A stretch of 64,000 bases of DNA from Eledone cirrhosa (Eukaryota). How positions within the stretch are numbered: the stretch's first letter is position 1; the number at the start of each line of letters is the position of its first letter. The stretch is from positions 246,574,001 to 246,638,000 of the forward strand of contig OZ024742.1 of the NCBI GenBank assembly GCA_964016885.1, given 5' to 3'. Below are positions 1 through 64,000 of the stretch, piece by piece. Made by a program: the position numbers and the translations under genes. The notes under the pieces are model-generated. The model searched no databases. It worked only from the letters and a program-made list of their open reading frames with translations, and was not told where the DNA came from.

Positions 1-305
1 GCAACACGTGCAGGCCCGACCGGCTGGAAGCACATACTCACAAATCTACCCCAGGTCGGCTCGAGTTTTATCCTAACACCACTGCACTATTAACCTGAAC
101 AGCAAAATACTTTGGTGGAGTCTCCAGTGTCCGAGCAGCCCTTTTAGTGCTCACCCATACCACATTGGAAGGGTCTAGAAAAGGTGACCTAAATAACGCT
201 TGCTCATTCATCAAACTGTCCAACAGCCTACATTTGGTGGTGGTTCATAATATCAGGGAATTCGTTGATGAGATGGCCGTCTTCTGTAAAGAAGTGGCAG
301 TTATC

Positions 306-339
<34 letters not shown>

Positions 340-697
340 ACATAAGAAAATAAGGGAGTTTTCACTTCATGTTAATGAAATCGTTTTGTGTGGAATGATT
401 ATATAAATAATCGTGAGAGAACAGCTTACGATATATGTTTTCTCAGCGTGGTTAATGGAGTTATGTAATCTTCCAGATGTTAAACTCTCGAGTATGGTAC
501 AAGGTTCCAAGAATTCACGGAGTAATTTAGTGTAAAATATTCAATGAGGAAAAACAGGCAAGGAATGAGGAGAAATTTGGAATGAAATTTATTTGATTAA
601 ATAATCTAACACATGTTTCTTTACAGATTAAATAACCATCTACGAGAGCTGCATAGGAATAGTTTTTCTCATCATTCACTCGCATTATGTTTGCGAA

Positions 698-900
698 GGG
701 CGTTGGATTGGCAGTATCGGTAGAGGGTCGGACGCCATGCTTTGACGCATAGAGTTACGGCCCTTGCCATTCTGAGTTCAAATCCCGCCAAGGTTAACTT
801 TGCCTTAAATCCTTACGGAGTCGATAAAATATCAGTAATGCAAAAATACCAGTAATGTACTGGGTATTTGCGGGCCTTGTGCCAAACGTAGAAACAATTA
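698..900 (+). mobile_element. tRNA-derived SINE with Nin/Deu-like core (SINE family 1)
   Basis: A-box-like TGGCAGTATCGG, B-box GAGTTCAAATCC, core AACTTTGCCTT..ATCCTTACGG(A/G)GTCGATAAAAT, 3' end GTAGAAACAATTA; about 10 related copies in the window. Confidence 0.8.
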
Positions 901-2154
901 TGTTTGCAATCGGCAATTCATCAGAGATTAATAAAATAATAAACATCTTTCGTAGGTATATTTGGGTAGAAAGGAAAGGAGGAGGAAGTGAAGTGGATAG
1001 TAGCCAATGGGCTTCGAGTATTTATAGATGGACTAAAAATGTCCTTGACTGAGAGGAATTTATTCTATAGTTCAAAGAGGACTATTTTAGGAAATGGGAG
1101 TATCTGTTGTCATGAAAATAAGCTGGAGATAAAATCCATTTGGAGCTAACAGTTTGATAATACAATAGATGAGAGGTGAACATTACAGATAAGAGAGATT
1201 GAAATATTAGATTTGGCGCCAGTCTTCTTTGTCTTTCAAAATATGCCAGTCTAAAGATATGTAATTCATAGATGTAGAGTTGTAGTCTCTACTCATAGAT
1301 TAGCTTTGATTATATCTAGAAAATTTTTTTAGATATTATATTTATGTTTACAATTGAATATTCTATCCTCTAGAATTTAGTCAATTTTTCCCGGTCATGA
1401 CTACCAACACTTCCGTCGCACAAAGATCACAATCACTTTTTTCGCGTCGACAAGGCTGGGCGAAGCTTAGAATTTACAACGACAGCTCGCACTCTAATTT
1501 TTACTGCTTTAAGTCCCATTTTGTTTTAGCCAATGCGGTAGATTTGCGGAATATACACACACACAATTATTCACAAAAAGCAAACAAATTTAATTGTATT
1601 GACTAGACATACATGAACACAGTCAAATAGACAAAGATAAACGGCATCCTCACACACACGCACGCCCACCCCCACGGTTACATGTATGTACACGCATTAA
1701 ACCCATATATATACATAAATATATGTGTGAATACAAATGGTTGAGGAAAATATGAAAATGTCATACATAGATTTTGGTGAAAAAATACATAATTTCATTT
1801 TGCTATTTTGAAGACATACAGATATACACACATGGCTGTATATATATACTAGCAGCAGTACCCAGCGTTGCCTGGGTAGGTAAAATAATATCTGCTTTGA
1901 TGGAAAGGTGTTGATCTTAGCGACTGCTTCTCGATGACTCATCTATGGCCACACATAGGCCATGCGGGGGAGGGTGGTGATGAACTCTATCACTGAGAAA
2001 CGTGGATGACTGAGGAAGGGGCATACTGGGGGAGGGAGGTAATGACCTCTAGCACTAAGCCAAATTTCCTCACGCTACTTGATTGGAAACCGATGAATTC
2101 TCAAATACACAACTAAAAGCTCAGACGACGTCAGTGGCCATCGTTTTGCTTTTG

Positions 2155-2765
2155 ACCATCTATAAGATGTGCAATGATAGGTTCTATCGTAGTATAAAAG
2201 TTGAACCAAATAAATTGATTTACGTGTGGGGTGGAGCCGAAGTTTCGAATTTGAACGAAATCGGTTGAAATATTTGGAAACTAATTATTGGTCGCCGTCC
2301 CTGAACAAAAAATGCAAAGTGTAAAGCTACTATAAGATGTGCAATGATAGGTTCTATCGTAGTATAAAAGTTGAACCAATTAAATTAATTTATGTGTGAA
2401 GTGGAGCCGAAGTTTCGAATTTGAACGAAATCCGTTAAAAAATGTGGGAGCTAGAGCCGAAAAGGTGGAAATTTGAACGAAAAGATGGTATTTTCAAATA
2501 TTTAAGCGGCTACCACACCGTTCCTGAACAAAAAATCCAAAATGTAAAGCCACTTTAAGACGTGAAATAATAAGATCTACCGTAGTCTAAAATTTGAACA
2601 AAATAGGTTGATTAATGTGTGAGCTAGAGCCGAAAAAGTGGTATTTTTGAATATTTAAGCGGCTCCCACGCCGTCCCCGAACAACAAATGCAAAATATAA
2701 AGCAATGATAAATTCTATTTTGCTTTAAAATTTGAACAAAATGTGGGAGATAGAGCCAAAAATCT
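2155..2765. repeat. Degenerate internal tandem repeat (about 4 units, first period ~170 bp), possibly the body of a non-autonomous DNA element
   Basis: CTATAAGATGTGCAATGATAGGTTCTATCGTAGTATAAAAGTTGAACCAA at ~2160 and ~2331; degenerate copies at ~2553 and ~2700. Confidence 0.6.
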
Positions 2766-3296
2766 TATTTTTCGATAACTAAAAAAAGGTGACGCCCCTA
2801 TCGATTTTTATCTGCAGAATAACCCCGGAATAAAAAATAAAAAAACGATACGCTGATATATAGAAAACACTCCCCGATGACTAATCTATGAGCCTGTATT
2901 TTTCTATATTTTTTCCCCTCGCTGTGACTTGTATTTTTTTATATTCCCTTACTGCTATCCTCTTTCTCTCTCCCCATTCTCTCTCCTTGTACCTCTTACT
3001 TTCATTCACCCCCGCTGCTGGTCACACACTCTCGGCTGGCCTCCTCCTCCTACTTTCACTCATTCACTCTCTGCTACTACTCCCTCTCTCACTTCCTCCC
3101 GTCTGACCTGTGTGAAATCCTTTTCTCGCTTACATTTCGCAGGGTTCGGACGCGTCCTTCGTCTTCTCGTCAATGATTTGCCAGAACTTAAGTTCACATG
3201 TATCACTGACTTGTTTTCTCATTTTCCTCTCTTTACGTTGCCTTACCATTTTTGTTTGTTTCATCTCTCTCTTTTTCCACCCAATTCTTTTTATCC

Positions 3297-3406
3297 CAAT
3301 AACTCATTTTAGTTATTGTTCGCGCTGGCTTGAGGTATCTGGTCTTTAATGCGAAGAAATACCGATGATGGCCAGAAGATCACTGATGGCGGATAGTCCT
3401 GGTTTC
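3297..3406 (+). ncRNA. Conserved pseudoknotted RNA motif with hammerhead-like core, copy 1
   Basis: Helices TTCGCG/TGCGAA, CTGGCT/GGCCAG, GGTA/TACC, TGGTCTT/AAGATCA; GAAA 3356-3359, CTGATGG 3383-3389; same spacing as the copies at 24006-24076 and 58244-58314. Confidence 0.6.
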
Positions 3407-3429
3407 TTGCTATATATATATATATATAT

Positions 3430-4119
3430 AAAAATTTTAGTACAGCATTAACGAAGCTTTAGGCTGCGGCTAAGCTAACGAATGCAAATTCGGAATGTAG
3501 CTTTAGCACTCGATGGAGAATAATACCCCAGAGTAATAACAATACGCTTAGACAGCTTTGCAAATCAAATATAGCGATCGGCAGTCCAGCCGCATTGCCA
3601 TAGCAAAGAAAAAGACTGGATTCAGGAAAAGATATTTGACTGACCTGGACCATCACGCGGAGACCGAATGCAATAGATAATGCATATCGTATAGCACACG
3701 ATATACATCACATACAACACACAACATCCATGCTAGGTTTCTGTAAATCCGAGATCGACTAATTCCGCTTGCAGGGGTCTGCAAGTTAATGACGACAGAA
3801 CAAAGGATTTACTTCGTCAACAAGTCTTGCGTTCTATAGCCTCAGCGGGTGTGTTCTAGCAGTAAATTTCGCTATAGACACGTGGTTTTCTCCAAGGGAG
3901 GTAACCCCCGTTTTGGCGGTGAATTCGAAATTTGAGACAAAGGAATGAAATTCCCTTAGACAAACCGAATTAAGCACTCAGCCAGAAGTTATCAAACAAA
4001 CATAAACAATTAATCAATCAATAGAATTGTCTAATTAAATTAATCAGTTAATCGTTAATTCGGAATGTAGCTTTAGCACTCGATGGAGAATAATACCCCA
4101 GAGTAATAACAATACGTTT
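3430..4119 (-). mobile_element. Non-coding (TA)n-inserted element with a 63-bp direct repeat and a degenerate HHR
   Basis: Direct repeat 3487-3549 / 4057-4119; minus strand reads TTGACGA-a-GTAAATCC...GGATTTAC-a-GAAA (3738-3820); flanked by (TA)n. Confidence 0.55.
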
Positions 4120-4201
4120 AGATATATATATATGTACGTATGTATGTGTAGAAATATATGAATATATATATATATATGTATGTATATATATATATATATA
4201 T

Positions 4202-4959
4202 AATATATTGAGAAACACACAGATACATGCGGACACACATATATACATGAATATATCCCCATCCATCCTTGAGTTAATGGTGCCAACCTTAACCGATGTT
4301 GCTCTATGAATAACTGGGACAAACCAATCCGAATGGATTAGACTGAACCAGTATCAGAGCTAAAAGTACATTATGAAGAGAGAAGAAACATTTAGATATA
4401 ATTAGTAATAAGATGTATCATACTTAAACTGCTTCTAGATTCCTCGACTACGTAGTTTCGTGGCATAATCAAAAACAATACATCATAGAGATATAGAGCT
4501 TTTGTGAGGTCTGCCGACTTATCAAGAGGATACCTCATTTTACTAGCCTCAAGAACACGTCTATAAGATGTGAGATAGAATCCCAAAAGGCGGAGGGGGA
4601 GTCAGTCACGTGATACAACGGTCAAGAAACAGAGCTAAGCCCCTTATAACCCTGAAAAAAATACCACGGAGGCGGAGGGGGTATTTATATCGAGGCCGTA
4701 GAAGAAGTGATTAAGGAGGAGAGAAGTATGAGTAATGGCAGCTTTCCAGCAGTCACTACACTTCAAAGATTACTCGACCAGAGGGAGTTATAAACAATAT
4801 ATTGAGAAACACACAGATACATGCGGACACACACATATACATGAATATATCCACATCCATCCTTGAGTTAATGGTGCCAACCTTAACCAATGTTGCTCTA
4901 TGAATAACTGGGACAAACCAATCCGAATGGCTTAGACTGAACCAGTATCAGAGCTAAAA

Positions 4960-4963
<4 letters not shown>
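4202..4963 (-). mobile_element. Retrozyme-like family D, one 594-bp monomer plus ~168-bp terminal redundancy
   Basis: Direct repeat 4202-4369 / 4796-4963; homologous to 34571-35716; HHR at 4441-4530. Confidence 0.85.
4441..4530 (-). ncRNA. Type I hammerhead ribozyme, U3:A8 core variant
   Basis: TCCTC-TTGATAA-GTCGGCA...TGCCAC-GAAA-CTACGTAG-TC-GAGGA: 5-bp stem I, palindromic stem III, GUC site. Confidence 0.85.
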
Positions 4964-5032
<69 letters not shown>

Positions 5033-5077
5033 CATATATGTATATTCATATATATCTACACACATACGTACATACAT

Positions 5078-5174
<97 letters not shown>

Positions 5175-5224
5175 CATATTTATACATATATATATTTACA
5201 TATATATATACGTACATATATATG

Positions 5225-5256
<32 letters not shown>

Positions 5257-5257
<1 letters not shown>

Positions 5258-5825
5258 GGTGGCTGCCAACTCGTTTTCGAGTACGGCCACTACTTTATAT
5301 CCATGAAAGAGAACCCTTACCGATACGCTGAACGAGTGTGACTTTTTAGTCCAGCCAGCGACTTGAAAACTCTGGTACAAACACTACACTTGTGACAATT
5401 ATTGACACATAGTGCTGGGCCCATGGTAACATGTGACGACAAGTGCAGAGAGATCTCCAGATATAAAGCAATGCCTGTGCCGTGAAGCTTTTATAGTGAG
5501 CAGAGGCTCTGCACAAAGCCAGTCCCACTCTCTTAAACAAGATGATATTTACCAAAAAGAAGAACAAGTCAACATCATTGGAGACCATCAGGGTTGCAGG
5601 TGTTATATCAGAGTCTTCCTTCTCCTAGAATTCTGCCTTGACAAAGGCTAAGGGGTCATCTCTCCCGGTGATTTCGGATGGCCATTGACTCTTAATAGCT
5701 GCTTTTCCCTTTGACAGATTTTGTTTTTAGTCCTGCAGGATGTCCAAAGTCACCCTCCTCACCAAGAAACCTTGGTGAGGTTGCCAGTTTAGTCGCCAAC
5801 GACCCGACCATGAGACAGCTTGTAC

Positions 5826-5830
<5 letters not shown>
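5257..5830 (-). mobile_element. Non-autonomous retroposon family E1 (RTE-UTR-like)
   Basis: High identity to 57708-58133 and 59625-60183; 3' end GTTGGCAGCCACC abuts (AT)n; CTAGGAGAAGGAAGACTCTGA resembles RTE 5' UTR motifs (inference). Confidence 0.75.
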
Positions 5831-5889
<59 letters not shown>

Positions 5890-5900
5890 TATATATATAT

Positions 5901-6408
5901 TAGAATTGGCGCTCTGAAATAGCTATATATATATATGAATGTATATATAGTATATTTTGCAATACACAGTATGCTTAATTAAAAGCATTTCGAATACCTT
6001 ATGCTATTGTTTTAGAGTAGTGACATTCTCTCTTACTTTAAATTTTCAGCAAACAGGGGGAGATAAAGCTATGTTTCATACTGATTGGTACTTATCAAAG
6101 CCAAGTACCCCACCTGTTTGCTGAAAATCATGAATGTTTGATTCTTATAGAATTTCTAGTAATAATCAGGAACTGATTATACAGAGCGGTTGCCGGTCAA
6201 GCAGAAATTGAAAATTAGAATTGGCGCTCAGAAATAGCTATATATATATGAATGTATATATAGTGTATTTTGCATATATAGTGTATTCCCCCTGTTTGGT
6301 GAAAACTTAAAGTAAGTGAGACTGTCACTACTCTAAAACAATAGCATAAGGTCTTCGAAATGCTTTTAATTAAGCATACAGTGTATTGCAAAATACACTA
6401 TATATACA

Positions 6409-6413
<5 letters not shown>
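5901..6413 (-). mobile_element. Retrozyme-like family F: 314-bp tandem monomer on minus plus an inverted arm (~6288-6413)
   Basis: TTAGAATTGGCGCTC at 5901 and 6215; 6288-6413 is the reverse complement of ~5930-6058; degenerate TTGATAA HHR at 6067-6102 enclosed by TTTTCAGCAAACAGG/CCTGTTTGCTGAAAA; related to 60338-60915 and 17057-17235. Confidence 0.75.
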
Positions 6414-6468
<55 letters not shown>

Positions 6469-6612
6469 AATATATATATATATATATATACATACTTACA
6501 TACATATATTTATATATATATATATATATATGTGTGTATATATATATATAGTTAAAACTTAGACGGGAACAAACCAGATAGGCAGTACAAATAAGAGTTT
6601 ATTAGGTTCACG

Positions 6613-6760
<148 letters not shown>

Positions 6761-6879
6761 CCACTACTCCGCTATCGACTACCACAAATAAAAAACAAAC
6801 AAAAACAACACCAATAGCAGTAGAGGAAGTTTAAGATATGAGGTGTAAAATGCATATATTTATATTAAACTTTATCACG

Positions 6880-7345
6880 CCCACTGCTTTCACAAACCCT
6901 ATCATAACCACTACAACAACTATCACAACAACTACCACAACAGCCGCCATCATAGTCGCTACAATATATAACTACAGCAGCCACTATCACAGACACCACA
7001 ACAACCACCACAGCAACCAATATTTCAACATCACCAGCAACAATCATCACCACAACACCAACATCAAAGACCGCCACAACACGAGAACCACACAGCCACC
7101 GCAACCACCAACACCACCACCACCACCAGCAGCAACTCCACTAGCATCACTACCAGCACCAGCACTACAACCACCAGCTCCACTATCACCACCACCACCA
7201 CCACCACCACCACCAGCACCACCTCCACAACCACCAGCACCACAACCACCAGCGCCACTACCACCACCACCACCACCACCACCACCACCACCACCACCAC
7301 CACCACCACCACCACCACCACCACCACCACCACCACCACCACGAC
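6880..7345. repeat. (CCA)n/(CAA)n trinucleotide low-complexity tract
   Basis: Direct reading; accounts for the poly-Pro, poly-Gly and poly-Val ORFs. Confidence 0.9.
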
Positions 7346-8869
7346 ACAATCCGTGACAGCTCTTTGGAATAACGACATGAAACGCATGTGTTTCTGTATC
7401 AATACATTGCGGTGTCTTTCATATGTATTACTTATAGATTACCTACTGTGCTATCTGAAGACCACGTTTCAGAGATTGCGTCATGGTATCACGGCTATAG
7501 CGTAATTAAATAATTTATGAAATCTAGTATTCGTTTTATTATATTGATGCATTTAACTCCGCCCTGTGTTACCCATACGATACCAAAATTGGTAGAATAT
7601 ACATATCATCGAGTGCTCTGTCCTTATTACACCCTGACTCTTTTTAATGAAGCGACATAATCACAGCCTAGACTACCAATTAGGAAGCACTCTCACGCAC
7701 ACACACACACTCACTGACACACATACACACACTCACACACACACACACCACATTACATATAATTATGTGCGTGTCTATGCATGTTTACACACACTTTCAC
7801 ACAAACTCACACAAACGCACATACATACATACACACACAGACACACACAGGCACGCACATACACAGGCATACATATATATATATGTGTGTGTATGTGAAT
7901 GTGTTTGTGTGTGTGTGTATGTGTGTGTGTATGTGTGCATACACATGTACACTTTCACACAAACGCATATATATACATAGCCACACGCACACACACATAT
8001 ATATATACACACTTGCGCACTCAAAATCTTACTTACGCATATACATGCACACACACACATATATGTGTGTACACTTGAAGACCATGTATAAACACATGCA
8101 CTTGTATAAACACATGCACAAACTCACACATATATATACACATTCACACACCTATTCCTAAACACTCGTAAAGACGTATTCACACACACACACATTTCGA
8201 CATTTTACAAAAGATTATAAGGTCTATTTAATTAATCAATTATTAAATGTGAAGAACTACTAATATTGTGGCGACCATTTTGATGTATGCTTTTAAAATG
8301 GCGGCCAGACCCAGACAGATGCTGGAGGCTATGATGTCATTATCATGTGAGGCTTCAGTTCAGTGGAAAGTATGCTATGTTTTTGAGGAATGGACGAGAA
8401 ACAGTAACACGTGAAACTGGAGCTAATAGAGAATCACAACAAAAAATGTAAGAATACAGGCGGTGTTTGGTTATCATGCCGCTGAGGAAAATCAGTTGTG
8501 GTTAAGATATTGTTTATTTTTCCATTAGTCAGGAAGAAATGTCAGTGTTTATGTCCCTTTTTATGGGACTCCAAGACTGGAGGTAAAGATTGGATAGGGG
8601 TAGGGATATGTATTTATCTGCAAACCTGAGTCTTGGTCAGAATCAGCTCTGCTAAAGGAACCCAAGAATTATCTGGCGGTGTTAAATTGAGCAATGGATT
8701 AAGACTTCCACCTAGGTCGGCCACAGTGGAATTTGTTGGTTTGTTGGTGTGTCACCTCCTACTTGACCTTATTTAATAAACCTGTGACTTGAAGATAAAC
8801 ATCGGCATGAGATGGGACCCACCTATATGTTGTTATAGTAGTACCATGTGGTACTCGCCCCCCCCCATG

Positions 8870-11800
8870 TATAACAATATTTGTTTCGACACACGATTTC
8901 ATATAAAAAACCTCGCAAAACTAATTCATCGCCGTTATAGCATTAGCTTGTGCCAAGCTTATTGAAAGACACTGTTTTCTGTTATATAAAAACTACAATA
9001 TCAACAGAACAAATCCGCTTCTTAAACACTGTGTTTCCTCCAAAATATACAGAACAAACATATCAAAACAAGTAAATAATTTATTATTGAACAAAACACA
9101 AGCTGAACGACTAAAACACACAATAACAGTTAATATGAAAAGAACAACATACACAAAAGTCAACGAACTTTACAGACAGAAACGCATTAACGGTAAGGAA
9201 GTCCGAAATCTCACCACACCAAACGAGAGGGATAACTTCATGAGCGTCATCCGACGTGAAACGAAATACGCCCGAAACGAATGCAATAGGCATTTCAATA
9301 AGAAATTAGAATGGATGAATAAGAAAAAACTACTAGAAAGGAAAATAGAATATTCTCAAAAATACCCAGATAACATCAACAATATCCGCATGACTGATGT
9401 AAAACTACCGGAATAATTTACCAATGACCACACAGTAAATATTTATGGGAACACTTTAATCAGTGAACAATAACAACAAATACTGCAGCTACCATCAAAA
9501 TTTTCCATCTACAAAAAGATTAACCCTATTGAGTGCAAAACGGAGCTGGAAAAGTGTTTCACAAAAATACGTTGGAATGCAAAGGTAAACAACAACAACA
9601 ACAACAATAATAACGGTAGTAGTAATATAAACAATAACTCTGAGTATAGAAATAACAGCCATAACAATAACAATAACAGGAAAGTGAGAAATAGTAATAA
9701 TGTTAATAATACTAACGATAGAAAGAACAACAACAACCATAATAATAATAGTAATAGAAACATTAACCACAGACACAGCAGCAGCGACCACAGTAGTAAT
9801 AACGGTAACAATACGAACAACAACAACAATAACCACAGTGGTAATAATGGAAATAATACATGTAGCAACATTAATGATAGACACAACAAAAACAAGAAAC
9901 ATAATAATAGTAACAACCACAATGGTAGAAATAACAGTAACAATAACTAACGGTGAAGTAAACAACAATACATCTAGCAATCATAACAATCATAATAATG
10001 CTAATGATAGGAACAACAACAACCACCATGATAACAATAATAGCAACACACACAACTATGACGATAGATATAATGACAACAACTTAGAGAAACTATTTTT
10101 CAACCCAGCTGACAAAACATATAAGATGGGTAATATCTATCCTACGAGGTTACCCTTTAATAAAAGAGTTTGCATACCACAACAAATAGATGACGAGACA
10201 GAGGCACAGTTCACCATAGCTAGAAATAAGATTAGACAAATAGTAGACAGGTATACGAAGAGACAGAGAAGACCTGAGGCCCAACAACTTGGGAGGAAAC
10301 CTGTAGAAGGCTTGGTTAGCCCCAAGCAGCGCACAAGGGATGGTGAGGTAGTATGTCTACCCACGGATGAGTCTGGTAGGATGTCAATAGATAGCATGCC
10401 GAACTTCATCAAGGCTATGCAACCCCACATCACCAGCACGAGCGAAATTGCACAACAAACACACGATGGGAGAGAGAAAATCCTCAACGCTCACATAATG
10501 ATGTGGACTGATATCCTAAAGCCAAGCAGACGCACTGCCAACAACTTCCAGGCGTCTAACAATGGCATACCACCCTTGTATGGACTCCGCAAAGACCACA
10601 AGACAGTCGACGACCCGACAACAGGACCACCAACAAGACTCGTATGCGGAGCTAATATAGCTCATAACTACAGGATCTCCTACTTCCTCTCAATGGTTAT
10701 ACGCCCCATAATCAAGATGTTCCCGGATGTATGTGACAGTACAGAGGACCTCCTCAGCAGAATCAGTGAGTGCAACAAAAACAGGAACCTATCCAACTGC
10801 ATAATAGGCAGCATGGATGTGGTGTCACTGTACCCATCCATTAACATTGATTTTGCTGTGAAAAAATGTGTGGAGATGATCATTGAGAGTGAGGTGGAGT
10901 TCTGCGACGTCGACACAGACGAACTGGGCCTCCTACTTAGACTTACCTACGACACGGACTACCTAGACAGCCATGACCTTAGACGTTTCTGCCCTAGTAG
11001 ACCCATAAGAGGTAGACCCCCACCATAACCTCAATGGCAAAAAAGACTCCCATGGGAAGGTGGATTGGGTGGACCAAAGCTATACGGACCCCCCAAAACA
11101 ATGATCAGGTAAGAAAAATGGTCGCACATGCAATAGAGGCTAGTATCAAAACTACCCTCAAGGGCCACATATTTAAGTTCAACGAGAAGATCTACACCCA
11201 AAATGAAGGAGCAGCCATTGGCGTCAGCATAGCTGGTGATGTTGCCAACCTTTTCATTGTATGGTGGGAAAGGAGACTTAAAGATCTCCTTAATGAGAGC
11301 TCTATAGACCTCATCATGTACTCTCGTTATGTAGACGATATCAATATAGTTATAAGAACATTCCCACAAGAGAGCACTAACAAGTTTGATTTAGAACGTA
11401 GCACAATGGAAAGCATCCAGCAGATAGCTAATTCCATACACCAGAGTATAACTCTAACTATCGACTTCCCTTCCAAACACCCTAACAATAGACTACCTGT
11501 ATTAGACACAGAACTCTGGATTAACACTATAGACGAGAGAGCCCAAATTCTCCACTCACACTATGCTAAACCCATGGCCTCCAAATACCTGATACTCAAA
11601 AACTCAGCAATGTCCAGTAGTGCTAAGTTTAATATTCTGATCGCAGATTTGGTACGAGTGATGAAGAATGTGTCCCGCATGTGCGACCCAACAGAAATGG
11701 AAAGACACATCCAACACTTCATCAACCGCATGCAGTTCTCTGGCTACAACCAAAGAGACAGAGTCAGAGTATACGAAGGAGCCATGGAGAAGTATAAGAC

Positions 11801-12485
11801 CCTCATAGAACTGGACATGAAAGGAATTTGCCCATTATACAGGAGCAAATCATGGAATAGCTTAGATAGGGCTAGACATAAGATAGGGAAAGTCACCTCA
11901 TGGTACGACAACCAGAGATACCAGAGTGTCATGTTTGTGGACGCTACCCCTGGAGGGAAATTAGCTAACCAGTGTAGAAAGGCCCCGAGAAAGACCCACT
12001 TAAAAATTAAGGTGGTAGAAAAGCCAGGAACCACCATAAAATCCCTGATCAGCAAAACCTACCCTTTTAAGAAAACCCACTGTACCAATAGGAAATGTAT
12101 CAAATGTAAGGTAAACCCCCGGATAAACTGTAAAACTAGAAACGTAGTCTATAGCATAAGATGTACAGAGGGTACCTGCAGAAACATGACAACAACATAC
12201 ATAGGTGAGACAGCTCGTAGCATAGGTGAAAGGATAGACCAACACTGGGGGGAACTAAAAGGACGAAAAAACGGTTCAGTACTATACGAACATGCCAGAC
12301 AACAACATGACGGTAACATAGACAACATAGAAATTAGAATAATATCTAAACATAGAAATGACCCAGCAGATAGGCAAATCAGAGAGGCCAGTGAAATAGA
12401 AATTAGAAGACCAAGACTAAACAGAAAGAATGAATGGAATAACAACAACACCCAAACAAACAACACTGACCTAAGAGAAGTATAA
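8870..12485 (+). pseudogene. Disrupted PLE RT/GIY-YIG endonuclease ORF
   Basis: RT motifs LYGLRKDHK, DVVSLYPSI, GAAIG, RYVDD; Cys linker CTNRKCIKC; EN motifs NVVYSIRC...YIGETARS...R..QH...EASEI; TAA stops at ~9414 and ~9471 (GAA in copy 22305-22934); 1-nt loss in the C-run at ~11020 relative to the copy at ~38905. Confidence 0.92.
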
Positions 12486-12745
12486 ATAAGTAAATAAAAT
12501 AAAATAAAATAAATAAATAAATAAATACATACACAAGCACAATAACAACAAACACATAAACACACATTAGTTACCCAATCACGAACACCCATCACACATC
12601 AATCAAAACACTATACACACACGCAAACGCATGCGCAAAGGAGACAAAATAAAATAAACAAACAAGCAAATAGATAATTAAATATATAGACAGACTGAAT
12701 AAAAATGGCGTAGCCATACAATTCAACAGGAGGAAACAATAGAAC

Positions 12746-12783
12746 CACTGACGATGTTGCAGATGTGCAACGAAAGATTTATG
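12746..12783 (+). ncRNA. Minimal type I HHR in the family A pLTR
   Basis: CA-CTGACGA-T-GTTGCA-gatg-TGCAAC-GAAA-gatt-TA-TG; homologues at 23316-23357(+) and 37135-37172(-, CTGATGA); within the core only N7 varies. Confidence 0.75.
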
Positions 12784-13431
12784 ATAAACTATATATATGT
12801 GTTTGTGTCTATATTGTATCTGTATTATTTTTGACCGTCGGTCAGTCAATGGCAACAGTGAGGACCGAATATATTAGATTACCGATATAAAAGACACAGA
12901 AGCAAAAAGCGAAAACCAACCAAACAGTGAGTGTGTTCTGTTATTAATTCTGGCAATATTACAGAAATATGACCCTCCCCAAGTATAACAATATATATAT
13001 AACGTTGAAAGAGATAGACGGCTAAACAATGCAAAGTGGACTGTAAGATGGGGTAACGAAAAGTAAAAGTGAGCTAGTAATCTTTGTTTTGTTGTTGTTA
13101 TATATTGGTCAGTATTCTGATAATTTGATCACTCATAGACGGTAATTAAGGTCGAGTGACGTAATTTCTAACGATCAGCGGCTTTTAGACTCACCTGGAT
13201 AATGAAACAATTTTTAATACTCTAAATAAACCCTTTTGTACAGCCGACCATGTTATTCTTCATTCTTTTACTATTATCACTCCAAGAACCACCTGCCTAG
13301 GAACTTTCTTAAATCGGCCACCCGACTAAGGAAACTTCTTGTTGAATCAAACAACGCCGTACCTTAAAACTATCCTTGACACGGAGTACACACAACTTCT
13401 AGCTAGATTACCTTAAACGATACCTTGTTAT

Positions 13432-13463
<32 letters not shown>

Positions 13464-13467
<4 letters not shown>

Positions 13468-13642
13468 CAAGCTCATATGACCCAAGGCTCTGATACCACC
13501 AACACTATAAAAACAGAGCTGGCATATCTAAGAACTGACTAACTGCCTGATGAGGTCATAGCCATTCAATGGCTATCATCGAAATATATATAGCAGTAAA
13601 TAAAGGATTATGAGTTCATGCAATTGACTTATGTTTCGTCAC
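13464..13642 (+). mobile_element. ~180-bp non-coding HHR element between (TA)n tracts
   Basis: ACTGC-CTGATGA-ggtcATAGCCATT-c-AATGGCTATcatc-GAAA-TATATA-TA-GCAGT at 13542-13597. Confidence 0.8.
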
Positions 13643-13658
13643 TATATATATATATATA

Positions 13659-13838
13659 TTAGAAAGTGAGGTTTTTTTTACAAAATAAAAAAAAAACGAG
13701 TGTCCTACACGAGTGAAAGTATAAGGAAAAAAGATGAAATCGAAAATGCAGCTGGAGTCTTTTTTTATAAAAATAAATATATATTTTTATAAAAAAAGTC
13801 TCCAGCTGCATTTTCGATTTGATCTTTTTTCCTTATAT
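13659..13838. repeat. Asymmetric fold-back mini-element
   Basis: Arms ~13720-13775 and ~13783-13838; left arm has ~60 extra nt; (TA)n on both sides. Confidence 0.75.
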
Positions 13839-13954
13839 ATATATATACACACACACACGCACACACACATATATATATATATATTGCTAACTCATTCATA
13901 TAGTAGGTCGAATTTGCTTGCACACCGACAAAGATTTGATTTTACTAAGCATCC

Positions 13955-14003
<49 letters not shown>

Positions 14004-14417
14004 TATATATATGTTGTTATACTTTGGGAGGGTCATGTTGCCAATAAGAAACACACGCACCAGTTGCTTTCATTTCAATTGATTATGATAAACTTATAAA
14101 TTTAGGAATTTATAAATTTATAAATTTCTGGTTGGTTGGTTGGTTCCACAACCAGATAGTTGTTTATATATTGTCAAAGTTCTTTCGTCACACATTCTGT
14201 GACCTCATCAGTAACTGGGGATTCTTTTCTTTGTTTTTTGTGCCTCTCCTTTGTTCTGTCCTACGCCATTTTGTTTCTGTGTGTGTGTTATGTGCTCAGT
14301 CTGCGCATGCGCCACATCCGGGCGTCTGTGTGTGTTTATATTTGTTTATTTATTTGTTTATTTACATGTTACCGGTTGGTTGTTTGTTCTATGTGTGTGT
14401 GTGTTTTCATTTTGTCC

Positions 14418-15110
14418 TTAATTGTAAGTTGTGATGTTGCTGTTCCACTCATATTTTCTATTTAATTTTGGTTGTAATTCTTTTATGTTTATTGCCTCTG
14501 TGATTTGTCTAAACATTGCGTCTTTTCTGTGTGTAGATTCTATTTTTATTTCTATGTTCTCTAATTTACCCTTATGTTCTATTTTAGCATGTTGGTAGAG
14601 TACAGATGATTCTTTACTATCTTGAAGGTCTCGCCAGTGTTCATTTATCCGTTCCCCTACACTACGGGCTGTCTCACCTATGTACACTATATTTTTGTCT
14701 CTACATTGTCCTTCAGTACATCTTATGCTATACACTACATTTCTAGTTTTACAGTTAATATGGGGGCTTATTTTACAGGTTATACATTTCTTATCTATAC
14801 AGGGGGGTCTTTGAAAAGGGTATGTCTTGCTAATAAGTGTTTTTACGGCGGTACCTGGTCTTTCTACTATCTTAATATTGAGTTTATGTTTATCTAGGGC
14901 CCTTCTAAATTTGTAAGCTAATTCACCTCTAGGGGTTGTATCGATGAACATTACACTCTGGTATTTATTACTATCATACCATGAGTTTATTCTATTAGCC
15001 TTATTCCTAGTTCTTTCTATTCTATTCCAAAATTTGCTCCTATACAAGGGGCAGGTCTTATTTGTGTCATTATTTACCATTTTTTCCCATTTGGTTCTGG
15101 CTCCTCTATA
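14418..15110 (-). pseudogene. 5'-truncated inverted copy of the family B GIY-YIG domain
   Basis: ORF 14418-15080 nearly identical to the C-terminus of ORF 15362-16573. Confidence 0.9.
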
Positions 15111-16573
15111 CCAGGAAGAGGCAGACCACCTACCATTACCTCAATGGCCAAGAAAATCCACACAGATAGATGGAACGGGTGGACCAGAGCCATACGGACA
15201 CCCGAAAACCACGATGAACTGAAGAAAATGATTGCACATGCGGTAGGGGCCAGCATAAAACTAACCCTTAAGGAACATATGTTCAAATTTAAAAAACATA
15301 TGCCCGAGAGGAAGGAGCAGCCATTGGTGTTAGCATTGCAGGCGACATAGCTAACTTATTCATGGTATGGTGGGACAGTAGACTTAAACTTAAACTTAAA
15401 GAACAATTAGAAGACCCCTTAACCCTGGTAATGTACTCCCGCTACGTTGATGATATAAACATCGTAGTTAAGACACCCCCACTAGAGAACAGTCAGGAAC
15501 TAGATAAAAACACAATGGAAAGCATCCAACAAATAGCTAACTCCATCCACCAGAGTATTAGAGTTACTATAGACTCCCCAAGTAAACACCCCAACCATCG
15601 ATTACCTGTACTAGACACAGAGCTCTGGTTAGGTACCATTAATAACAAAAAACAAATCCTCCATTCCCATTATGCCAAACCCATGACTTCCAAACACCTG
15701 ATCCACCGAAACTCGGCTGTTTCGGACCATACCAAAATCAACATACTGATTGCGGATTTGGTACGGGTGATGAGAAACGTGTCCCGCATGTGCAACCCCG
15801 AAGAACTAGAGAGACACATACAACACTTCATCCACCGTATGCAGTTCTCTGGTTACAATCAGAGAGATAAAATCAGAGTGTATAGAGGAGCCAGAACCAA
15901 ATGGGAAAAAATGGTAAATAATGACACAAATGGGACTTGCCCCTTGTATAGGAGCAAATTTTGGAATAGAATAGAAATAACTAGGTATAAGGCTAATAGA
16001 ATAAACTCATGGTATGATAGCAATGAATACCAGAGTGTAATCTTCATCGATACAACCCCTAGAGGTGAATTAGCTTACAAATTTAGAAGGGCCCTAGATA
16101 AACATAAACTCAATATTAAGATAGTAGAAAGACCAGGTACCGCCGTAAAAACACTTATTAGCAAGACATACCCTTTTCAAAGACCCCCCTGTATAGATAA
16201 GAAATGTATAACCTGTAAAATAAGCCCCCATATTAACTGTAAAACTAGAAATGTAGTGTATAGCATAAGATGTACTGAAGGACAATGTAGAGACAAAAAT
16301 ATAGTGTACATAGGTGAGACAGCCCGTAGTGTAGGGGAACGGATAAATGAACACTGGCGAGACCTTCAAGATAGTAAAGAATCATCTGTACTCTACCAAC
16401 ATGCTAAAATAGAACATAAGGCTAAATTAGAGAGCATAGAAATAAAAATAGAATCTACACACAGAAAAGACGCAATGTTTAGACAAATCACAGAGGCAAT
16501 AAACATAAAAGAATTACAACCAAAATTCAATAGAAAATATGAGTGGAACAGCAACATCACAACTTACAATTAA
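15111..16573 (+). pseudogene. 5'-truncated PLE RT/GIY-YIG ORF (family B)
   Basis: GRPPTITSMAK, frameshift near 15295, then RYVDD, CIDKKCITC, VVYSIRC...YIGETARS; collinear with family A. Confidence 0.92.
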
Positions 16574-16775
16574 GGACAAAATGAAAACACACACACACAT
16601 AGAACAAACAACCAACCGGTAACATGTAAATAAACAAATAAATAAACAAATATAAACACACACAGACGCCCGGATGTGGCGCATGCGCAGACTGAGCACA
16701 CAACACACACACAGAAACAAAATGGCGTAGGACAGAACAAAGGAGAGGCACACAATACAAAGAAAAGAATCCCCA

Positions 16776-16818
16776 GTCACTGATGAGGTCACAGAATGTG
16801 TGACGAAAGAACTTTGAC
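16776..16818 (+). ncRNA. Minimal type I HHR in the family B pLTR
   Basis: GTCA-CTGATGA-G-GTCACA-gaatg-TGTGAC-GAAA-GaaC-TT-TGAC; copies at 14173-14215(-) and 31814-31856(-, CTGAAGA). Confidence 0.85.
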
Positions 16819-17056
16819 AATATATAAACAATTATCTGGTTGTGGAACCAACCAACCAACCAGAAATTTATAAATTTATAAATTCCTAATTTTATAAATT
16901 TATTATAATAAATTGAAGTGAAAGCAACTGGTGCGTGTGTTTCTTATTGGCAACATGACACTCCCAAAGTATAACAATATCGGTTTCAACACACGATTTC
17001 AGATAAAGAATCTTGCTAAACAAATTCAGAAACGAAATATATATATATATATATAT

Positions 17057-17235
17057 GTATATATAGTGTATTTTGCAATATACTTTATGCTTAATTAAAA
17101 GCATTTTGAAGACCTTCTGTTTGCTGAAATTAAAGTAAGTGGGTCTGTCACTACTCTAAAACAATAGCATAAGGTCTTCAAAATGCTTTTAATTAAGCAT
17201 AAGTGTATTGCAAAATACACTATATATACATTCAT
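17057..17235. mobile_element. Family F fold-back fragment
   Basis: Inverted arms matching 5940-6000 and 6290-6413. Confidence 0.75.
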
Positions 17236-17277
17236 ATATATATGGGTATTTCACACACCAACTCTAATATATATATA

Positions 17278-17693
<416 letters not shown>

Positions 17694-17963
17694 TCGAGGG
17701 AGTGTAACGTGCAGTTCTTGTATGTTCACCCAGGTGACCACGCGATGATTAGGTTCAGTGTGTTAAATTGTACTAATTCGTCTGTGTTCTCTTTGGATTC
17801 TGTAAGTGGATACAGTTGAGGTGTGCAAGTGAAATTCGATCACAGTGCAATGGTTCCTGACGGCCCGTACTTATTGTTGGTGGTGTGTATCCCAGTTCAG
17901 CGTTTGTTAAAATTATTGAGTCATGAGGTAAGGGTTGAGCTCATATCCATTTTCAGGAGTCTA

Positions 17964-18062
17964 ATAATTGTTTCTACTATTGGAACAAGGCCAGCAATTA
18001 CTCCAGTACATTACTGGTACTTTATTTTATCGACCCCGTAAGGATGAAAGGCAAAGTTAACT
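17964..18062 (-). mobile_element. SINE family 1, 3' half
   Basis: Reverse complement of the 698-900 core and tail. Confidence 0.75.
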
Positions 18063-19280
18063 ATGATGGTAAAGTAGAGGAAGGATGATATGTTCAAACC
18101 AGACAAAATAAATATCATATCAAGTAGTGATAAAACAACAACACCAGCAATACCAGTGGTAATAACAACTATAACAACAGTAATATCAGCAACAGAAATA
18201 ACAGCAATAGTAACAATAGGGTTAACAGAAGAAGAAGAAGAAGAAGAAGAAGAAGAAGAAGAAGAAGAAGAAGAAGAAGAAGAAGAAGAAGAAAAAGAAC
18301 AACAACAACAACAACAACAACAGCAGCAACAACAGCAATTGTAACAGCAACTACAACAACAACAGCAGCAGTAACAACAGCACACCAGTGGCTACAACAC
18401 CCGTAGCAGTAATAACAACTAAATCAGAAGCAGTAGTGACAACCACAACAACAACAACATCAGCAACAGAAACAACAACAACAATAACAACGATAACCTT
18501 AACAACATCAGCACACACAAAAAAAGAACTATAACAATAACAGCAACAATAAGAACAACAACAATAACATCAACAAGAACAACATAACTATGTTCCACTA
18601 TGAGGACATATTTACGTAGTTGTTTGAGCTGTTAGAAATGGTAGCTAAATGCTCCTGAAATCTGACATTAAAATAAAAAAAAGAACACATTGAATAATGT
18701 AGTTGCGCTCAAACTACTGCAAAAAAAATGACTAGATGGTCACAATTGGAGTGCTTTTTTTTCATAGGTTTACTTCATCAAAGTTAACCAGGGGCTAAAC
18801 CACAACAAAAATAACAAACTAATTATTGATTTATTGTTATTAGTGATCAATGTTAGATTAGCCTAGCCCCGTCACTCAGCAATCATTTGGTACATCAAGA
18901 GGAGCATGGAAATTTCTAATTAGTGGATATTCTATCTTTTATTCAGAGCAGCAATTACTGTTTGAAATAGCAAATTAGAAACGAACAGACTTGTGATTGA
19001 AATATATCGAACTTCGATTCGAAGAAAGGAGTCGTTCGACAGATTGGACCAAGGAAACAATGTTTGCAATGGGCTTTCTTATGTTGATTCTCTCTACTTC
19101 TTGTAACTCCTGGCCGAAAAAAGAGGATCATAGGATCGGATCGAGGAAACGATGTTTCCATTGTTTATTTTTCATTGCTGATACCAGCTTCCAATCATAA
19201 CTCCAGTCAGAAGAAGGCGGGATTTAAACTTAGAACACACGGAGTTATCTCTGACACTATGAATTATTTATCCACTCATA

Positions 19281-19870
19281 TTGAAGCAGGTAGAGAAGTA
19301 CAAGTATTTCGGGGCCGTATTCACGAGTGATAGAAAGCAGGAGGCTGAATTAAGTGCAATAATTGCAGGAGCTGATGTAATGTTGCGCCAGCTTCAACAT
19401 TCGGTTATCAAAAGAAGGGTTGTAGGTGTAAAAGCCAAACTCGCTATCTTCAATTTGGTATTCGTGGCAATCTCTATCTATGGTCAGGAATCTTGGGTAA
19501 TGATCGAAAGCGGCTGTGATGGGTTTCCTCGAAAGGGTCTTTTGTGTCCGTAGCTCGGAGATCAGAGAGTCACTCCAGATAGAGCCATTACTTCTCCCAA
19601 TTGAGAGATTACAACTGCGTTACTACGGGAATGTGGTTAGAATATCTAAAGAAAGAATCACTGGACAGATTTTACAGACAGAACCAGCCAGCAGGGGACC
19701 CAGGGGTAGACTCCGAGCAAGATGGTTGGATAATATCCATGAGCTCGGCTGGTTTCGCTTCGGGGGTCCGGCTGGATTAATTGGGGTCGGTTACTGCTCA
19801 CAGGACCCGCTGGAATGTGTGTTTGAGGACTCTGCCCCCCACGACCCTCCCAGGAATAAATGAGAAAAGA
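19281..19870 (+). pseudogene. RTE-clade LINE 3' fragment (RT C-terminus)
   Basis: QVEKYKYFG, AKLAIF..V...IYGQESW, VRSSEIRESLQIEPLLL.IER.QLR..G.V.R, PRGR.RARW.D; 3' motif CTGCCCCCACGACCCTC recurs at ~56735. Confidence 0.8.
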
Positions 19871-19917
19871 AGATGACTATTTTTAACAATCCCACAAACA
19901 CCCCACCCTTGTAGTAA

Positions 19918-20250
19918 TGCTTTATTTAATCGACCCCGAAATGTTGAAAACACAATTTACTCCTGTGCCATTTTTGAACGCAGAGTGCAAAGGAACGGTA
20001 GAAATACTGAAATATTTAATCCGACACTTTAACAACTATGCCGCCAATTCTATCATTAGTACAATACTATCAATTTGAAGGAAGAAGAAATTCAATTATA
20101 TCGACCCCAATATTTAACAGGTAATATATTTTGTCGACCCTGAAAGGATGAAAGGCACAGTTAACAACGACGGGTTTTGAACGCAAAGCACAGACAGCCG
20201 GTACAAATACCGTGGCATTTAATCATCTGACACTTCAACGACTTTGCCAA
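19918..20250 (-). mobile_element. Two old diverged Nin-core SINE copies
   Basis: TCGACCCCGAAA..TGAAA and TCGACCCTGAAAGGATGAAAGGCA cores with degenerate B boxes. Confidence 0.55.
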
Positions 20251-20633
20251 TAATAATCCTCAAGAATTCACTGAAAATAGAATGAAATGGAATGTAAAAC
20301 TATTGGAAAACATGGAAATAGCTAAAGATATATTCTCAACTCTAAGTGATATGGTAAGTAGCAGAAAACACCAACTGGGAGAAACAAAAGAGATAACTAA
20401 ATATCTTTTGGATCTACATAAACTCTTAGACATTATCAAAAGCGACTTGTTACTTTGTTTAGCGAGACACAGCTGTTGTTTGTTTTGGTAGTAGTTGTTG
20501 TTCCATTGTAAATGAAATACCGAATTGAATGTTAAGATATACATAAATGCTTATATATATATATACACATATATATATAATATATACATATATATACATA
20601 TATATATGTATGTATATATATATATATGTATGC

Positions 20634-20664
<31 letters not shown>

Positions 20665-20967
20665 CACACACACGTAAATACTCACACACATATATATATA
20701 TATGTGTGTGTGAGTATTTATATATATATATATATATATATGCTTACATACACGTACATACATACACAATTATATACACACCCCTACATGCACACATTCA
20801 TACACACTTACCCACAAACATACGTACACACACACACACATATATATATATGTACATGGAATCATAATTGGAATTCATATTGCTTTGTGAAAGATGGGTC
20901 TATTGTATAGAATATATACTTGCGTTTGTTTAAATCAACGGGCATATCACCCCTTCTCTCTTCCACA

Positions 20968-21016
<49 letters not shown>

Positions 21017-21195
21017 TACACACATACACTTCTTCGTGAATAAGGATATGATTTAAAAGTTAGCTGTAATTGTAGTGGAAACATTGCTACTTTAGAGACC
21101 TGCTACAATGTAAATAATATGAGAACTAGAAATATCTCAAATCAGCGACATATGGTTCATTTGGTCATAGATAACGCCATTATACATCAATAAGA

Positions 21196-21367
21196 GGGCG
21201 GTGTATTGGCGGTATCGGTAGAGCATCAGAGACTATGCTTTGCAGCATTGAGTTCCGGCCCTTTACAATCTGACTTCAAATGTCATCGAGGTGATCTTTG
21301 CCTTTGATACTTAGGGGGTCTATAAATTAAACTACCAGTAAACGCACTGGAGTCGATTTAATCGACT
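21196..21367 (+). mobile_element. SINE family 1, diverged
   Basis: GGGCGGTGTATTGGCGGTATCGGTAGAGC head and degenerate core. Confidence 0.7.
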
Positions 21368-21411
21368 TTCACTCTCACCAAATTGTTGGCATTGTGCATA
21401 GATCAGAAACC

Positions 21412-21461
<50 letters not shown>

Positions 21462-21462
<1 letters not shown>

Positions 21463-23607
21463 CGGAGTCCATACAAGGGTGGTATGCCATTGTTAGACGC
21501 CTGGAAGTTGTTGGCAGTGCGTCTGCTTGGCTTTAGGATGTCGGTCCACATCATCATTTGAGCGTTGAGGATTTTCTCTCTCCCATCATGTATTTGCTGT
21601 GCAATTTCGCTCATGTTGGTGATGTGGGGTTGCATAGCCTTGATGTAGTTCGGCATGCTGTCTATTGACATCCTACCAGACTTATCCGTGGGTAGACATA
21701 TTACCTCACCATCCCTTGTGCGCTGCTTGAGGCTAACAAAGCCTTCTACAGGTTTCCTCCCAAGTTGTTGGACCTCTGGTCTGCTTTGTCTCTCAGTATA
21801 CCGGTCTACTATTTGTCTAATCTTATTTCTAGCTATGGTGAACTGTGCCTCTGTCTCGTCATCTATTTGTTGTGGTATGCAAACCCTTTTATTAAAGTGT
21901 CACCTCCTAGGATAGATATTACCCATCTTATATGTTTTGTCAGCTGGGTTGAAGAATAGTTTCTCTAAGGGGTTGTCATTATATCTTTCGTCATAGTTGT
22001 GTGTGTTGCTATTATTGTTATTATTGTGGTTGTTGTTCCTATCATTAGCATTATTATTATTGTTATGATTGCTAGATGTATTGTTGCTATGATTGTTAAT
22101 TGTATTGTTGTTGTTTTCTCCACTGTCATTGTTGTTGTTACTGTTATTTCTACCATTGTGGTTGTTACTTTTATTATGCTTCTTGTTTTTGTTGTTGTTG
22201 TGTCTATCTTTAATGTTGCTACATATATTATTTCTATTATTAACACTGTGGTTGTTGTTGTTGTTGTTCTGTCTATCGTTAATATTATTACCATTATTAC
22301 TATTTCACACTCTCCTGCTATTGTTATTGTTATGACTATTACTATTATAGCTGTTATTTCTATACTCAGTGTTATTGTTTATATTACTACTATCGTTATT
22401 ATTGTTGTTGTTGTCCGTATAGTTGTTGTTGTTTACTTTTGCATTCCAAAGTATTTTTGTGAAACACTTTTCCAGCTCCGTTTTGCACTCAATAGGGTTA
22501 ATCTTTTTGTAGATGGCAAATCTCGGTGGTAGCTGCAGGATTTGTTGTTCTTGTTCACTGATTAAAGTGTTCCCATAAATATTTACTGTGTGGTCATTGG
22601 TAAATTCTTCCGGTAGTTCTACATCAGTCATACGGATTTTGTTGATGTTATCTGGGTATTTTTGTGAATATTCTATTTCTCTTTCTTCTAGTTTTTTCTT
22701 ATTCATCCATTCTAATTTCTTATTGAAATGCCTATTGCATTCGTTTCGGGCGTATTTCGTTTCACGTCGAATGACGCTCATGAAGTCATCCCTCTCGTTC
22801 GGTGTGGTGAGATTTCCGACTTCCTTACCGTTAATGCGTTTCTGTCTGTAAAGTTCGTTAACTTTTGTGTATGTTGTTCTTTTCATATTAACTGTTATTA
22901 TGTGTTTTAGTCGTTCAGCTTGTGTTTTGTTCAATAATAAATTATTTACTTATTTTGATATGTTTGTTGTGTATATTTTGAAGGAAACACAGTGTTTTAA
23001 GAAGCGGATTTGTTCTGTTGCTATTGTAGTTTTTATATAACAGAAAACAGTGACTTTCAATAACCTTTCAGCTTGGCACAAGCTAATGTCATAACGGCGA
23101 TGAATTAGTTTTGCGAGGTTTTTGATATAAGCTAAGATAGAATACAATAACCAATACACAGTCACCCAAACACGAACACACATCAAACAAAAGACTATAC
23201 ACACACGCAAACGCATGCGCAGAGAAGACAACAAAATAAACAAATAAATAAATAAATAAACAGACTAAATAAAGATGGCGTAGGCATACAATGCAACGGG
23301 AGGAAACATAATAGCACCACTGACGATGTTACAGATGTGCAACGAAAGAACTTTGTTAGACTATATATATATGTGTTTGTGTTTATATTGTATCTGTATT
23401 TTTGACCGTTGATCAGTCAATGGTAACATTGAGGACCGAATAAATTAAATTAACCGATATAAAGGACACAGAAGCGAAAACCAACCAAACAGTGAGTATG
23501 TTCTGTTATTAATTCTGGCAATATTATTACACAAATATGACCCTCCTCAAGTATAACAATATTTGTTTCGACACACGATTTCACATCAAAAACCTCGCAA
23601 AACTAAT
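21462..23607 (-). mobile_element. PLE family A: 5' ORF portion on minus (21462-~23128) with an inverted pLTR plus tail (~23140-23607)
   Basis: ORFs 22950-23243, 22305-22934 and 21375-21671 match the N-terminal half of the 8870 copy; plus-strand pLTR with HHR 23316-23357 and ATG at 23537. Confidence 0.9.
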
Positions 23608-23710
23608 ATATGTATGTATATATATTTATGTATATATATTTATATATAAAAACAAATAGTAGAAAATGTTGAGATTTTTTTCAGTGAGATATCAAAACAT
23701 TAATTTATTT

Positions 23711-23748
23711 ACAATACCGGTTTCAGCATTATATGCATTGTCAATTGC
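23711..23748 (-). ncRNA. Minimal type I HHR, U3:A8 variant
   Basis: GCAA-TTGACAA-t-GCA-tataa-TGC-t-GAAA-CCGG-TA-TTGT; palindromic stem III, GUA site. Confidence 0.75.
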
Positions 23749-23982
23749 GGATATGCAGAATATTGTTAAGTTGCATATTTGTACAAATAGTGATAATAAT
23801 AATAATGAAGAAAATGAAATTAAAAAGGGGATAGAAAAATTAATTTTCACATATATGTTCATTCAGAGAAGAGAGTTCATTTCTCTGTCCATCCTACTCT
23901 GCTTATAGCTATATAAATATGGATTGAGAGGGACGAGACTGCATGGTTACTGATAACGGGTGTTAGAAAATAAAGGGAACAG

Positions 23983-24100
23983 AAACAAGAGATAGATATT
24001 TTCCTTCATCAGTTGTCTACTACGGGTCACGTATGTTACAGCGCGTTATAGACAATACATCTATCCGTAGCGCGCGCTTAACTTATTATCAACAGGTTAA
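23983..24100 (-). ncRNA. Conserved pseudoknotted RNA motif with hammerhead-like core, copy 2
   Basis: Helices (C)GCGCG/CGCGC(T), CTACGG/CCGTAG, (G)ATG/CAT(A), TTGTCTA/TAGACAA; GTAA in place of GAAA; CTGATGA intact. Confidence 0.6.
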
Positions 24101-24269
24101 ACTTCTTGAATAGATTATTTTATTCATATAAAGCGTTTGGATGGACTATTTTCATCGAAAAACTGTAGAAATGCTTCAACATGCTCCAGGATCTTCATAC
24201 ATAGAACTATCATTTCACGTAGATGTACAAAAACACAAAGTACTACATACGTTTCCATATTTTGGAAGT

Positions 24270-24506
24270 ACAATTAATCAGTGCAAAATTGAGCCTTCTT
24301 ACTGGGAGGCCATGTCAGATAGAAACAAGTGGAGCACCTCTATATCTAATGATGTAAAACCTTTCCAAGAATCTGCTTCGGAATGGGCTAGCATTTACCG
24401 TGCAGCTAAGAAAAACCAGCATGTGGAGGTCACTGCACCTCGGTTTGTATGTAATGTGTGTGACCGTATGTGCCTGTCAAAAATTGGCTATACAAGTCAT
24501 TTGTGA
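24270..24506 (+). pseudogene. RTE-type LINE C-terminal fragment
   Basis: WEAMSDRNKW...FVCNVCDRMCLSKIGYTSHL, the terminal C2H-type motif typical of RTE ORFs. Confidence 0.65.
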
Positions 24507-24864
24507 GGAAATAGAAGCTTTCGCTGTATTTTTGACTAAAGAAATTTTAGCCTGATAGTGGGGTAATGCAGAAATGCTACAGGTCGAATACAACCAGTTC
24601 CTTGCAGCCAATTTGACATCTGATACATTTGAATAAGTAAGAAAGTGCAAGCCAGGTAAAAATATATAACTATGGTCCAGATCAGATGAAGAGTCGCATG
24701 ATGGCAGGAGTAAATTCTAATACATTTTATGCAACAAAACATGCAAGACCCTAGCAGTCTTTAAAGGCCATTCCAAAGCTCACAAACACTAATACAGATA
24801 TATTATTTGGCACTGGTGGTCTTATTCGTCTAAAGAGCTGACGGCCATTATGTATGTATGTATG

Positions 24865-24894
<30 letters not shown>

Positions 24895-24896
<2 letters not shown>

Positions 24897-25540
24897 CTTG
24901 GTGGGATTGCAGGTTTGTCGCCGACCACCTGATCATGCGACAGGTATTACTGGGTTACATGTTACCAGTAGCACTCAAGAGTGACCCGACATAATCAACA
25001 GTGACCAGACATACACGAGAAGGGTCATTTTGGACACCCTGCGGGACAAAAAACAAAACCTGACAAAGGGCGGAAGAACTCATAAGAGTCAATGGCTATC
25101 CAAACAATGTGTAAATATGTATATATACACATGTACATATGTATGTATATGTATATATGTATATGAATGTGAGCATGTGTATGTATATGTGCGAGGACAT
25201 AGAAATAGTCGGGCTGGACAACCTATCGCGCGGTTAAACCACTGGGAATGAAGGACGCCTAGCCTTTGTCAGGGCATTCTTTTAGGAGAAGGCCACTCAG
25301 GAAACTGGGATAACTCCGACATAAAACCTGTGACTCAGTAGTTACCGATGATGTTGATCTTTTCTTCTTTTCGGGTTATAGCGACTGTCGCCCAGAGAGT
25401 GGGATTGGCTCAGTGCACAGTCTTTCCTCACTTTAAAAAAATCTTCACGCACAGGCATTGCACCATAGAATTAATTAATAATCATTAATAATGATATATC
25501 GTGCAATGGCCATAGTCGATAACGAGGGGGCAGCCATCAT
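24895..25540 (+). mobile_element. Non-autonomous retroposon family E2
   Basis: Homologous to 58410-59022(-) and more distantly to E1; ends CGATAACGAGGGGGCAGCCATCAT plus (ATGT)n; 3' fragment also at 26031-26071. Confidence 0.75.
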
Positions 25541-25560
25541 ATATGTATGTATGTATGTAT

Positions 25561-25790
25561 GTTCTTCTGGTTTCACAAATTTTTACCAATAGAGAGAGAG
25601 TCGGTTTCTAACATAGACACAAGACTCTCTCATTGGAATTTACACAACATCAACTAGGTAGATATGTATGTATGCATGCATGCATGTGTAGATATGGATG
25701 TTATTGTATGTGTGGATGTGTATGTTTTGAGTTGTATGTGTGCATGTGTATATGCTTTGTATCTGTACATGTGTATGTATGTATGTATGT
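25561..25790 (-). mobile_element. 3' UTR fragment of R4/Dong family 2
   Basis: Matches 28221-28500. Confidence 0.65.
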
Positions 25791-25835
25791 ATGTCATGTA
25801 AGCCACATTCGATCGCAGCACTGTTAGTTGCTATC

Positions 25836-25873
<38 letters not shown>

Positions 25874-25949
25874 GCTTATGTGCGTGCGTGTGTGTGTATA
25901 TATATATGAATATGTATATTATTGTTGTTGTCGTTATTATTATTATTGC

Positions 25950-26007
<58 letters not shown>

Positions 26008-26127
26008 TTTTTTTTTTTTTTTTTTTTTATTGTGCAATGGCCATACTCGATAACGAGGGGGCAGCCATCATGTATGTATGTATGTATGTATGTATGTATG
26101 TATGTATGTATTTATGTATGTATGTAT

Positions 26128-26365
26128 ATATTAGAAATAGAAGCTTTCACCGTATTTTTAACTAAAGAAATTTTAGCCTGTTAGTGGAGTTTAGAAACAT
26201 CAAAGAAATGTAAAAAATATCAGTATTAATAATATACTCATCTTTTACCATTTCTTTGATGTTTCTAAACCCCAATATCAGGCTATAATTTCTTTAGTCA
26301 AAACTGCGGCGAAAGCTTCTATTTCTAATTTCAAACTCGCTCGCTGTTTCAAAAACATAATTACC
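26128..26365. repeat. Asymmetric fold-back element
   Basis: Arms ~26130-26215 and ~26243-26330, right arm extended; another arm copy at 24508-24565. Confidence 0.7.
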
Positions 26366-27425
26366 TCTTTCTCTTAATTTCGAGTACATTTTTGACCGGC
26401 CACCTTCCTGGTAGCAACGTTGTAAAAGATAAGAAATTGTCATCCTTTGAATCGCAAGAATGTTTTGCAAATTTTGAAGGTGCCAGCTATCGCAGCCATT
26501 TGTAATTTATGAATTAGGGAAGTGCGCTCTTTGTCCACAAATCCAAGTTCAGTTATATGTTGGTCCAAGTGGGTTGGTATATAACCTGTAGCTCCAATAA
26601 TGATGGGTATGAAGCTGAAGATGTGTCTTGGATACTGGATCTGCAAACTCCTCATCAATGGTCCGTAGATGTCCTCCTTCTCTTGTAATTTTCTTACAAC
26701 GGTGACATCATGTGGGCAGCTGATTTCTACAACAGAACACGTTTTCAATGTGTGGTCCCAAACAACAATATCAGGCCGGTTATGCTTTAATTTGGTGGCA
26801 GTTTTTATTTTCAGGTTCCACCAGTATTTTTTAGTGCCATCTATCTCAACATATTCCTCCTCATTTGTTTTTAATTTTGTTTTCTTAAGTGCGCTCCAGA
26901 TGGTTCTAGATATCACATCGTGTCTCATAGGGAGATAGTAGCGAGACGACATTCTTTCGCAGTTGGCAACAATGTGGCTAACATCTTCGATCTTTGTTTT
27001 ACAAAGCCTACATTTATTTTGAACTGATGGCCCTCCACTTTTGTGTAGCAGATATTTGGTAGGGATTTCTTGTTCTTTACTGCTAGATTCAGCTGACCAT
27101 TCTCTCTGTTCATCAGTGGAAGTGGGATGGATTTCAGCTACTTGTTGGTGAGTTGTCTATTGCTAGATCTAGCTGACCATTCTCTCTGTCTGTCAATGGA
27201 AATGGAATAATTGATTTCAATAGTGTCACTCAGTTCCGTTAGATGTATCAATTTACATCTAATGATACGTTTTGCCTGTTCATTTAAATGTTTTTGGGAA
27301 AAGTCTAATTCTGGATGTTTGGAGTTCCACAAAGTTTTTAGCCTCTGCGTAAAACCGAACTTTTGGGGGTCAGATTGTTTGTATGCTTCATATAAATCTT
27401 TGTTGAGATCGTAGCTCCATTGTAT
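26366..27425 (-). mobile_element. Internally deleted R4/Dong-clade non-LTR element (family 1)
   Basis: REL endonuclease RHD...NRPDIVVWD...VVEISCP (26440-26952), CCHC remnant, and N-terminal WSYDLNKDLY...RLK.LW...HPE...L.EQA.RI (27138-27425); RT absent. Confidence 0.8.
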
Positions 27426-27426
27426 A

Positions 27427-27618
27427 TAATTGTTTCTACTTTTGGCATAAGGCCAGCAATTATCCCAGTGTATAACTGGCACTTTATTTTATCGACCCCG
27501 TAAGGATGAAAGGCAAAGTTAACCTCGGCGGGATTTGAACTCAGACCATAAAGGGCCGTAACTCTTTGCTGCAAAGCATGGCGTCCGACGCTCTACTGAT
27601 ACTGCCAATCCACCGCCC
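27427..27618 (-). mobile_element. SINE family 1, full length
   Basis: Clean A/B boxes and Nin core. Confidence 0.85.
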
Positions 27619-28220
27619 ATTGTATATAATGGTTGTAGTTGCGATTTGGTCGAAGGAGACCTATACGCTTTGCCACGATGAGTTATACTATTCACTAATA
27701 TTTAGCATTTGTTTTTCAAAATACACGATGTTCAAAATACACGAAAGTTTCGACAAAGTTTTCTCATAATTGAATTTAAAGATGTTCACAGCTAGGGTAA
27801 TGTTTCCCTTCGGCTAGTTTTTAATTTTACAACTGTATTTTAAACGTTTATATTTAGCGTTTTTATTTTGTTTTTTTTTTGTGAATCGTTTTGTAACATT
27901 ACTTACTATATTTCTTTATTAATGTAATATAACAACGCTGTATTTATATGTTAAAATCTATGTAACGTTTATATGGTAAAATCTATGTATCGTTCATATA
28001 AATAGATGTTTTGCAATATATTTACAGTTCAAACACTCATGTAGAAATAGTGTATGTAATCTTACCGCAATATGTAGCTCAACCTTTCCAATATATGGTA
28101 TGTTGTCTTCATATAAGCCGTAATTACATACGTCCAATCATCGGACTGATCACAACGGTCGCCATTTGCGTTTATACATACTGAGTATGTATGTAAGCGT
28201 GCATGCGAGCATGTATGTAT

Positions 28221-28253
28221 GTTCTGGTTTCATAATTAAAAAAACTTTTGTTA

Positions 28254-28316
<63 letters not shown>

Positions 28317-29862
28317 GAGAGAGAGAGAGTCGGTTTCTAACATAGACACAAGACTCTGGAATTTAAACAACATGAACTAGGTAGATATGTATGCATATCT
28401 GCATGCATGTGTGTGCAGTTAAGGATGTTATTGTGTGTGGATGTGGATGTCGGGGGTTATATGTGTGCATGTGCATGTTTTGTATCTACATGTGTACATG
28501 CAGTTATTAGATGAAGAATTTTTGGTATGTTTGACATTTTTACTGTTTTTTTTAAAAATATTTTACATATCTTTACTGTTCCATTAATGGATTGTACCTG
28601 TAATTTCCTAACTAGTCATGTTCTTTCTGGTTCTGTGAAGCCCAGCTTCTCAAGATTTGTACTGAGGCAGTTACTAACACATCCCAGTGCCTCAGTAGTC
28701 ACAGGTATAAATTTGAAATATAGTCAAGGTGGAGTATATGCAGATTCCTCATTAGTTCTCCATAGGTATTCTCTTTTTCGATAATCTTTAACATTATGTT
28801 GGCCTCTGCTGGGCAGCTAACTTCCACTACTGTGCATGTTTTCTTTTCCCTGTCCCATATCATTATATCTGGTCTGTTATGCCTGCATTTTATTGGGGGT
28901 TTCTACTGGGACATTCCACCTGTACTCTTTCATATTATGTATGCCTATGTCTTCCACATTGCTGTAATATTTAATATGTTTATTGTCGGGGCTATCCGTT
29001 CTACGGATTGCATTATATTGTGTTTAGGGTACTACATCATACCTCATAGGCAGATAGTACCGTGATGACATCTTTGGACAGCTGCTTTGGACAGCCGCTT
29101 CTATGTTAATTCTGCAGAGTCTGCATTTGTTGTCACATCTAGGTGCTTTGCCTGCATCCCTATCTTTGTGAATCAGGTATTTTGTGTTGATTTCCTGTTC
29201 TTGGATTGCAAAAAGCATATCCTTTAAAGTGAGAGGCAATATAGCGGTTGTTGGTCCAAGATAGACTACTTGCCTTATCTATATTAATCTCACTCTGGAG
29301 CTTCCTGGCAACATATCCATGCATGATTTTTTGCTGATAAGCATGCAGTTTTTCATCCATAGATTCACTGCGGTATTGCTGGGGAATTTCCCTGGGTGTG
29401 AGTTTTTGATTATCATGCAAGGAGTACCTTTAAAGGAGTTTCTTCCCAATTCCCATGATCTTATCTGTCTCTTGTAGAAAGACCTGCTCAATAGATGGGC
29501 TCCTACGCTTGGAGTTCCGTAGTTGTTGACAGAGTGATATGATGCGACACTCAAATGCTGTCAGGACTGATATTAGGGCTCTGCCTCCTTGCTTGTGTTT
29601 CAAGTAGGGGTGGTCTATGTCACTGACGATGTGGAAGTTTCCGGTGTTGTTTAGGATTTTTCGGGTTTTAATATCAATAGCTCGGATTTCGTCTATCGTC
29701 CAATCGAGTATTCCAAACGTTGATGTTAGAACAGGCATAGCAAACACATTGAGCCACTGTTTTATTGTGCGCAGAGATTTCAGATGACCATATTTTTCTT
29801 AATAGGGTGAAATATTTCCTAGTTACGCGTTCCTTGGTACAGATAACATCATAGGATATATT
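28221..29862 (-). pseudogene. 5'-truncated R4/Dong-clade non-LTR element (family 2)
   Basis: FAMPVLTSTFGILDW...IDIKTRK, GGRAL, MHG, FAIQEQEINTK, CRLC, MSSRYYLPMR; multiple frameshifts. Confidence 0.85.
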
Positions 29863-30007
29863 TAACAAACATTATTTTTTCACCTCGACAAGATCCAGCT
29901 GGGACCATTCTCCTTTTCCTCTGCTTTCAAACACATATGTATGTATGTGTAACAAGCAGGAGAGAAATAGGGAAGAGAGAAAGAGCGTGGGATAGAGGTA
30001 GGGATAT

Positions 30008-30050
<43 letters not shown>

Positions 30051-30420
30051 GATAGAGGGAGAGAAGGGAGAAAGAGGGAGAGGGATAGAGAATCAGCTTA
30101 ACATTAGAAAAAAATTCCTACCATGTTGAAACATATTGCATTCACTTTCTGCTTCCCTGTATCTTTACTTATTCTCATCTAACTCCTCTTACTCCTCCCC
30201 TCTCTAGTATCCCTCTAACACGCTCTCCTCCATCTTCACAGAGAACAAATGAAATCAAGAGTGAAACACCTGACATAGCTGCTTGACACAATTACTTCTC
30301 GTAATTGAATCACGACAGTCGTAGTGAAAAGAGGTTCCAGATTCTGGCAGATGTCACATTGAGACTTAATTAAGAAGAGAGCGAGTGAGAAAATCACACA
30401 CACACTCATACATTAACACA

Positions 30421-30569
<149 letters not shown>

Positions 30570-31035
30570 AAGAGAAAGTGAGAGAGAAAGAAGAGGAAAA
30601 TTTAGAGATAAAAGTGGGGAAAATGTGTAAAGCTTGGCTTAGGTTAGCAATAGCTAGTTGTAAATGTAATAAGGTGACATGAAATATTTCATTCAAACAC
30701 AATAAACCCCTCTTGTACGGAGACAACTGGTCACACACATACATACACACATATATATACACAGACAAACACAGATACACACAAACAATCACATACACAC
30801 AGACATACGCATACAGACACACATACGAATACACAGACATAAACACATAAACACACACTCACGAACATAGACACACACACACACTGAGGCATTGTTAGTT
30901 TTTATAGGTAGGCAGATTTAGCGACTTGTTACTCAGGAGTTTCCTATTACTTGATGCATTCATCATCAATATTATCATCATATATATACATACACATATA
31001 CACGGATGTGTGTGTGTATATATATATATATATAT

Positions 31036-32090
<1,055 letters not shown>

Positions 32091-32134
32091 ATATATATAT
32101 GGATGTATATATATATATATATTCATATATATAT

Positions 32135-32391
32135 TAATAAAAAGAATTCCAACTTTGTCTGATTTACTCGTGTTATTTACAATCCTTTAAAATTATAATG
32201 GTATTAGAATGAAATAGTATGGGAGAATATTAAATGTTAAGTGTTAATTGAACAAGTACTTTTATGCTTTCGCAATCTTCAGGTTCATATTCTGTGGTGA
32301 CAGTCAAGTTTGCAATTTTCAACTGTCACCACAGAATATGAACCTGAAGATTGCGAAAGCATGAAAGTACTTGTCTAATTAACACTTAACA
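32135..32391. mobile_element. Fold-back mini-element with an HHR in each arm
   Basis: Arms 32235-32304 and 32322-32391; consensus GAAC-CTGAAGA-t-TGC-gaaa-GCA-t-GAAA-GTAC-TT-GTTC. Confidence 0.75.
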
Positions 32392-32411
32392 GTTTTGCCG
32401 CATATGTACAC

Positions 32412-32489
<78 letters not shown>

Positions 32490-32761
32490 CATATATATAT
32501 GCACCCACCCGGTATATGTGGATAAATGTATTTCCCAATGACAATTTTTATAGTGTGGTCCTGATTTAGATTTAATGAATTCTATCAACATTGTACATAT
32601 ACCTTCGTCTTTCTCCCTTTCTCTAATATACAATCTTATACTTTCTCCCTTTCTCTAATATACTATCTTATATACTATCATTTCAGCTTATGTATTTCAT
32701 ATACTCATGTATACACACATACATACATTCCCCTATACATACATAGCTGTGTGCGTTTGTG

Positions 32762-32796
<35 letters not shown>

Positions 32797-32914
32797 GTAT
32801 ACGTATATATATATATATATATACGGCCGCTTTCCCTGTTATATACATATATAGCAGGGAAAGTGGCCGTTAAATGATGGGGATGACGATTTTGACCTAT
32901 GTATACAACACATA

Positions 32915-32968
<54 letters not shown>

Positions 32969-33027
32969 AATACACAAACACCACGTATATGTACATGCAT
33001 ATGTATATATATATTTGTATATATATG

Positions 33028-33079
<52 letters not shown>

Positions 33080-33238
33080 CATATACGTACGTACAATACA
33101 TAATATATATAATGCAATAACTTAACGCACACACTTTATATATGTATATATATATATTTATACATATATAAAGTGTGTGTGTTAATTTTATTGCATTATA
33201 TATATTATGTATTGTACGTACGTATATGTATATATATG

Positions 33239-33274
<36 letters not shown>

Positions 33275-33328
33275 TATATATGTATATGTATATGTATATA
33301 TATATGTATATATATATTTACATATATA

Positions 33329-33371
<43 letters not shown>

Positions 33372-34126
33372 AGTATGTATGTTAATTTTATTGCATTGCT
33401 GCAATCTTCCTGATATCGTTCAAGTAGATAATCTGATTTGCGGATATCTTCTGGTGTGATGATATCAAAGCCACCAGTCGTATTGAAAGACATTTGAACA
33501 ACACAGCAAATTTCTTCAGCTCAGTTCAGTTGTCGAGCATAAGATTCAGTTAAATCATAGAAACGTTCATTGGACACATACATGTTTTAGTCATTAGTAG
33601 TCAATGCTATCACATTGATCTATTTAATGAGGATCGATGCCGAATGAATTATATTAAACCATGTTTTGTTATGCGATGACATCTGCAAGTGCCATGCGGT
33701 GAAGAAAGTTATGGTATTGAATGCGTGTGTGTGATGAGAGCGTGAGTGGTAAGTTTATTAAATAGCGATTTTTTTTTACATGAAATAATTAATGCGTTTC
33801 TTTAGTGTGGAAGACATAGCATATTCTAGCTGAAAAAAAAAAAAATATATATATACATATATATATGTAGAGAGAGAAATGGAGTTGCAGTATTGCTAGG
33901 ATTTTGTAAGCTATAAAAATTTCGATGAGAATGACTAACACGAATAATATTAGCTATGTTTGTCCTAAAACGGCTGCAATACACTCCAACATCACCACCT
34001 CCTGAAGACTTGACTGTGGACGTCTACTCAGTTTGAGGATGGAGTTGGCAAATTTTGTCGATGAGAATATGTTAAAAAACTTGATAAAGAAAGTAGTACA
34101 GAAACATAATCGTGTTATTAATACAC

Positions 34127-34182
<56 letters not shown>

Positions 34183-34185
<3 letters not shown>

Positions 34186-34355
34186 AAAATGTTTAACCCC
34201 GACGGCAGAGCTCAAGCCATTTCGACGGCTATTTCTGAAATAGTCGTCGAAACGGCTTGAGTTCTGCCGTCGGGGTTAAACATTTTCCTATTACCCTAAG
34301 TATTGAGTACTCTGGTGCGTTATGATACATCTGGTTCCTTGCCACACCTCTTTGG

Positions 34356-34392
<37 letters not shown>

Positions 34393-34521
34393 CAACAAGG
34401 AACCAGGTAGACCATAAGGCACCATAGTACTCGATACTTAGGGAAATAGAGTGGGTAATAGGAAAAGAGTCAGGACCCCGGGTTAGTTCGGATCTAGCTG
34501 TCGAAAGGCCGGAGCTCTTTT

Positions 34522-34525
<4 letters not shown>
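34183..34525. mobile_element. Two adjacent asymmetric fold-backs of family G (34183-34358 and 34390-34525)
   Basis: Short arm ends at TTTTC(C/T)TAT; long arm continues TACCC...GAGTACT.TGGTGC.TTATG; third copy at 57286-57395. Confidence 0.75.
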
Positions 34526-34570
<45 letters not shown>

Positions 34571-34575
<5 letters not shown>

Positions 34576-35716
34576 TTAGAAACACACAGATACATGCGGA
34601 CACACACATATACATGAATGCATCCGCACCCAACCGTGAGTTAAGGGTGCCAACTTCACCGATGTTGCTCAATGAATAACTGGGACAGACCAATCCGGTT
34701 GAACTAGACTGAACCAGTATCAGAGTTAAAAATACATTATGAAGAGAGAAGAAACATTTAGATATAATTAGTAATAAAATGTATCATACCTAAACTGCTC
34801 CTAGATTCCTCGACTACGTAGTTTCGTGGCATAAACAAAAACAATACATCATAAAGATATAGAGTTAAAAATACATTATGAAGAGAGAAGAAACATTTAG
34901 ATATAATTAGTAATAAAATGTATCGTGTAGACGCGTTCTTGAGACTAGTAAAATGAGGTATCCTCTTGATAAGTCGGCAGACCTCGCAATGACTCTATAT
35001 CTTTATGATGTATTGTTTTTGTTTATGCCACGAAACTACGTAGTCGAGGAATCTAGGAGCAGTTTAGGTATGATACATTTTATTACTAATTATATCTAAA
35101 TGTTTCTTCTCTCTTCATAATGTATTTTTAACTCTGATACTGGTTCAGTCTAGTTCAACCGGATTGGTCTGTCCCAGTTATTCATTGAGCAACATCGGTG
35201 AAGTTGGCACCCTTAACTCACGGTTGGGTGCGGATGCATTCATGTATATGTGTGTGTCCGCATGTATCTGTGTGTTTCTAAATATATTGTTAATAACTCC
35301 CTCTGGTCGAGCAATCTTTGAGGTGTGGGGACTGCTGGAAAGCTTCCATTACTCATACTTCTCTCCCCTTCACCACCTCTTCTACGGCTTCGATATAAAT
35401 ACCCCCTCCGCCTCCGTGGTATTTTCTTCGGGGTTATAAGAGGCTTAGCTCTGTTTCTCGACCGTTATATCGCGTGACTATCTCCCCCTCCGCCTTTTGG
35501 GATTCTTTCTCACGTCGTGTAGACGCGTTCTTGAGACTAGTAAAATGCGGTATCCTCTTGATAAGTCGGCAGACCTCGCAAGGACTCTATATCTCTATGA
35601 TGTATTGTTTTTGTTTATGCCACGAAACTACGTAGTCGAGGAATCTAGGAGCAGTTTAGGTATGATACATTTTATTACTAATTATATCTAAATGTTTCTT
35701 CTCTCTTCATAATGTA
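34571..35716 (+). mobile_element. Family D: inverted arm (34571-34924) plus 1.3 tandem monomers with two HHRs
   Basis: TTGATAA HHRs at 34961-35050 and 35553-35642 (period 592); internal ~64-bp duplication at 34861-34924. Confidence 0.87.
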
Positions 35717-35747
35717 TATATATATATATGTATATATTTATATATTT

Positions 35748-36014
<267 letters not shown>

Positions 36015-36212
36015 GTATGTTTGTGTATATATATATTATATATAAATATTAGTATGTATACGTACATACATATATGTATACAGACGTACAGTGGTATGTA
36101 TATATATATACATACTACTGTACGTCTGTATACATATATGTATGTACGTATACATACTTATATTTAACTAACAGCCGTACTAAGAGTGGGAAATGAAATT
36201 TCGTTTATTTTT

Positions 36213-36299
<87 letters not shown>

Positions 36300-36302
<3 letters not shown>

Positions 36303-36849
36303 GATAAATCTACCAAGAGTTTACGGTAGTGTCCAATCCGTATGAAGAACTCAATGTAATCCGGATATCATGGAAAGAAGAGATGCATTCAAAAATCACT
36401 TCCGGTGAAAGATAAACGGAATACAGAGTCAAGATAAAATATTAAAAAAATAATGAATAAAACAATGAAACAGTTCCTTATATTAAACAAAAAAAGTTCA
36501 TTATTTAACGATCGTTTCTAGGACATATATGTGTTAGAATTGGCATGCATATTTAACAGATCTATGTACAAAATTATACAAAATTATACAACTATCAAAT
36601 TTAATATACATACCAACACATATATATGCCGTCTTCAGAAATAATATTTATTTCTGAAGACGGCATATATATGTGTTGGTATGTATATTAAATTTGATAG
36701 TTTGTATAATTTTGTATAATTTTGTACATAGATCTGTTAAATATGCATGCGAATTCTAACACATATATGTCCTAGAAACGATCGTTAAATAATGAACATT
36801 TTTGTTTAATATAAGGAACTGTTTCATTGTTTTATTCATTATTTTTTTA

Positions 36850-36860
<11 letters not shown>
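36300..36860. mobile_element. Fold-back of the family N pLTR end with two HHRs
   Basis: Arms ~36436-36645 and ~36649-36858; left arm has a ~136-nt extra tail; matches 46861-47212 and 55025-55221. Confidence 0.88.
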
Positions 36861-36914
<54 letters not shown>

Positions 36915-36920
<6 letters not shown>

Positions 36921-38977
36921 ATATTTGGGGAGGGTCATATTTGCGTAATATTGCCAGAATTAATAACAGAACACACTCACTGTTTGGTTGGTTTTCGCTT
37001 CTCGCTGTCTTTTATATATATATATCTGCGATCTAACTTACTCGGTCCTCAATGCTGCCATTGACTGACCGGCGGTCAAAAATAATACAGATACAATATA
37101 GACACAAACACATATATATAGTTTACATAATTTACATAAATCTTTCGTTGCACATCTGCAACATCATCAGTGGTGTTATATTCATTGTTCCTCCTGTTGT
37201 GTTGTATGTCTACGCCATTTTTTTTTGTTCAGTCTGTCTATATATTTATTTATTTATTTGCTTGTTTGTTTATCTTATTTTATTTTGTCTTCTTTGCGCA
37301 TGCGTTTGCGTGTGTGTATAGTGTTATGTGTGATGTGTGACTAGTGTGTATAGTGTTGTGTCTGCTGGGTGACTAGTGTGTGTTTATGTGCTTGTGTATG
37401 TATTTATTTATCTTATTTTATTTAATTTTATTTACTTATTTATACTTCTCTTAGGTCAGTGTTGTTTGTTTGGGTGTTGTTGTTGTTCCACTCATTCTTT
37501 CTGTTTAGCTTTGGTCTTCTAATTTCTATTTCACTGGCCTCTCTGATTTGCCTATCTGCTGGGTCATTCCTATGTTTAGATATTATTCTAATTTCTATGT
37601 TGTCTATGTTACCGTCATGTTGTTGTCTAGCATGTTCGTATAGTACTGACCCGTTTTTTCGTCCTTTTAGTTCCCCCCAGTGTTGGTCTATCCTTTCACC
37701 TATGCTACGAGCTGTCTCACCTATGTATGTTGTTGTCATGTTTCTGCAAGTACCCTCTGTACATCTTATGCTATAGACTACGTTTCTAGTTTTACAGTTT
37801 ATCCGGGGGTTCACCTTACATATGATACATTTCCTATTGGTACAGTGGGTTTTCTTAAAAGGGTAGGTTTTGCTGATCAGGGATTTTATGGTGGTTCCTG
37901 GCTTTTCTACCACCTTTATTTTTAAGTGGGTCTTTCTCAGGGCCTTTCTACACTGGTTAGCTAATTTCCCTCCAGGGGTGGCGTCCACAAACATGACACT
38001 CTGATATCTCTGGTTGTCGTACCATGATGTGGCCTTCCCTACCTTATGTCTAGCCCTATCTAAGCTATTCCATGATTTGCTCCTGTATAGTGGGCAAATT
38101 CCTTTCATGTCCAGTTCTATGAGGGTCTTATACTTTTCCATGGCTCCTTCGTATACTCTGACTCTGTCTCTTTGGTTGTAGCCAGAGAACTGCATGCGGT
38201 TGATGAAGTGTTGGATGTGTCCTTCCATTTCTGTTGGGTCGCACATGCTGGACACATTCTTCATCACTCGTACCAAATCTGCGATCAGAATATTAAACTT
38301 AGCACTACTGGACATTGCTGAGTTTTTGAGTATCAGGTATTTGGAGGCCATGGGTTTAGCATAGTGTGAGTGGAGAATTTGGGCTCTCTCGTCTATAGTG
38401 TTAATCCAGAGTTCTGTGTCTAATACAGGTAGTCTATTGTTAGGGTGTTTGGAAGGGAAGTCTATAGTTACAGTTATACTCTGGTGTATGGAATTAGCTA
38501 TCTGCTGGATGCTTTCCATCGTGCTACGTTCTAAATCAAACTTGTTAGTGCTCTCTAGTGGGGGTGTTCTTATAACTATATTGATATCGTCTACATAACG
38601 AGAGTACCTGATGAGGTCTATGGAGCTTTCATTAAGGAGATCTTTAAGTCTCCTTTCCCACCATACCATGAAAAGGTTGGCAACATCACCAGCTATGCTG
38701 ACGCCGATGGCTGCTCCCTCATTTTGGGTGTAGATTTTCTCATTGAACTTAAATATGTGGCCCTTTAGGGTAGTTTTGATACTAGCCCCTATTGCATGTG
38801 CGACCATTTTTCTTACCTGATCAGTGTTTTGGGGGGTCCGTATAGCTTTGGTCCACCCAATCCACCTTCCTATGGGAGTCTTTTTAGCCATTGAGGTTAT
38901 GGTGGGGGGTCTACCTCTTATAGGTCTACTAGGGCAGAAACATCTAAGGTCATGGCTGTCTAGGTAGTCAGTGTTTT
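36915..38977 (-). mobile_element. PLE family A, 5'-truncated copy with pLTR
   Basis: Open frame 37440-38891 nearly identical to ORF 11034-12485; HHR 37135-37172. Confidence 0.93.
37440..38891 (-). CDS. PLE RT C-terminal half plus GIY-YIG endonuclease (uninterrupted but 5'-truncated)
   Basis: GAAIG, RYVDD, VVYSIRC/YIGET motifs. Confidence 0.85.
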   Translation of the reverse strand: MAKKTPIGRWIGWTKAIRTPQNTDQVRKMVAHAIGASIKTTLKGHIFKFNEKIYTQNEGAAIGVSIAGDVANLFMVWWERRLKDLLNESSIDLIRYSRYVDDINIVIRTPPLESTNKFDLERSTMESIQQIANSIHQSITVTIDFPSKHPNNRLPVLDTELWINTIDERAQILHSHYAKPMASKYLILKNSAMSSSAKFNILIADLVRVMKNVSSMCDPTEMEGHIQHFINRMQFSGYNQRDRVRVYEGAMEKYKTLIELDMKGICPLYRSKSWNSLDRARHKVGKATSWYDNQRYQSVMFVDATPGGKLANQCRKALRKTHLKIKVVEKPGTTIKSLISKTYPFKKTHCTNRKCIICKVNPRINCKTRNVVYSIRCTEGTCRNMTTTYIGETARSIGERIDQHWGELKGRKNGSVLYEHARQQHDGNIDNIEIRIISKHRNDPADRQIREASEIEIRRPKLNRKNEWNNNNTQTNNTDLREV

Positions 38978-38982
38978 AGGTA

Positions 38983-39050
<68 letters not shown>

Positions 39051-39065
39051 TATTTATCATATATA

Positions 39066-39155
<90 letters not shown>

Positions 39156-39182
39156 AATATATTTATCATATATATAACTATA

Positions 39183-39233
<51 letters not shown>

Positions 39234-39447
39234 GTATGTATATATACACACATACATATATGTATATATATAGAGAGAGATATATACATACGCATAAACG
39301 TACATATACATACATACGAACATACACGCATACATACACACATATACACAGCAATGTCCGTTGTACGTCTTGATTCAGGTTTAACCAGATCTATTTTAAC
39401 AAGCAAAGACAGTCTCCTGGAAACACGCAATCTCACGTTTTTCACCA

Positions 39448-40553
39448 TGAAGATGATTATTATGGTGATGGTGATGATGGTGGTGATGGTGATGATGGTG
39501 GTGGTGATGGTGGTGGTGATGATGGTGGTGATAGTGATGATGGTGGTGGTGATGGTGGTGGTGGTGGTGGTGGTGGTGGTGGTGGTGGTTGTGGTGGTGT
39601 TGATGATGGTGGTGGTGGTGATGGTGATGGTGGTGGTGGTGGTGGTGGTGGTGGTGATGATGGTGGTGATGGTGATGATGATGGTGGTGGTGGTGGTGGT
39701 GATGATGGTGGTGATGGTGATGATGGTGATGGTGATGGTGATGGTGGTGGTGGTGGTGGTGATGGTGGTGGTGGTCGTGGTGGTTGTGGTGGTGTTGATG
39801 ATGGTGGTGGTGGTGATGGTGATGGTGGTGGTGGTGGTGGTGGTGGTGATGATGGTGATGATGGCGGTGGTGATGATGGTGATGGTGGTGGTGATGGTGA
39901 TGGTGATGGTGGTGGTGGTGGTGGTGGTGGTGGTGGTGTTGATGATGGTGGTGGTGGTGATGGTGATGGTGGTGGTGGTGGTGGTGGTGGTGGTGGTGAT
40001 GATGGTGATGATGGTGGTGGTGATGGTGATGGTGATGGTGGTGATGATGGTGGTGGTGGTGATAGTGATGGTGATGGTGGTGATGATGATGGTGATGATG
40101 ATGGTGATGATGATGGTGCTGATGATGATGATGGTGGTGATGGTGGTGGTGATGGTGGTGATGGTGGTGATGGTGGTGATGATGATGGTGGTGATGATAG
40201 CGATGATGATTATGATGATGATGGTGATAGTGAAGGGGATGGTGAGGGGGTGATGTTGGTGATGATGATGGTGACGGTAATAATAGTTGTTTCTACTTTA
40301 GGCACAAGGCCAGCAATTACCCCAGTACATTACTGGTACTTTATTTTATTGACCCCGTAAGGATGAAAGGCAAAGTTAACCTCGGCGGGATTTGAACTCA
40401 GATCATAAAGGGCCGTAACTCTTCGCTGCAAACATGGCGTCAGATGATGATAATGATGATGACGCTGGTGAGGGTGATGATTATGATAATGATGATGATG
40501 GTAAAAATGATGGTTATTGATGACGATGATAACGTTGCGACGATGATGATGAC

Positions 40554-40585
<32 letters not shown>

Positions 40586-41055
40586 CGACGACGATGATGA
40601 CGACGACGATGATGATGACGATGATGATGATGATGATGACGATGACGATGATGACGACGATGATGATGATGACGATGATGATGATGATGAGGACGATGAC
40701 GATGATGATGATGACGACGACGATGATGACGACGACGATGATGATGACGATGATGATGATGATGATGACGATGACGATGATGACGACGATGATGATGATG
40801 ACGATGATGATGATGATGATGATGACGATGGTGATGGCGATGGTGAGGGTGAAGAGGATAATGATGGCAATGGTGACAGTGACAGTGATGGCAAGGGTGA
40901 TGTTATTGATGACGATGTTAAAGATGATGATGTTGTCCGGCGATGACACCGTTGACGACGACGATGACGATGATGACGATGATGACGATGATGATGATGA
41001 TGGCGATGATGATGATGATGATGAGCTTCATCATCATCATCATCATCATCATGGT
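39448..41055. repeat. (GGT/GAT/GAC)n compound trinucleotide tract interrupted by a SINE
   Basis: Direct reading; SINE family 1 on minus at 40281-40442. Confidence 0.9.
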
Positions 41056-41187
41056 GCTACTGAGAAAATGTAGAAAGTGTCGCAGTGAGCCTCAAACCTT
41101 CACGTTGATGACGTAATTGTTTTATCTCTAATCTTAAATGGACAGTATTTGATGTTAATAATAAAGTGTGTGTTGGTGTGCATACAT

Positions 41188-41230
<43 letters not shown>

Positions 41231-41279
41231 CACACAAGCATATATACTTACTATACTTACATATATGTATGTCTTTATA

Positions 41280-41337
<58 letters not shown>

Positions 41338-41364
41338 CACATATGAATACATACATATATGTAA

Positions 41365-41417
<53 letters not shown>

Positions 41418-41418
41418 A

Positions 41419-41457
<39 letters not shown>

Positions 41458-41544
41458 TATGTGTGTGTGCATATATATATATATATTATGTATGTGTGTG
41501 CATATATGTATATATGTATATATACATATATATGTGTATGTGCA

Positions 41545-41597
<53 letters not shown>

Positions 41598-41671
41598 GCA
41601 TACACACATATATATGTATATATACATATATATATATATGCACATACACAGACACACACACACATACACAG

Positions 41672-41706
<35 letters not shown>

Positions 41707-41840
41707 AATACAATATACTTGTTTAGTTTATTACAACGTCATTATAGCACCGTGTGCATTCTGTCTTTCTAACAAATTTAATTTCAAATCTGCGTGATGT
41801 TTGATAGGATTCTGATTAATAAACACACACACACACACAA

Positions 41841-41871
<31 letters not shown>

Positions 41872-42558
41872 CACACAAACACACATATACACACACAGAC
41901 TCACACATACACACACGACCACACACATACATACATAAGCAGACACACATACATACGTACAGACACACAAATACACACACATACACACACACACAAACAC
42001 ACACACACACACATACACAAACAAAGACATACACACATACACACCAAAACACACACAAACACACACCCATACACACACACAAACACACACACATACATAT
42101 ACACACGCAAACAAACATACACACAGGCACACACATATACACACACAAATGCACATACGCACACAAACACACACACACATGCACGCACATGAACACATAC
42201 ACATACGCACGATACACATGCAAAAACACATAAACACACACCCATACCCACACACAAACACGCACACACAAACACACACACATACATATAAACACACACA
42301 CTCATACACACACACACAGCCCCCCACACACAAAGACAAATACATAAACATTCACACAGAAACACACACACACACAAATACGCAAATATATAGACACACA
42401 TACACAATGACGTACCCACACATACAGACACAAATACAGGCAGATACACACACATATACACATCGATATATACAAATATACACACATATACAGACTCAGT
42501 AGATACTCACATATATACATGTATACATATATAGAGATACTCTTACACATGTACACAA

Positions 42559-42594
<36 letters not shown>

Positions 42595-42835
42595 GTATAT
42601 ACAGATTCATACACACATAGCGATGAATGCGGGAAAACATCACCAAAATCTCATGTAAAATCAAATAGCCACATATATGTATTCGTATACGTATTCACAT
42701 ATACATAAATATAGGCACGTACTCCACACACGCACAGACACACCCACACACACCACACACACCACACACACACCACACACACGCGCACAGACACACCACA
42801 CACACACGCACATACACAAACATACACATACACAC

Positions 42836-42872
<37 letters not shown>

Positions 42873-43007
42873 GATATATTAACAAATGGAAACTATATTT
42901 ATAAAACCATATCTATTTCATTATACATGTTTCAAGGACACCAAGTTAAATTATGGTGTGCTTTCATCAGATAAAATATAATATAGAGCAGTTTTATAAA
43001 TATATAT

Positions 43008-43385
<378 letters not shown>

Positions 43386-43452
43386 ATAATAAAAATTGTT
43401 TCTACTTTTGGCACAAGGCCAGCAATTATCCCAGTGTATTACTGGTATATAA

Positions 43453-43619
43453 TAATAATACAAGGACGAATGGTTACTCCTTCATTACGTTCATTGGTTG
43501 GTGACGCGCGTTTCGCTACTGAACAGCTCAAGGTTCGATCTGAATCGATTAGGCCGACTCTGGAATCAAAATCTCGTCGGACATCTGTGGTAGTGATGAC
43601 ATTCGTCCTTGTATTATTA
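43453..43619 (-). mobile_element. Mini-element with ~20-bp terminal inverted repeats and an HHR 3' half, flanked by inverted SINE pieces
   Basis: TAATAATACAAGGACGAATG/CATTCGTCCTTGTATTATTA; minus strand AGC-GAAA-CGCGCG-TC; second copy at 61819-61960. Confidence 0.65.
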
Positions 43620-43848
43620 CATTCCGTCGAGGTTAACTTTGCCTTTCATCCTAACGGGGGTCGATAAAATAAGTACCAGTAATACACTGGGATAATTGCT
43701 GGCTTTGTGCCTATTGTAGAAACAATTATTATATTACACTCTATCTAGCTCTGCACCTCGATACTGATGTGAACCTAAACATCGAGTGCTCACCCGGGTG
43801 AACCTACAGTAACTCCGCGTTACACACACACAAACACACACACACAAA

Positions 43849-43995
<147 letters not shown>

Positions 43996-44467
43996 GGTAT
44001 ATATATATATATATATAAATGCATACATGAAAGAAAAACGCAGGAGAGCAATACAATACAATGATAATATATAGTAGTTTAACGCTTGGTATAGTAGGAA
44101 CATAGTCCTAACGTTTCGGACATTAGGCCTTCATCGAAGATAGAATGAGAGGGTGAGGGTGGATGTTTGGGAGAGAGCAGAAAATATAGGAAGATAGAGG
44201 AGAGTAAGAAAAGAAGGAAAACGGGAAAAGAATTAGATAAGAGGAAATTTTGCGCATAGTTTGGCAGCCATCTTAAATGTATACATACACACACACCTAC
44301 ATACACGCATATTACGTTTACCACTGGTAAATGGCGATGTAGTTCTGTATAGCTAAGCACAGGCTCCCATACGATAGTTATGGCTGAGTACAGGATCGCA
44401 TACCTGAAGTGACCAGTAACAAATAATTTTTAAATAATAGTAATTAGAACTGCAATGAGAAAACACA

Positions 44468-44540
<73 letters not shown>

Positions 44541-44554
44541 ACACGCACTCACAC

Positions 44555-44585
<31 letters not shown>

Positions 44586-44638
44586 GAGACACACACACAC
44601 ACACACACACGCACTCACACACTACGCACTCACACACG

Positions 44639-44691
<53 letters not shown>

Positions 44692-45014
44692 CATTAATGA
44701 AAGCTTTTTCTCCGAGGGATGACAAAGGGAGAGAACTCAAGAACATTTTAATCAATCAAAATTTAATTTCAATGGTGTGGTTGTTGTTACAGCTCAGGCA
44801 TATAGTTTTTGAGAGCCTCCGACGAGATTGCATCTCAAAGTATCTTTGTCCCGTGTTTATACCAGCTCATACCCATGTAGGTTTCGAGGGCCTCATAAAA
44901 AGTTGTTGAATGTGTTTTAAAGATAGGTGTCTCAGTCATATCATGTAAAATCTCTCAGACTGCAGTCCCATGCAGACTTAAGCCGCCTACTGTGGCTTGG
45001 GCTCATTTGCCCTT

Positions 45015-45150
45015 TCAGCTGAGTGAACTGGAGCAACGTGACATCACTTGTCTTGCACGGTGCACGAGAACAACGCACCACCCGGTCCAGGAATAGAATC
45101 CATGACCTTGTGATCGTGAGTTCAACTCTCTATCCAATAAGTCATTCACG
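45015..45150 (-). mobile_element. tRNA-derived SINE family 2
   Basis: tRNA-like head followed by CACGTTGCTCCAGTTCACTCAGCTG; related copies at 46120-46370(+) and 56972-57070(+). Confidence 0.65.
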
Positions 45151-45897
45151 TGAGGATGCGGGATGAGCATAACATTTAAACAAAATAGTGACAACTCTGG
45201 AAATGTTTTAGTTTTCTTTGACCTCATCAGCTAAGCATAGTCAATTGTATGACGTCTAAGACATTAAAATCAAAAACAGAAGTAGTTGTTTAATGTATAA
45301 AGAATTTATAAGGCGTTTTAAAAATGGCGGTGGAAAAGTTCTCAAGGGATCCATCTGCATGATGTCTATATAATACAATTTACCATACATGAAGTAGTTA
45401 GTCGAAAATAAATTTTAATTAACTGAAAATTCAATCTTAATGAGTTAGTCATTAGCGTTAATTAAAATTAACGCTAACTGTTGACTCGCTGATTATGTAA
45501 ATTAATATAATGAGATTGTAAAATTTGTCAAGTGTACATTTTATTTTCAAAGTTGGGTGCTAATTTCTTTCGCTCATTACGTTATTTATGCTAACCCGAA
45601 CTTAACTATACATACTTCATGCAGAAGGCACACACAGGAAATGTTTTCAATATCATAGTTTTAAATATACCAAGTCAAAAGAAAATATGGCATTGTCATA
45701 ACTGGAAACAGGCTTGTTCATACGTCTGCTGCCGAGCCTTCTGGGTTGACCTGGGGTTAAACAACATTAGCTAAAACACAATCACAGAGTTACAAACCAA
45801 CGTAAAAGTAACTACGTGGTCACTTGGTCAGCTACGAAACAACAGCCAAATATTCCTCATTTTACACCCTAGCATTTTGAATAAAATACACATTGCA

Positions 45898-45954
<57 letters not shown>

Positions 45955-45961
45955 TCTCTCA

Positions 45962-46066
<105 letters not shown>

Positions 46067-46072
46067 AATATG

Positions 46073-46119
<47 letters not shown>

Positions 46120-46122
<3 letters not shown>

Positions 46123-46370
46123 CACATGACCTTGTGGTAAGGGTGTTGGACTTACGATCATAATGTTGTGGGTTCGATTCCTGTGCTGGGTTGCGTGTTG
46201 TATTCTTGAACATCACACTTCAACTCACGTTGCTTCAGTATACTCAGGTTTAACACTGTGATGGACTGGTTTTCTGTCCAGTGGGGAGTCTTGTATTCAC
46301 AGTCGCTTCCCGCCACGAAACTGGGATAAACACCGGCCTAACGAGCCTTCTGGCTTGAGATAGACTTTAG
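46120..46370 (+). mobile_element. tRNA-derived SINE family 2
   Basis: TGACCTTGTGGTAAGG A-box-like, GGTTCGATTCC B box. Confidence 0.65.
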
Positions 46371-46372
46371 CC

Positions 46373-46526
<154 letters not shown>

Positions 46527-47816
46527 TAAAATAACAGATTAAAGTTTAAGCAAAGAATCTCTGCTTAATTCCCGTTAAGGGTGAACGCATTGCTTAAACT
46601 TTAATCTGTTATTTTAATAAACATTTGCTTTACGGTTCTTATATATTTGATATATATTTATCCTTATCGAGCCCTCTTTGGATTTTAGTCTTCAAATTTA
46701 TTATTATTACTATATAATCCTTTATTATTACTATAATCCTTTATTATTACTATATTCATCCTTACGGGGTCGATAAAATAAAGAACCAGTAATACACTCG
46801 TTAATTGCTGGCCTTGTGCCAAAAGTAGAAACAATTATTACTATATATATATATATATATGTAGATAAATCTACCAAGAGTTTACGGTAGTGTCCAATCC
46901 GTATGAAGAACTCAATGTAATCCGGATATCATGGAAAGAAGAGATGCAATGAAAAATCACTTTCGGTGAAAGATAAACGGAATACAGAGTCAAGATAAAA
47001 TATTAAAAAAATAATGAATAAAACAATGAAACAGTTCCTTATATTAAACAAAAAAAGTTCACCATTTAACGATCGTTTCTAGGATACACATGTGTTAGAA
47101 TTGGCATGCATATTCAACAGATCTATGTACAAAATTATACAAAATTATACAAACTATCAAAATTAAATATACATACCAAACACATATATATGCCGTCTTC
47201 AGAAATAATGAAATATATTTATTGATAATAACAACAATTCAAAATTACAGGTCTGTTTGGGAGCAGAGTTCAAATTGACCAATGAAAATACAAAAAGTTT
47301 ATACAGTTAGGTGTGTGTATATATATGTAAGTAACTTCGTTCACAGATATGCATAAAGATATATGTTCACATGCATACGCATGCCAAAAAGATGTATGTA
47401 AATACAAAAATTCAAGGCTAATGTCTCTGTATGTTTATAATCTACAGATAAAATACGTATGCACATATAAATATAAAATAAATATATACACACATTCATA
47501 TACTCACACATATACGTACATTCACACACACACGCGCGTATACGCATAAACATACACACAACCACGAACATACATACACACATACACCCCCACACACATA
47601 TATATGTGTGTATATACTATTATCATAAGCATATGGACATTAATGCGCGCACATAAACACTGCCACACACATTTAGATCCAGATACAGAAAGTAAGTGGG
47701 GGGGGGGGGGTAGGAGGTCAGTATTCACCGGTGTCAACAGACTGCCTATTTATAAATGTATCTATAAACTTAGAAATAAAAAGAAAAGAAAAAGAAAAAA
47801 GAAATATATCAAGAAA

Positions 47817-47903
<87 letters not shown>

Positions 47904-48199
47904 CACATATATATAAACAAGTAAAATATATAATATACATCGATATACATACATATACATATATATATATATACATACACATATACACATACATGCATAT
48001 ACATACATATACATACACATATACACAAACACATACATACACATGCATATACATACACACACCATATAAATACACATACACACACGCATACATATAGAGA
48101 CACATACATATACACATATAAATACATAGACATATACCCACATATATATATATATACACATACACGCATACATATATATACATACATTCACAACACACG

Positions 48200-48312
<113 letters not shown>

Positions 48313-48376
48313 CTACACACATATATATAAATACACTCATGCATATACACACATACACATTCATACCCACACATAA

Positions 48377-48409
<33 letters not shown>

Positions 48410-48426
48410 TACATACACATATACAC

Positions 48427-48467
<41 letters not shown>

Positions 48468-48535
48468 TATATATATACACACACACATAAACATACACAT
48501 ATATAAAGATATATATACACACACACCCACATATA

Positions 48536-48578
<43 letters not shown>

Positions 48579-48877
48579 CACACACATACATACTCATACA
48601 TAGACATACATATATACACACACACACATACACACATACATATACGCATATATACACATACATACACATCCATGTATGCGTATATACATACAAAACAAAT
48701 ACCACCACACGCTCACACAACTCAGACATACATAGATAAAGGGATATACATACACGTATATACATATATAAATAGAGATACATATACATATATAAATATA
48801 TACACACATACACACACACACATACATATACATACATACATACATACATACATATACACACACATACACACACATAC

Positions 48878-48945
<68 letters not shown>

Positions 48946-49090
48946 CATATATATATACATATATATATATATACATATATATAAAAAAAATAAAGAAATA
49001 AGATAAATAAATAAATAAATAAATTAATACACACAGTCAGAAAAATATGCACACACATACATATACACATATATATACACATACACATAC

Positions 49091-49131
<41 letters not shown>

Positions 49132-49977
49132 CACACATACATACATATATATATATATACACACATACATACATCAACTACAAATATATATATATATATA
49201 TATAATACATATAATATATATATATATATATATACACACACTCACATATACATGCGCACATACGTACACATATACACATACACACATATACACATAGACA
49301 TATACATGTGCCTACATATACATACACACATATACCCACATAAATACATAGATACATATATATATATACACATATATATACACATATATATATATACACA
49401 CATATATACACACATATATATACATATATATATATATACACACAATCTTACACCCTTATTTACATGCGCACATATGTATTTTTATACTCACATACAAACA
49501 CCCAAACATACATACCTACCTACATATACATACATACATCCACGCTTACAAATACAAATAATAATAGTAGGGGGGTGGGAAAAGGGGGGGGGGGATTATA
49601 ATAAATATAGGTTTCAAGAAACATAGAATATTAATCTGCATTTAGATCATAATATGTGTTTACTTAGTTTCAGTATTAGGAAATGTAAGAAAGAAGGCAA
49701 AATTATGCATTTCAATATAAGTATACCATTAATTATAGGTTAACTAAACTAAAGATAGTTAATATATTGATTTATAAGGTGTATACTACTTAGGTTTATA
49801 ATATTTGAAGCGGAACTTTGAAGTTAAATAGTAGTAGAGTATTAATTATAGTATAACTAAATTAAAATTATTAACGTTATGGTATCAATATTAGGAAATG
49901 AATTTAGTAATAGGGAAAAACAAATAAAGTATTACATCGGTAGTAGAATATAAATTATAGGTTAACTAAATTAAAAT

Positions 49978-51516
49978 GAATACTGGACCAGAAACACATA
50001 TAGTAATCTATTTGATATTACTATGGGTTCAAGTGATTCCGCCCAAATTACTGATCTTGTGGGCCTCTTTCTCCTTTTCAACATAAATGCCTCCTTTCCC
50101 CACCTTAAAGGTGGTTTATATCGTGATGACTGTCTTCTTCTTTCCAACAACCTTAGCCTTTCAGAAATAGAAAAAAACAAAAAGCATATTAGAACTTTCC
50201 TTAAAGACTATTATAGTCTTCATATTACTTTTGAAAAAACAAGTAAAGTAGTAAATTTCCTAGATATAACTTTAGACTTAGCTACGGGTATCTACCAACC
50301 TTACCATAAACCCAACCAAAACTTACACTACATACACTCACAATCTAATCACCCTAAATCTATCCTTAAAAACCTTGCATATAATATATCACTTAGAATT
50401 TCTAACCTTTCTTCTAACCAAGATGTATTTGATAAAAATGCGACCTTCTATAACGAAGCTCTAGATAGAAGTGGCCACAAAAATAGATTAGAATATATAC
50501 CTTCTACTAAAAATACTATAAACATACAACCTAATATTACCAACAAACACCAAATGAAAAGTACACACCTAAATGCCACCCACACTATACCCCAAAATAC
50601 CAACTCTTCTAATATAAAGTATAGTAACCCTCAAAAAACTACTCATCATACAACTCTAATAAATGTTAATAATAAAACTCCTAATAAACAAGATAAAACA
50701 CCTAAATCTACAAATCTAACTAAAAATGTGCGTGGTGAGATCATTAACATTAATCCTCCTAGTAAACATCACGATACAACCTATAAAAATAATAAACAAC
50801 ATAGAAACCGTAATAGACGGGTTACTTGGTATAATGCTCCATTTAATTTACAAATTAAGGATAATATTGCTAAAAATTTTTTTTATATCCTAGAGAAAAA
50901 CTTCCCGCCAAACCACAAATACCATCAAATCTTAAATAGGTCTACAGTTAAATTCTCATACTCAACAACAAATAACATAAAACAAAATATAAGTGCCTAT
51001 AATACATATAAATGTAAGAATACCATAAGTATACCACCAATACATCAAACTAACCATAATATCTCCTCAAATACAGAATTAACGAAAGGTTGTAACTGTA
51101 GAAACAAAGCAAACTGCCCATTAAAAGGAAATTGTCTTGTTAACAACATAGTTTATAAATGTAATGTTAAAACTAAAGATTCTATTTGCTCATATATAGG
51201 AGCTACTTCTAACAATTTTAAGGCAAGGTCTAATACCCACAAACATAGTTTTTAAAATGCCGCACTGGCTAATACAACATCTCTAGCAGAAAAAATCAAT
51301 AGTTATAAAAATAAGAATATAGAATATGATTTGACCTGGAGTGTGCTCAAAAGAGCCACCCCTTATCAAAATAATAGAAATGAATGTAGATTATGTTCCC
51401 AAGAACTATTTGAAATAATGAAATCTAAGGATATCCTATTAAATAAACGACAGGAATTAATTATATCGTGTAATCATAAACTAAGAAAAACATTTAAATA
51501 TTATAAACCTAATTAA
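49978..51516 (+). pseudogene. 5'-truncated PLE RT/GIY-YIG ORF with one in-frame TAA (51253-51255)
   Basis: FDITMGSSDSAQITDLVG, GLYRDD, VNFLDITLDL, SNHP, CNCRNKANCPLKGNC, IVYKC...YIGATSNNFKAR..H, CRLCSQE, LNKRQE..C.H. Confidence 0.92.
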
Positions 51517-52007
51517 TAACATTATTTTAGAAATTAATATATAATTTAATTTAAATGTTAGTTAACCTATAAATTTAATTTAATTAAAATTCTACTACAG
51601 ATGAGATTATAAAATATTGCGTAATCATAAATTGTGAAAAACTTTTAAATATTAGTAATATATACTTCGTAAATTAATTTATAGATTAATTTTAATTTAT
51701 TTAACCTTTTATTTAAATTCCTTTACAGATAAAATATAGCAAAATATCGTGTATTCAATGACAGAGAAATAATTTTTAGTATTATAGACCTAATTAATGT
51801 ACATTTTTAGAAATATATTTATAATTTGGTTTTAAATTTGGTCAACCTAAAAATTTTATTTAATTGGCTTAAAATTAATATCCTAATACAGATGGATTGC
51901 AGAGTGTCATGTAATCATAGACTGAGATAGGTTTTGGATGTATACCTAGTTAATATATTCTTTGCAATTTTTGAAAAAATATGTATATGTATGTATATAT
52001 GTGTATG

Positions 52008-52038
<31 letters not shown>

Positions 52039-52956
52039 GTATATGTATATGTGTATGTATTAATTTTAATTTTAATTTTAATTTCTGTTTACCTATAATT
52101 ATATTCTACTATAGATAAAATACAATATCTATTTTAATTATTATAAACCTAATTAACATATACTATAGAAATTAATATATAATTTTTAATTTAGTTAACC
52201 TATAATTTATATTCTACTACCGATGTAATACTTTATTTGTTTTTCCCTATTACTAAATTCATTTCCTAATATTGATACCATAACGTTAATAATTTTAATT
52301 TAGTTATACTATAATTAATACTCTACTACTATTTAACTTCAAAGTTCCGCTTCAAATATTATAAACCTAAGTAGTATACACCTTATAAATCAATATATTA
52401 ACTATCTTTAGTTTAGTTAACCTATAATTAATGGTATACTTCTATTGAAATGCATAATTTTGCCTTCTTTCTTACATTTCCTAATACTGAAACTATGTAA
52501 ACACATATTATGATCTAAATGCAGATTAATATTCTATGTTTCTTGAAACCTATATTTATTATAATCCCCCCCCCCTTTTCCCACCCCCCTACTATTATTA
52601 TTTGTATTTGTAAGCGTGGATGTATGTATGTATATGTAGGTAGGTATGTATGTTTGGGTGTTTGTATGTGAGTATAAAAATACATATGTGCGCATGTAAA
52701 TAAGGGTGTATGATTGTGTGTATATATATATATATATGTATATATATGTGTGTATATATGTGTATATATATATATATATGTGTATATATATGTGTATATA
52801 TATATATGTATCTATGTATTTATGTGGGTATATGTGTGTATGTATATGTAGGCACATGTATATGTCTATGTGTATATGTGTGTATGTGTATATGTGTACG
52901 TATGTGCGCATGTATATGTGAGTGTTGGTATATATATATATATATATTATATGTAT

Positions 52957-52987
<31 letters not shown>

Positions 52988-53037
52988 AGTTGATGTATGT
53001 ATGTGTGTATATATATATATATATGTATGTATGTGTG

Positions 53038-53082
<45 letters not shown>

Positions 53083-53231
53083 GTATGTGTATGTGTATAT
53101 ATATGTGTATATGTATGTGTGTGCATATTTGTCTGACTGTGTGTATTAATTTATTTATTTATTTATTTATCTTATTTCTTTATTTTTTTTATATATATGT
53201 ATATATATATATGTATATATATATGTATATA

Positions 53232-53347
<116 letters not shown>

Positions 53348-53674
53348 GTATGTGTGTGTATGTGTGTGTATATGTATGTATGTATGTATATGTATGTGTG
53401 TTTGTGTGTGTATGTGTGTATATATTTATATATGTATATGTATCTCTATTTATATATGTATATACGTGTATGTATATCCCTTTATCTATGTATGTCTGAG
53501 TTGTGTGAGCGTGTGGTGGTGTTTGTTTTGTATGTATATACGCATACATGGATGTGTATGTATGTGTATATATGCGTATATGTATGTGTGTATGTGTGTG
53601 TGTGTATATATGTATGTCTATGTATGAGTATGTATGTGTGTGTATGTATGTGTGTATATATATGTATGTGTGTG

Positions 53675-53759
<85 letters not shown>

Positions 53760-53837
53760 TATATGTGGGTGTGTGTGTATATATATCTTTATATATGTGT
53801 ATGTGTATGTGTGTGTATGTGTGTGTGTATATATATA

Positions 53838-53868
<31 letters not shown>

Positions 53869-53982
53869 GTATATGTGTATATGTGTATGTATGTGTATAT
53901 GTGTATATATATATATATTTATGTGTGGGTATGTATGTGTATGTGTGTATATGCATGAGTGTATTTATATATATGTGTGTAG

Positions 53983-54039
<57 letters not shown>

Positions 54040-54351
54040 CGTGTGTTGTGAATGTATGTATATATATGTATGCGTGTATGTGTATATATATATATATATA
54101 TATGTGGGTATATGTCTATGTATTTATATGTGTATATGTATGTGTCTCTATATGTATGCGTGTGTGTATGTGTATGTGTATTTATATGGTGTGTGTATGT
54201 ATATGCATGTGTATGTATGTGTTTGTGTATATGTGTATGTATATGTATGTATATGCATGTATGTGTATATGTGTATGTATATACATATATATGTATATGT
54301 ATGTATATCGATGTATATTTTATATTTTACTTGTTTATATATATGTGTATG

Positions 54352-54418
<67 letters not shown>

Positions 54419-55024
54419 TTTCTTGATATATTTCTTTTTTCTTTTTCTTTTCTTTTTATTTCTAAGTTTATAGATACATTTATAAATAGGCAGTCTGTTG
54501 ACACCGGTGAATACTGACCTCCTCTCCCCCCCTCCCCCCCACTTACTTTCTGTATCTGGATCTAAATGTGTGTGGCAGTGTTTATGTGCGCGCATTAATG
54601 TCCATATGCTTATGATAATAGTATATACACACATATATATGTGTGTGGGGGTGTATGTGTGTATGTATGTTCGTGGTTGTGTGTATGTTTATGCGTATAC
54701 GCGTGTGTGTGTGTGAATGTACGTATATGTGTGAGTATATGAATGTGTGTATATATTTATTTTATATTTATATGTACATACGTATTTTATCTGTAGATTA
54801 TAAACATACAGAGACATTAGCCTTGAATTTTTGTATTTACATACATCTTTTGGCATGCGTATGCATGTGAACATATATCTTTATGCATATCTGTGAACGA
54901 AGTTACTTACATATATATACACACACCTAACTGTATAAACTTTTTGTATTTTCATTGGTCAATTTGAACTCTGCTCCCAAACAGACCTGTAATTTTGAAT
55001 TGTTGTTATTATCAATAAATATAT

Positions 55025-55179
55025 TTCATTATTTCTGAAGACGGCATATATATGTGTTTGGTATGTATATTTAATTTTGATAGTTTGTATAATTTTGTAT
55101 AATTTTGTACATAGATCTGTTGAATATGCATGCCAATTCTAACACATGTGTATCCTAGAAACGATCGTTAAATGGTGAA
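55025..55179 (+). ncRNA. Type I HHR with a ~116-nt stem II region
   Basis: TTCATTATTT-CTGAAGA-[GGCATATATATGTGTT...AACACATGTGTATCC]-GAAA-CGATCG-TT-AAATGGTGAA; the stem I 3' strand is AAATAATGAA in other copies, and both versions pair. Confidence 0.82.
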
Positions 55180-55233
55180 CTTTTTTTGTTTAATATAAGG
55201 AACTGTTTCATTGTTTTATTCATTATTTTTTTA

Positions 55234-55355
<122 letters not shown>

Positions 55356-55369
55356 CATATATATACACA

Positions 55370-55496
<127 letters not shown>

Positions 55497-55615
55497 GTAT
55501 ATATATATACATACATACATATATGTATGTATATGTGTATGTATGTATATATATATGTATGTATATGTATATATATGTATATATATATATATGTATGTAT
55601 ATATGTATATATGTA

Positions 55616-55648
<33 letters not shown>

Positions 55649-55665
55649 GTATGTATGCATATGTT

Positions 55666-56610
55666 ATCTCTTTCTCTTAATTTCGAGTATATTTCTTCCT
55701 GGTGGCAAGGTTTTAAAAGAAAAGAAATTGTCATCCCTTGAATCGCAAGAAATTTTGCAAATTTTGAAGGTGCCAGCTATCGCAGCCATTTGTAGACTAT
55801 GAATTAGGGAGCTGCGCTTTTTGTCCGCAAATCCAAGTTCAGTCATACTTTGGTCCAAGCGGATTGGTATATAACCCGTAGCCCCAATAATGATGGGTAT
55901 GAAGCTAAAGGTCTATCTTGGATACTGGATTTGTAAACTCCTCATCAATGGTCCGTAGATGTCCTCCTTCTCCTGTATTTTTCTGACAACGTTTACATCA
56001 AGTGGGCAGCTGATCTCCACAACAGAACACGTTTTCAATGTTTGGTCCCAAACAACAATATCAGGCCGGTTGTGCTTTAATTTGGTGGCAGTTTTTATTT
56101 TCAGGTTCCACCACTATTCTTTAGCGCCATCTGTCTCAATATATTCTCCCTCGTTTGTTGTTAATTTTGTTTTCCGAAGTACGTTCCAGATGGTTCTAGC
56201 TATCCCATCGTGTCTCATGGAGAGATAGTAGCGAGATGACATTCTTTCGCAGCTGGCAACAATGTTGCTTACATCCGCGATCTTTGTTTTACATGGCCTA
56301 CATTTATTGTCAGCTGCTGGCCCTCCTCTTTTGTGCAACAGATATTTGGTAGGGAGTTCTTGTTCCTGTATTGCATAGAGATATCCCTCAAGGTGTGATG
56401 TCATAAACTTGTCGGAACTCCATGCCGGGCTTTTTGAGTGGTTTATCCCCTCTATGGTCTGTGTTTTACGTCTCAAGTATCCATGCACAACTTTTTCTGT
56501 AAATTGGTCAATTTGTTATCTTGTTTGAACATTGAATAGGATCTTCCGATTTGTCTGGGTGAGAGATTTATATCAGGCTTTATTCCATATCTCTCCTCCA
56601 GATCAGTCGC
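55666..56610 (-). pseudogene. 5'-truncated R4/Dong family 1 fragment
   Basis: HGYL, EGYLYAIQEQELPTK, CRPC, RHD, NRPDI; same 3' end as 26366. Confidence 0.85.
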
Positions 56611-57248
56611 TATTCTAATGATATATGTATGTATATATGTATGTATATATGCATGTATGTATATATGTATGTATGTATATATGTATGTATATGTATATGT
56701 ATGTATATATATGTATGTATATCAATTGGAGTCTCTGCCCCCACGACCCTCTCTTGAATAAGTAGGGCGAATTTTACTTTAATTTCGGTCAAACAACTGG
56801 AACACGCATCGTCGAAACTGACAGATCCCCATTCCATTAACATGTTAAAACATAGGTATATAACATTTCTAGGTCACATGACAAGCCACGATCTATAGTC
56901 CGCCATGGATAGTTATGGCAGGTTTACGGCCGATGTGTGGTCTGGTGTCTGATGGCTTCTGCAGTTCATGAAGGGACGTGGTCAAATAGTTAGAGTGTTG
57001 GACTCATGATCATAAAGTCGTGGGTATGGTTTCCTGGACCTGTTGGTGTGTTGCGTTCTTCAGCAAAACAATTTGAATGGAAAGATCAGTTGACACACTG
57101 TTTCCTTGATCCAATCTCACGATCGGCGCCTTTACTTTTTTCTGCAATATCTGTCAAATAAGTTGGCAAGAATACATCTCGCTTGAGGATTAACTGTGTG
57201 AGTAAGGTGACCGATGCAGTGGGTGTCGCTGGCTGTTCTCCATGTCAT

Positions 57249-57290
<42 letters not shown>

Positions 57291-57453
57291 AAAGTCTTGA
57301 CGCTTTTCCTATTACCCACTCTACTACACTAAGTATTGTCGAGTACTCTGGTGCGTTATGATCCACCTGGTTCCTTACCATACTTTCTTTCTTTTATATA
57401 TATATATATACATACATACATACATACATACATACATACATACATACATACAT

Positions 57454-57492
<39 letters not shown>

Positions 57493-57579
57493 TGGCTAAA
57501 GTCTGTCTCAAGCCAGAAGGCTCGTTAGGCCGGTGCTTATCCCATATATATCTATATCTATCTATCTATATATATATAC

Positions 57580-57665
<86 letters not shown>

Positions 57666-57707
57666 ATGTATGTATGTATATATATATGTATGTATATATA
57701 TATATAT

Positions 57708-58133
57708 GAATGGCCATCCAAAATCACCGGGAGAGATGACCCCTTAGCCTTTGGGCAGAATTCTAGGAGAAGGAAAACTCTGATATAACACCTGCAACCC
57801 TGTCGGTATCCAATGATGTTGACTTGTTCTTCTTTTTGGTAAATATCATCTTGGTTAAGAGAGTGGGACTGGCTTTGTGCAGTGCCTTTTCTCACTATAA
57901 AAGCTTCACGGCACAGGCATTGCTTTATATCTGGAGATCTCTCTGCACTTGTCGTCACATGGTACCATGGGCCCAGCAATATGTGTCAATAATTGTCACA
58001 GGTGTAGTGTTTGTACCAGAGTTTTCAAGTCGCTGGCTGGACTAAAAAGTGACACGTGTTTAGCGCATCGGTAGGGATTCTCCTACATGGATATAAAGTA
58101 GTGGCCGTACTCGAAAACGAGTTGGCAGCCACC
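57708..58133 (+). mobile_element. Family E1, 5'-truncated
   Basis: Reverse complement of 5257-5685. Confidence 0.8.
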
Positions 58134-58231
58134 ATATATATATATATGTATGTATTCATGTATGTATATATATATATATATATATATGAAAAATGGCGTG
58201 CTGCGTGGTTGCACATGGGTTACATATGAAT

Positions 58232-58336
58232 AAAATTAGTCCTTCATCAGTGATCTTCCAGCCGTCATTGGTATTTATTCGCTTTAAAGATCATATACCT
58301 TTGGTTGGTGCGAGCAATAACTAAATAAAGTTATTG
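58232..58336 (-). ncRNA. Conserved pseudoknotted RNA motif with hammerhead-like core, copy 3
   Basis: TCGC/GCGA, CCAACC/GGCTGG, GGTA/TACC, TGATCTT/AAGATCA; TAAA in place of GAAA; CTGATGA intact; host element ~58188-58392 lies between (TA)n tracts. Confidence 0.6.
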
Positions 58337-58409
58337 GGACACGTAAAATAGGGTGAAGCGAGCGAGACATGTAAACAAACATAGATGGTAAATATATATA
58401 TATATATAT

Positions 58410-59022
58410 TATGGCTGCCCCCTCGTTATCGAGTATGGCCATTACACGATATACCATTATTAATTAATTCTATCGTGCAATGCCTGTGCGTGAAAATATT
58501 TTTTAAAGTGAAGAAAGACTGTGCACTGCGCCAATCCCACTCTCTGAGCGACAGTAGCTATAACCCGAAAAGAAGATAAGATCAACATCATCGGTAACTA
58601 CTGAGCCGCAGGTTTTATATCGGAGTTATCCCAGTTTCCTGAGTTGCCTTCTCCTAGAAGAATGCCCTGACAAAGGTTAGGGGTCCTTCACTCCCAGTGG
58701 TTTAACCCTGCGATCGGGTGTCCAGCCCGACTATTTCTATGTCCCTGCGCATATACATACACATGCACCCATGTATATACACACATACATACATATGTAC
58801 ATGTGCATATACATATTTACACACTTTTGGATGGCCGTTGACTCTTATGAGTTCTTCCACCCTGTGTCAAGTGAAGTATTGTTTTTTGTCCTGCAGGATG
58901 TCAAAAATCACCCTCCTCACCAAGTAAACTTGGTGGGGTTGCCGGTTTAGTAGCCGACGACCTGACCATGCGACAGGTTATACTGGGTTACTTGTTACCA
59001 GTAGCACTCAAGAGTGACTCGA
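58410..59022 (-). mobile_element. Family E2
   Basis: Homologous to 24895-25540. Confidence 0.78.
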
Positions 59023-59042
59023 CATATATATATATATATATA

Positions 59043-59556
59043 TAAAATATTAAAAAAATAATGAATAAAACAATGAAACAGTTCCTTATATTAAACAAAA
59101 AAAGTTCATTATTTAACGATCGTTTCTAGGATATATATGTGTTAGAATTGGCATGCATATTCAACAGATCTATGTACAAAATTATACAAAATTATACAAA
59201 CTATCAAGATTAAATATACATACCAAACACACATATATGCCGTCTTCAGATATTTAATCTTGATAGTTTGTATAATTTTGTATAATTTTGTACATAGATC
59301 TGTTGAATATGCATGCCAATTCTAACACATATATATCCTAGAAACGATCGTTAAATAATGAACTTTTTTTGTTTAATATAAGGAACTGTTTCATTGTTTT
59401 ATTCATTATTTTTTTAATATTTTATCTTGACTCTGTATTCCGTTTATCTTTCACCGAAAGTGATTTTTCATTGCATCTCTTCTTTCCATGATATCCGGAC
59501 TACATTGAGTTCTTCATACGGATTGGACACTACCGTAAACTCTTGGTAGATTTATC

Positions 59557-59560
<4 letters not shown>
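59043..59560. mobile_element. Fold-back of the family N pLTR end
   Basis: Short minus arm 59043-59250; long plus arm 59251-59560 with tail. Confidence 0.88.
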
Positions 59561-59624
<64 letters not shown>

Positions 59625-59627
<3 letters not shown>

Positions 59628-60183
59628 TGGCTGCCAACTCGTTTTCGAGTATGGCCACTACTTTATATCCATGTAGGAGAAGTGTGACTTTTAGGTCCAG
59701 CCAGCGACTTGAAAACTCTGGTACAAACACTACACTTGTGACAATTATTGACACAAAGTGCTGGGCCCATAGTACCATGTGACGACAAGTGCAGAGAGAT
59801 CTCCAGATATAAAGCAATGCCGGTGCCGTGAAGCTTTTATAGTGAGAAAAGGCACTGCACAAAGCCAGTCCCACTCTCTTAACCAAGATGATATTTACCA
59901 AAAAGAAGAACAAGTCAACATCATTGGATACCATCAGGGTTGCAGGTGTTATATCAGAGTTTTCCTTCTAGAATTCTGCCTTGACAAAGGCTAAGGTGTC
60001 ATCTCTCCCGGTGATTTTGGATGGCCATTGACTCTTAAGAGCTCCTTTGCCCTTTGACAGGTTTTGTTTTTAGTCCTGCAGGATGTCCAAAGTCACCCTC
60101 CTCACCAAGAAACCTTGGTGGGGTTGCCAGTTTAGTCGCCAACGACCCGACCGTGAGACAGGTTGTACTGGGATACATGTTAC
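59625..60183 (-). mobile_element. Family E1
   Basis: Collinear with 5257-5830 apart from a ~24-bp deletion near 59680. Confidence 0.8.
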
Positions 60184-60337
60184 AATATATATATATACAT
60201 ACATATATACATATACATACATATATATATATATACATACATATATACATATACATACATATATACATACATATATATATATACATACATACACATATAT
60301 ATACATACATATATATATACATATATATATATATATA

Positions 60338-60915
60338 TTCTGCCGGACCGGCAACCGCTCTTTCAAACCAGTTCCTGTACACAGCTAAGTATTCTATAAG
60401 TCTCTAGCTGTGTCATTCTCGATAAAAGCACTGGATATGTAGTCCTGAAGATTTTTAACAAGAATGAAACGCGTAGATTACTTCCCTTGCTTTTATCGAG
60501 AATCTAATTGTAATACGTGACGTATTTTATTCTATAGCGATTAGGTCTTCAAAATGTTTATTATAAACATACAGAATATTTTCGAATATTCTATGTCTAT
60601 ATTCACATATATATCGCTATTTCAGAGCATTTATTCCAATTTCTAATTTCTGCCGGACCGGCAACCGCTCTTTCAAACCAGTTCCTGTACACAGCTAAGT
60701 ATTCTATAAGTCTCTAGCTGTGTCATTCTCGATAAAAGCACTGGATATGTAGTCCTGAAGATTTTTAACAAGAATGAAACGCGTAGATTACTTCCCTTGC
60801 TTTTATCGAGAATCTAATTGTAATACGTGACGTATTTTATTCTATAGCGATTAGGTCTTCAAAATGTTTATTATAAACATACAGAATATTTTCGAATATT
60901 CTATGTCTATATTCA
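60338..60915 (+). mobile_element. Tandem retrozyme-like element, 310-bp monomer x1.86, two intact HHRs
   Basis: GTAGTC-CTGAAGA-ttttt-aac-aagaat-GAAA-CGCG-TA-GATTAC at 60439-60481 and 60749-60791, enclosed by TTCTCGATAAAAGCA/TGCTTTTATCGAGAA. Confidence 0.9.
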
Positions 60916-61031
60916 TATATACATATATATGTATACATATATATGTATGTATATACATACATATATATATATGTATGTATATATGTATGTATATATATAT
61001 ACATACACATATACATACATGTATACATACA

Positions 61032-61075
<44 letters not shown>

Positions 61076-61180
61076 TGGGTATCACATAGGGATATTTGGA
61101 AGTGTTTACAATTCACAATTCAGTTTTTCACAAATAAGGCTCCTAATTTGAAAATGGTAGTTATTTCTCCCTTCATCTTC

Positions 61181-61247
<67 letters not shown>

Positions 61248-61259
61248 TGTGTGTTTGTG

Positions 61260-61290
<31 letters not shown>

Positions 61291-61402
61291 TTGTGTGTGT
61301 ATCTGTGTGTGCGTGTCAGGTTCACACCGGGGTAACCACAGTAAGTTAGGTACTGAATACATAGTAGAGTACATAATGTTTAACATAGAAATGTCTTCTA
61401 CA

Positions 61403-61473
<71 letters not shown>

Positions 61474-61969
61474 TATATTTATATATATGCATAATGTAGT
61501 CACACACGCACACACTTTGTGAATATGTCTCAGGTATCTCAGTAACTGTTGAGAATACCAGACAGCTGTTTCAAGATTCATTAATTTCTCATTAGTGATA
61601 TTTACTCAAATGGTATCTAGATGAAAATAGCCTAGTGTCTATGTATGTTTTGTGCATTTAACATATGCTGAAGAGGCTCTTTGGCATGTATTTATTTCGT
61701 AGAAACACATAGTACACGCTTTCATATACACACCTATTATGCACTACACTATCTTCGAGCTACTGTCACATCTGTTATAACCAGCTATGAGCGCACGATA
61801 TGCAAATGAACATATATATAATACAATGACGATTTGTTAAGCCAACATTTCGTTTATTGATTGGTGACGCGCGTTTCGCTATTGATCAGCTCAAAGTTCG
61901 ATCTGTATTGGTCTGGCCCAACTCTGGAATCTAAAGCTCGACGGAACTCTGCTGTTGTAATATATATGG

Positions 61970-62034
<65 letters not shown>

Positions 62035-62502
62035 ACATTTATAAATGTGAAGACAAAATAAACAAAATATAACTAATTTTTTCTTCGAAGTCCCGACTAT
62101 ACAGTTTATATATATATCCTTCAGTGAATGCGACGTGAAGGTTTTACATTATTAATTTCGATTTATTGTATTACATAACATCCATTAAGTACATTTTGAA
62201 GCCATTAGGCATAGACTACGTATTGCTACGTGAATATATTGGTGTAAATATATGTCAACAATGTCTGTGATATGCCAGCTATCTAGCATTGGTATTGACT
62301 GTCCGAGTTTCAACTACCTTACATGATGGTTAGAAATCGGATACCATACGTATAATACGAATTACTACTCTTCTAGATACACAAAGCATGAAGCGCGTAA
62401 GCCTTATTACACCATAGTTCTTTGACCGAGTGGATCAACAAACACTGCTATTTAAAGACACAGACACAAACACACACACACACGCACACACACACACACA
62501 CA

Positions 62503-62549
<47 letters not shown>

Positions 62550-62583
62550 ACACACACACACACACATATATATATATAAACAA

Positions 62584-62645
<62 letters not shown>

Positions 62646-63321
62646 ACATATGTGTGTGTGTGTGTACATAGATATATGTGTTTGTGTGTGAGTGTATGCG
62701 TTGGTTGACAAAGCTCGCCGAACAGAATCCGTGTAGCTTCGCCCGTTCGCCACTCACTCAATTATATTACAAAATGTGTGCGTAAGAAATTGCACTACAA
62801 GTTATTATTACGTACGGACACGGCAACGCTTGGTAATTATAGTTGTATAATATAAACTCTTACTATCGATAGTTTCCGTACTACAATCTGATTATAACAG
62901 TTACAACTGCAACTGTTATTCACAGTAGTTATGTAATATCTGCTGACATTCCAATATGGACCCTGCAGTATGTCCTCAGCAGGATGATCGTCCCCCTCAA
63001 ACGGAAAACGACACATCCAAGTCAAGTCTCTGCCATCACTAAATATAGTAGATGTAGGCTTGTAGTGACCATCCACTGAAGAGATAAGTCAAACTGACCA
63101 TTGTGAGGAAACGCTGTGGCTGGAAATTGAAAATATATAAATTGTTTTCATTCACTTGATTGTGGCCAGACTGGGGCACCACCACAATAGTATTGCTCGA
63201 TCGTATGAAGCCACAAAGAATTGTACTTTTTTATCAATTTATTTTTCTCGAATGCTTAATGACACCAAGGTATCCAACTCAACTAACTATTTCCCATCGG
63301 TATACACAAACTGACCTACAT

Positions 63322-63382
<61 letters not shown>

Positions 63383-63384
<2 letters not shown>

Positions 63385-63625
63385 CGAGGGTCGGCTGAAA
63401 AGTTCATGGGCTGACCAAGATACTTACATGAGGTTTATTATTCAATCTATTACCTCGTGCGGTCAACACGATGTTGCTGTGCTTGTATCCCATTTTTTCC
63501 CAAGTTATCAACAATAGATGACATCATCACCGCGATGCTGGTTCCCAATCTAGTGCTTTTCATGTTGGGGAACAGCTGATAGTCAGATGGGGCCAAATTA
63601 GGAGAATAGGATGGGTGATCAATCA
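63383..63625 (-). mobile_element. Mariner transposon 3' end (TIR plus transposase C-terminus)
   Basis: TA-CGAGGGTCGGCTGAAAAGTT TIR-like end; minus strand DHPSYSPNLAPSDY, the mariner YSPDLAP motif. Confidence 0.8.
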
Positions 63626-64000
63626 CTCTGACTGCGGCCGAGACACCACCCGTTGATTAATTTATCATTTACGCGGTCATGCAAATGCATGACGCTGGCC
63701 TCAGGGGTGGAGGATGGATTGGGGGTACTCGAGGGTGGGGTGTGTGGCGTCCCTAGGCATGCTTGGAATGAGCGCTTGCCCGAGGACGAAACATTGGCCT
63801 TGACGAAGGCTGCTGTCGACCGGCCGCCCTGGTCAGCACCAAAGCTGGGGAGGCCGAGGGCGAGTGGGGCGAAATAAAAGAGTCGCTCCCAGTCGATAGC
63901 TCGATTGGAGTCCAGGGCACTCTCAATCGAGGAGGCGAGGGCATCGGCTACCGGCACCCGGGCGCTCTCGGGGTCCTGAGCCGGAGCCGCCTGAGCCGAG
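63626..64000 (-). mobile_element. GC-rich fragment, probably the pre-RT region of a CRE-like non-LTR element; continues beyond the window
   Basis: Abrupt GC shift; ARVPVADALASSIESAL...WERLFYFAPLAL...VNDKL resembles the CRE-clade N-terminal region (recognised from memory). Confidence 0.5.

Follow-up and report, generated by a model that had tools for sequence, protein, structure and literature searches.

Penelope-like elements (PLEs) are the sister group of the telomerase reverse transcriptases (RTs). For EN+ PLEs, an inverted 5'-truncated copy has been described together with an optional tail of 30-40 bp that is often found at one end only, and the available text of that account calls the mechanism open (PMC8557442). 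The tail overlaps the start of the ORF, and self-priming on an antisense template has been proposed for rotifer Penelopes (PMC3846280). For an anole PLE studied in vitro, two RT start sites bound the tail, and both DNA strands are cleaved and extended (PMC11167929); inverted repeats, tail and second-strand completion are named as open in the accessible parts of PMC8557442 and PMC11167929. PLE hammerheads are covered, and pairs on opposite strands noted, in PMC4209133, and twin priming and dual priming have been defined for L1 (PMC2837659). The available portions of PMC13282606, PMC9977147, PMC12910113 and bioRxiv 10.64898/2026.07.22.740005 add nothing on pairing.

The 64,000-nucleotide stretch of Eledone cirrhosa DNA analysed here (the window) contains many head-to-head fold-backs. 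The initial annotation had proposed that both of their 3' ends face outward into (TA)n, one arm stopping at a family-specific point P and the other running on through a short tail to a point Q. Inverted arms with (TA)n outside both ends were seen at all of the loci it had cited (Table 1). The P end of the large N pair is at ~55240, not 55221; the other ends lie within about 10 nt of the positions originally given, the Q end of the I pair, for instance, being at 46710 rather than 46700. The family G example placed at 57286 retains its Q arm, the short arm of 6-9 nt being indistinguishable from chance.

Table 1. Positions of paired and solo insertions in the window and of the features within them.
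Feature	Position	Strand	Remarks
Near full-length A copy; starts at P/tail region, broken RT-GIY-YIG frames, ends at P	8859..13001	+	
B P arm, inverted copy of 15880-16980	14011..15111	-	(TA)n lies to the left of P
B Q arm: 5'-truncated PLE with RT C-terminal half, linker, GIY-YIG, 3' UTR/pLTR and tail	15112..17036	+	
Open frame with YVDD RT motif, CX4CxxC linker and GIY-YIG	15293..16573	+	PF01541 E 5e-4, below curated cutoff
Hammerhead-like core (CTGATGA, stem II, GAAA) in B pLTR	16780..16808	+	Motif match only
B tail, 60 nt, P to Q	16977..17036	+	Codons ~8-27 of next unit's ORF
B pair: long P arm 31680-32067 and 27-nt tail-only Q arm	31680..32086		
B-related pair, 81-84% to B reference: Q arm left, P arm right	35748..35905		
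N pair: Q arm left, P arm right, 137-nt tail	36300..36858		
N pair: P arm left, Q arm right, 137-nt tail	59045..59559		
Large N pair: Q arm 46861-49976 (-), longer P arm 49975-55240 (+)	46861..55240		
RT/GIY-YIG-type frame with CxCX5C linker, in large N P arm	49975..51255		5'-truncated
D pair: Q arm on the left; on the right a 592-nt unit in tandem, ending at P; tail of 161 nt	34571..35716		
F pair: ~1.2 tandem units form the left, Q-ended arm; P arm at 6287-6412; tail ~32 nt	5901..6412		
Second F pair: P left, Q right; (TA)n run shared with B Q end	17057..17266		Absent from initial annotation
G pair: P arm left, Q arm right	34184..34356		
G-subfamily pair: Q arm left, short P arm right	34388..34524		
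G Q arm and possible 6-9-nt P arm	57287..57394		P arm too short to distinguish from chance
H pair: Q left, P right, 65-nt tail	13660..13833		
K pair: P left, Q right, 66-nt tail	43008..43283		
I pair: P left, Q right, 90-nt tail	46523..46710		
A pair: inverted 5' ORF half (23128 to 21460) joined to Q-ended 3' arm (23160-23607)	21460..23607		

At the family B locus, 14011-15111 and 15880-16980 are 98% complementary across 1101 nt, and the ORF of the next unit begins with an ATG at 16955. No record bridging the 15111/15112 joint was found among the contigs and reads listed, so the locus rests on assembly; contigs show (TA)n loose ends at 16980. RAD reads from two other samples with the same species label carry four identical opposite-strand joints in family B, each covered by 55-108 reads with 1-2 start points. 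It is extremely unlikely that the fold-backs are an assembly artefact, or two independent insertions in one microsatellite. The unbridged joint would fit such an origin, as would the observation that one (TA)n run often hosts independent copies, but the arms have no (TA)n run separating them, most arm pairs differ by substitutions (0-7%, counted from substitutions only since gap-including values of 11-21% are inflated), independent insertions would neither pair P with Q nor share alleles, and the same four B joints recur in the RAD reads of both other samples.

Several further structures accompany these pairs. Both arms of the N pair at 36300-36858 stop just upstream of a CTGAAGA motif, and the complementary arms of the large N element span 46995-49976 and 52184-55242. 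The family N 3' UTR holds a TA/TG microsatellite of ~1.6 kb that is copied in both arms (47817-49438 and 52721-54418). The D and F pairs at 34571/35716 and 5901/6412 obey the rule with one arm consisting of a 1.2-1.3-unit tandem. A solo D copy at 4202-4965 also comprises ~1.3 tandem units, with Q on the left and its 5' end at approximately the P position against (TA)n, and at 60338-60924 a 310-nt sequence with similarity to the unit of family F is duplicated in tandem, the copies being 99% identical. Additional fold-backs of families outside our library lie at 26130-26361, which has a P/Q-like offset, 31037-31631, 32122-32416 and 17290-17556. Between (TA)n runs at 13464-13643 is a short solo element in which a complete-looking type I hammerhead pattern was recognised by eye. 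Two LINE 3' fragments (26361-27156 and 55664-56515) are 88% alike and encode a zf-RVT domain (Pfam E 3e-4) and an RHD...PD motif; these are presumably R4/Dong-like elements with a restriction-type endonuclease.

The proposal that the fold-backs are PLE insertions is supported. As in EN+ PLEs, a single ORF encodes an RT followed by a C-terminal GIY-YIG endonuclease, the pLTR/tail includes the first codons of the ORF, and the insertions are tandem or inverted with 5' truncation and a one-ended tail. YxDD and YIGxT motifs are present in families A, B and N, with frames broken in the window copies. Pfam matches to the family B GIY-YIG (E 5e-4) and the family A RVT_1 (E 0.002) are both below curated cutoffs; the family A frame has 93 homologues, the best being an Octopus vulgaris protein with 64% identity. 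The linkers preceding GIY-YIG are CTNRKCIKC in A and CIDKKCITC in B, the CX2-5CxxC form of Neptune/Nematis, and CNCRNKANC in N and CSCRKPEAC in K (at locus L264), which have the CxCX5C form and (TA)n insertion of the Hydra clade. We infer from shared P/Q behaviour, hammerhead-like cores and B-G chimeras that the non-coding families D, F, G, H, I, M, R, S and T are PLE derivatives. A relaxed hammerhead core pattern was found, as a motif match, in 9/12 references and was not found in those of N, T and D; an Rfam scan returned no hammerhead in the 150 of 357 matches listed, a list swamped by microsatellite matches. The family A ORF also contains a long asparagine-rich (AAC/AAT) insert (9474-10050 and 21900-22530), similar to the N-rich inserts described for rotifer Penelopes in the available text of PMC3846280.

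Pairing of outer ends was scored in a sample of the 3.0-Gb, TA-rich genome made up of the window, 120 random 10-kb stretches and targeted loci. The first set comprised 80 evenly spaced stretches of 10 kb, along with loci retrieved by searching with sequence from within P. When 1247 TA-flanked ends taken from 1022 segments were clustered without any reference, P/Q couples recurred, their tails being 45-137 nt long; the D (161 nt) and F (~32 nt) tails were taken from the window. Twelve real copies served as the reference library, which was fixed before a held-out 400 kb of new random DNA was drawn. The (TA)n run threshold was set at 14 nt, and a direct pair was defined as two arms head-to-head between (TA)n runs with an inner gap of no more than 60 nt.

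With all samples pooled, 109 of the 115 direct pairs joined P with Q; one was P/P, none was Q/Q and five used other sites. This check of P/Q against P/P or Q/Q, run on the sampled stretches, confirms in the sampled genome the pairing across families that had been claimed from the window. At any inner gap the count was 141/149. The first set contributed 84 direct pairs (80 P+Q, 0 P/P, 0 Q/Q, 4 other) and 25 with larger inner gaps (23 P+Q, 1 Q/Q, 1 other), the held-out DNA gave 15 pairs (13 P+Q, 1 P/P, 1 Q/other), and at G-targeted loci all 25 pairs were P+Q. Single-ended matches were balanced (P 74, Q 58, other 8; in the held-out DNA P 12, Q 12, other 2), so that independent choice of ends would give only ~50% mixed pairs. 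A symmetric-end scan of 860 random and window segments produced four matches. Separately, 15 elements that appeared symmetric (self-inversion, TA runs of at least 10 nt) were rejected, being mostly P/Q elements split by internal TA runs. The rule is common to 12 families and to two PLE linker types, and chance is excluded because it replicates outside the window. Approximately 31 direct pairs were present in 1.2 Mb of random DNA (25 in the first set, 6 held-out), which we extrapolate to tens of thousands of pairs genome-wide, a lower bound from 12 families. We conclude that P/Q pairing is a real, genome-wide and very regular trait of a known element class.

Departures from the rule were few. 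P/P ends occur at L246 and at L111, the latter from a family outside the library and outside the pair tally, and Q/Q ends occur twice in L044 (family B), one of them outside the tally. Three direct cross-family joins were all P+Q: L014 and L016 (B-Q with G-P) and L102 (R-Q with M-P). The arms of L036 derive from two B subfamilies, with 11/13 sites discordant. Two further loci, L011 and L023, have filler between their arms and are ambiguous. L056, L037 and window position 42872 were dismissed as cross-family joins, each being a same-family pair beside a solo copy (L056 holds an I P/Q pair, counted as P+Q). The cross-family joins and L036 demonstrate that two RNAs can serve, rarely.

The claim that outer ends are fixed and inner junctions vary was borne out. 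Families A, B, I and N have many different junctions, with arms from 27 nt to >1.9 kb, and still join P with Q, which argues against inheritance from a few fold-back master copies re-transposed whole, with the far end joined by (TA)n homology. G pairs are alike in size (~195 nt), and some junction sequences recur 2-4 times among the 38 listed, as such inheritance would predict; in most loci, however, the G junctions differ at the base level, and we regard inheritance as very unlikely. At the G junctions of L271-L299, one arm often ends in an additional AT or ATT that the G reference lacks, either an untemplated addition or a trace of a fold-back source. Across 78 junctions, the arms overlapped by 1-17 nt in 38, abutted in 6 and were separated by filler in 34.

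We next consider the two outer sites. Tail lengths across all families were 32-161 nt, and P and Q fall within the first codons of the next ORF; in the read-through copies L003 and L015, the frame is open from an ATG ~22 nt before P through Q. Microhomology between P and (TA)n is 2-5 nt long. At the modal P junction it extends to at least 3 nt of TA in 8 of the 11 families scored (family I could not be scored and was left out), compared with 19% of nearby positions, in agreement with the AT microhomology originally claimed at P. In Q read-through copies of A, B and D the sequence also continues with TA-like letters.

At the other end of the arms, family-specific 5' stops are common to paired arms and some solo copies: at 16690-16720 in B, where the inner stop is placed at about 16705-16716, and ~345 and ~136 nt from Q in N and G, respectively. 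In M, N and S a CTGA-N-GA core follows a few nt downstream of the stop, and the B stop region is near a AAATGGCG motif, which we take to be YY1-like. These stops may be RNA 5' ends or RT stalls. Two solo copies of family A end 504-505 nt upstream of Q, possibly a third priming site.

The relative lengths of the two arms bear on how each pair arose. Arm length was compared in 72 pairs, of which 9 were limited by reference length; L001-L030, which had been chosen with a Q-containing query, were kept out, and 6 pairs from these Q-biased loci are therefore not counted. The P arm reached further 5' by >15 nt in 31/72 pairs and the Q arm in 9/72, the remaining 32/72 ending within 15 nt of each other (p 0.0007). 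In random and window pairs alone, the P arm was the longer in 13 and the Q arm in 3 (p 0.02). Nine Q arms were tail-only, never reaching P; the other 63/72 reached P. Self-priming, in which a cDNA or antisense template folds back and copies itself and the endonuclease then resolves the hairpin at P to leave a one-sided tail, would readily give matching arms and the near-perfect central palindromes that make up 32 of these 72 pairs, and published suggestions of self-priming (PMC3846280) and of a tail made by endonuclease resolution (PMC8557442) can be found in the available text of those sources. However, it predicts that the P arm is nested in the Q arm, the opposite of the bias observed, and would not yield tail-only Q arms; later central deletions should shorten either arm, and cross-family or subfamily-mixed pairs would be impossible. 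We therefore judge it quite improbable. Since the arms are non-nested and some are tail-only, two priming events are needed. The low identity of L018 is explained by an internal duplication.

We also asked whether the two arms share a template. At diagnostic subfamily sites, partner arms were discordant at only 55/740 in 117 pairs, as against 16990/42328 (40%) for random pairs, the G query having spanned the palindrome centre so that G palindromes and concordance are inflated. L036 was the sole clear mixed pair among the 117. Inner ends fell within 15 nt of each other in 27/68 pairs, compared with 17.8 in within-family permutations. The family B tree is star-like and weak, and in this family inner ends coincided in 9/22 pairs (2.1 permuted) at six different positions, including the non-hot-spot positions 146/149, 217/217, 234/240 and 965/954. 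Family A had no excess of coincident inner ends (0/8), and in N and G they were no commoner than the hot spots of those families explain. That the arms have both alleles and scattered stops in common points to a single template molecule. These results suggest that both arms of a pair almost always derive from one template, with gene conversion between arms an uncontrolled confounder of the concordance comparison; concordant arms could also reflect one active source locus per cell, or later gene conversion.

A PLE dimer carrying two RNAs would provide a different route to concordant arms, each break end priming its own RNA, one subunit at P and the other at Q, and the arms matching through a dominant source locus. 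The cross-family and subfamily-mixed pairs (L014, L016, L102 and L036), all P+Q, are expected of such a dimer, and the available text of PMC11167929 predicts that the anole PLE protein dimerises. Overlapping arms would require no displacement, and the family-specific 5' stops, which are also seen in solo copies, could align inner ends. Nevertheless, B inner ends coincide at scattered positions outside the hot spots, mixed pairs are rare (the single clear case above), three or four P+Q chimeras are no different from chance, and the asymmetry between subunits is without known basis. Two RNAs must be used on at least rare occasions, and this route would become the rule were chimeras to prove always P+Q, but as a general account we consider it unlikely.

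Because the arms nearly always share a template, twin priming on one RNA is likely: on balance we favour a model, held with some but by no means full confidence, in which both ends of one break prime the same RNA at P and Q and the cDNAs are joined. The GIY-YIG domain would first cut both (TA)n strands. One DNA end would pair with the 2-5 nt of TA-like RNA at P and copy toward the RNA 5' end, leaving an unpaired tail that lets the other DNA end prime at Q, and the Q-primed cDNA would either abort in the tail or displace the first cDNA. Priming at Q first, followed by an abort in the tail, would give the same product. The two cDNA 3' ends would then be brought together by microhomology annealing or by end joining, each cDNA serving as template for the second strand of the other, to form a head-to-head pair; if only one end primed, a solo P or solo Q copy would result. 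P/P and Q/Q pairs would be disfavoured because a single RNA has each site once. Of the priming from both break ends put forward in the initial annotation, two primings best fit the tail-only Q arms and the non-nested arms, and use of both break ends is presumed, as are strand displacement and the order of priming. Against the one-RNA model, chimeras keep P+Q, which site use on one RNA leaves unexplained, the P/P and Q/Q exceptions occur, inner ends in A, N and G give no support for a shared stop, and the anole PLE in vitro, to judge from the available text, showed neither a strand difference in start site nor homology between start site and cut DNA.

A broader reading, which we offer tentatively and at slightly less than an even chance, is that double priming is programmed: the tail would be a reserved second site, so that from two fixed starts the two ends of a single double-strand cut would copy the same RNA, first strands would serve as mutual second strands, the arrangement would extend to at least two PLE clades, and the keeping of P and Q roles with two RNAs would indicate an asymmetric complex.

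Earlier work, in the accessible text of PMC8557442, PMC3846280 and PMC11167929, already describes the inverted copy, the tail on one side and both start sites. Counts of P/Q pairing, or twin priming for PLEs, were not found in the literature consulted; the 2004-2006 PLE papers, figures and supplements may differ. What appears to be new is how nearly obligate the pairing is, together with the evidence from the arms that one RNA is primed twice. A strict P+Q rule with same-template, non-nested arms yields a concrete model with sharp predictions for the existing in vitro system, and twin priming would likely explain the long-known 'tail' of PLEs, hitherto unexplained. For annotation, these palindromes of 150-600 nt resemble MITEs or miRNA hairpins, yet are retro-insertions.

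The insertions share with canonical EN+ PLEs, as far as the available text of PMC8557442 and PMC3846280 describes them, a GIY-YIG domain C-terminal to the RT, 5' truncation, a head-to-head inverted 5'-truncated copy, a tail that is often one-ended and overlaps the first codons, (TA)n targeting and, as motif matches, hammerhead-like cores. They differ in that the published tail is 30-40 bp and optional, whereas here it is 32-161 nt and pairing is near obligate; and where those papers, in the same portions, invoke self-priming or endonuclease resolution, our arm data favour two primings. Families D and F resemble the non-LTR retrozymes, which are type I hammerhead tandem repeats, in being short tandem-unit, non-coding elements with PLE-like insertion (available text of bioRxiv 10.64898/2026.07.22.740005), but the D reference was without a hammerhead core in a relaxed pattern scan. 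Poseidon of Anolis carolinensis, according to the accessible parts of PMC11167929, likewise has in vitro two internal RT starts that bound the tail near the ORF start, and both strands of AT-rich DNA are cut and extended. Those parts report that the start site did not differ between strands and had no homology to the cut DNA, and do not address inverted pairs; here, in contrast, each end of an insertion has its own site, and 2-5 nt of TA microhomology are present at P. In L1 twin priming, the second DNA end primes internally to give an inverted segment (PMC2837659, available text), a shape shared by our tail-only pairs and by the A pair at 21460-23607, whose inverted half was primed at an internal ORF site in the classical manner. 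The L1-type pattern is one of non-overlapping inverted fragments with target-site duplications; here most Q arms reach P, and target-site duplications are unreadable in (TA)n, so that the process resembles twin priming without following the L1 pattern. Whereas twin priming in L1 is, in the same text, a variant route whose internal site varies and which leaves an internal deletion, the sites used here are both fixed, overlap between the arms is usual and can extend to kilobases, and the process is a main route.

What the first reader, a model, noticed from the sequence alone, without database searches (positions are those of the whole stretch)
60338..60915. Apparently young tandem retrozyme with two identical intact hammerheads
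Seen: two essentially identical 310-bp units, each with a minimal HHR (palindromic ACGCGT stem III, GUA site) locked by a 15-bp outer helix, with no ORF and (TA)n flanks. Established: metazoan non-LTR retrozymes are tandem HHR repeats of a few hundred nt that yield circular RNAs, and palindromic stem III permits dimeric cleavage. Inference: double cleavage would release a 310-nt monomer (60476-60785), likely mobilised by PLE proteins.
Basis: partly seen in the sequence, partly recalled or inferred. Interest (0 to 1): 0.7.

Follow-up and report, generated by a model that had tools for sequence, protein, structure and literature searches.

The report
Penelope-pasted hammerhead retrozyme, likely circle-copied
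This is a short copy of a very abundant, young, protein-free jumping repeat carrying a hammerhead self-cutting-RNA motif; its thousand-plus insertions carry the footprint of Penelope-type enzymes and look as if each was copied many times over from one likely circular RNA, but cutting and circles are untested.

Summary
Real, and a new member of a known kind (animal non-LTR retrozyme). The window holds 1.87 units of a 310-bp non-coding repeat with two identical type I hammerheads; the predicted monomer is 60476-60785. The genome has 12,890 matches to the hammerhead pattern and 1,258 + 1,078 insertion ends in (TA)n. Most loci are head-to-head inverted arrays (12 of 15 position-ordered loci), up to 27+ units. 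Their two outer ends fall at two fixed unit positions about 35 nt apart, one per arm (34 of 38 fetched loci; 53 of 53 end pairs on contig C1): the Penelope 'tail'. Each array is essentially one haplotype, shared by both arms; no 5' truncation (0 of 76) lies at the cleavage site; array-wide variants keep the ribozyme helices paired. This favours rolling-circle copying of one circular monomer. Corrections: the hammerhead is canonical, not minimal; this copy is one-armed, 5'-truncated, and carries a rare helix II-weakening change with no descendants found. No RNA data; no partner Penelope found. The scan reported the same footprint for other retrozyme families before.

The parts
60185..60337 (.). 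Left (TA)n/(TACA)n microsatellite flank (insertion target)
   Evidence: family-wide (TA)n flanks
60338..60647 (+). Unit 1, 310 bp; its first base is the 5' truncation point of this insertion
   Evidence: 5' ends vary freely among loci
60415..60503 (+). Hammerhead 1 (type I): outer helix 60415-60430/60488-60503, helix I 60439-60444/60476-60481, core CUGAAGA 60445-60451, U.U mismatch plus 4-bp helix II 60452-60465, GAAA, CGCG loop, cleavage after 60475
60455..60455 (+). Rare variant (unit position 118): U.G instead of the family's C-G in helix II; same change at 60765
60476..60785 (+). Predicted 310-nt monomer released by double cleavage; its two ends pair through helix I and the outer helix
   Evidence: predicted, not observed
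60604..60640 (+). The 'tail': stretch between the two fixed 3' termini of the family (unit positions about 267-270 and 302-303), i.e. the two inferred reverse-transcription start sites
60648..60915 (+). Unit 2, 268 bp, identical to unit 1, ending at the family's short (tail-less) 3' terminus
60725..60813 (+). Hammerhead 2, identical to hammerhead 1; cleavage after 60785
60916..61076 (.). Right (TA)n-type microsatellite flank

Best explanation
This is a 5'-truncated, one-armed copy of a young, high-copy non-coding hammerhead repeat (an animal non-LTR retrozyme) that is likely inserted by a Penelope-like RT/endonuclease, likely copying one circular 310-nt RNA over and over. Steps: (1) arrays are transcribed (inferred); (2) neighbouring hammerheads pair their palindromic helix III and cut out 310-nt monomers, which are ligated into circles (inferred from the fold, from selection on it and from other retrozymes); (3) a PLE protein, probably a dimer, cuts both strands of a (TA)n or AT-rich target about 15 nt apart (TSDs shown at 2 loci) and each freed 3' end primes cDNA at one of two fixed sites 35 nt apart on the RNA, one site per strand (the end pattern is shown; the enzymology is inferred from PMC11167929); (4) each RT runs round the circle a variable number of times, and the two cDNAs are joined head to head, mostly over a few nt of microhomology (the product is shown; the circle is inferred). 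The window copy kept only the arm started at the short site, with 1.87 turns. It can release at most one monomer, and its weakened helix II makes that less likely than for typical copies (about 0.4-0.5).
For: Copy number: 12,890 ribozyme matches, control 0; 1,258 short and 1,078 tailed ends abutting TA. Two-armed head-to-head arrays: 12 of 15 position-ordered loci and 28 of 36 BLAST-picked loci. One short plus one tailed end: 34 of 38 two-armed loci, 3 unresolved, 1 exception; 53 of 53 outward-facing end pairs in the first 218 Mb of C1, none short-short or long-long (partly the same loci). This matches the PLE hallmarks in PMC8557442 and the two internal start sites with both-strand priming in PMC11167929. 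15-bp TSDs at the two non-TA targets L023 and L099. Single template: 278 of 345 units equal their own locus majority, 20 haplotypes in 40 loci, 0.53 differences within against 5.0 between loci, 84 of 90 within-locus variants are singletons; no variant is fixed in one arm and missing from the other in 46 loci. Not a linear cut monomer: 0 of 76 5' ends within 5 nt of the cleavage site (2.7 expected); 382 units cross the site with no unit-level indel. Ribozyme under selection: array-wide substitutions in helices keep pairing 8 of 8, single-unit ones 2 of 11 (p = 0.0007); across 10 family and sister sequences 17 of 29 pairs change on both sides, including C3-G8 to U3-A8 in 4 of 10.
Against: No RNA evidence of expression, cleavage or circles was obtained. 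No autonomous PLE carrying this unit as its terminal repeat was found among 80 GIY-YIG loci. In vitro, the anole PLE used uncleaved RNA and did not need its hammerhead (PMC11167929), and only 1 of 9 Xenopus retrozyme dimers cleaved (10.64898/2026.07.22.740005). Helix II pairs with probability 0.02 in this copy and about 0.15 in the family majority; helix III does not form in a single unit or in the folded dimer. Rfam gives no hammerhead match. Six variants recur within an array (L027 alternating; L029 and L043 seven units apart), which needs a multimer template or later local duplication. The 0 of 76 count is weak alone (2.7 expected). The selection test is small, not corrected for mutation type (4 of the 8 are A-to-G facing U) and none of either class's few core hits is decisive (0 fixed, 3 single). 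A homogeneous linear donor array also predicts homogeneous daughters.
Confidence: 0.68

Rival explanations
1. Same retrozyme and same PLE enzyme, but the template is a long, uncleaved read-through transcript of a homogeneous donor array; the hammerhead acts at another step or is only a protein-binding fold.
For: PMC11167929: uncleaved RNA is the main substrate in vitro and hammerhead mutants still insert. Weak helices II and III. Repeated variants inside L027, L029, L043. No 5' ends at the cleavage site fits this too.
Against: Long arrays fixed for private variants (L030 20 units, L050 21, L055 15, L043 17+) need a one-unit bottleneck followed by amplification; linear copying with 5' truncation can only shorten arrays. 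Core covariation C3-G8/U3-A8 points to catalysis.
Confidence: 0.2
2. Each insertion starts as one or two units per arm and grows afterwards by unequal exchange or slippage, as a dispersed minisatellite.
For: Variants repeated seven units apart in L029 and L043; this route is proposed in 10.64898/2026.07.22.740005.
Against: 84 of 90 within-locus variants are singletons (star-like), no arm-private fixed variant in 46 loci, and arrays are long although 98-100% identical across loci; older sister families mostly have short arrays.
Confidence: 0.08
3. The unit is just the terminal repeat (pLTR) of an autonomous PLE and the window copy is ordinary 3' debris of it.
For: It has every pLTR hallmark (hammerhead, tail, inverted arm); several Neptune-like and Penelope-type ORFs are in the genome; earlier scan notes reached this verdict for other loci (unchecked).
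Against: In the 51 loci of the family fetched, upstream of a unit lies another unit, the inversion junction or unrelated flank, never a shared body (L097 ends in a gap and L043 runs off the stretch). tblastn with 6 PLE proteins hit 11 of 140 family and sister loci, away from the arrays; 21 solo-looking sister copies share no upstream sequence apart from an inverted arm.
Confidence: 0.04

Closest known systems
Animal non-LTR retrozymes (Cervera and de la Pena 2020, PMC7229834, read parts 2-4 of 6; Li, Clavereau and Pollet 2026, bioRxiv 10.64898/2026.07.22.740005, read parts 1-3 of 5)
   Same: Tandem non-coding units of 150-450 bp, GC under 50% (34% here), a type I hammerhead in each unit, TSDs longer than 4 bp, co-occurrence with PLEs. 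Helix III is that of axolotl HHR_Amex1 (1 bp, palindromic tetraloop); the U.U mismatch under helix II is that of HHR_Amex2.
   Different: Unrelated sequence; both weak features combined in one ribozyme; long outer extension of helix I. The main texts of both papers do not describe inverted arms or a tail for retrozymes; their supplements could not be read. Circles were shown there and are untested here.
EN+ Penelope-like element insertions (PMC8557442, passages; PMC3846280, passages; PMC11167929, parts 1-2 of 4)
   Same: Inverted 5'-truncated copy head to head, 30-40-bp tail at one end only, (TA)n/AT-rich targets, TSD of about 9-15 bp, hammerhead some 130-165 nt upstream of the ends.
   Different: No RT/GIY-YIG ORF; the whole element is the repeat, with up to 27+ units per arm. 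PMC11167929 saw no strand difference in start-site use in vitro; here the two sites are strictly split between the two arms of one insertion. Short microhomology to the target is seen here at the ends.
Minimal hammerheads of metazoan PLEs (PMC4209133, parts 1-2 of 4)
   Same: Palindromic helix III suited to dimer cleavage; U3-A8 core variant occurs in sister families.
   Different: Here helix I is 6 bp with an internal loop and extension and helix II 4 bp, the canonical layout; min-HHRs have 4-5-bp helix I and 7-8-bp helix II.

Membership tests
Animal non-LTR retrozyme | Tandem units of about 150-450 bp | tested here: met
   310-bp period, 1 to 27+ units per locus
Animal non-LTR retrozyme | Type I hammerhead motif in each unit, at least two in a row | tested here: met
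   Full core twice in the window; covariation; Rfam models do not score it
Animal non-LTR retrozyme | No protein coding; no LTR, PBS or PPT organisation | tested here: met
   Longest ATG frame 30 codons; arrays consist of units only; PBS/PPT not searched for separately
Animal non-LTR retrozyme | Low GC; TSD longer than 4 bp when visible | tested here: met
   GC 33.5%; 15-bp TSDs at L023 and L099
Animal non-LTR retrozyme | Self-cleavage of the transcript | not testable with these tools
   Only indirect: selection on helices
Animal non-LTR retrozyme | Accumulates as linear and circular monomer RNA | not testable with these tools
PLE-mediated insertion | Inverted 5'-truncated arm | tested here: met
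   12 of 15 and 28 of 36 loci; absent from the window copy itself
PLE-mediated insertion | 30-40-bp tail at one end only | tested here: met
   34 of 38 loci; 53 of 53 end pairs
PLE-mediated insertion | (TA)n / AT-rich target preference | tested here: met
PLE-mediated insertion | Autonomous partner sharing the terminal sequence | tested here: inconclusive
   PLE ORFs up to 1,096 aa exist but none of 80 GIY-YIG loci, a small sample of a few families, carries this unit
Autonomous PLE (pLTR stub) | Repeat attached to an RT-GIY-YIG body | tested here: not met
Minimal HHR (PMC4209133) | Helix I 4-5 bp with ill-defined loop 1, helix II 7-8 bp | tested here: not met
   Helix I 6 bp plus extension, helix II 4 bp
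Canonical type I HHR | Loop 1-loop 2 tertiary contact | not tested
   An internal loop in helix I and a 4-nt loop 2 are present; the contact was not modelled

The most novel reading that the evidence does not exclude
The family is a genome-written record of the missing steps of retrozyme and Penelope transposition: a PLE dimer loads on one 310-nt RNA circle, primes from both cut target strands, one at each of two start sites 35 nt apart, and rolls round the circle in both arms. That would explain the tandem, the inversion and the one-sided tail of PLE insertions at once, with a 310-nt substrate small enough to test it directly.
Probability: 0.5. Interest if true: 0.68.

Novelty: new member of a known kind. 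Interest (0 to 1): 0.42.

Why it matters
That animal retrozymes are copied from circles by PLE enzymes is proposed in print but rests on co-occurrence and sequence kinship, and how PLEs make their tandem-plus-inverted, tailed insertions is called undefined in PMC8557442. This family, with over a thousand near-identical insertions, gives countable support: strict one-site-per-arm use of the two start sites and one haplotype per insertion. It offers a compact substrate for an in vitro PLE assay. The window copy itself is an unremarkable, probably dead-end stub.

Tried and rejected
Rfam scans: no hammerhead family scored; the weak miRNA and baculovirus hits are chance. Hit ends at query positions 48 and 261 looked like element ends but are edges of the search window (disproved). 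Partner hunt: PF01541 search, 20 extended loci, BLAST and a profile of 7 family/sister units over 50 loci, 30 loci of a Penelope-type family, 90 sister-family loci: no PLE with this end; sister copies next to PLEs at L058, L102, L116 are separate TA-flanked insertions. A decayed reading frame through the unit was considered and dropped (stops, 30 codons at most). Single-unit 118T and 190T variants in BLAST-picked loci are enriched by my query and were not read as hotspots; 118T was left out of the single-unit class. Dropped rows: L038, L046, L047, L052 in the haplotype counts (indel-rich or composite), plus L051; L046 and L047 in the end counts. Arm-majority haplotypes agreed in 23 of 30 loci; the 7 mismatches come from arms with one or two units carrying singletons. 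The '100 of 100 markers in both arms' figure is partly circular and is not used. No RNA or read evidence could be obtained, so expression and the local assembly stay open. Literature: retrozyme + inverted + head-to-head gave 0 papers, retrozyme + rolling circle reverse transcription 0, cephalopod + retrozyme only PMC8557442; cephalopod was my guess from genome features, the species was not determined. The supplement of PMC7229834 was unreadable and bioRxiv supplements are closed; either may show inverted retrozyme arrays.

Full report
Observation. The window holds a 310-bp tandem at 60338-60921 between microsatellites. 60338-60605 equals 60648-60915 exactly, so there are 1.87 units. Each has a full type I hammerhead core with a GUA site, cutting after 60475 and 60785, which would free 60476-60785. 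Helix I is 6 bp and continues over two internal loops into a 16-bp outer helix; helix II is 4 bp on a U.U mismatch; helix III is one A-U pair with a CGCG loop. By the definitions in PMC4209133 (parts 1-2 of 4 read) that is the canonical metazoan layout, not the minimal one. The monomer folds better than all 100 shuffles (z = -4.97), with its ends paired. Rfam does not recognise it. The longest ATG frame is 30 codons.

The family. The genome (G000, 3.0 Gb, species not determined) has 12,890 exact matches to the ribozyme pattern against 0 for the reversed control. I fetched 35 BLAST-picked loci and the first 15 loci on contig C1 listed by the pattern search. Arrays run from 1 to 27+ units at mostly 98-100% identity. 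12 of the 15 position-ordered loci and 28 of the 36 BLAST-picked loci (window included) are two arrays head to head, 3' ends pointing outwards. The 3' ends are fixed at two places, unit position about 267-270 and 302-303, and run into (TA)n. Of 38 two-armed loci, 34 have one end of each kind, 3 are cut by gaps or the edge of the stretch, and one (L087) has a 33-nt arm ending elsewhere. Genome-wide there are 1,258 short and 1,078 tailed ends next to TA. Among the 100 short and 84 tailed ends listed for the first 218 Mb of C1, all 53 outward-facing neighbours within 20 kb are short plus tailed (this overlaps the fetched loci). Two insertions outside TA show 15-bp TSDs that overlap the element ends by a few bases. 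The inner junction mostly overlaps by 1-6 nt.

These are the hallmarks of Penelope-like elements: inverted 5'-truncated copy, 30-40-bp tail at one end, microsatellite targets (PMC8557442, passages; PMC3846280, passages). A purified PLE protein nicks and extends both target strands and starts at two internal sites that bracket the tail (PMC11167929, parts 1-2 of 4). The window copy is the less common one-armed form, ending at the short site and truncated at unit position 1.

What was copied. In 40 loci with at least two near-complete units (4 noisy loci dropped), 278 of 345 units equal their own locus majority, while the loci fall into 20 haplotypes; mean differences are 0.53 within and 5.0 between loci, and 84 of 90 within-locus variants occur once. 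Private variants run through whole arrays and both arms (L030, L050, L055, L023, L032), and none is fixed in one arm only (46 loci). So each insertion came from one unit sequence. None of 76 5' ends lies within 5 nt of the cleavage site (2.7 expected) and 382 units cross it without a unit-level indel, so the template was not a linear cut monomer. A circle explains all of this; a homogeneous uncut multimer explains the homogeneity but not how rare variants come to fill long arrays. Six recurring variants (L027, L029, L043, L101) show some multimer templates or later duplication.

Is the ribozyme used? Array-wide substitutions in helices keep pairing in 8 of 8 cases, including a compensatory pair in L048, against 2 of 11 for single-unit changes (p = 0.0007; small, not corrected for mutation type). 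Older sister families share the layout at about 63-66% identity; over 10 sequences 91% of cells pair, 17 of 29 pairs change on both sides (0 of 500 shuffles; slid controls 2-6), and C3-G8 becomes U3-A8 in 4, a known core variant. Against: helices II and III are weak in silico, the anole PLE did not need cleavage in vitro, and 8 of 9 Xenopus dimers did not cleave. The axolotl ribozymes with the same two weaknesses cleave better as dimers (PMC7229834). The window copy is weaker still: U.G for C-G in helix II, 2.6 kcal/mol. That variant has 11 matches in the genome, and only here are two adjacent, so this copy shows no descendants.

Partner. Neptune-like and Penelope-type RT-GIY-YIG ORFs of up to 1,096 aa, some young, are present (clade names are my reading of the domain order and the CxxC motif). 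None of 80 loci examined carries this unit as its end, and no array is attached to a PLE body. The family is stand-alone and the partner is unnamed.

Known and new. It meets every testable criterion of animal non-LTR retrozymes (PMC7229834, parts 2-4 of 6; bioRxiv 10.64898/2026.07.22.740005, parts 1-3 of 5). Those papers propose circle templates and PLE enzymes; their main texts do not describe inverted arms or tails for retrozymes, and three searches found no paper that does; supplements were not readable. Verdict: new member of a known kind, with useful family-level evidence on mechanism; no RNA data. Interest 0.42.

Noticed in passing
window 5900-6410 and 17066-17266: Older sister-family retrozyme copies with the same two-armed, tailed layout; the hammerhead at 5900-6205 (minus) is degenerate.
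   Followed up: partly
window 59626-60183 (related: 58389-58998): A different dispersed 560-bp TA-flanked repeat directly upstream, 91-93% identical to copies in L033, L049, L054, L103.
   Followed up: partly
window 59042-59425: Perfect 176-nt inverted repeat with a 32-nt spacer; MITE-like or a head-to-head stub.
   Followed up: no
window 12748, 23320, 37170(-); 14211(-), 16780, 31852(-); 32282(-)/32344; 43072(-)/43152; 13547: At least five other hammerhead-motif families, two as head-to-head pairs; the 32282/32344 motif also lies 3' of PLE ORFs in L105, L106, L109, L115, L117.
   Followed up: partly
L102 about 3450 (minus), L103 about 6200; L057, L068, L119: Neptune-like PLE families whose 3' repeats carry a U3-A8 hammerhead with an ACCGGT palindrome, read by eye.
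   Followed up: no
L112 8168-9653: Four hammerheads at about 490-nt spacing with a microsatellite inside the period: another retrozyme family or a local duplication.
   Followed up: no
L031 flanks (4745-4760 and 6420-6445): About 11 nt of unique left flank reappear inverted in the right flank beyond the TA run.
   Followed up: no
L029 3185-6880, L043, L027: Variants repeated seven units apart (L029, L043) or alternating in both arms (L027): multimer templates, block duplication or assembly artefact.
   Followed up: partly
L038 and L055: A one-base insertion two bases after the cleavage site is fixed in all units of both arms.
   Followed up: no
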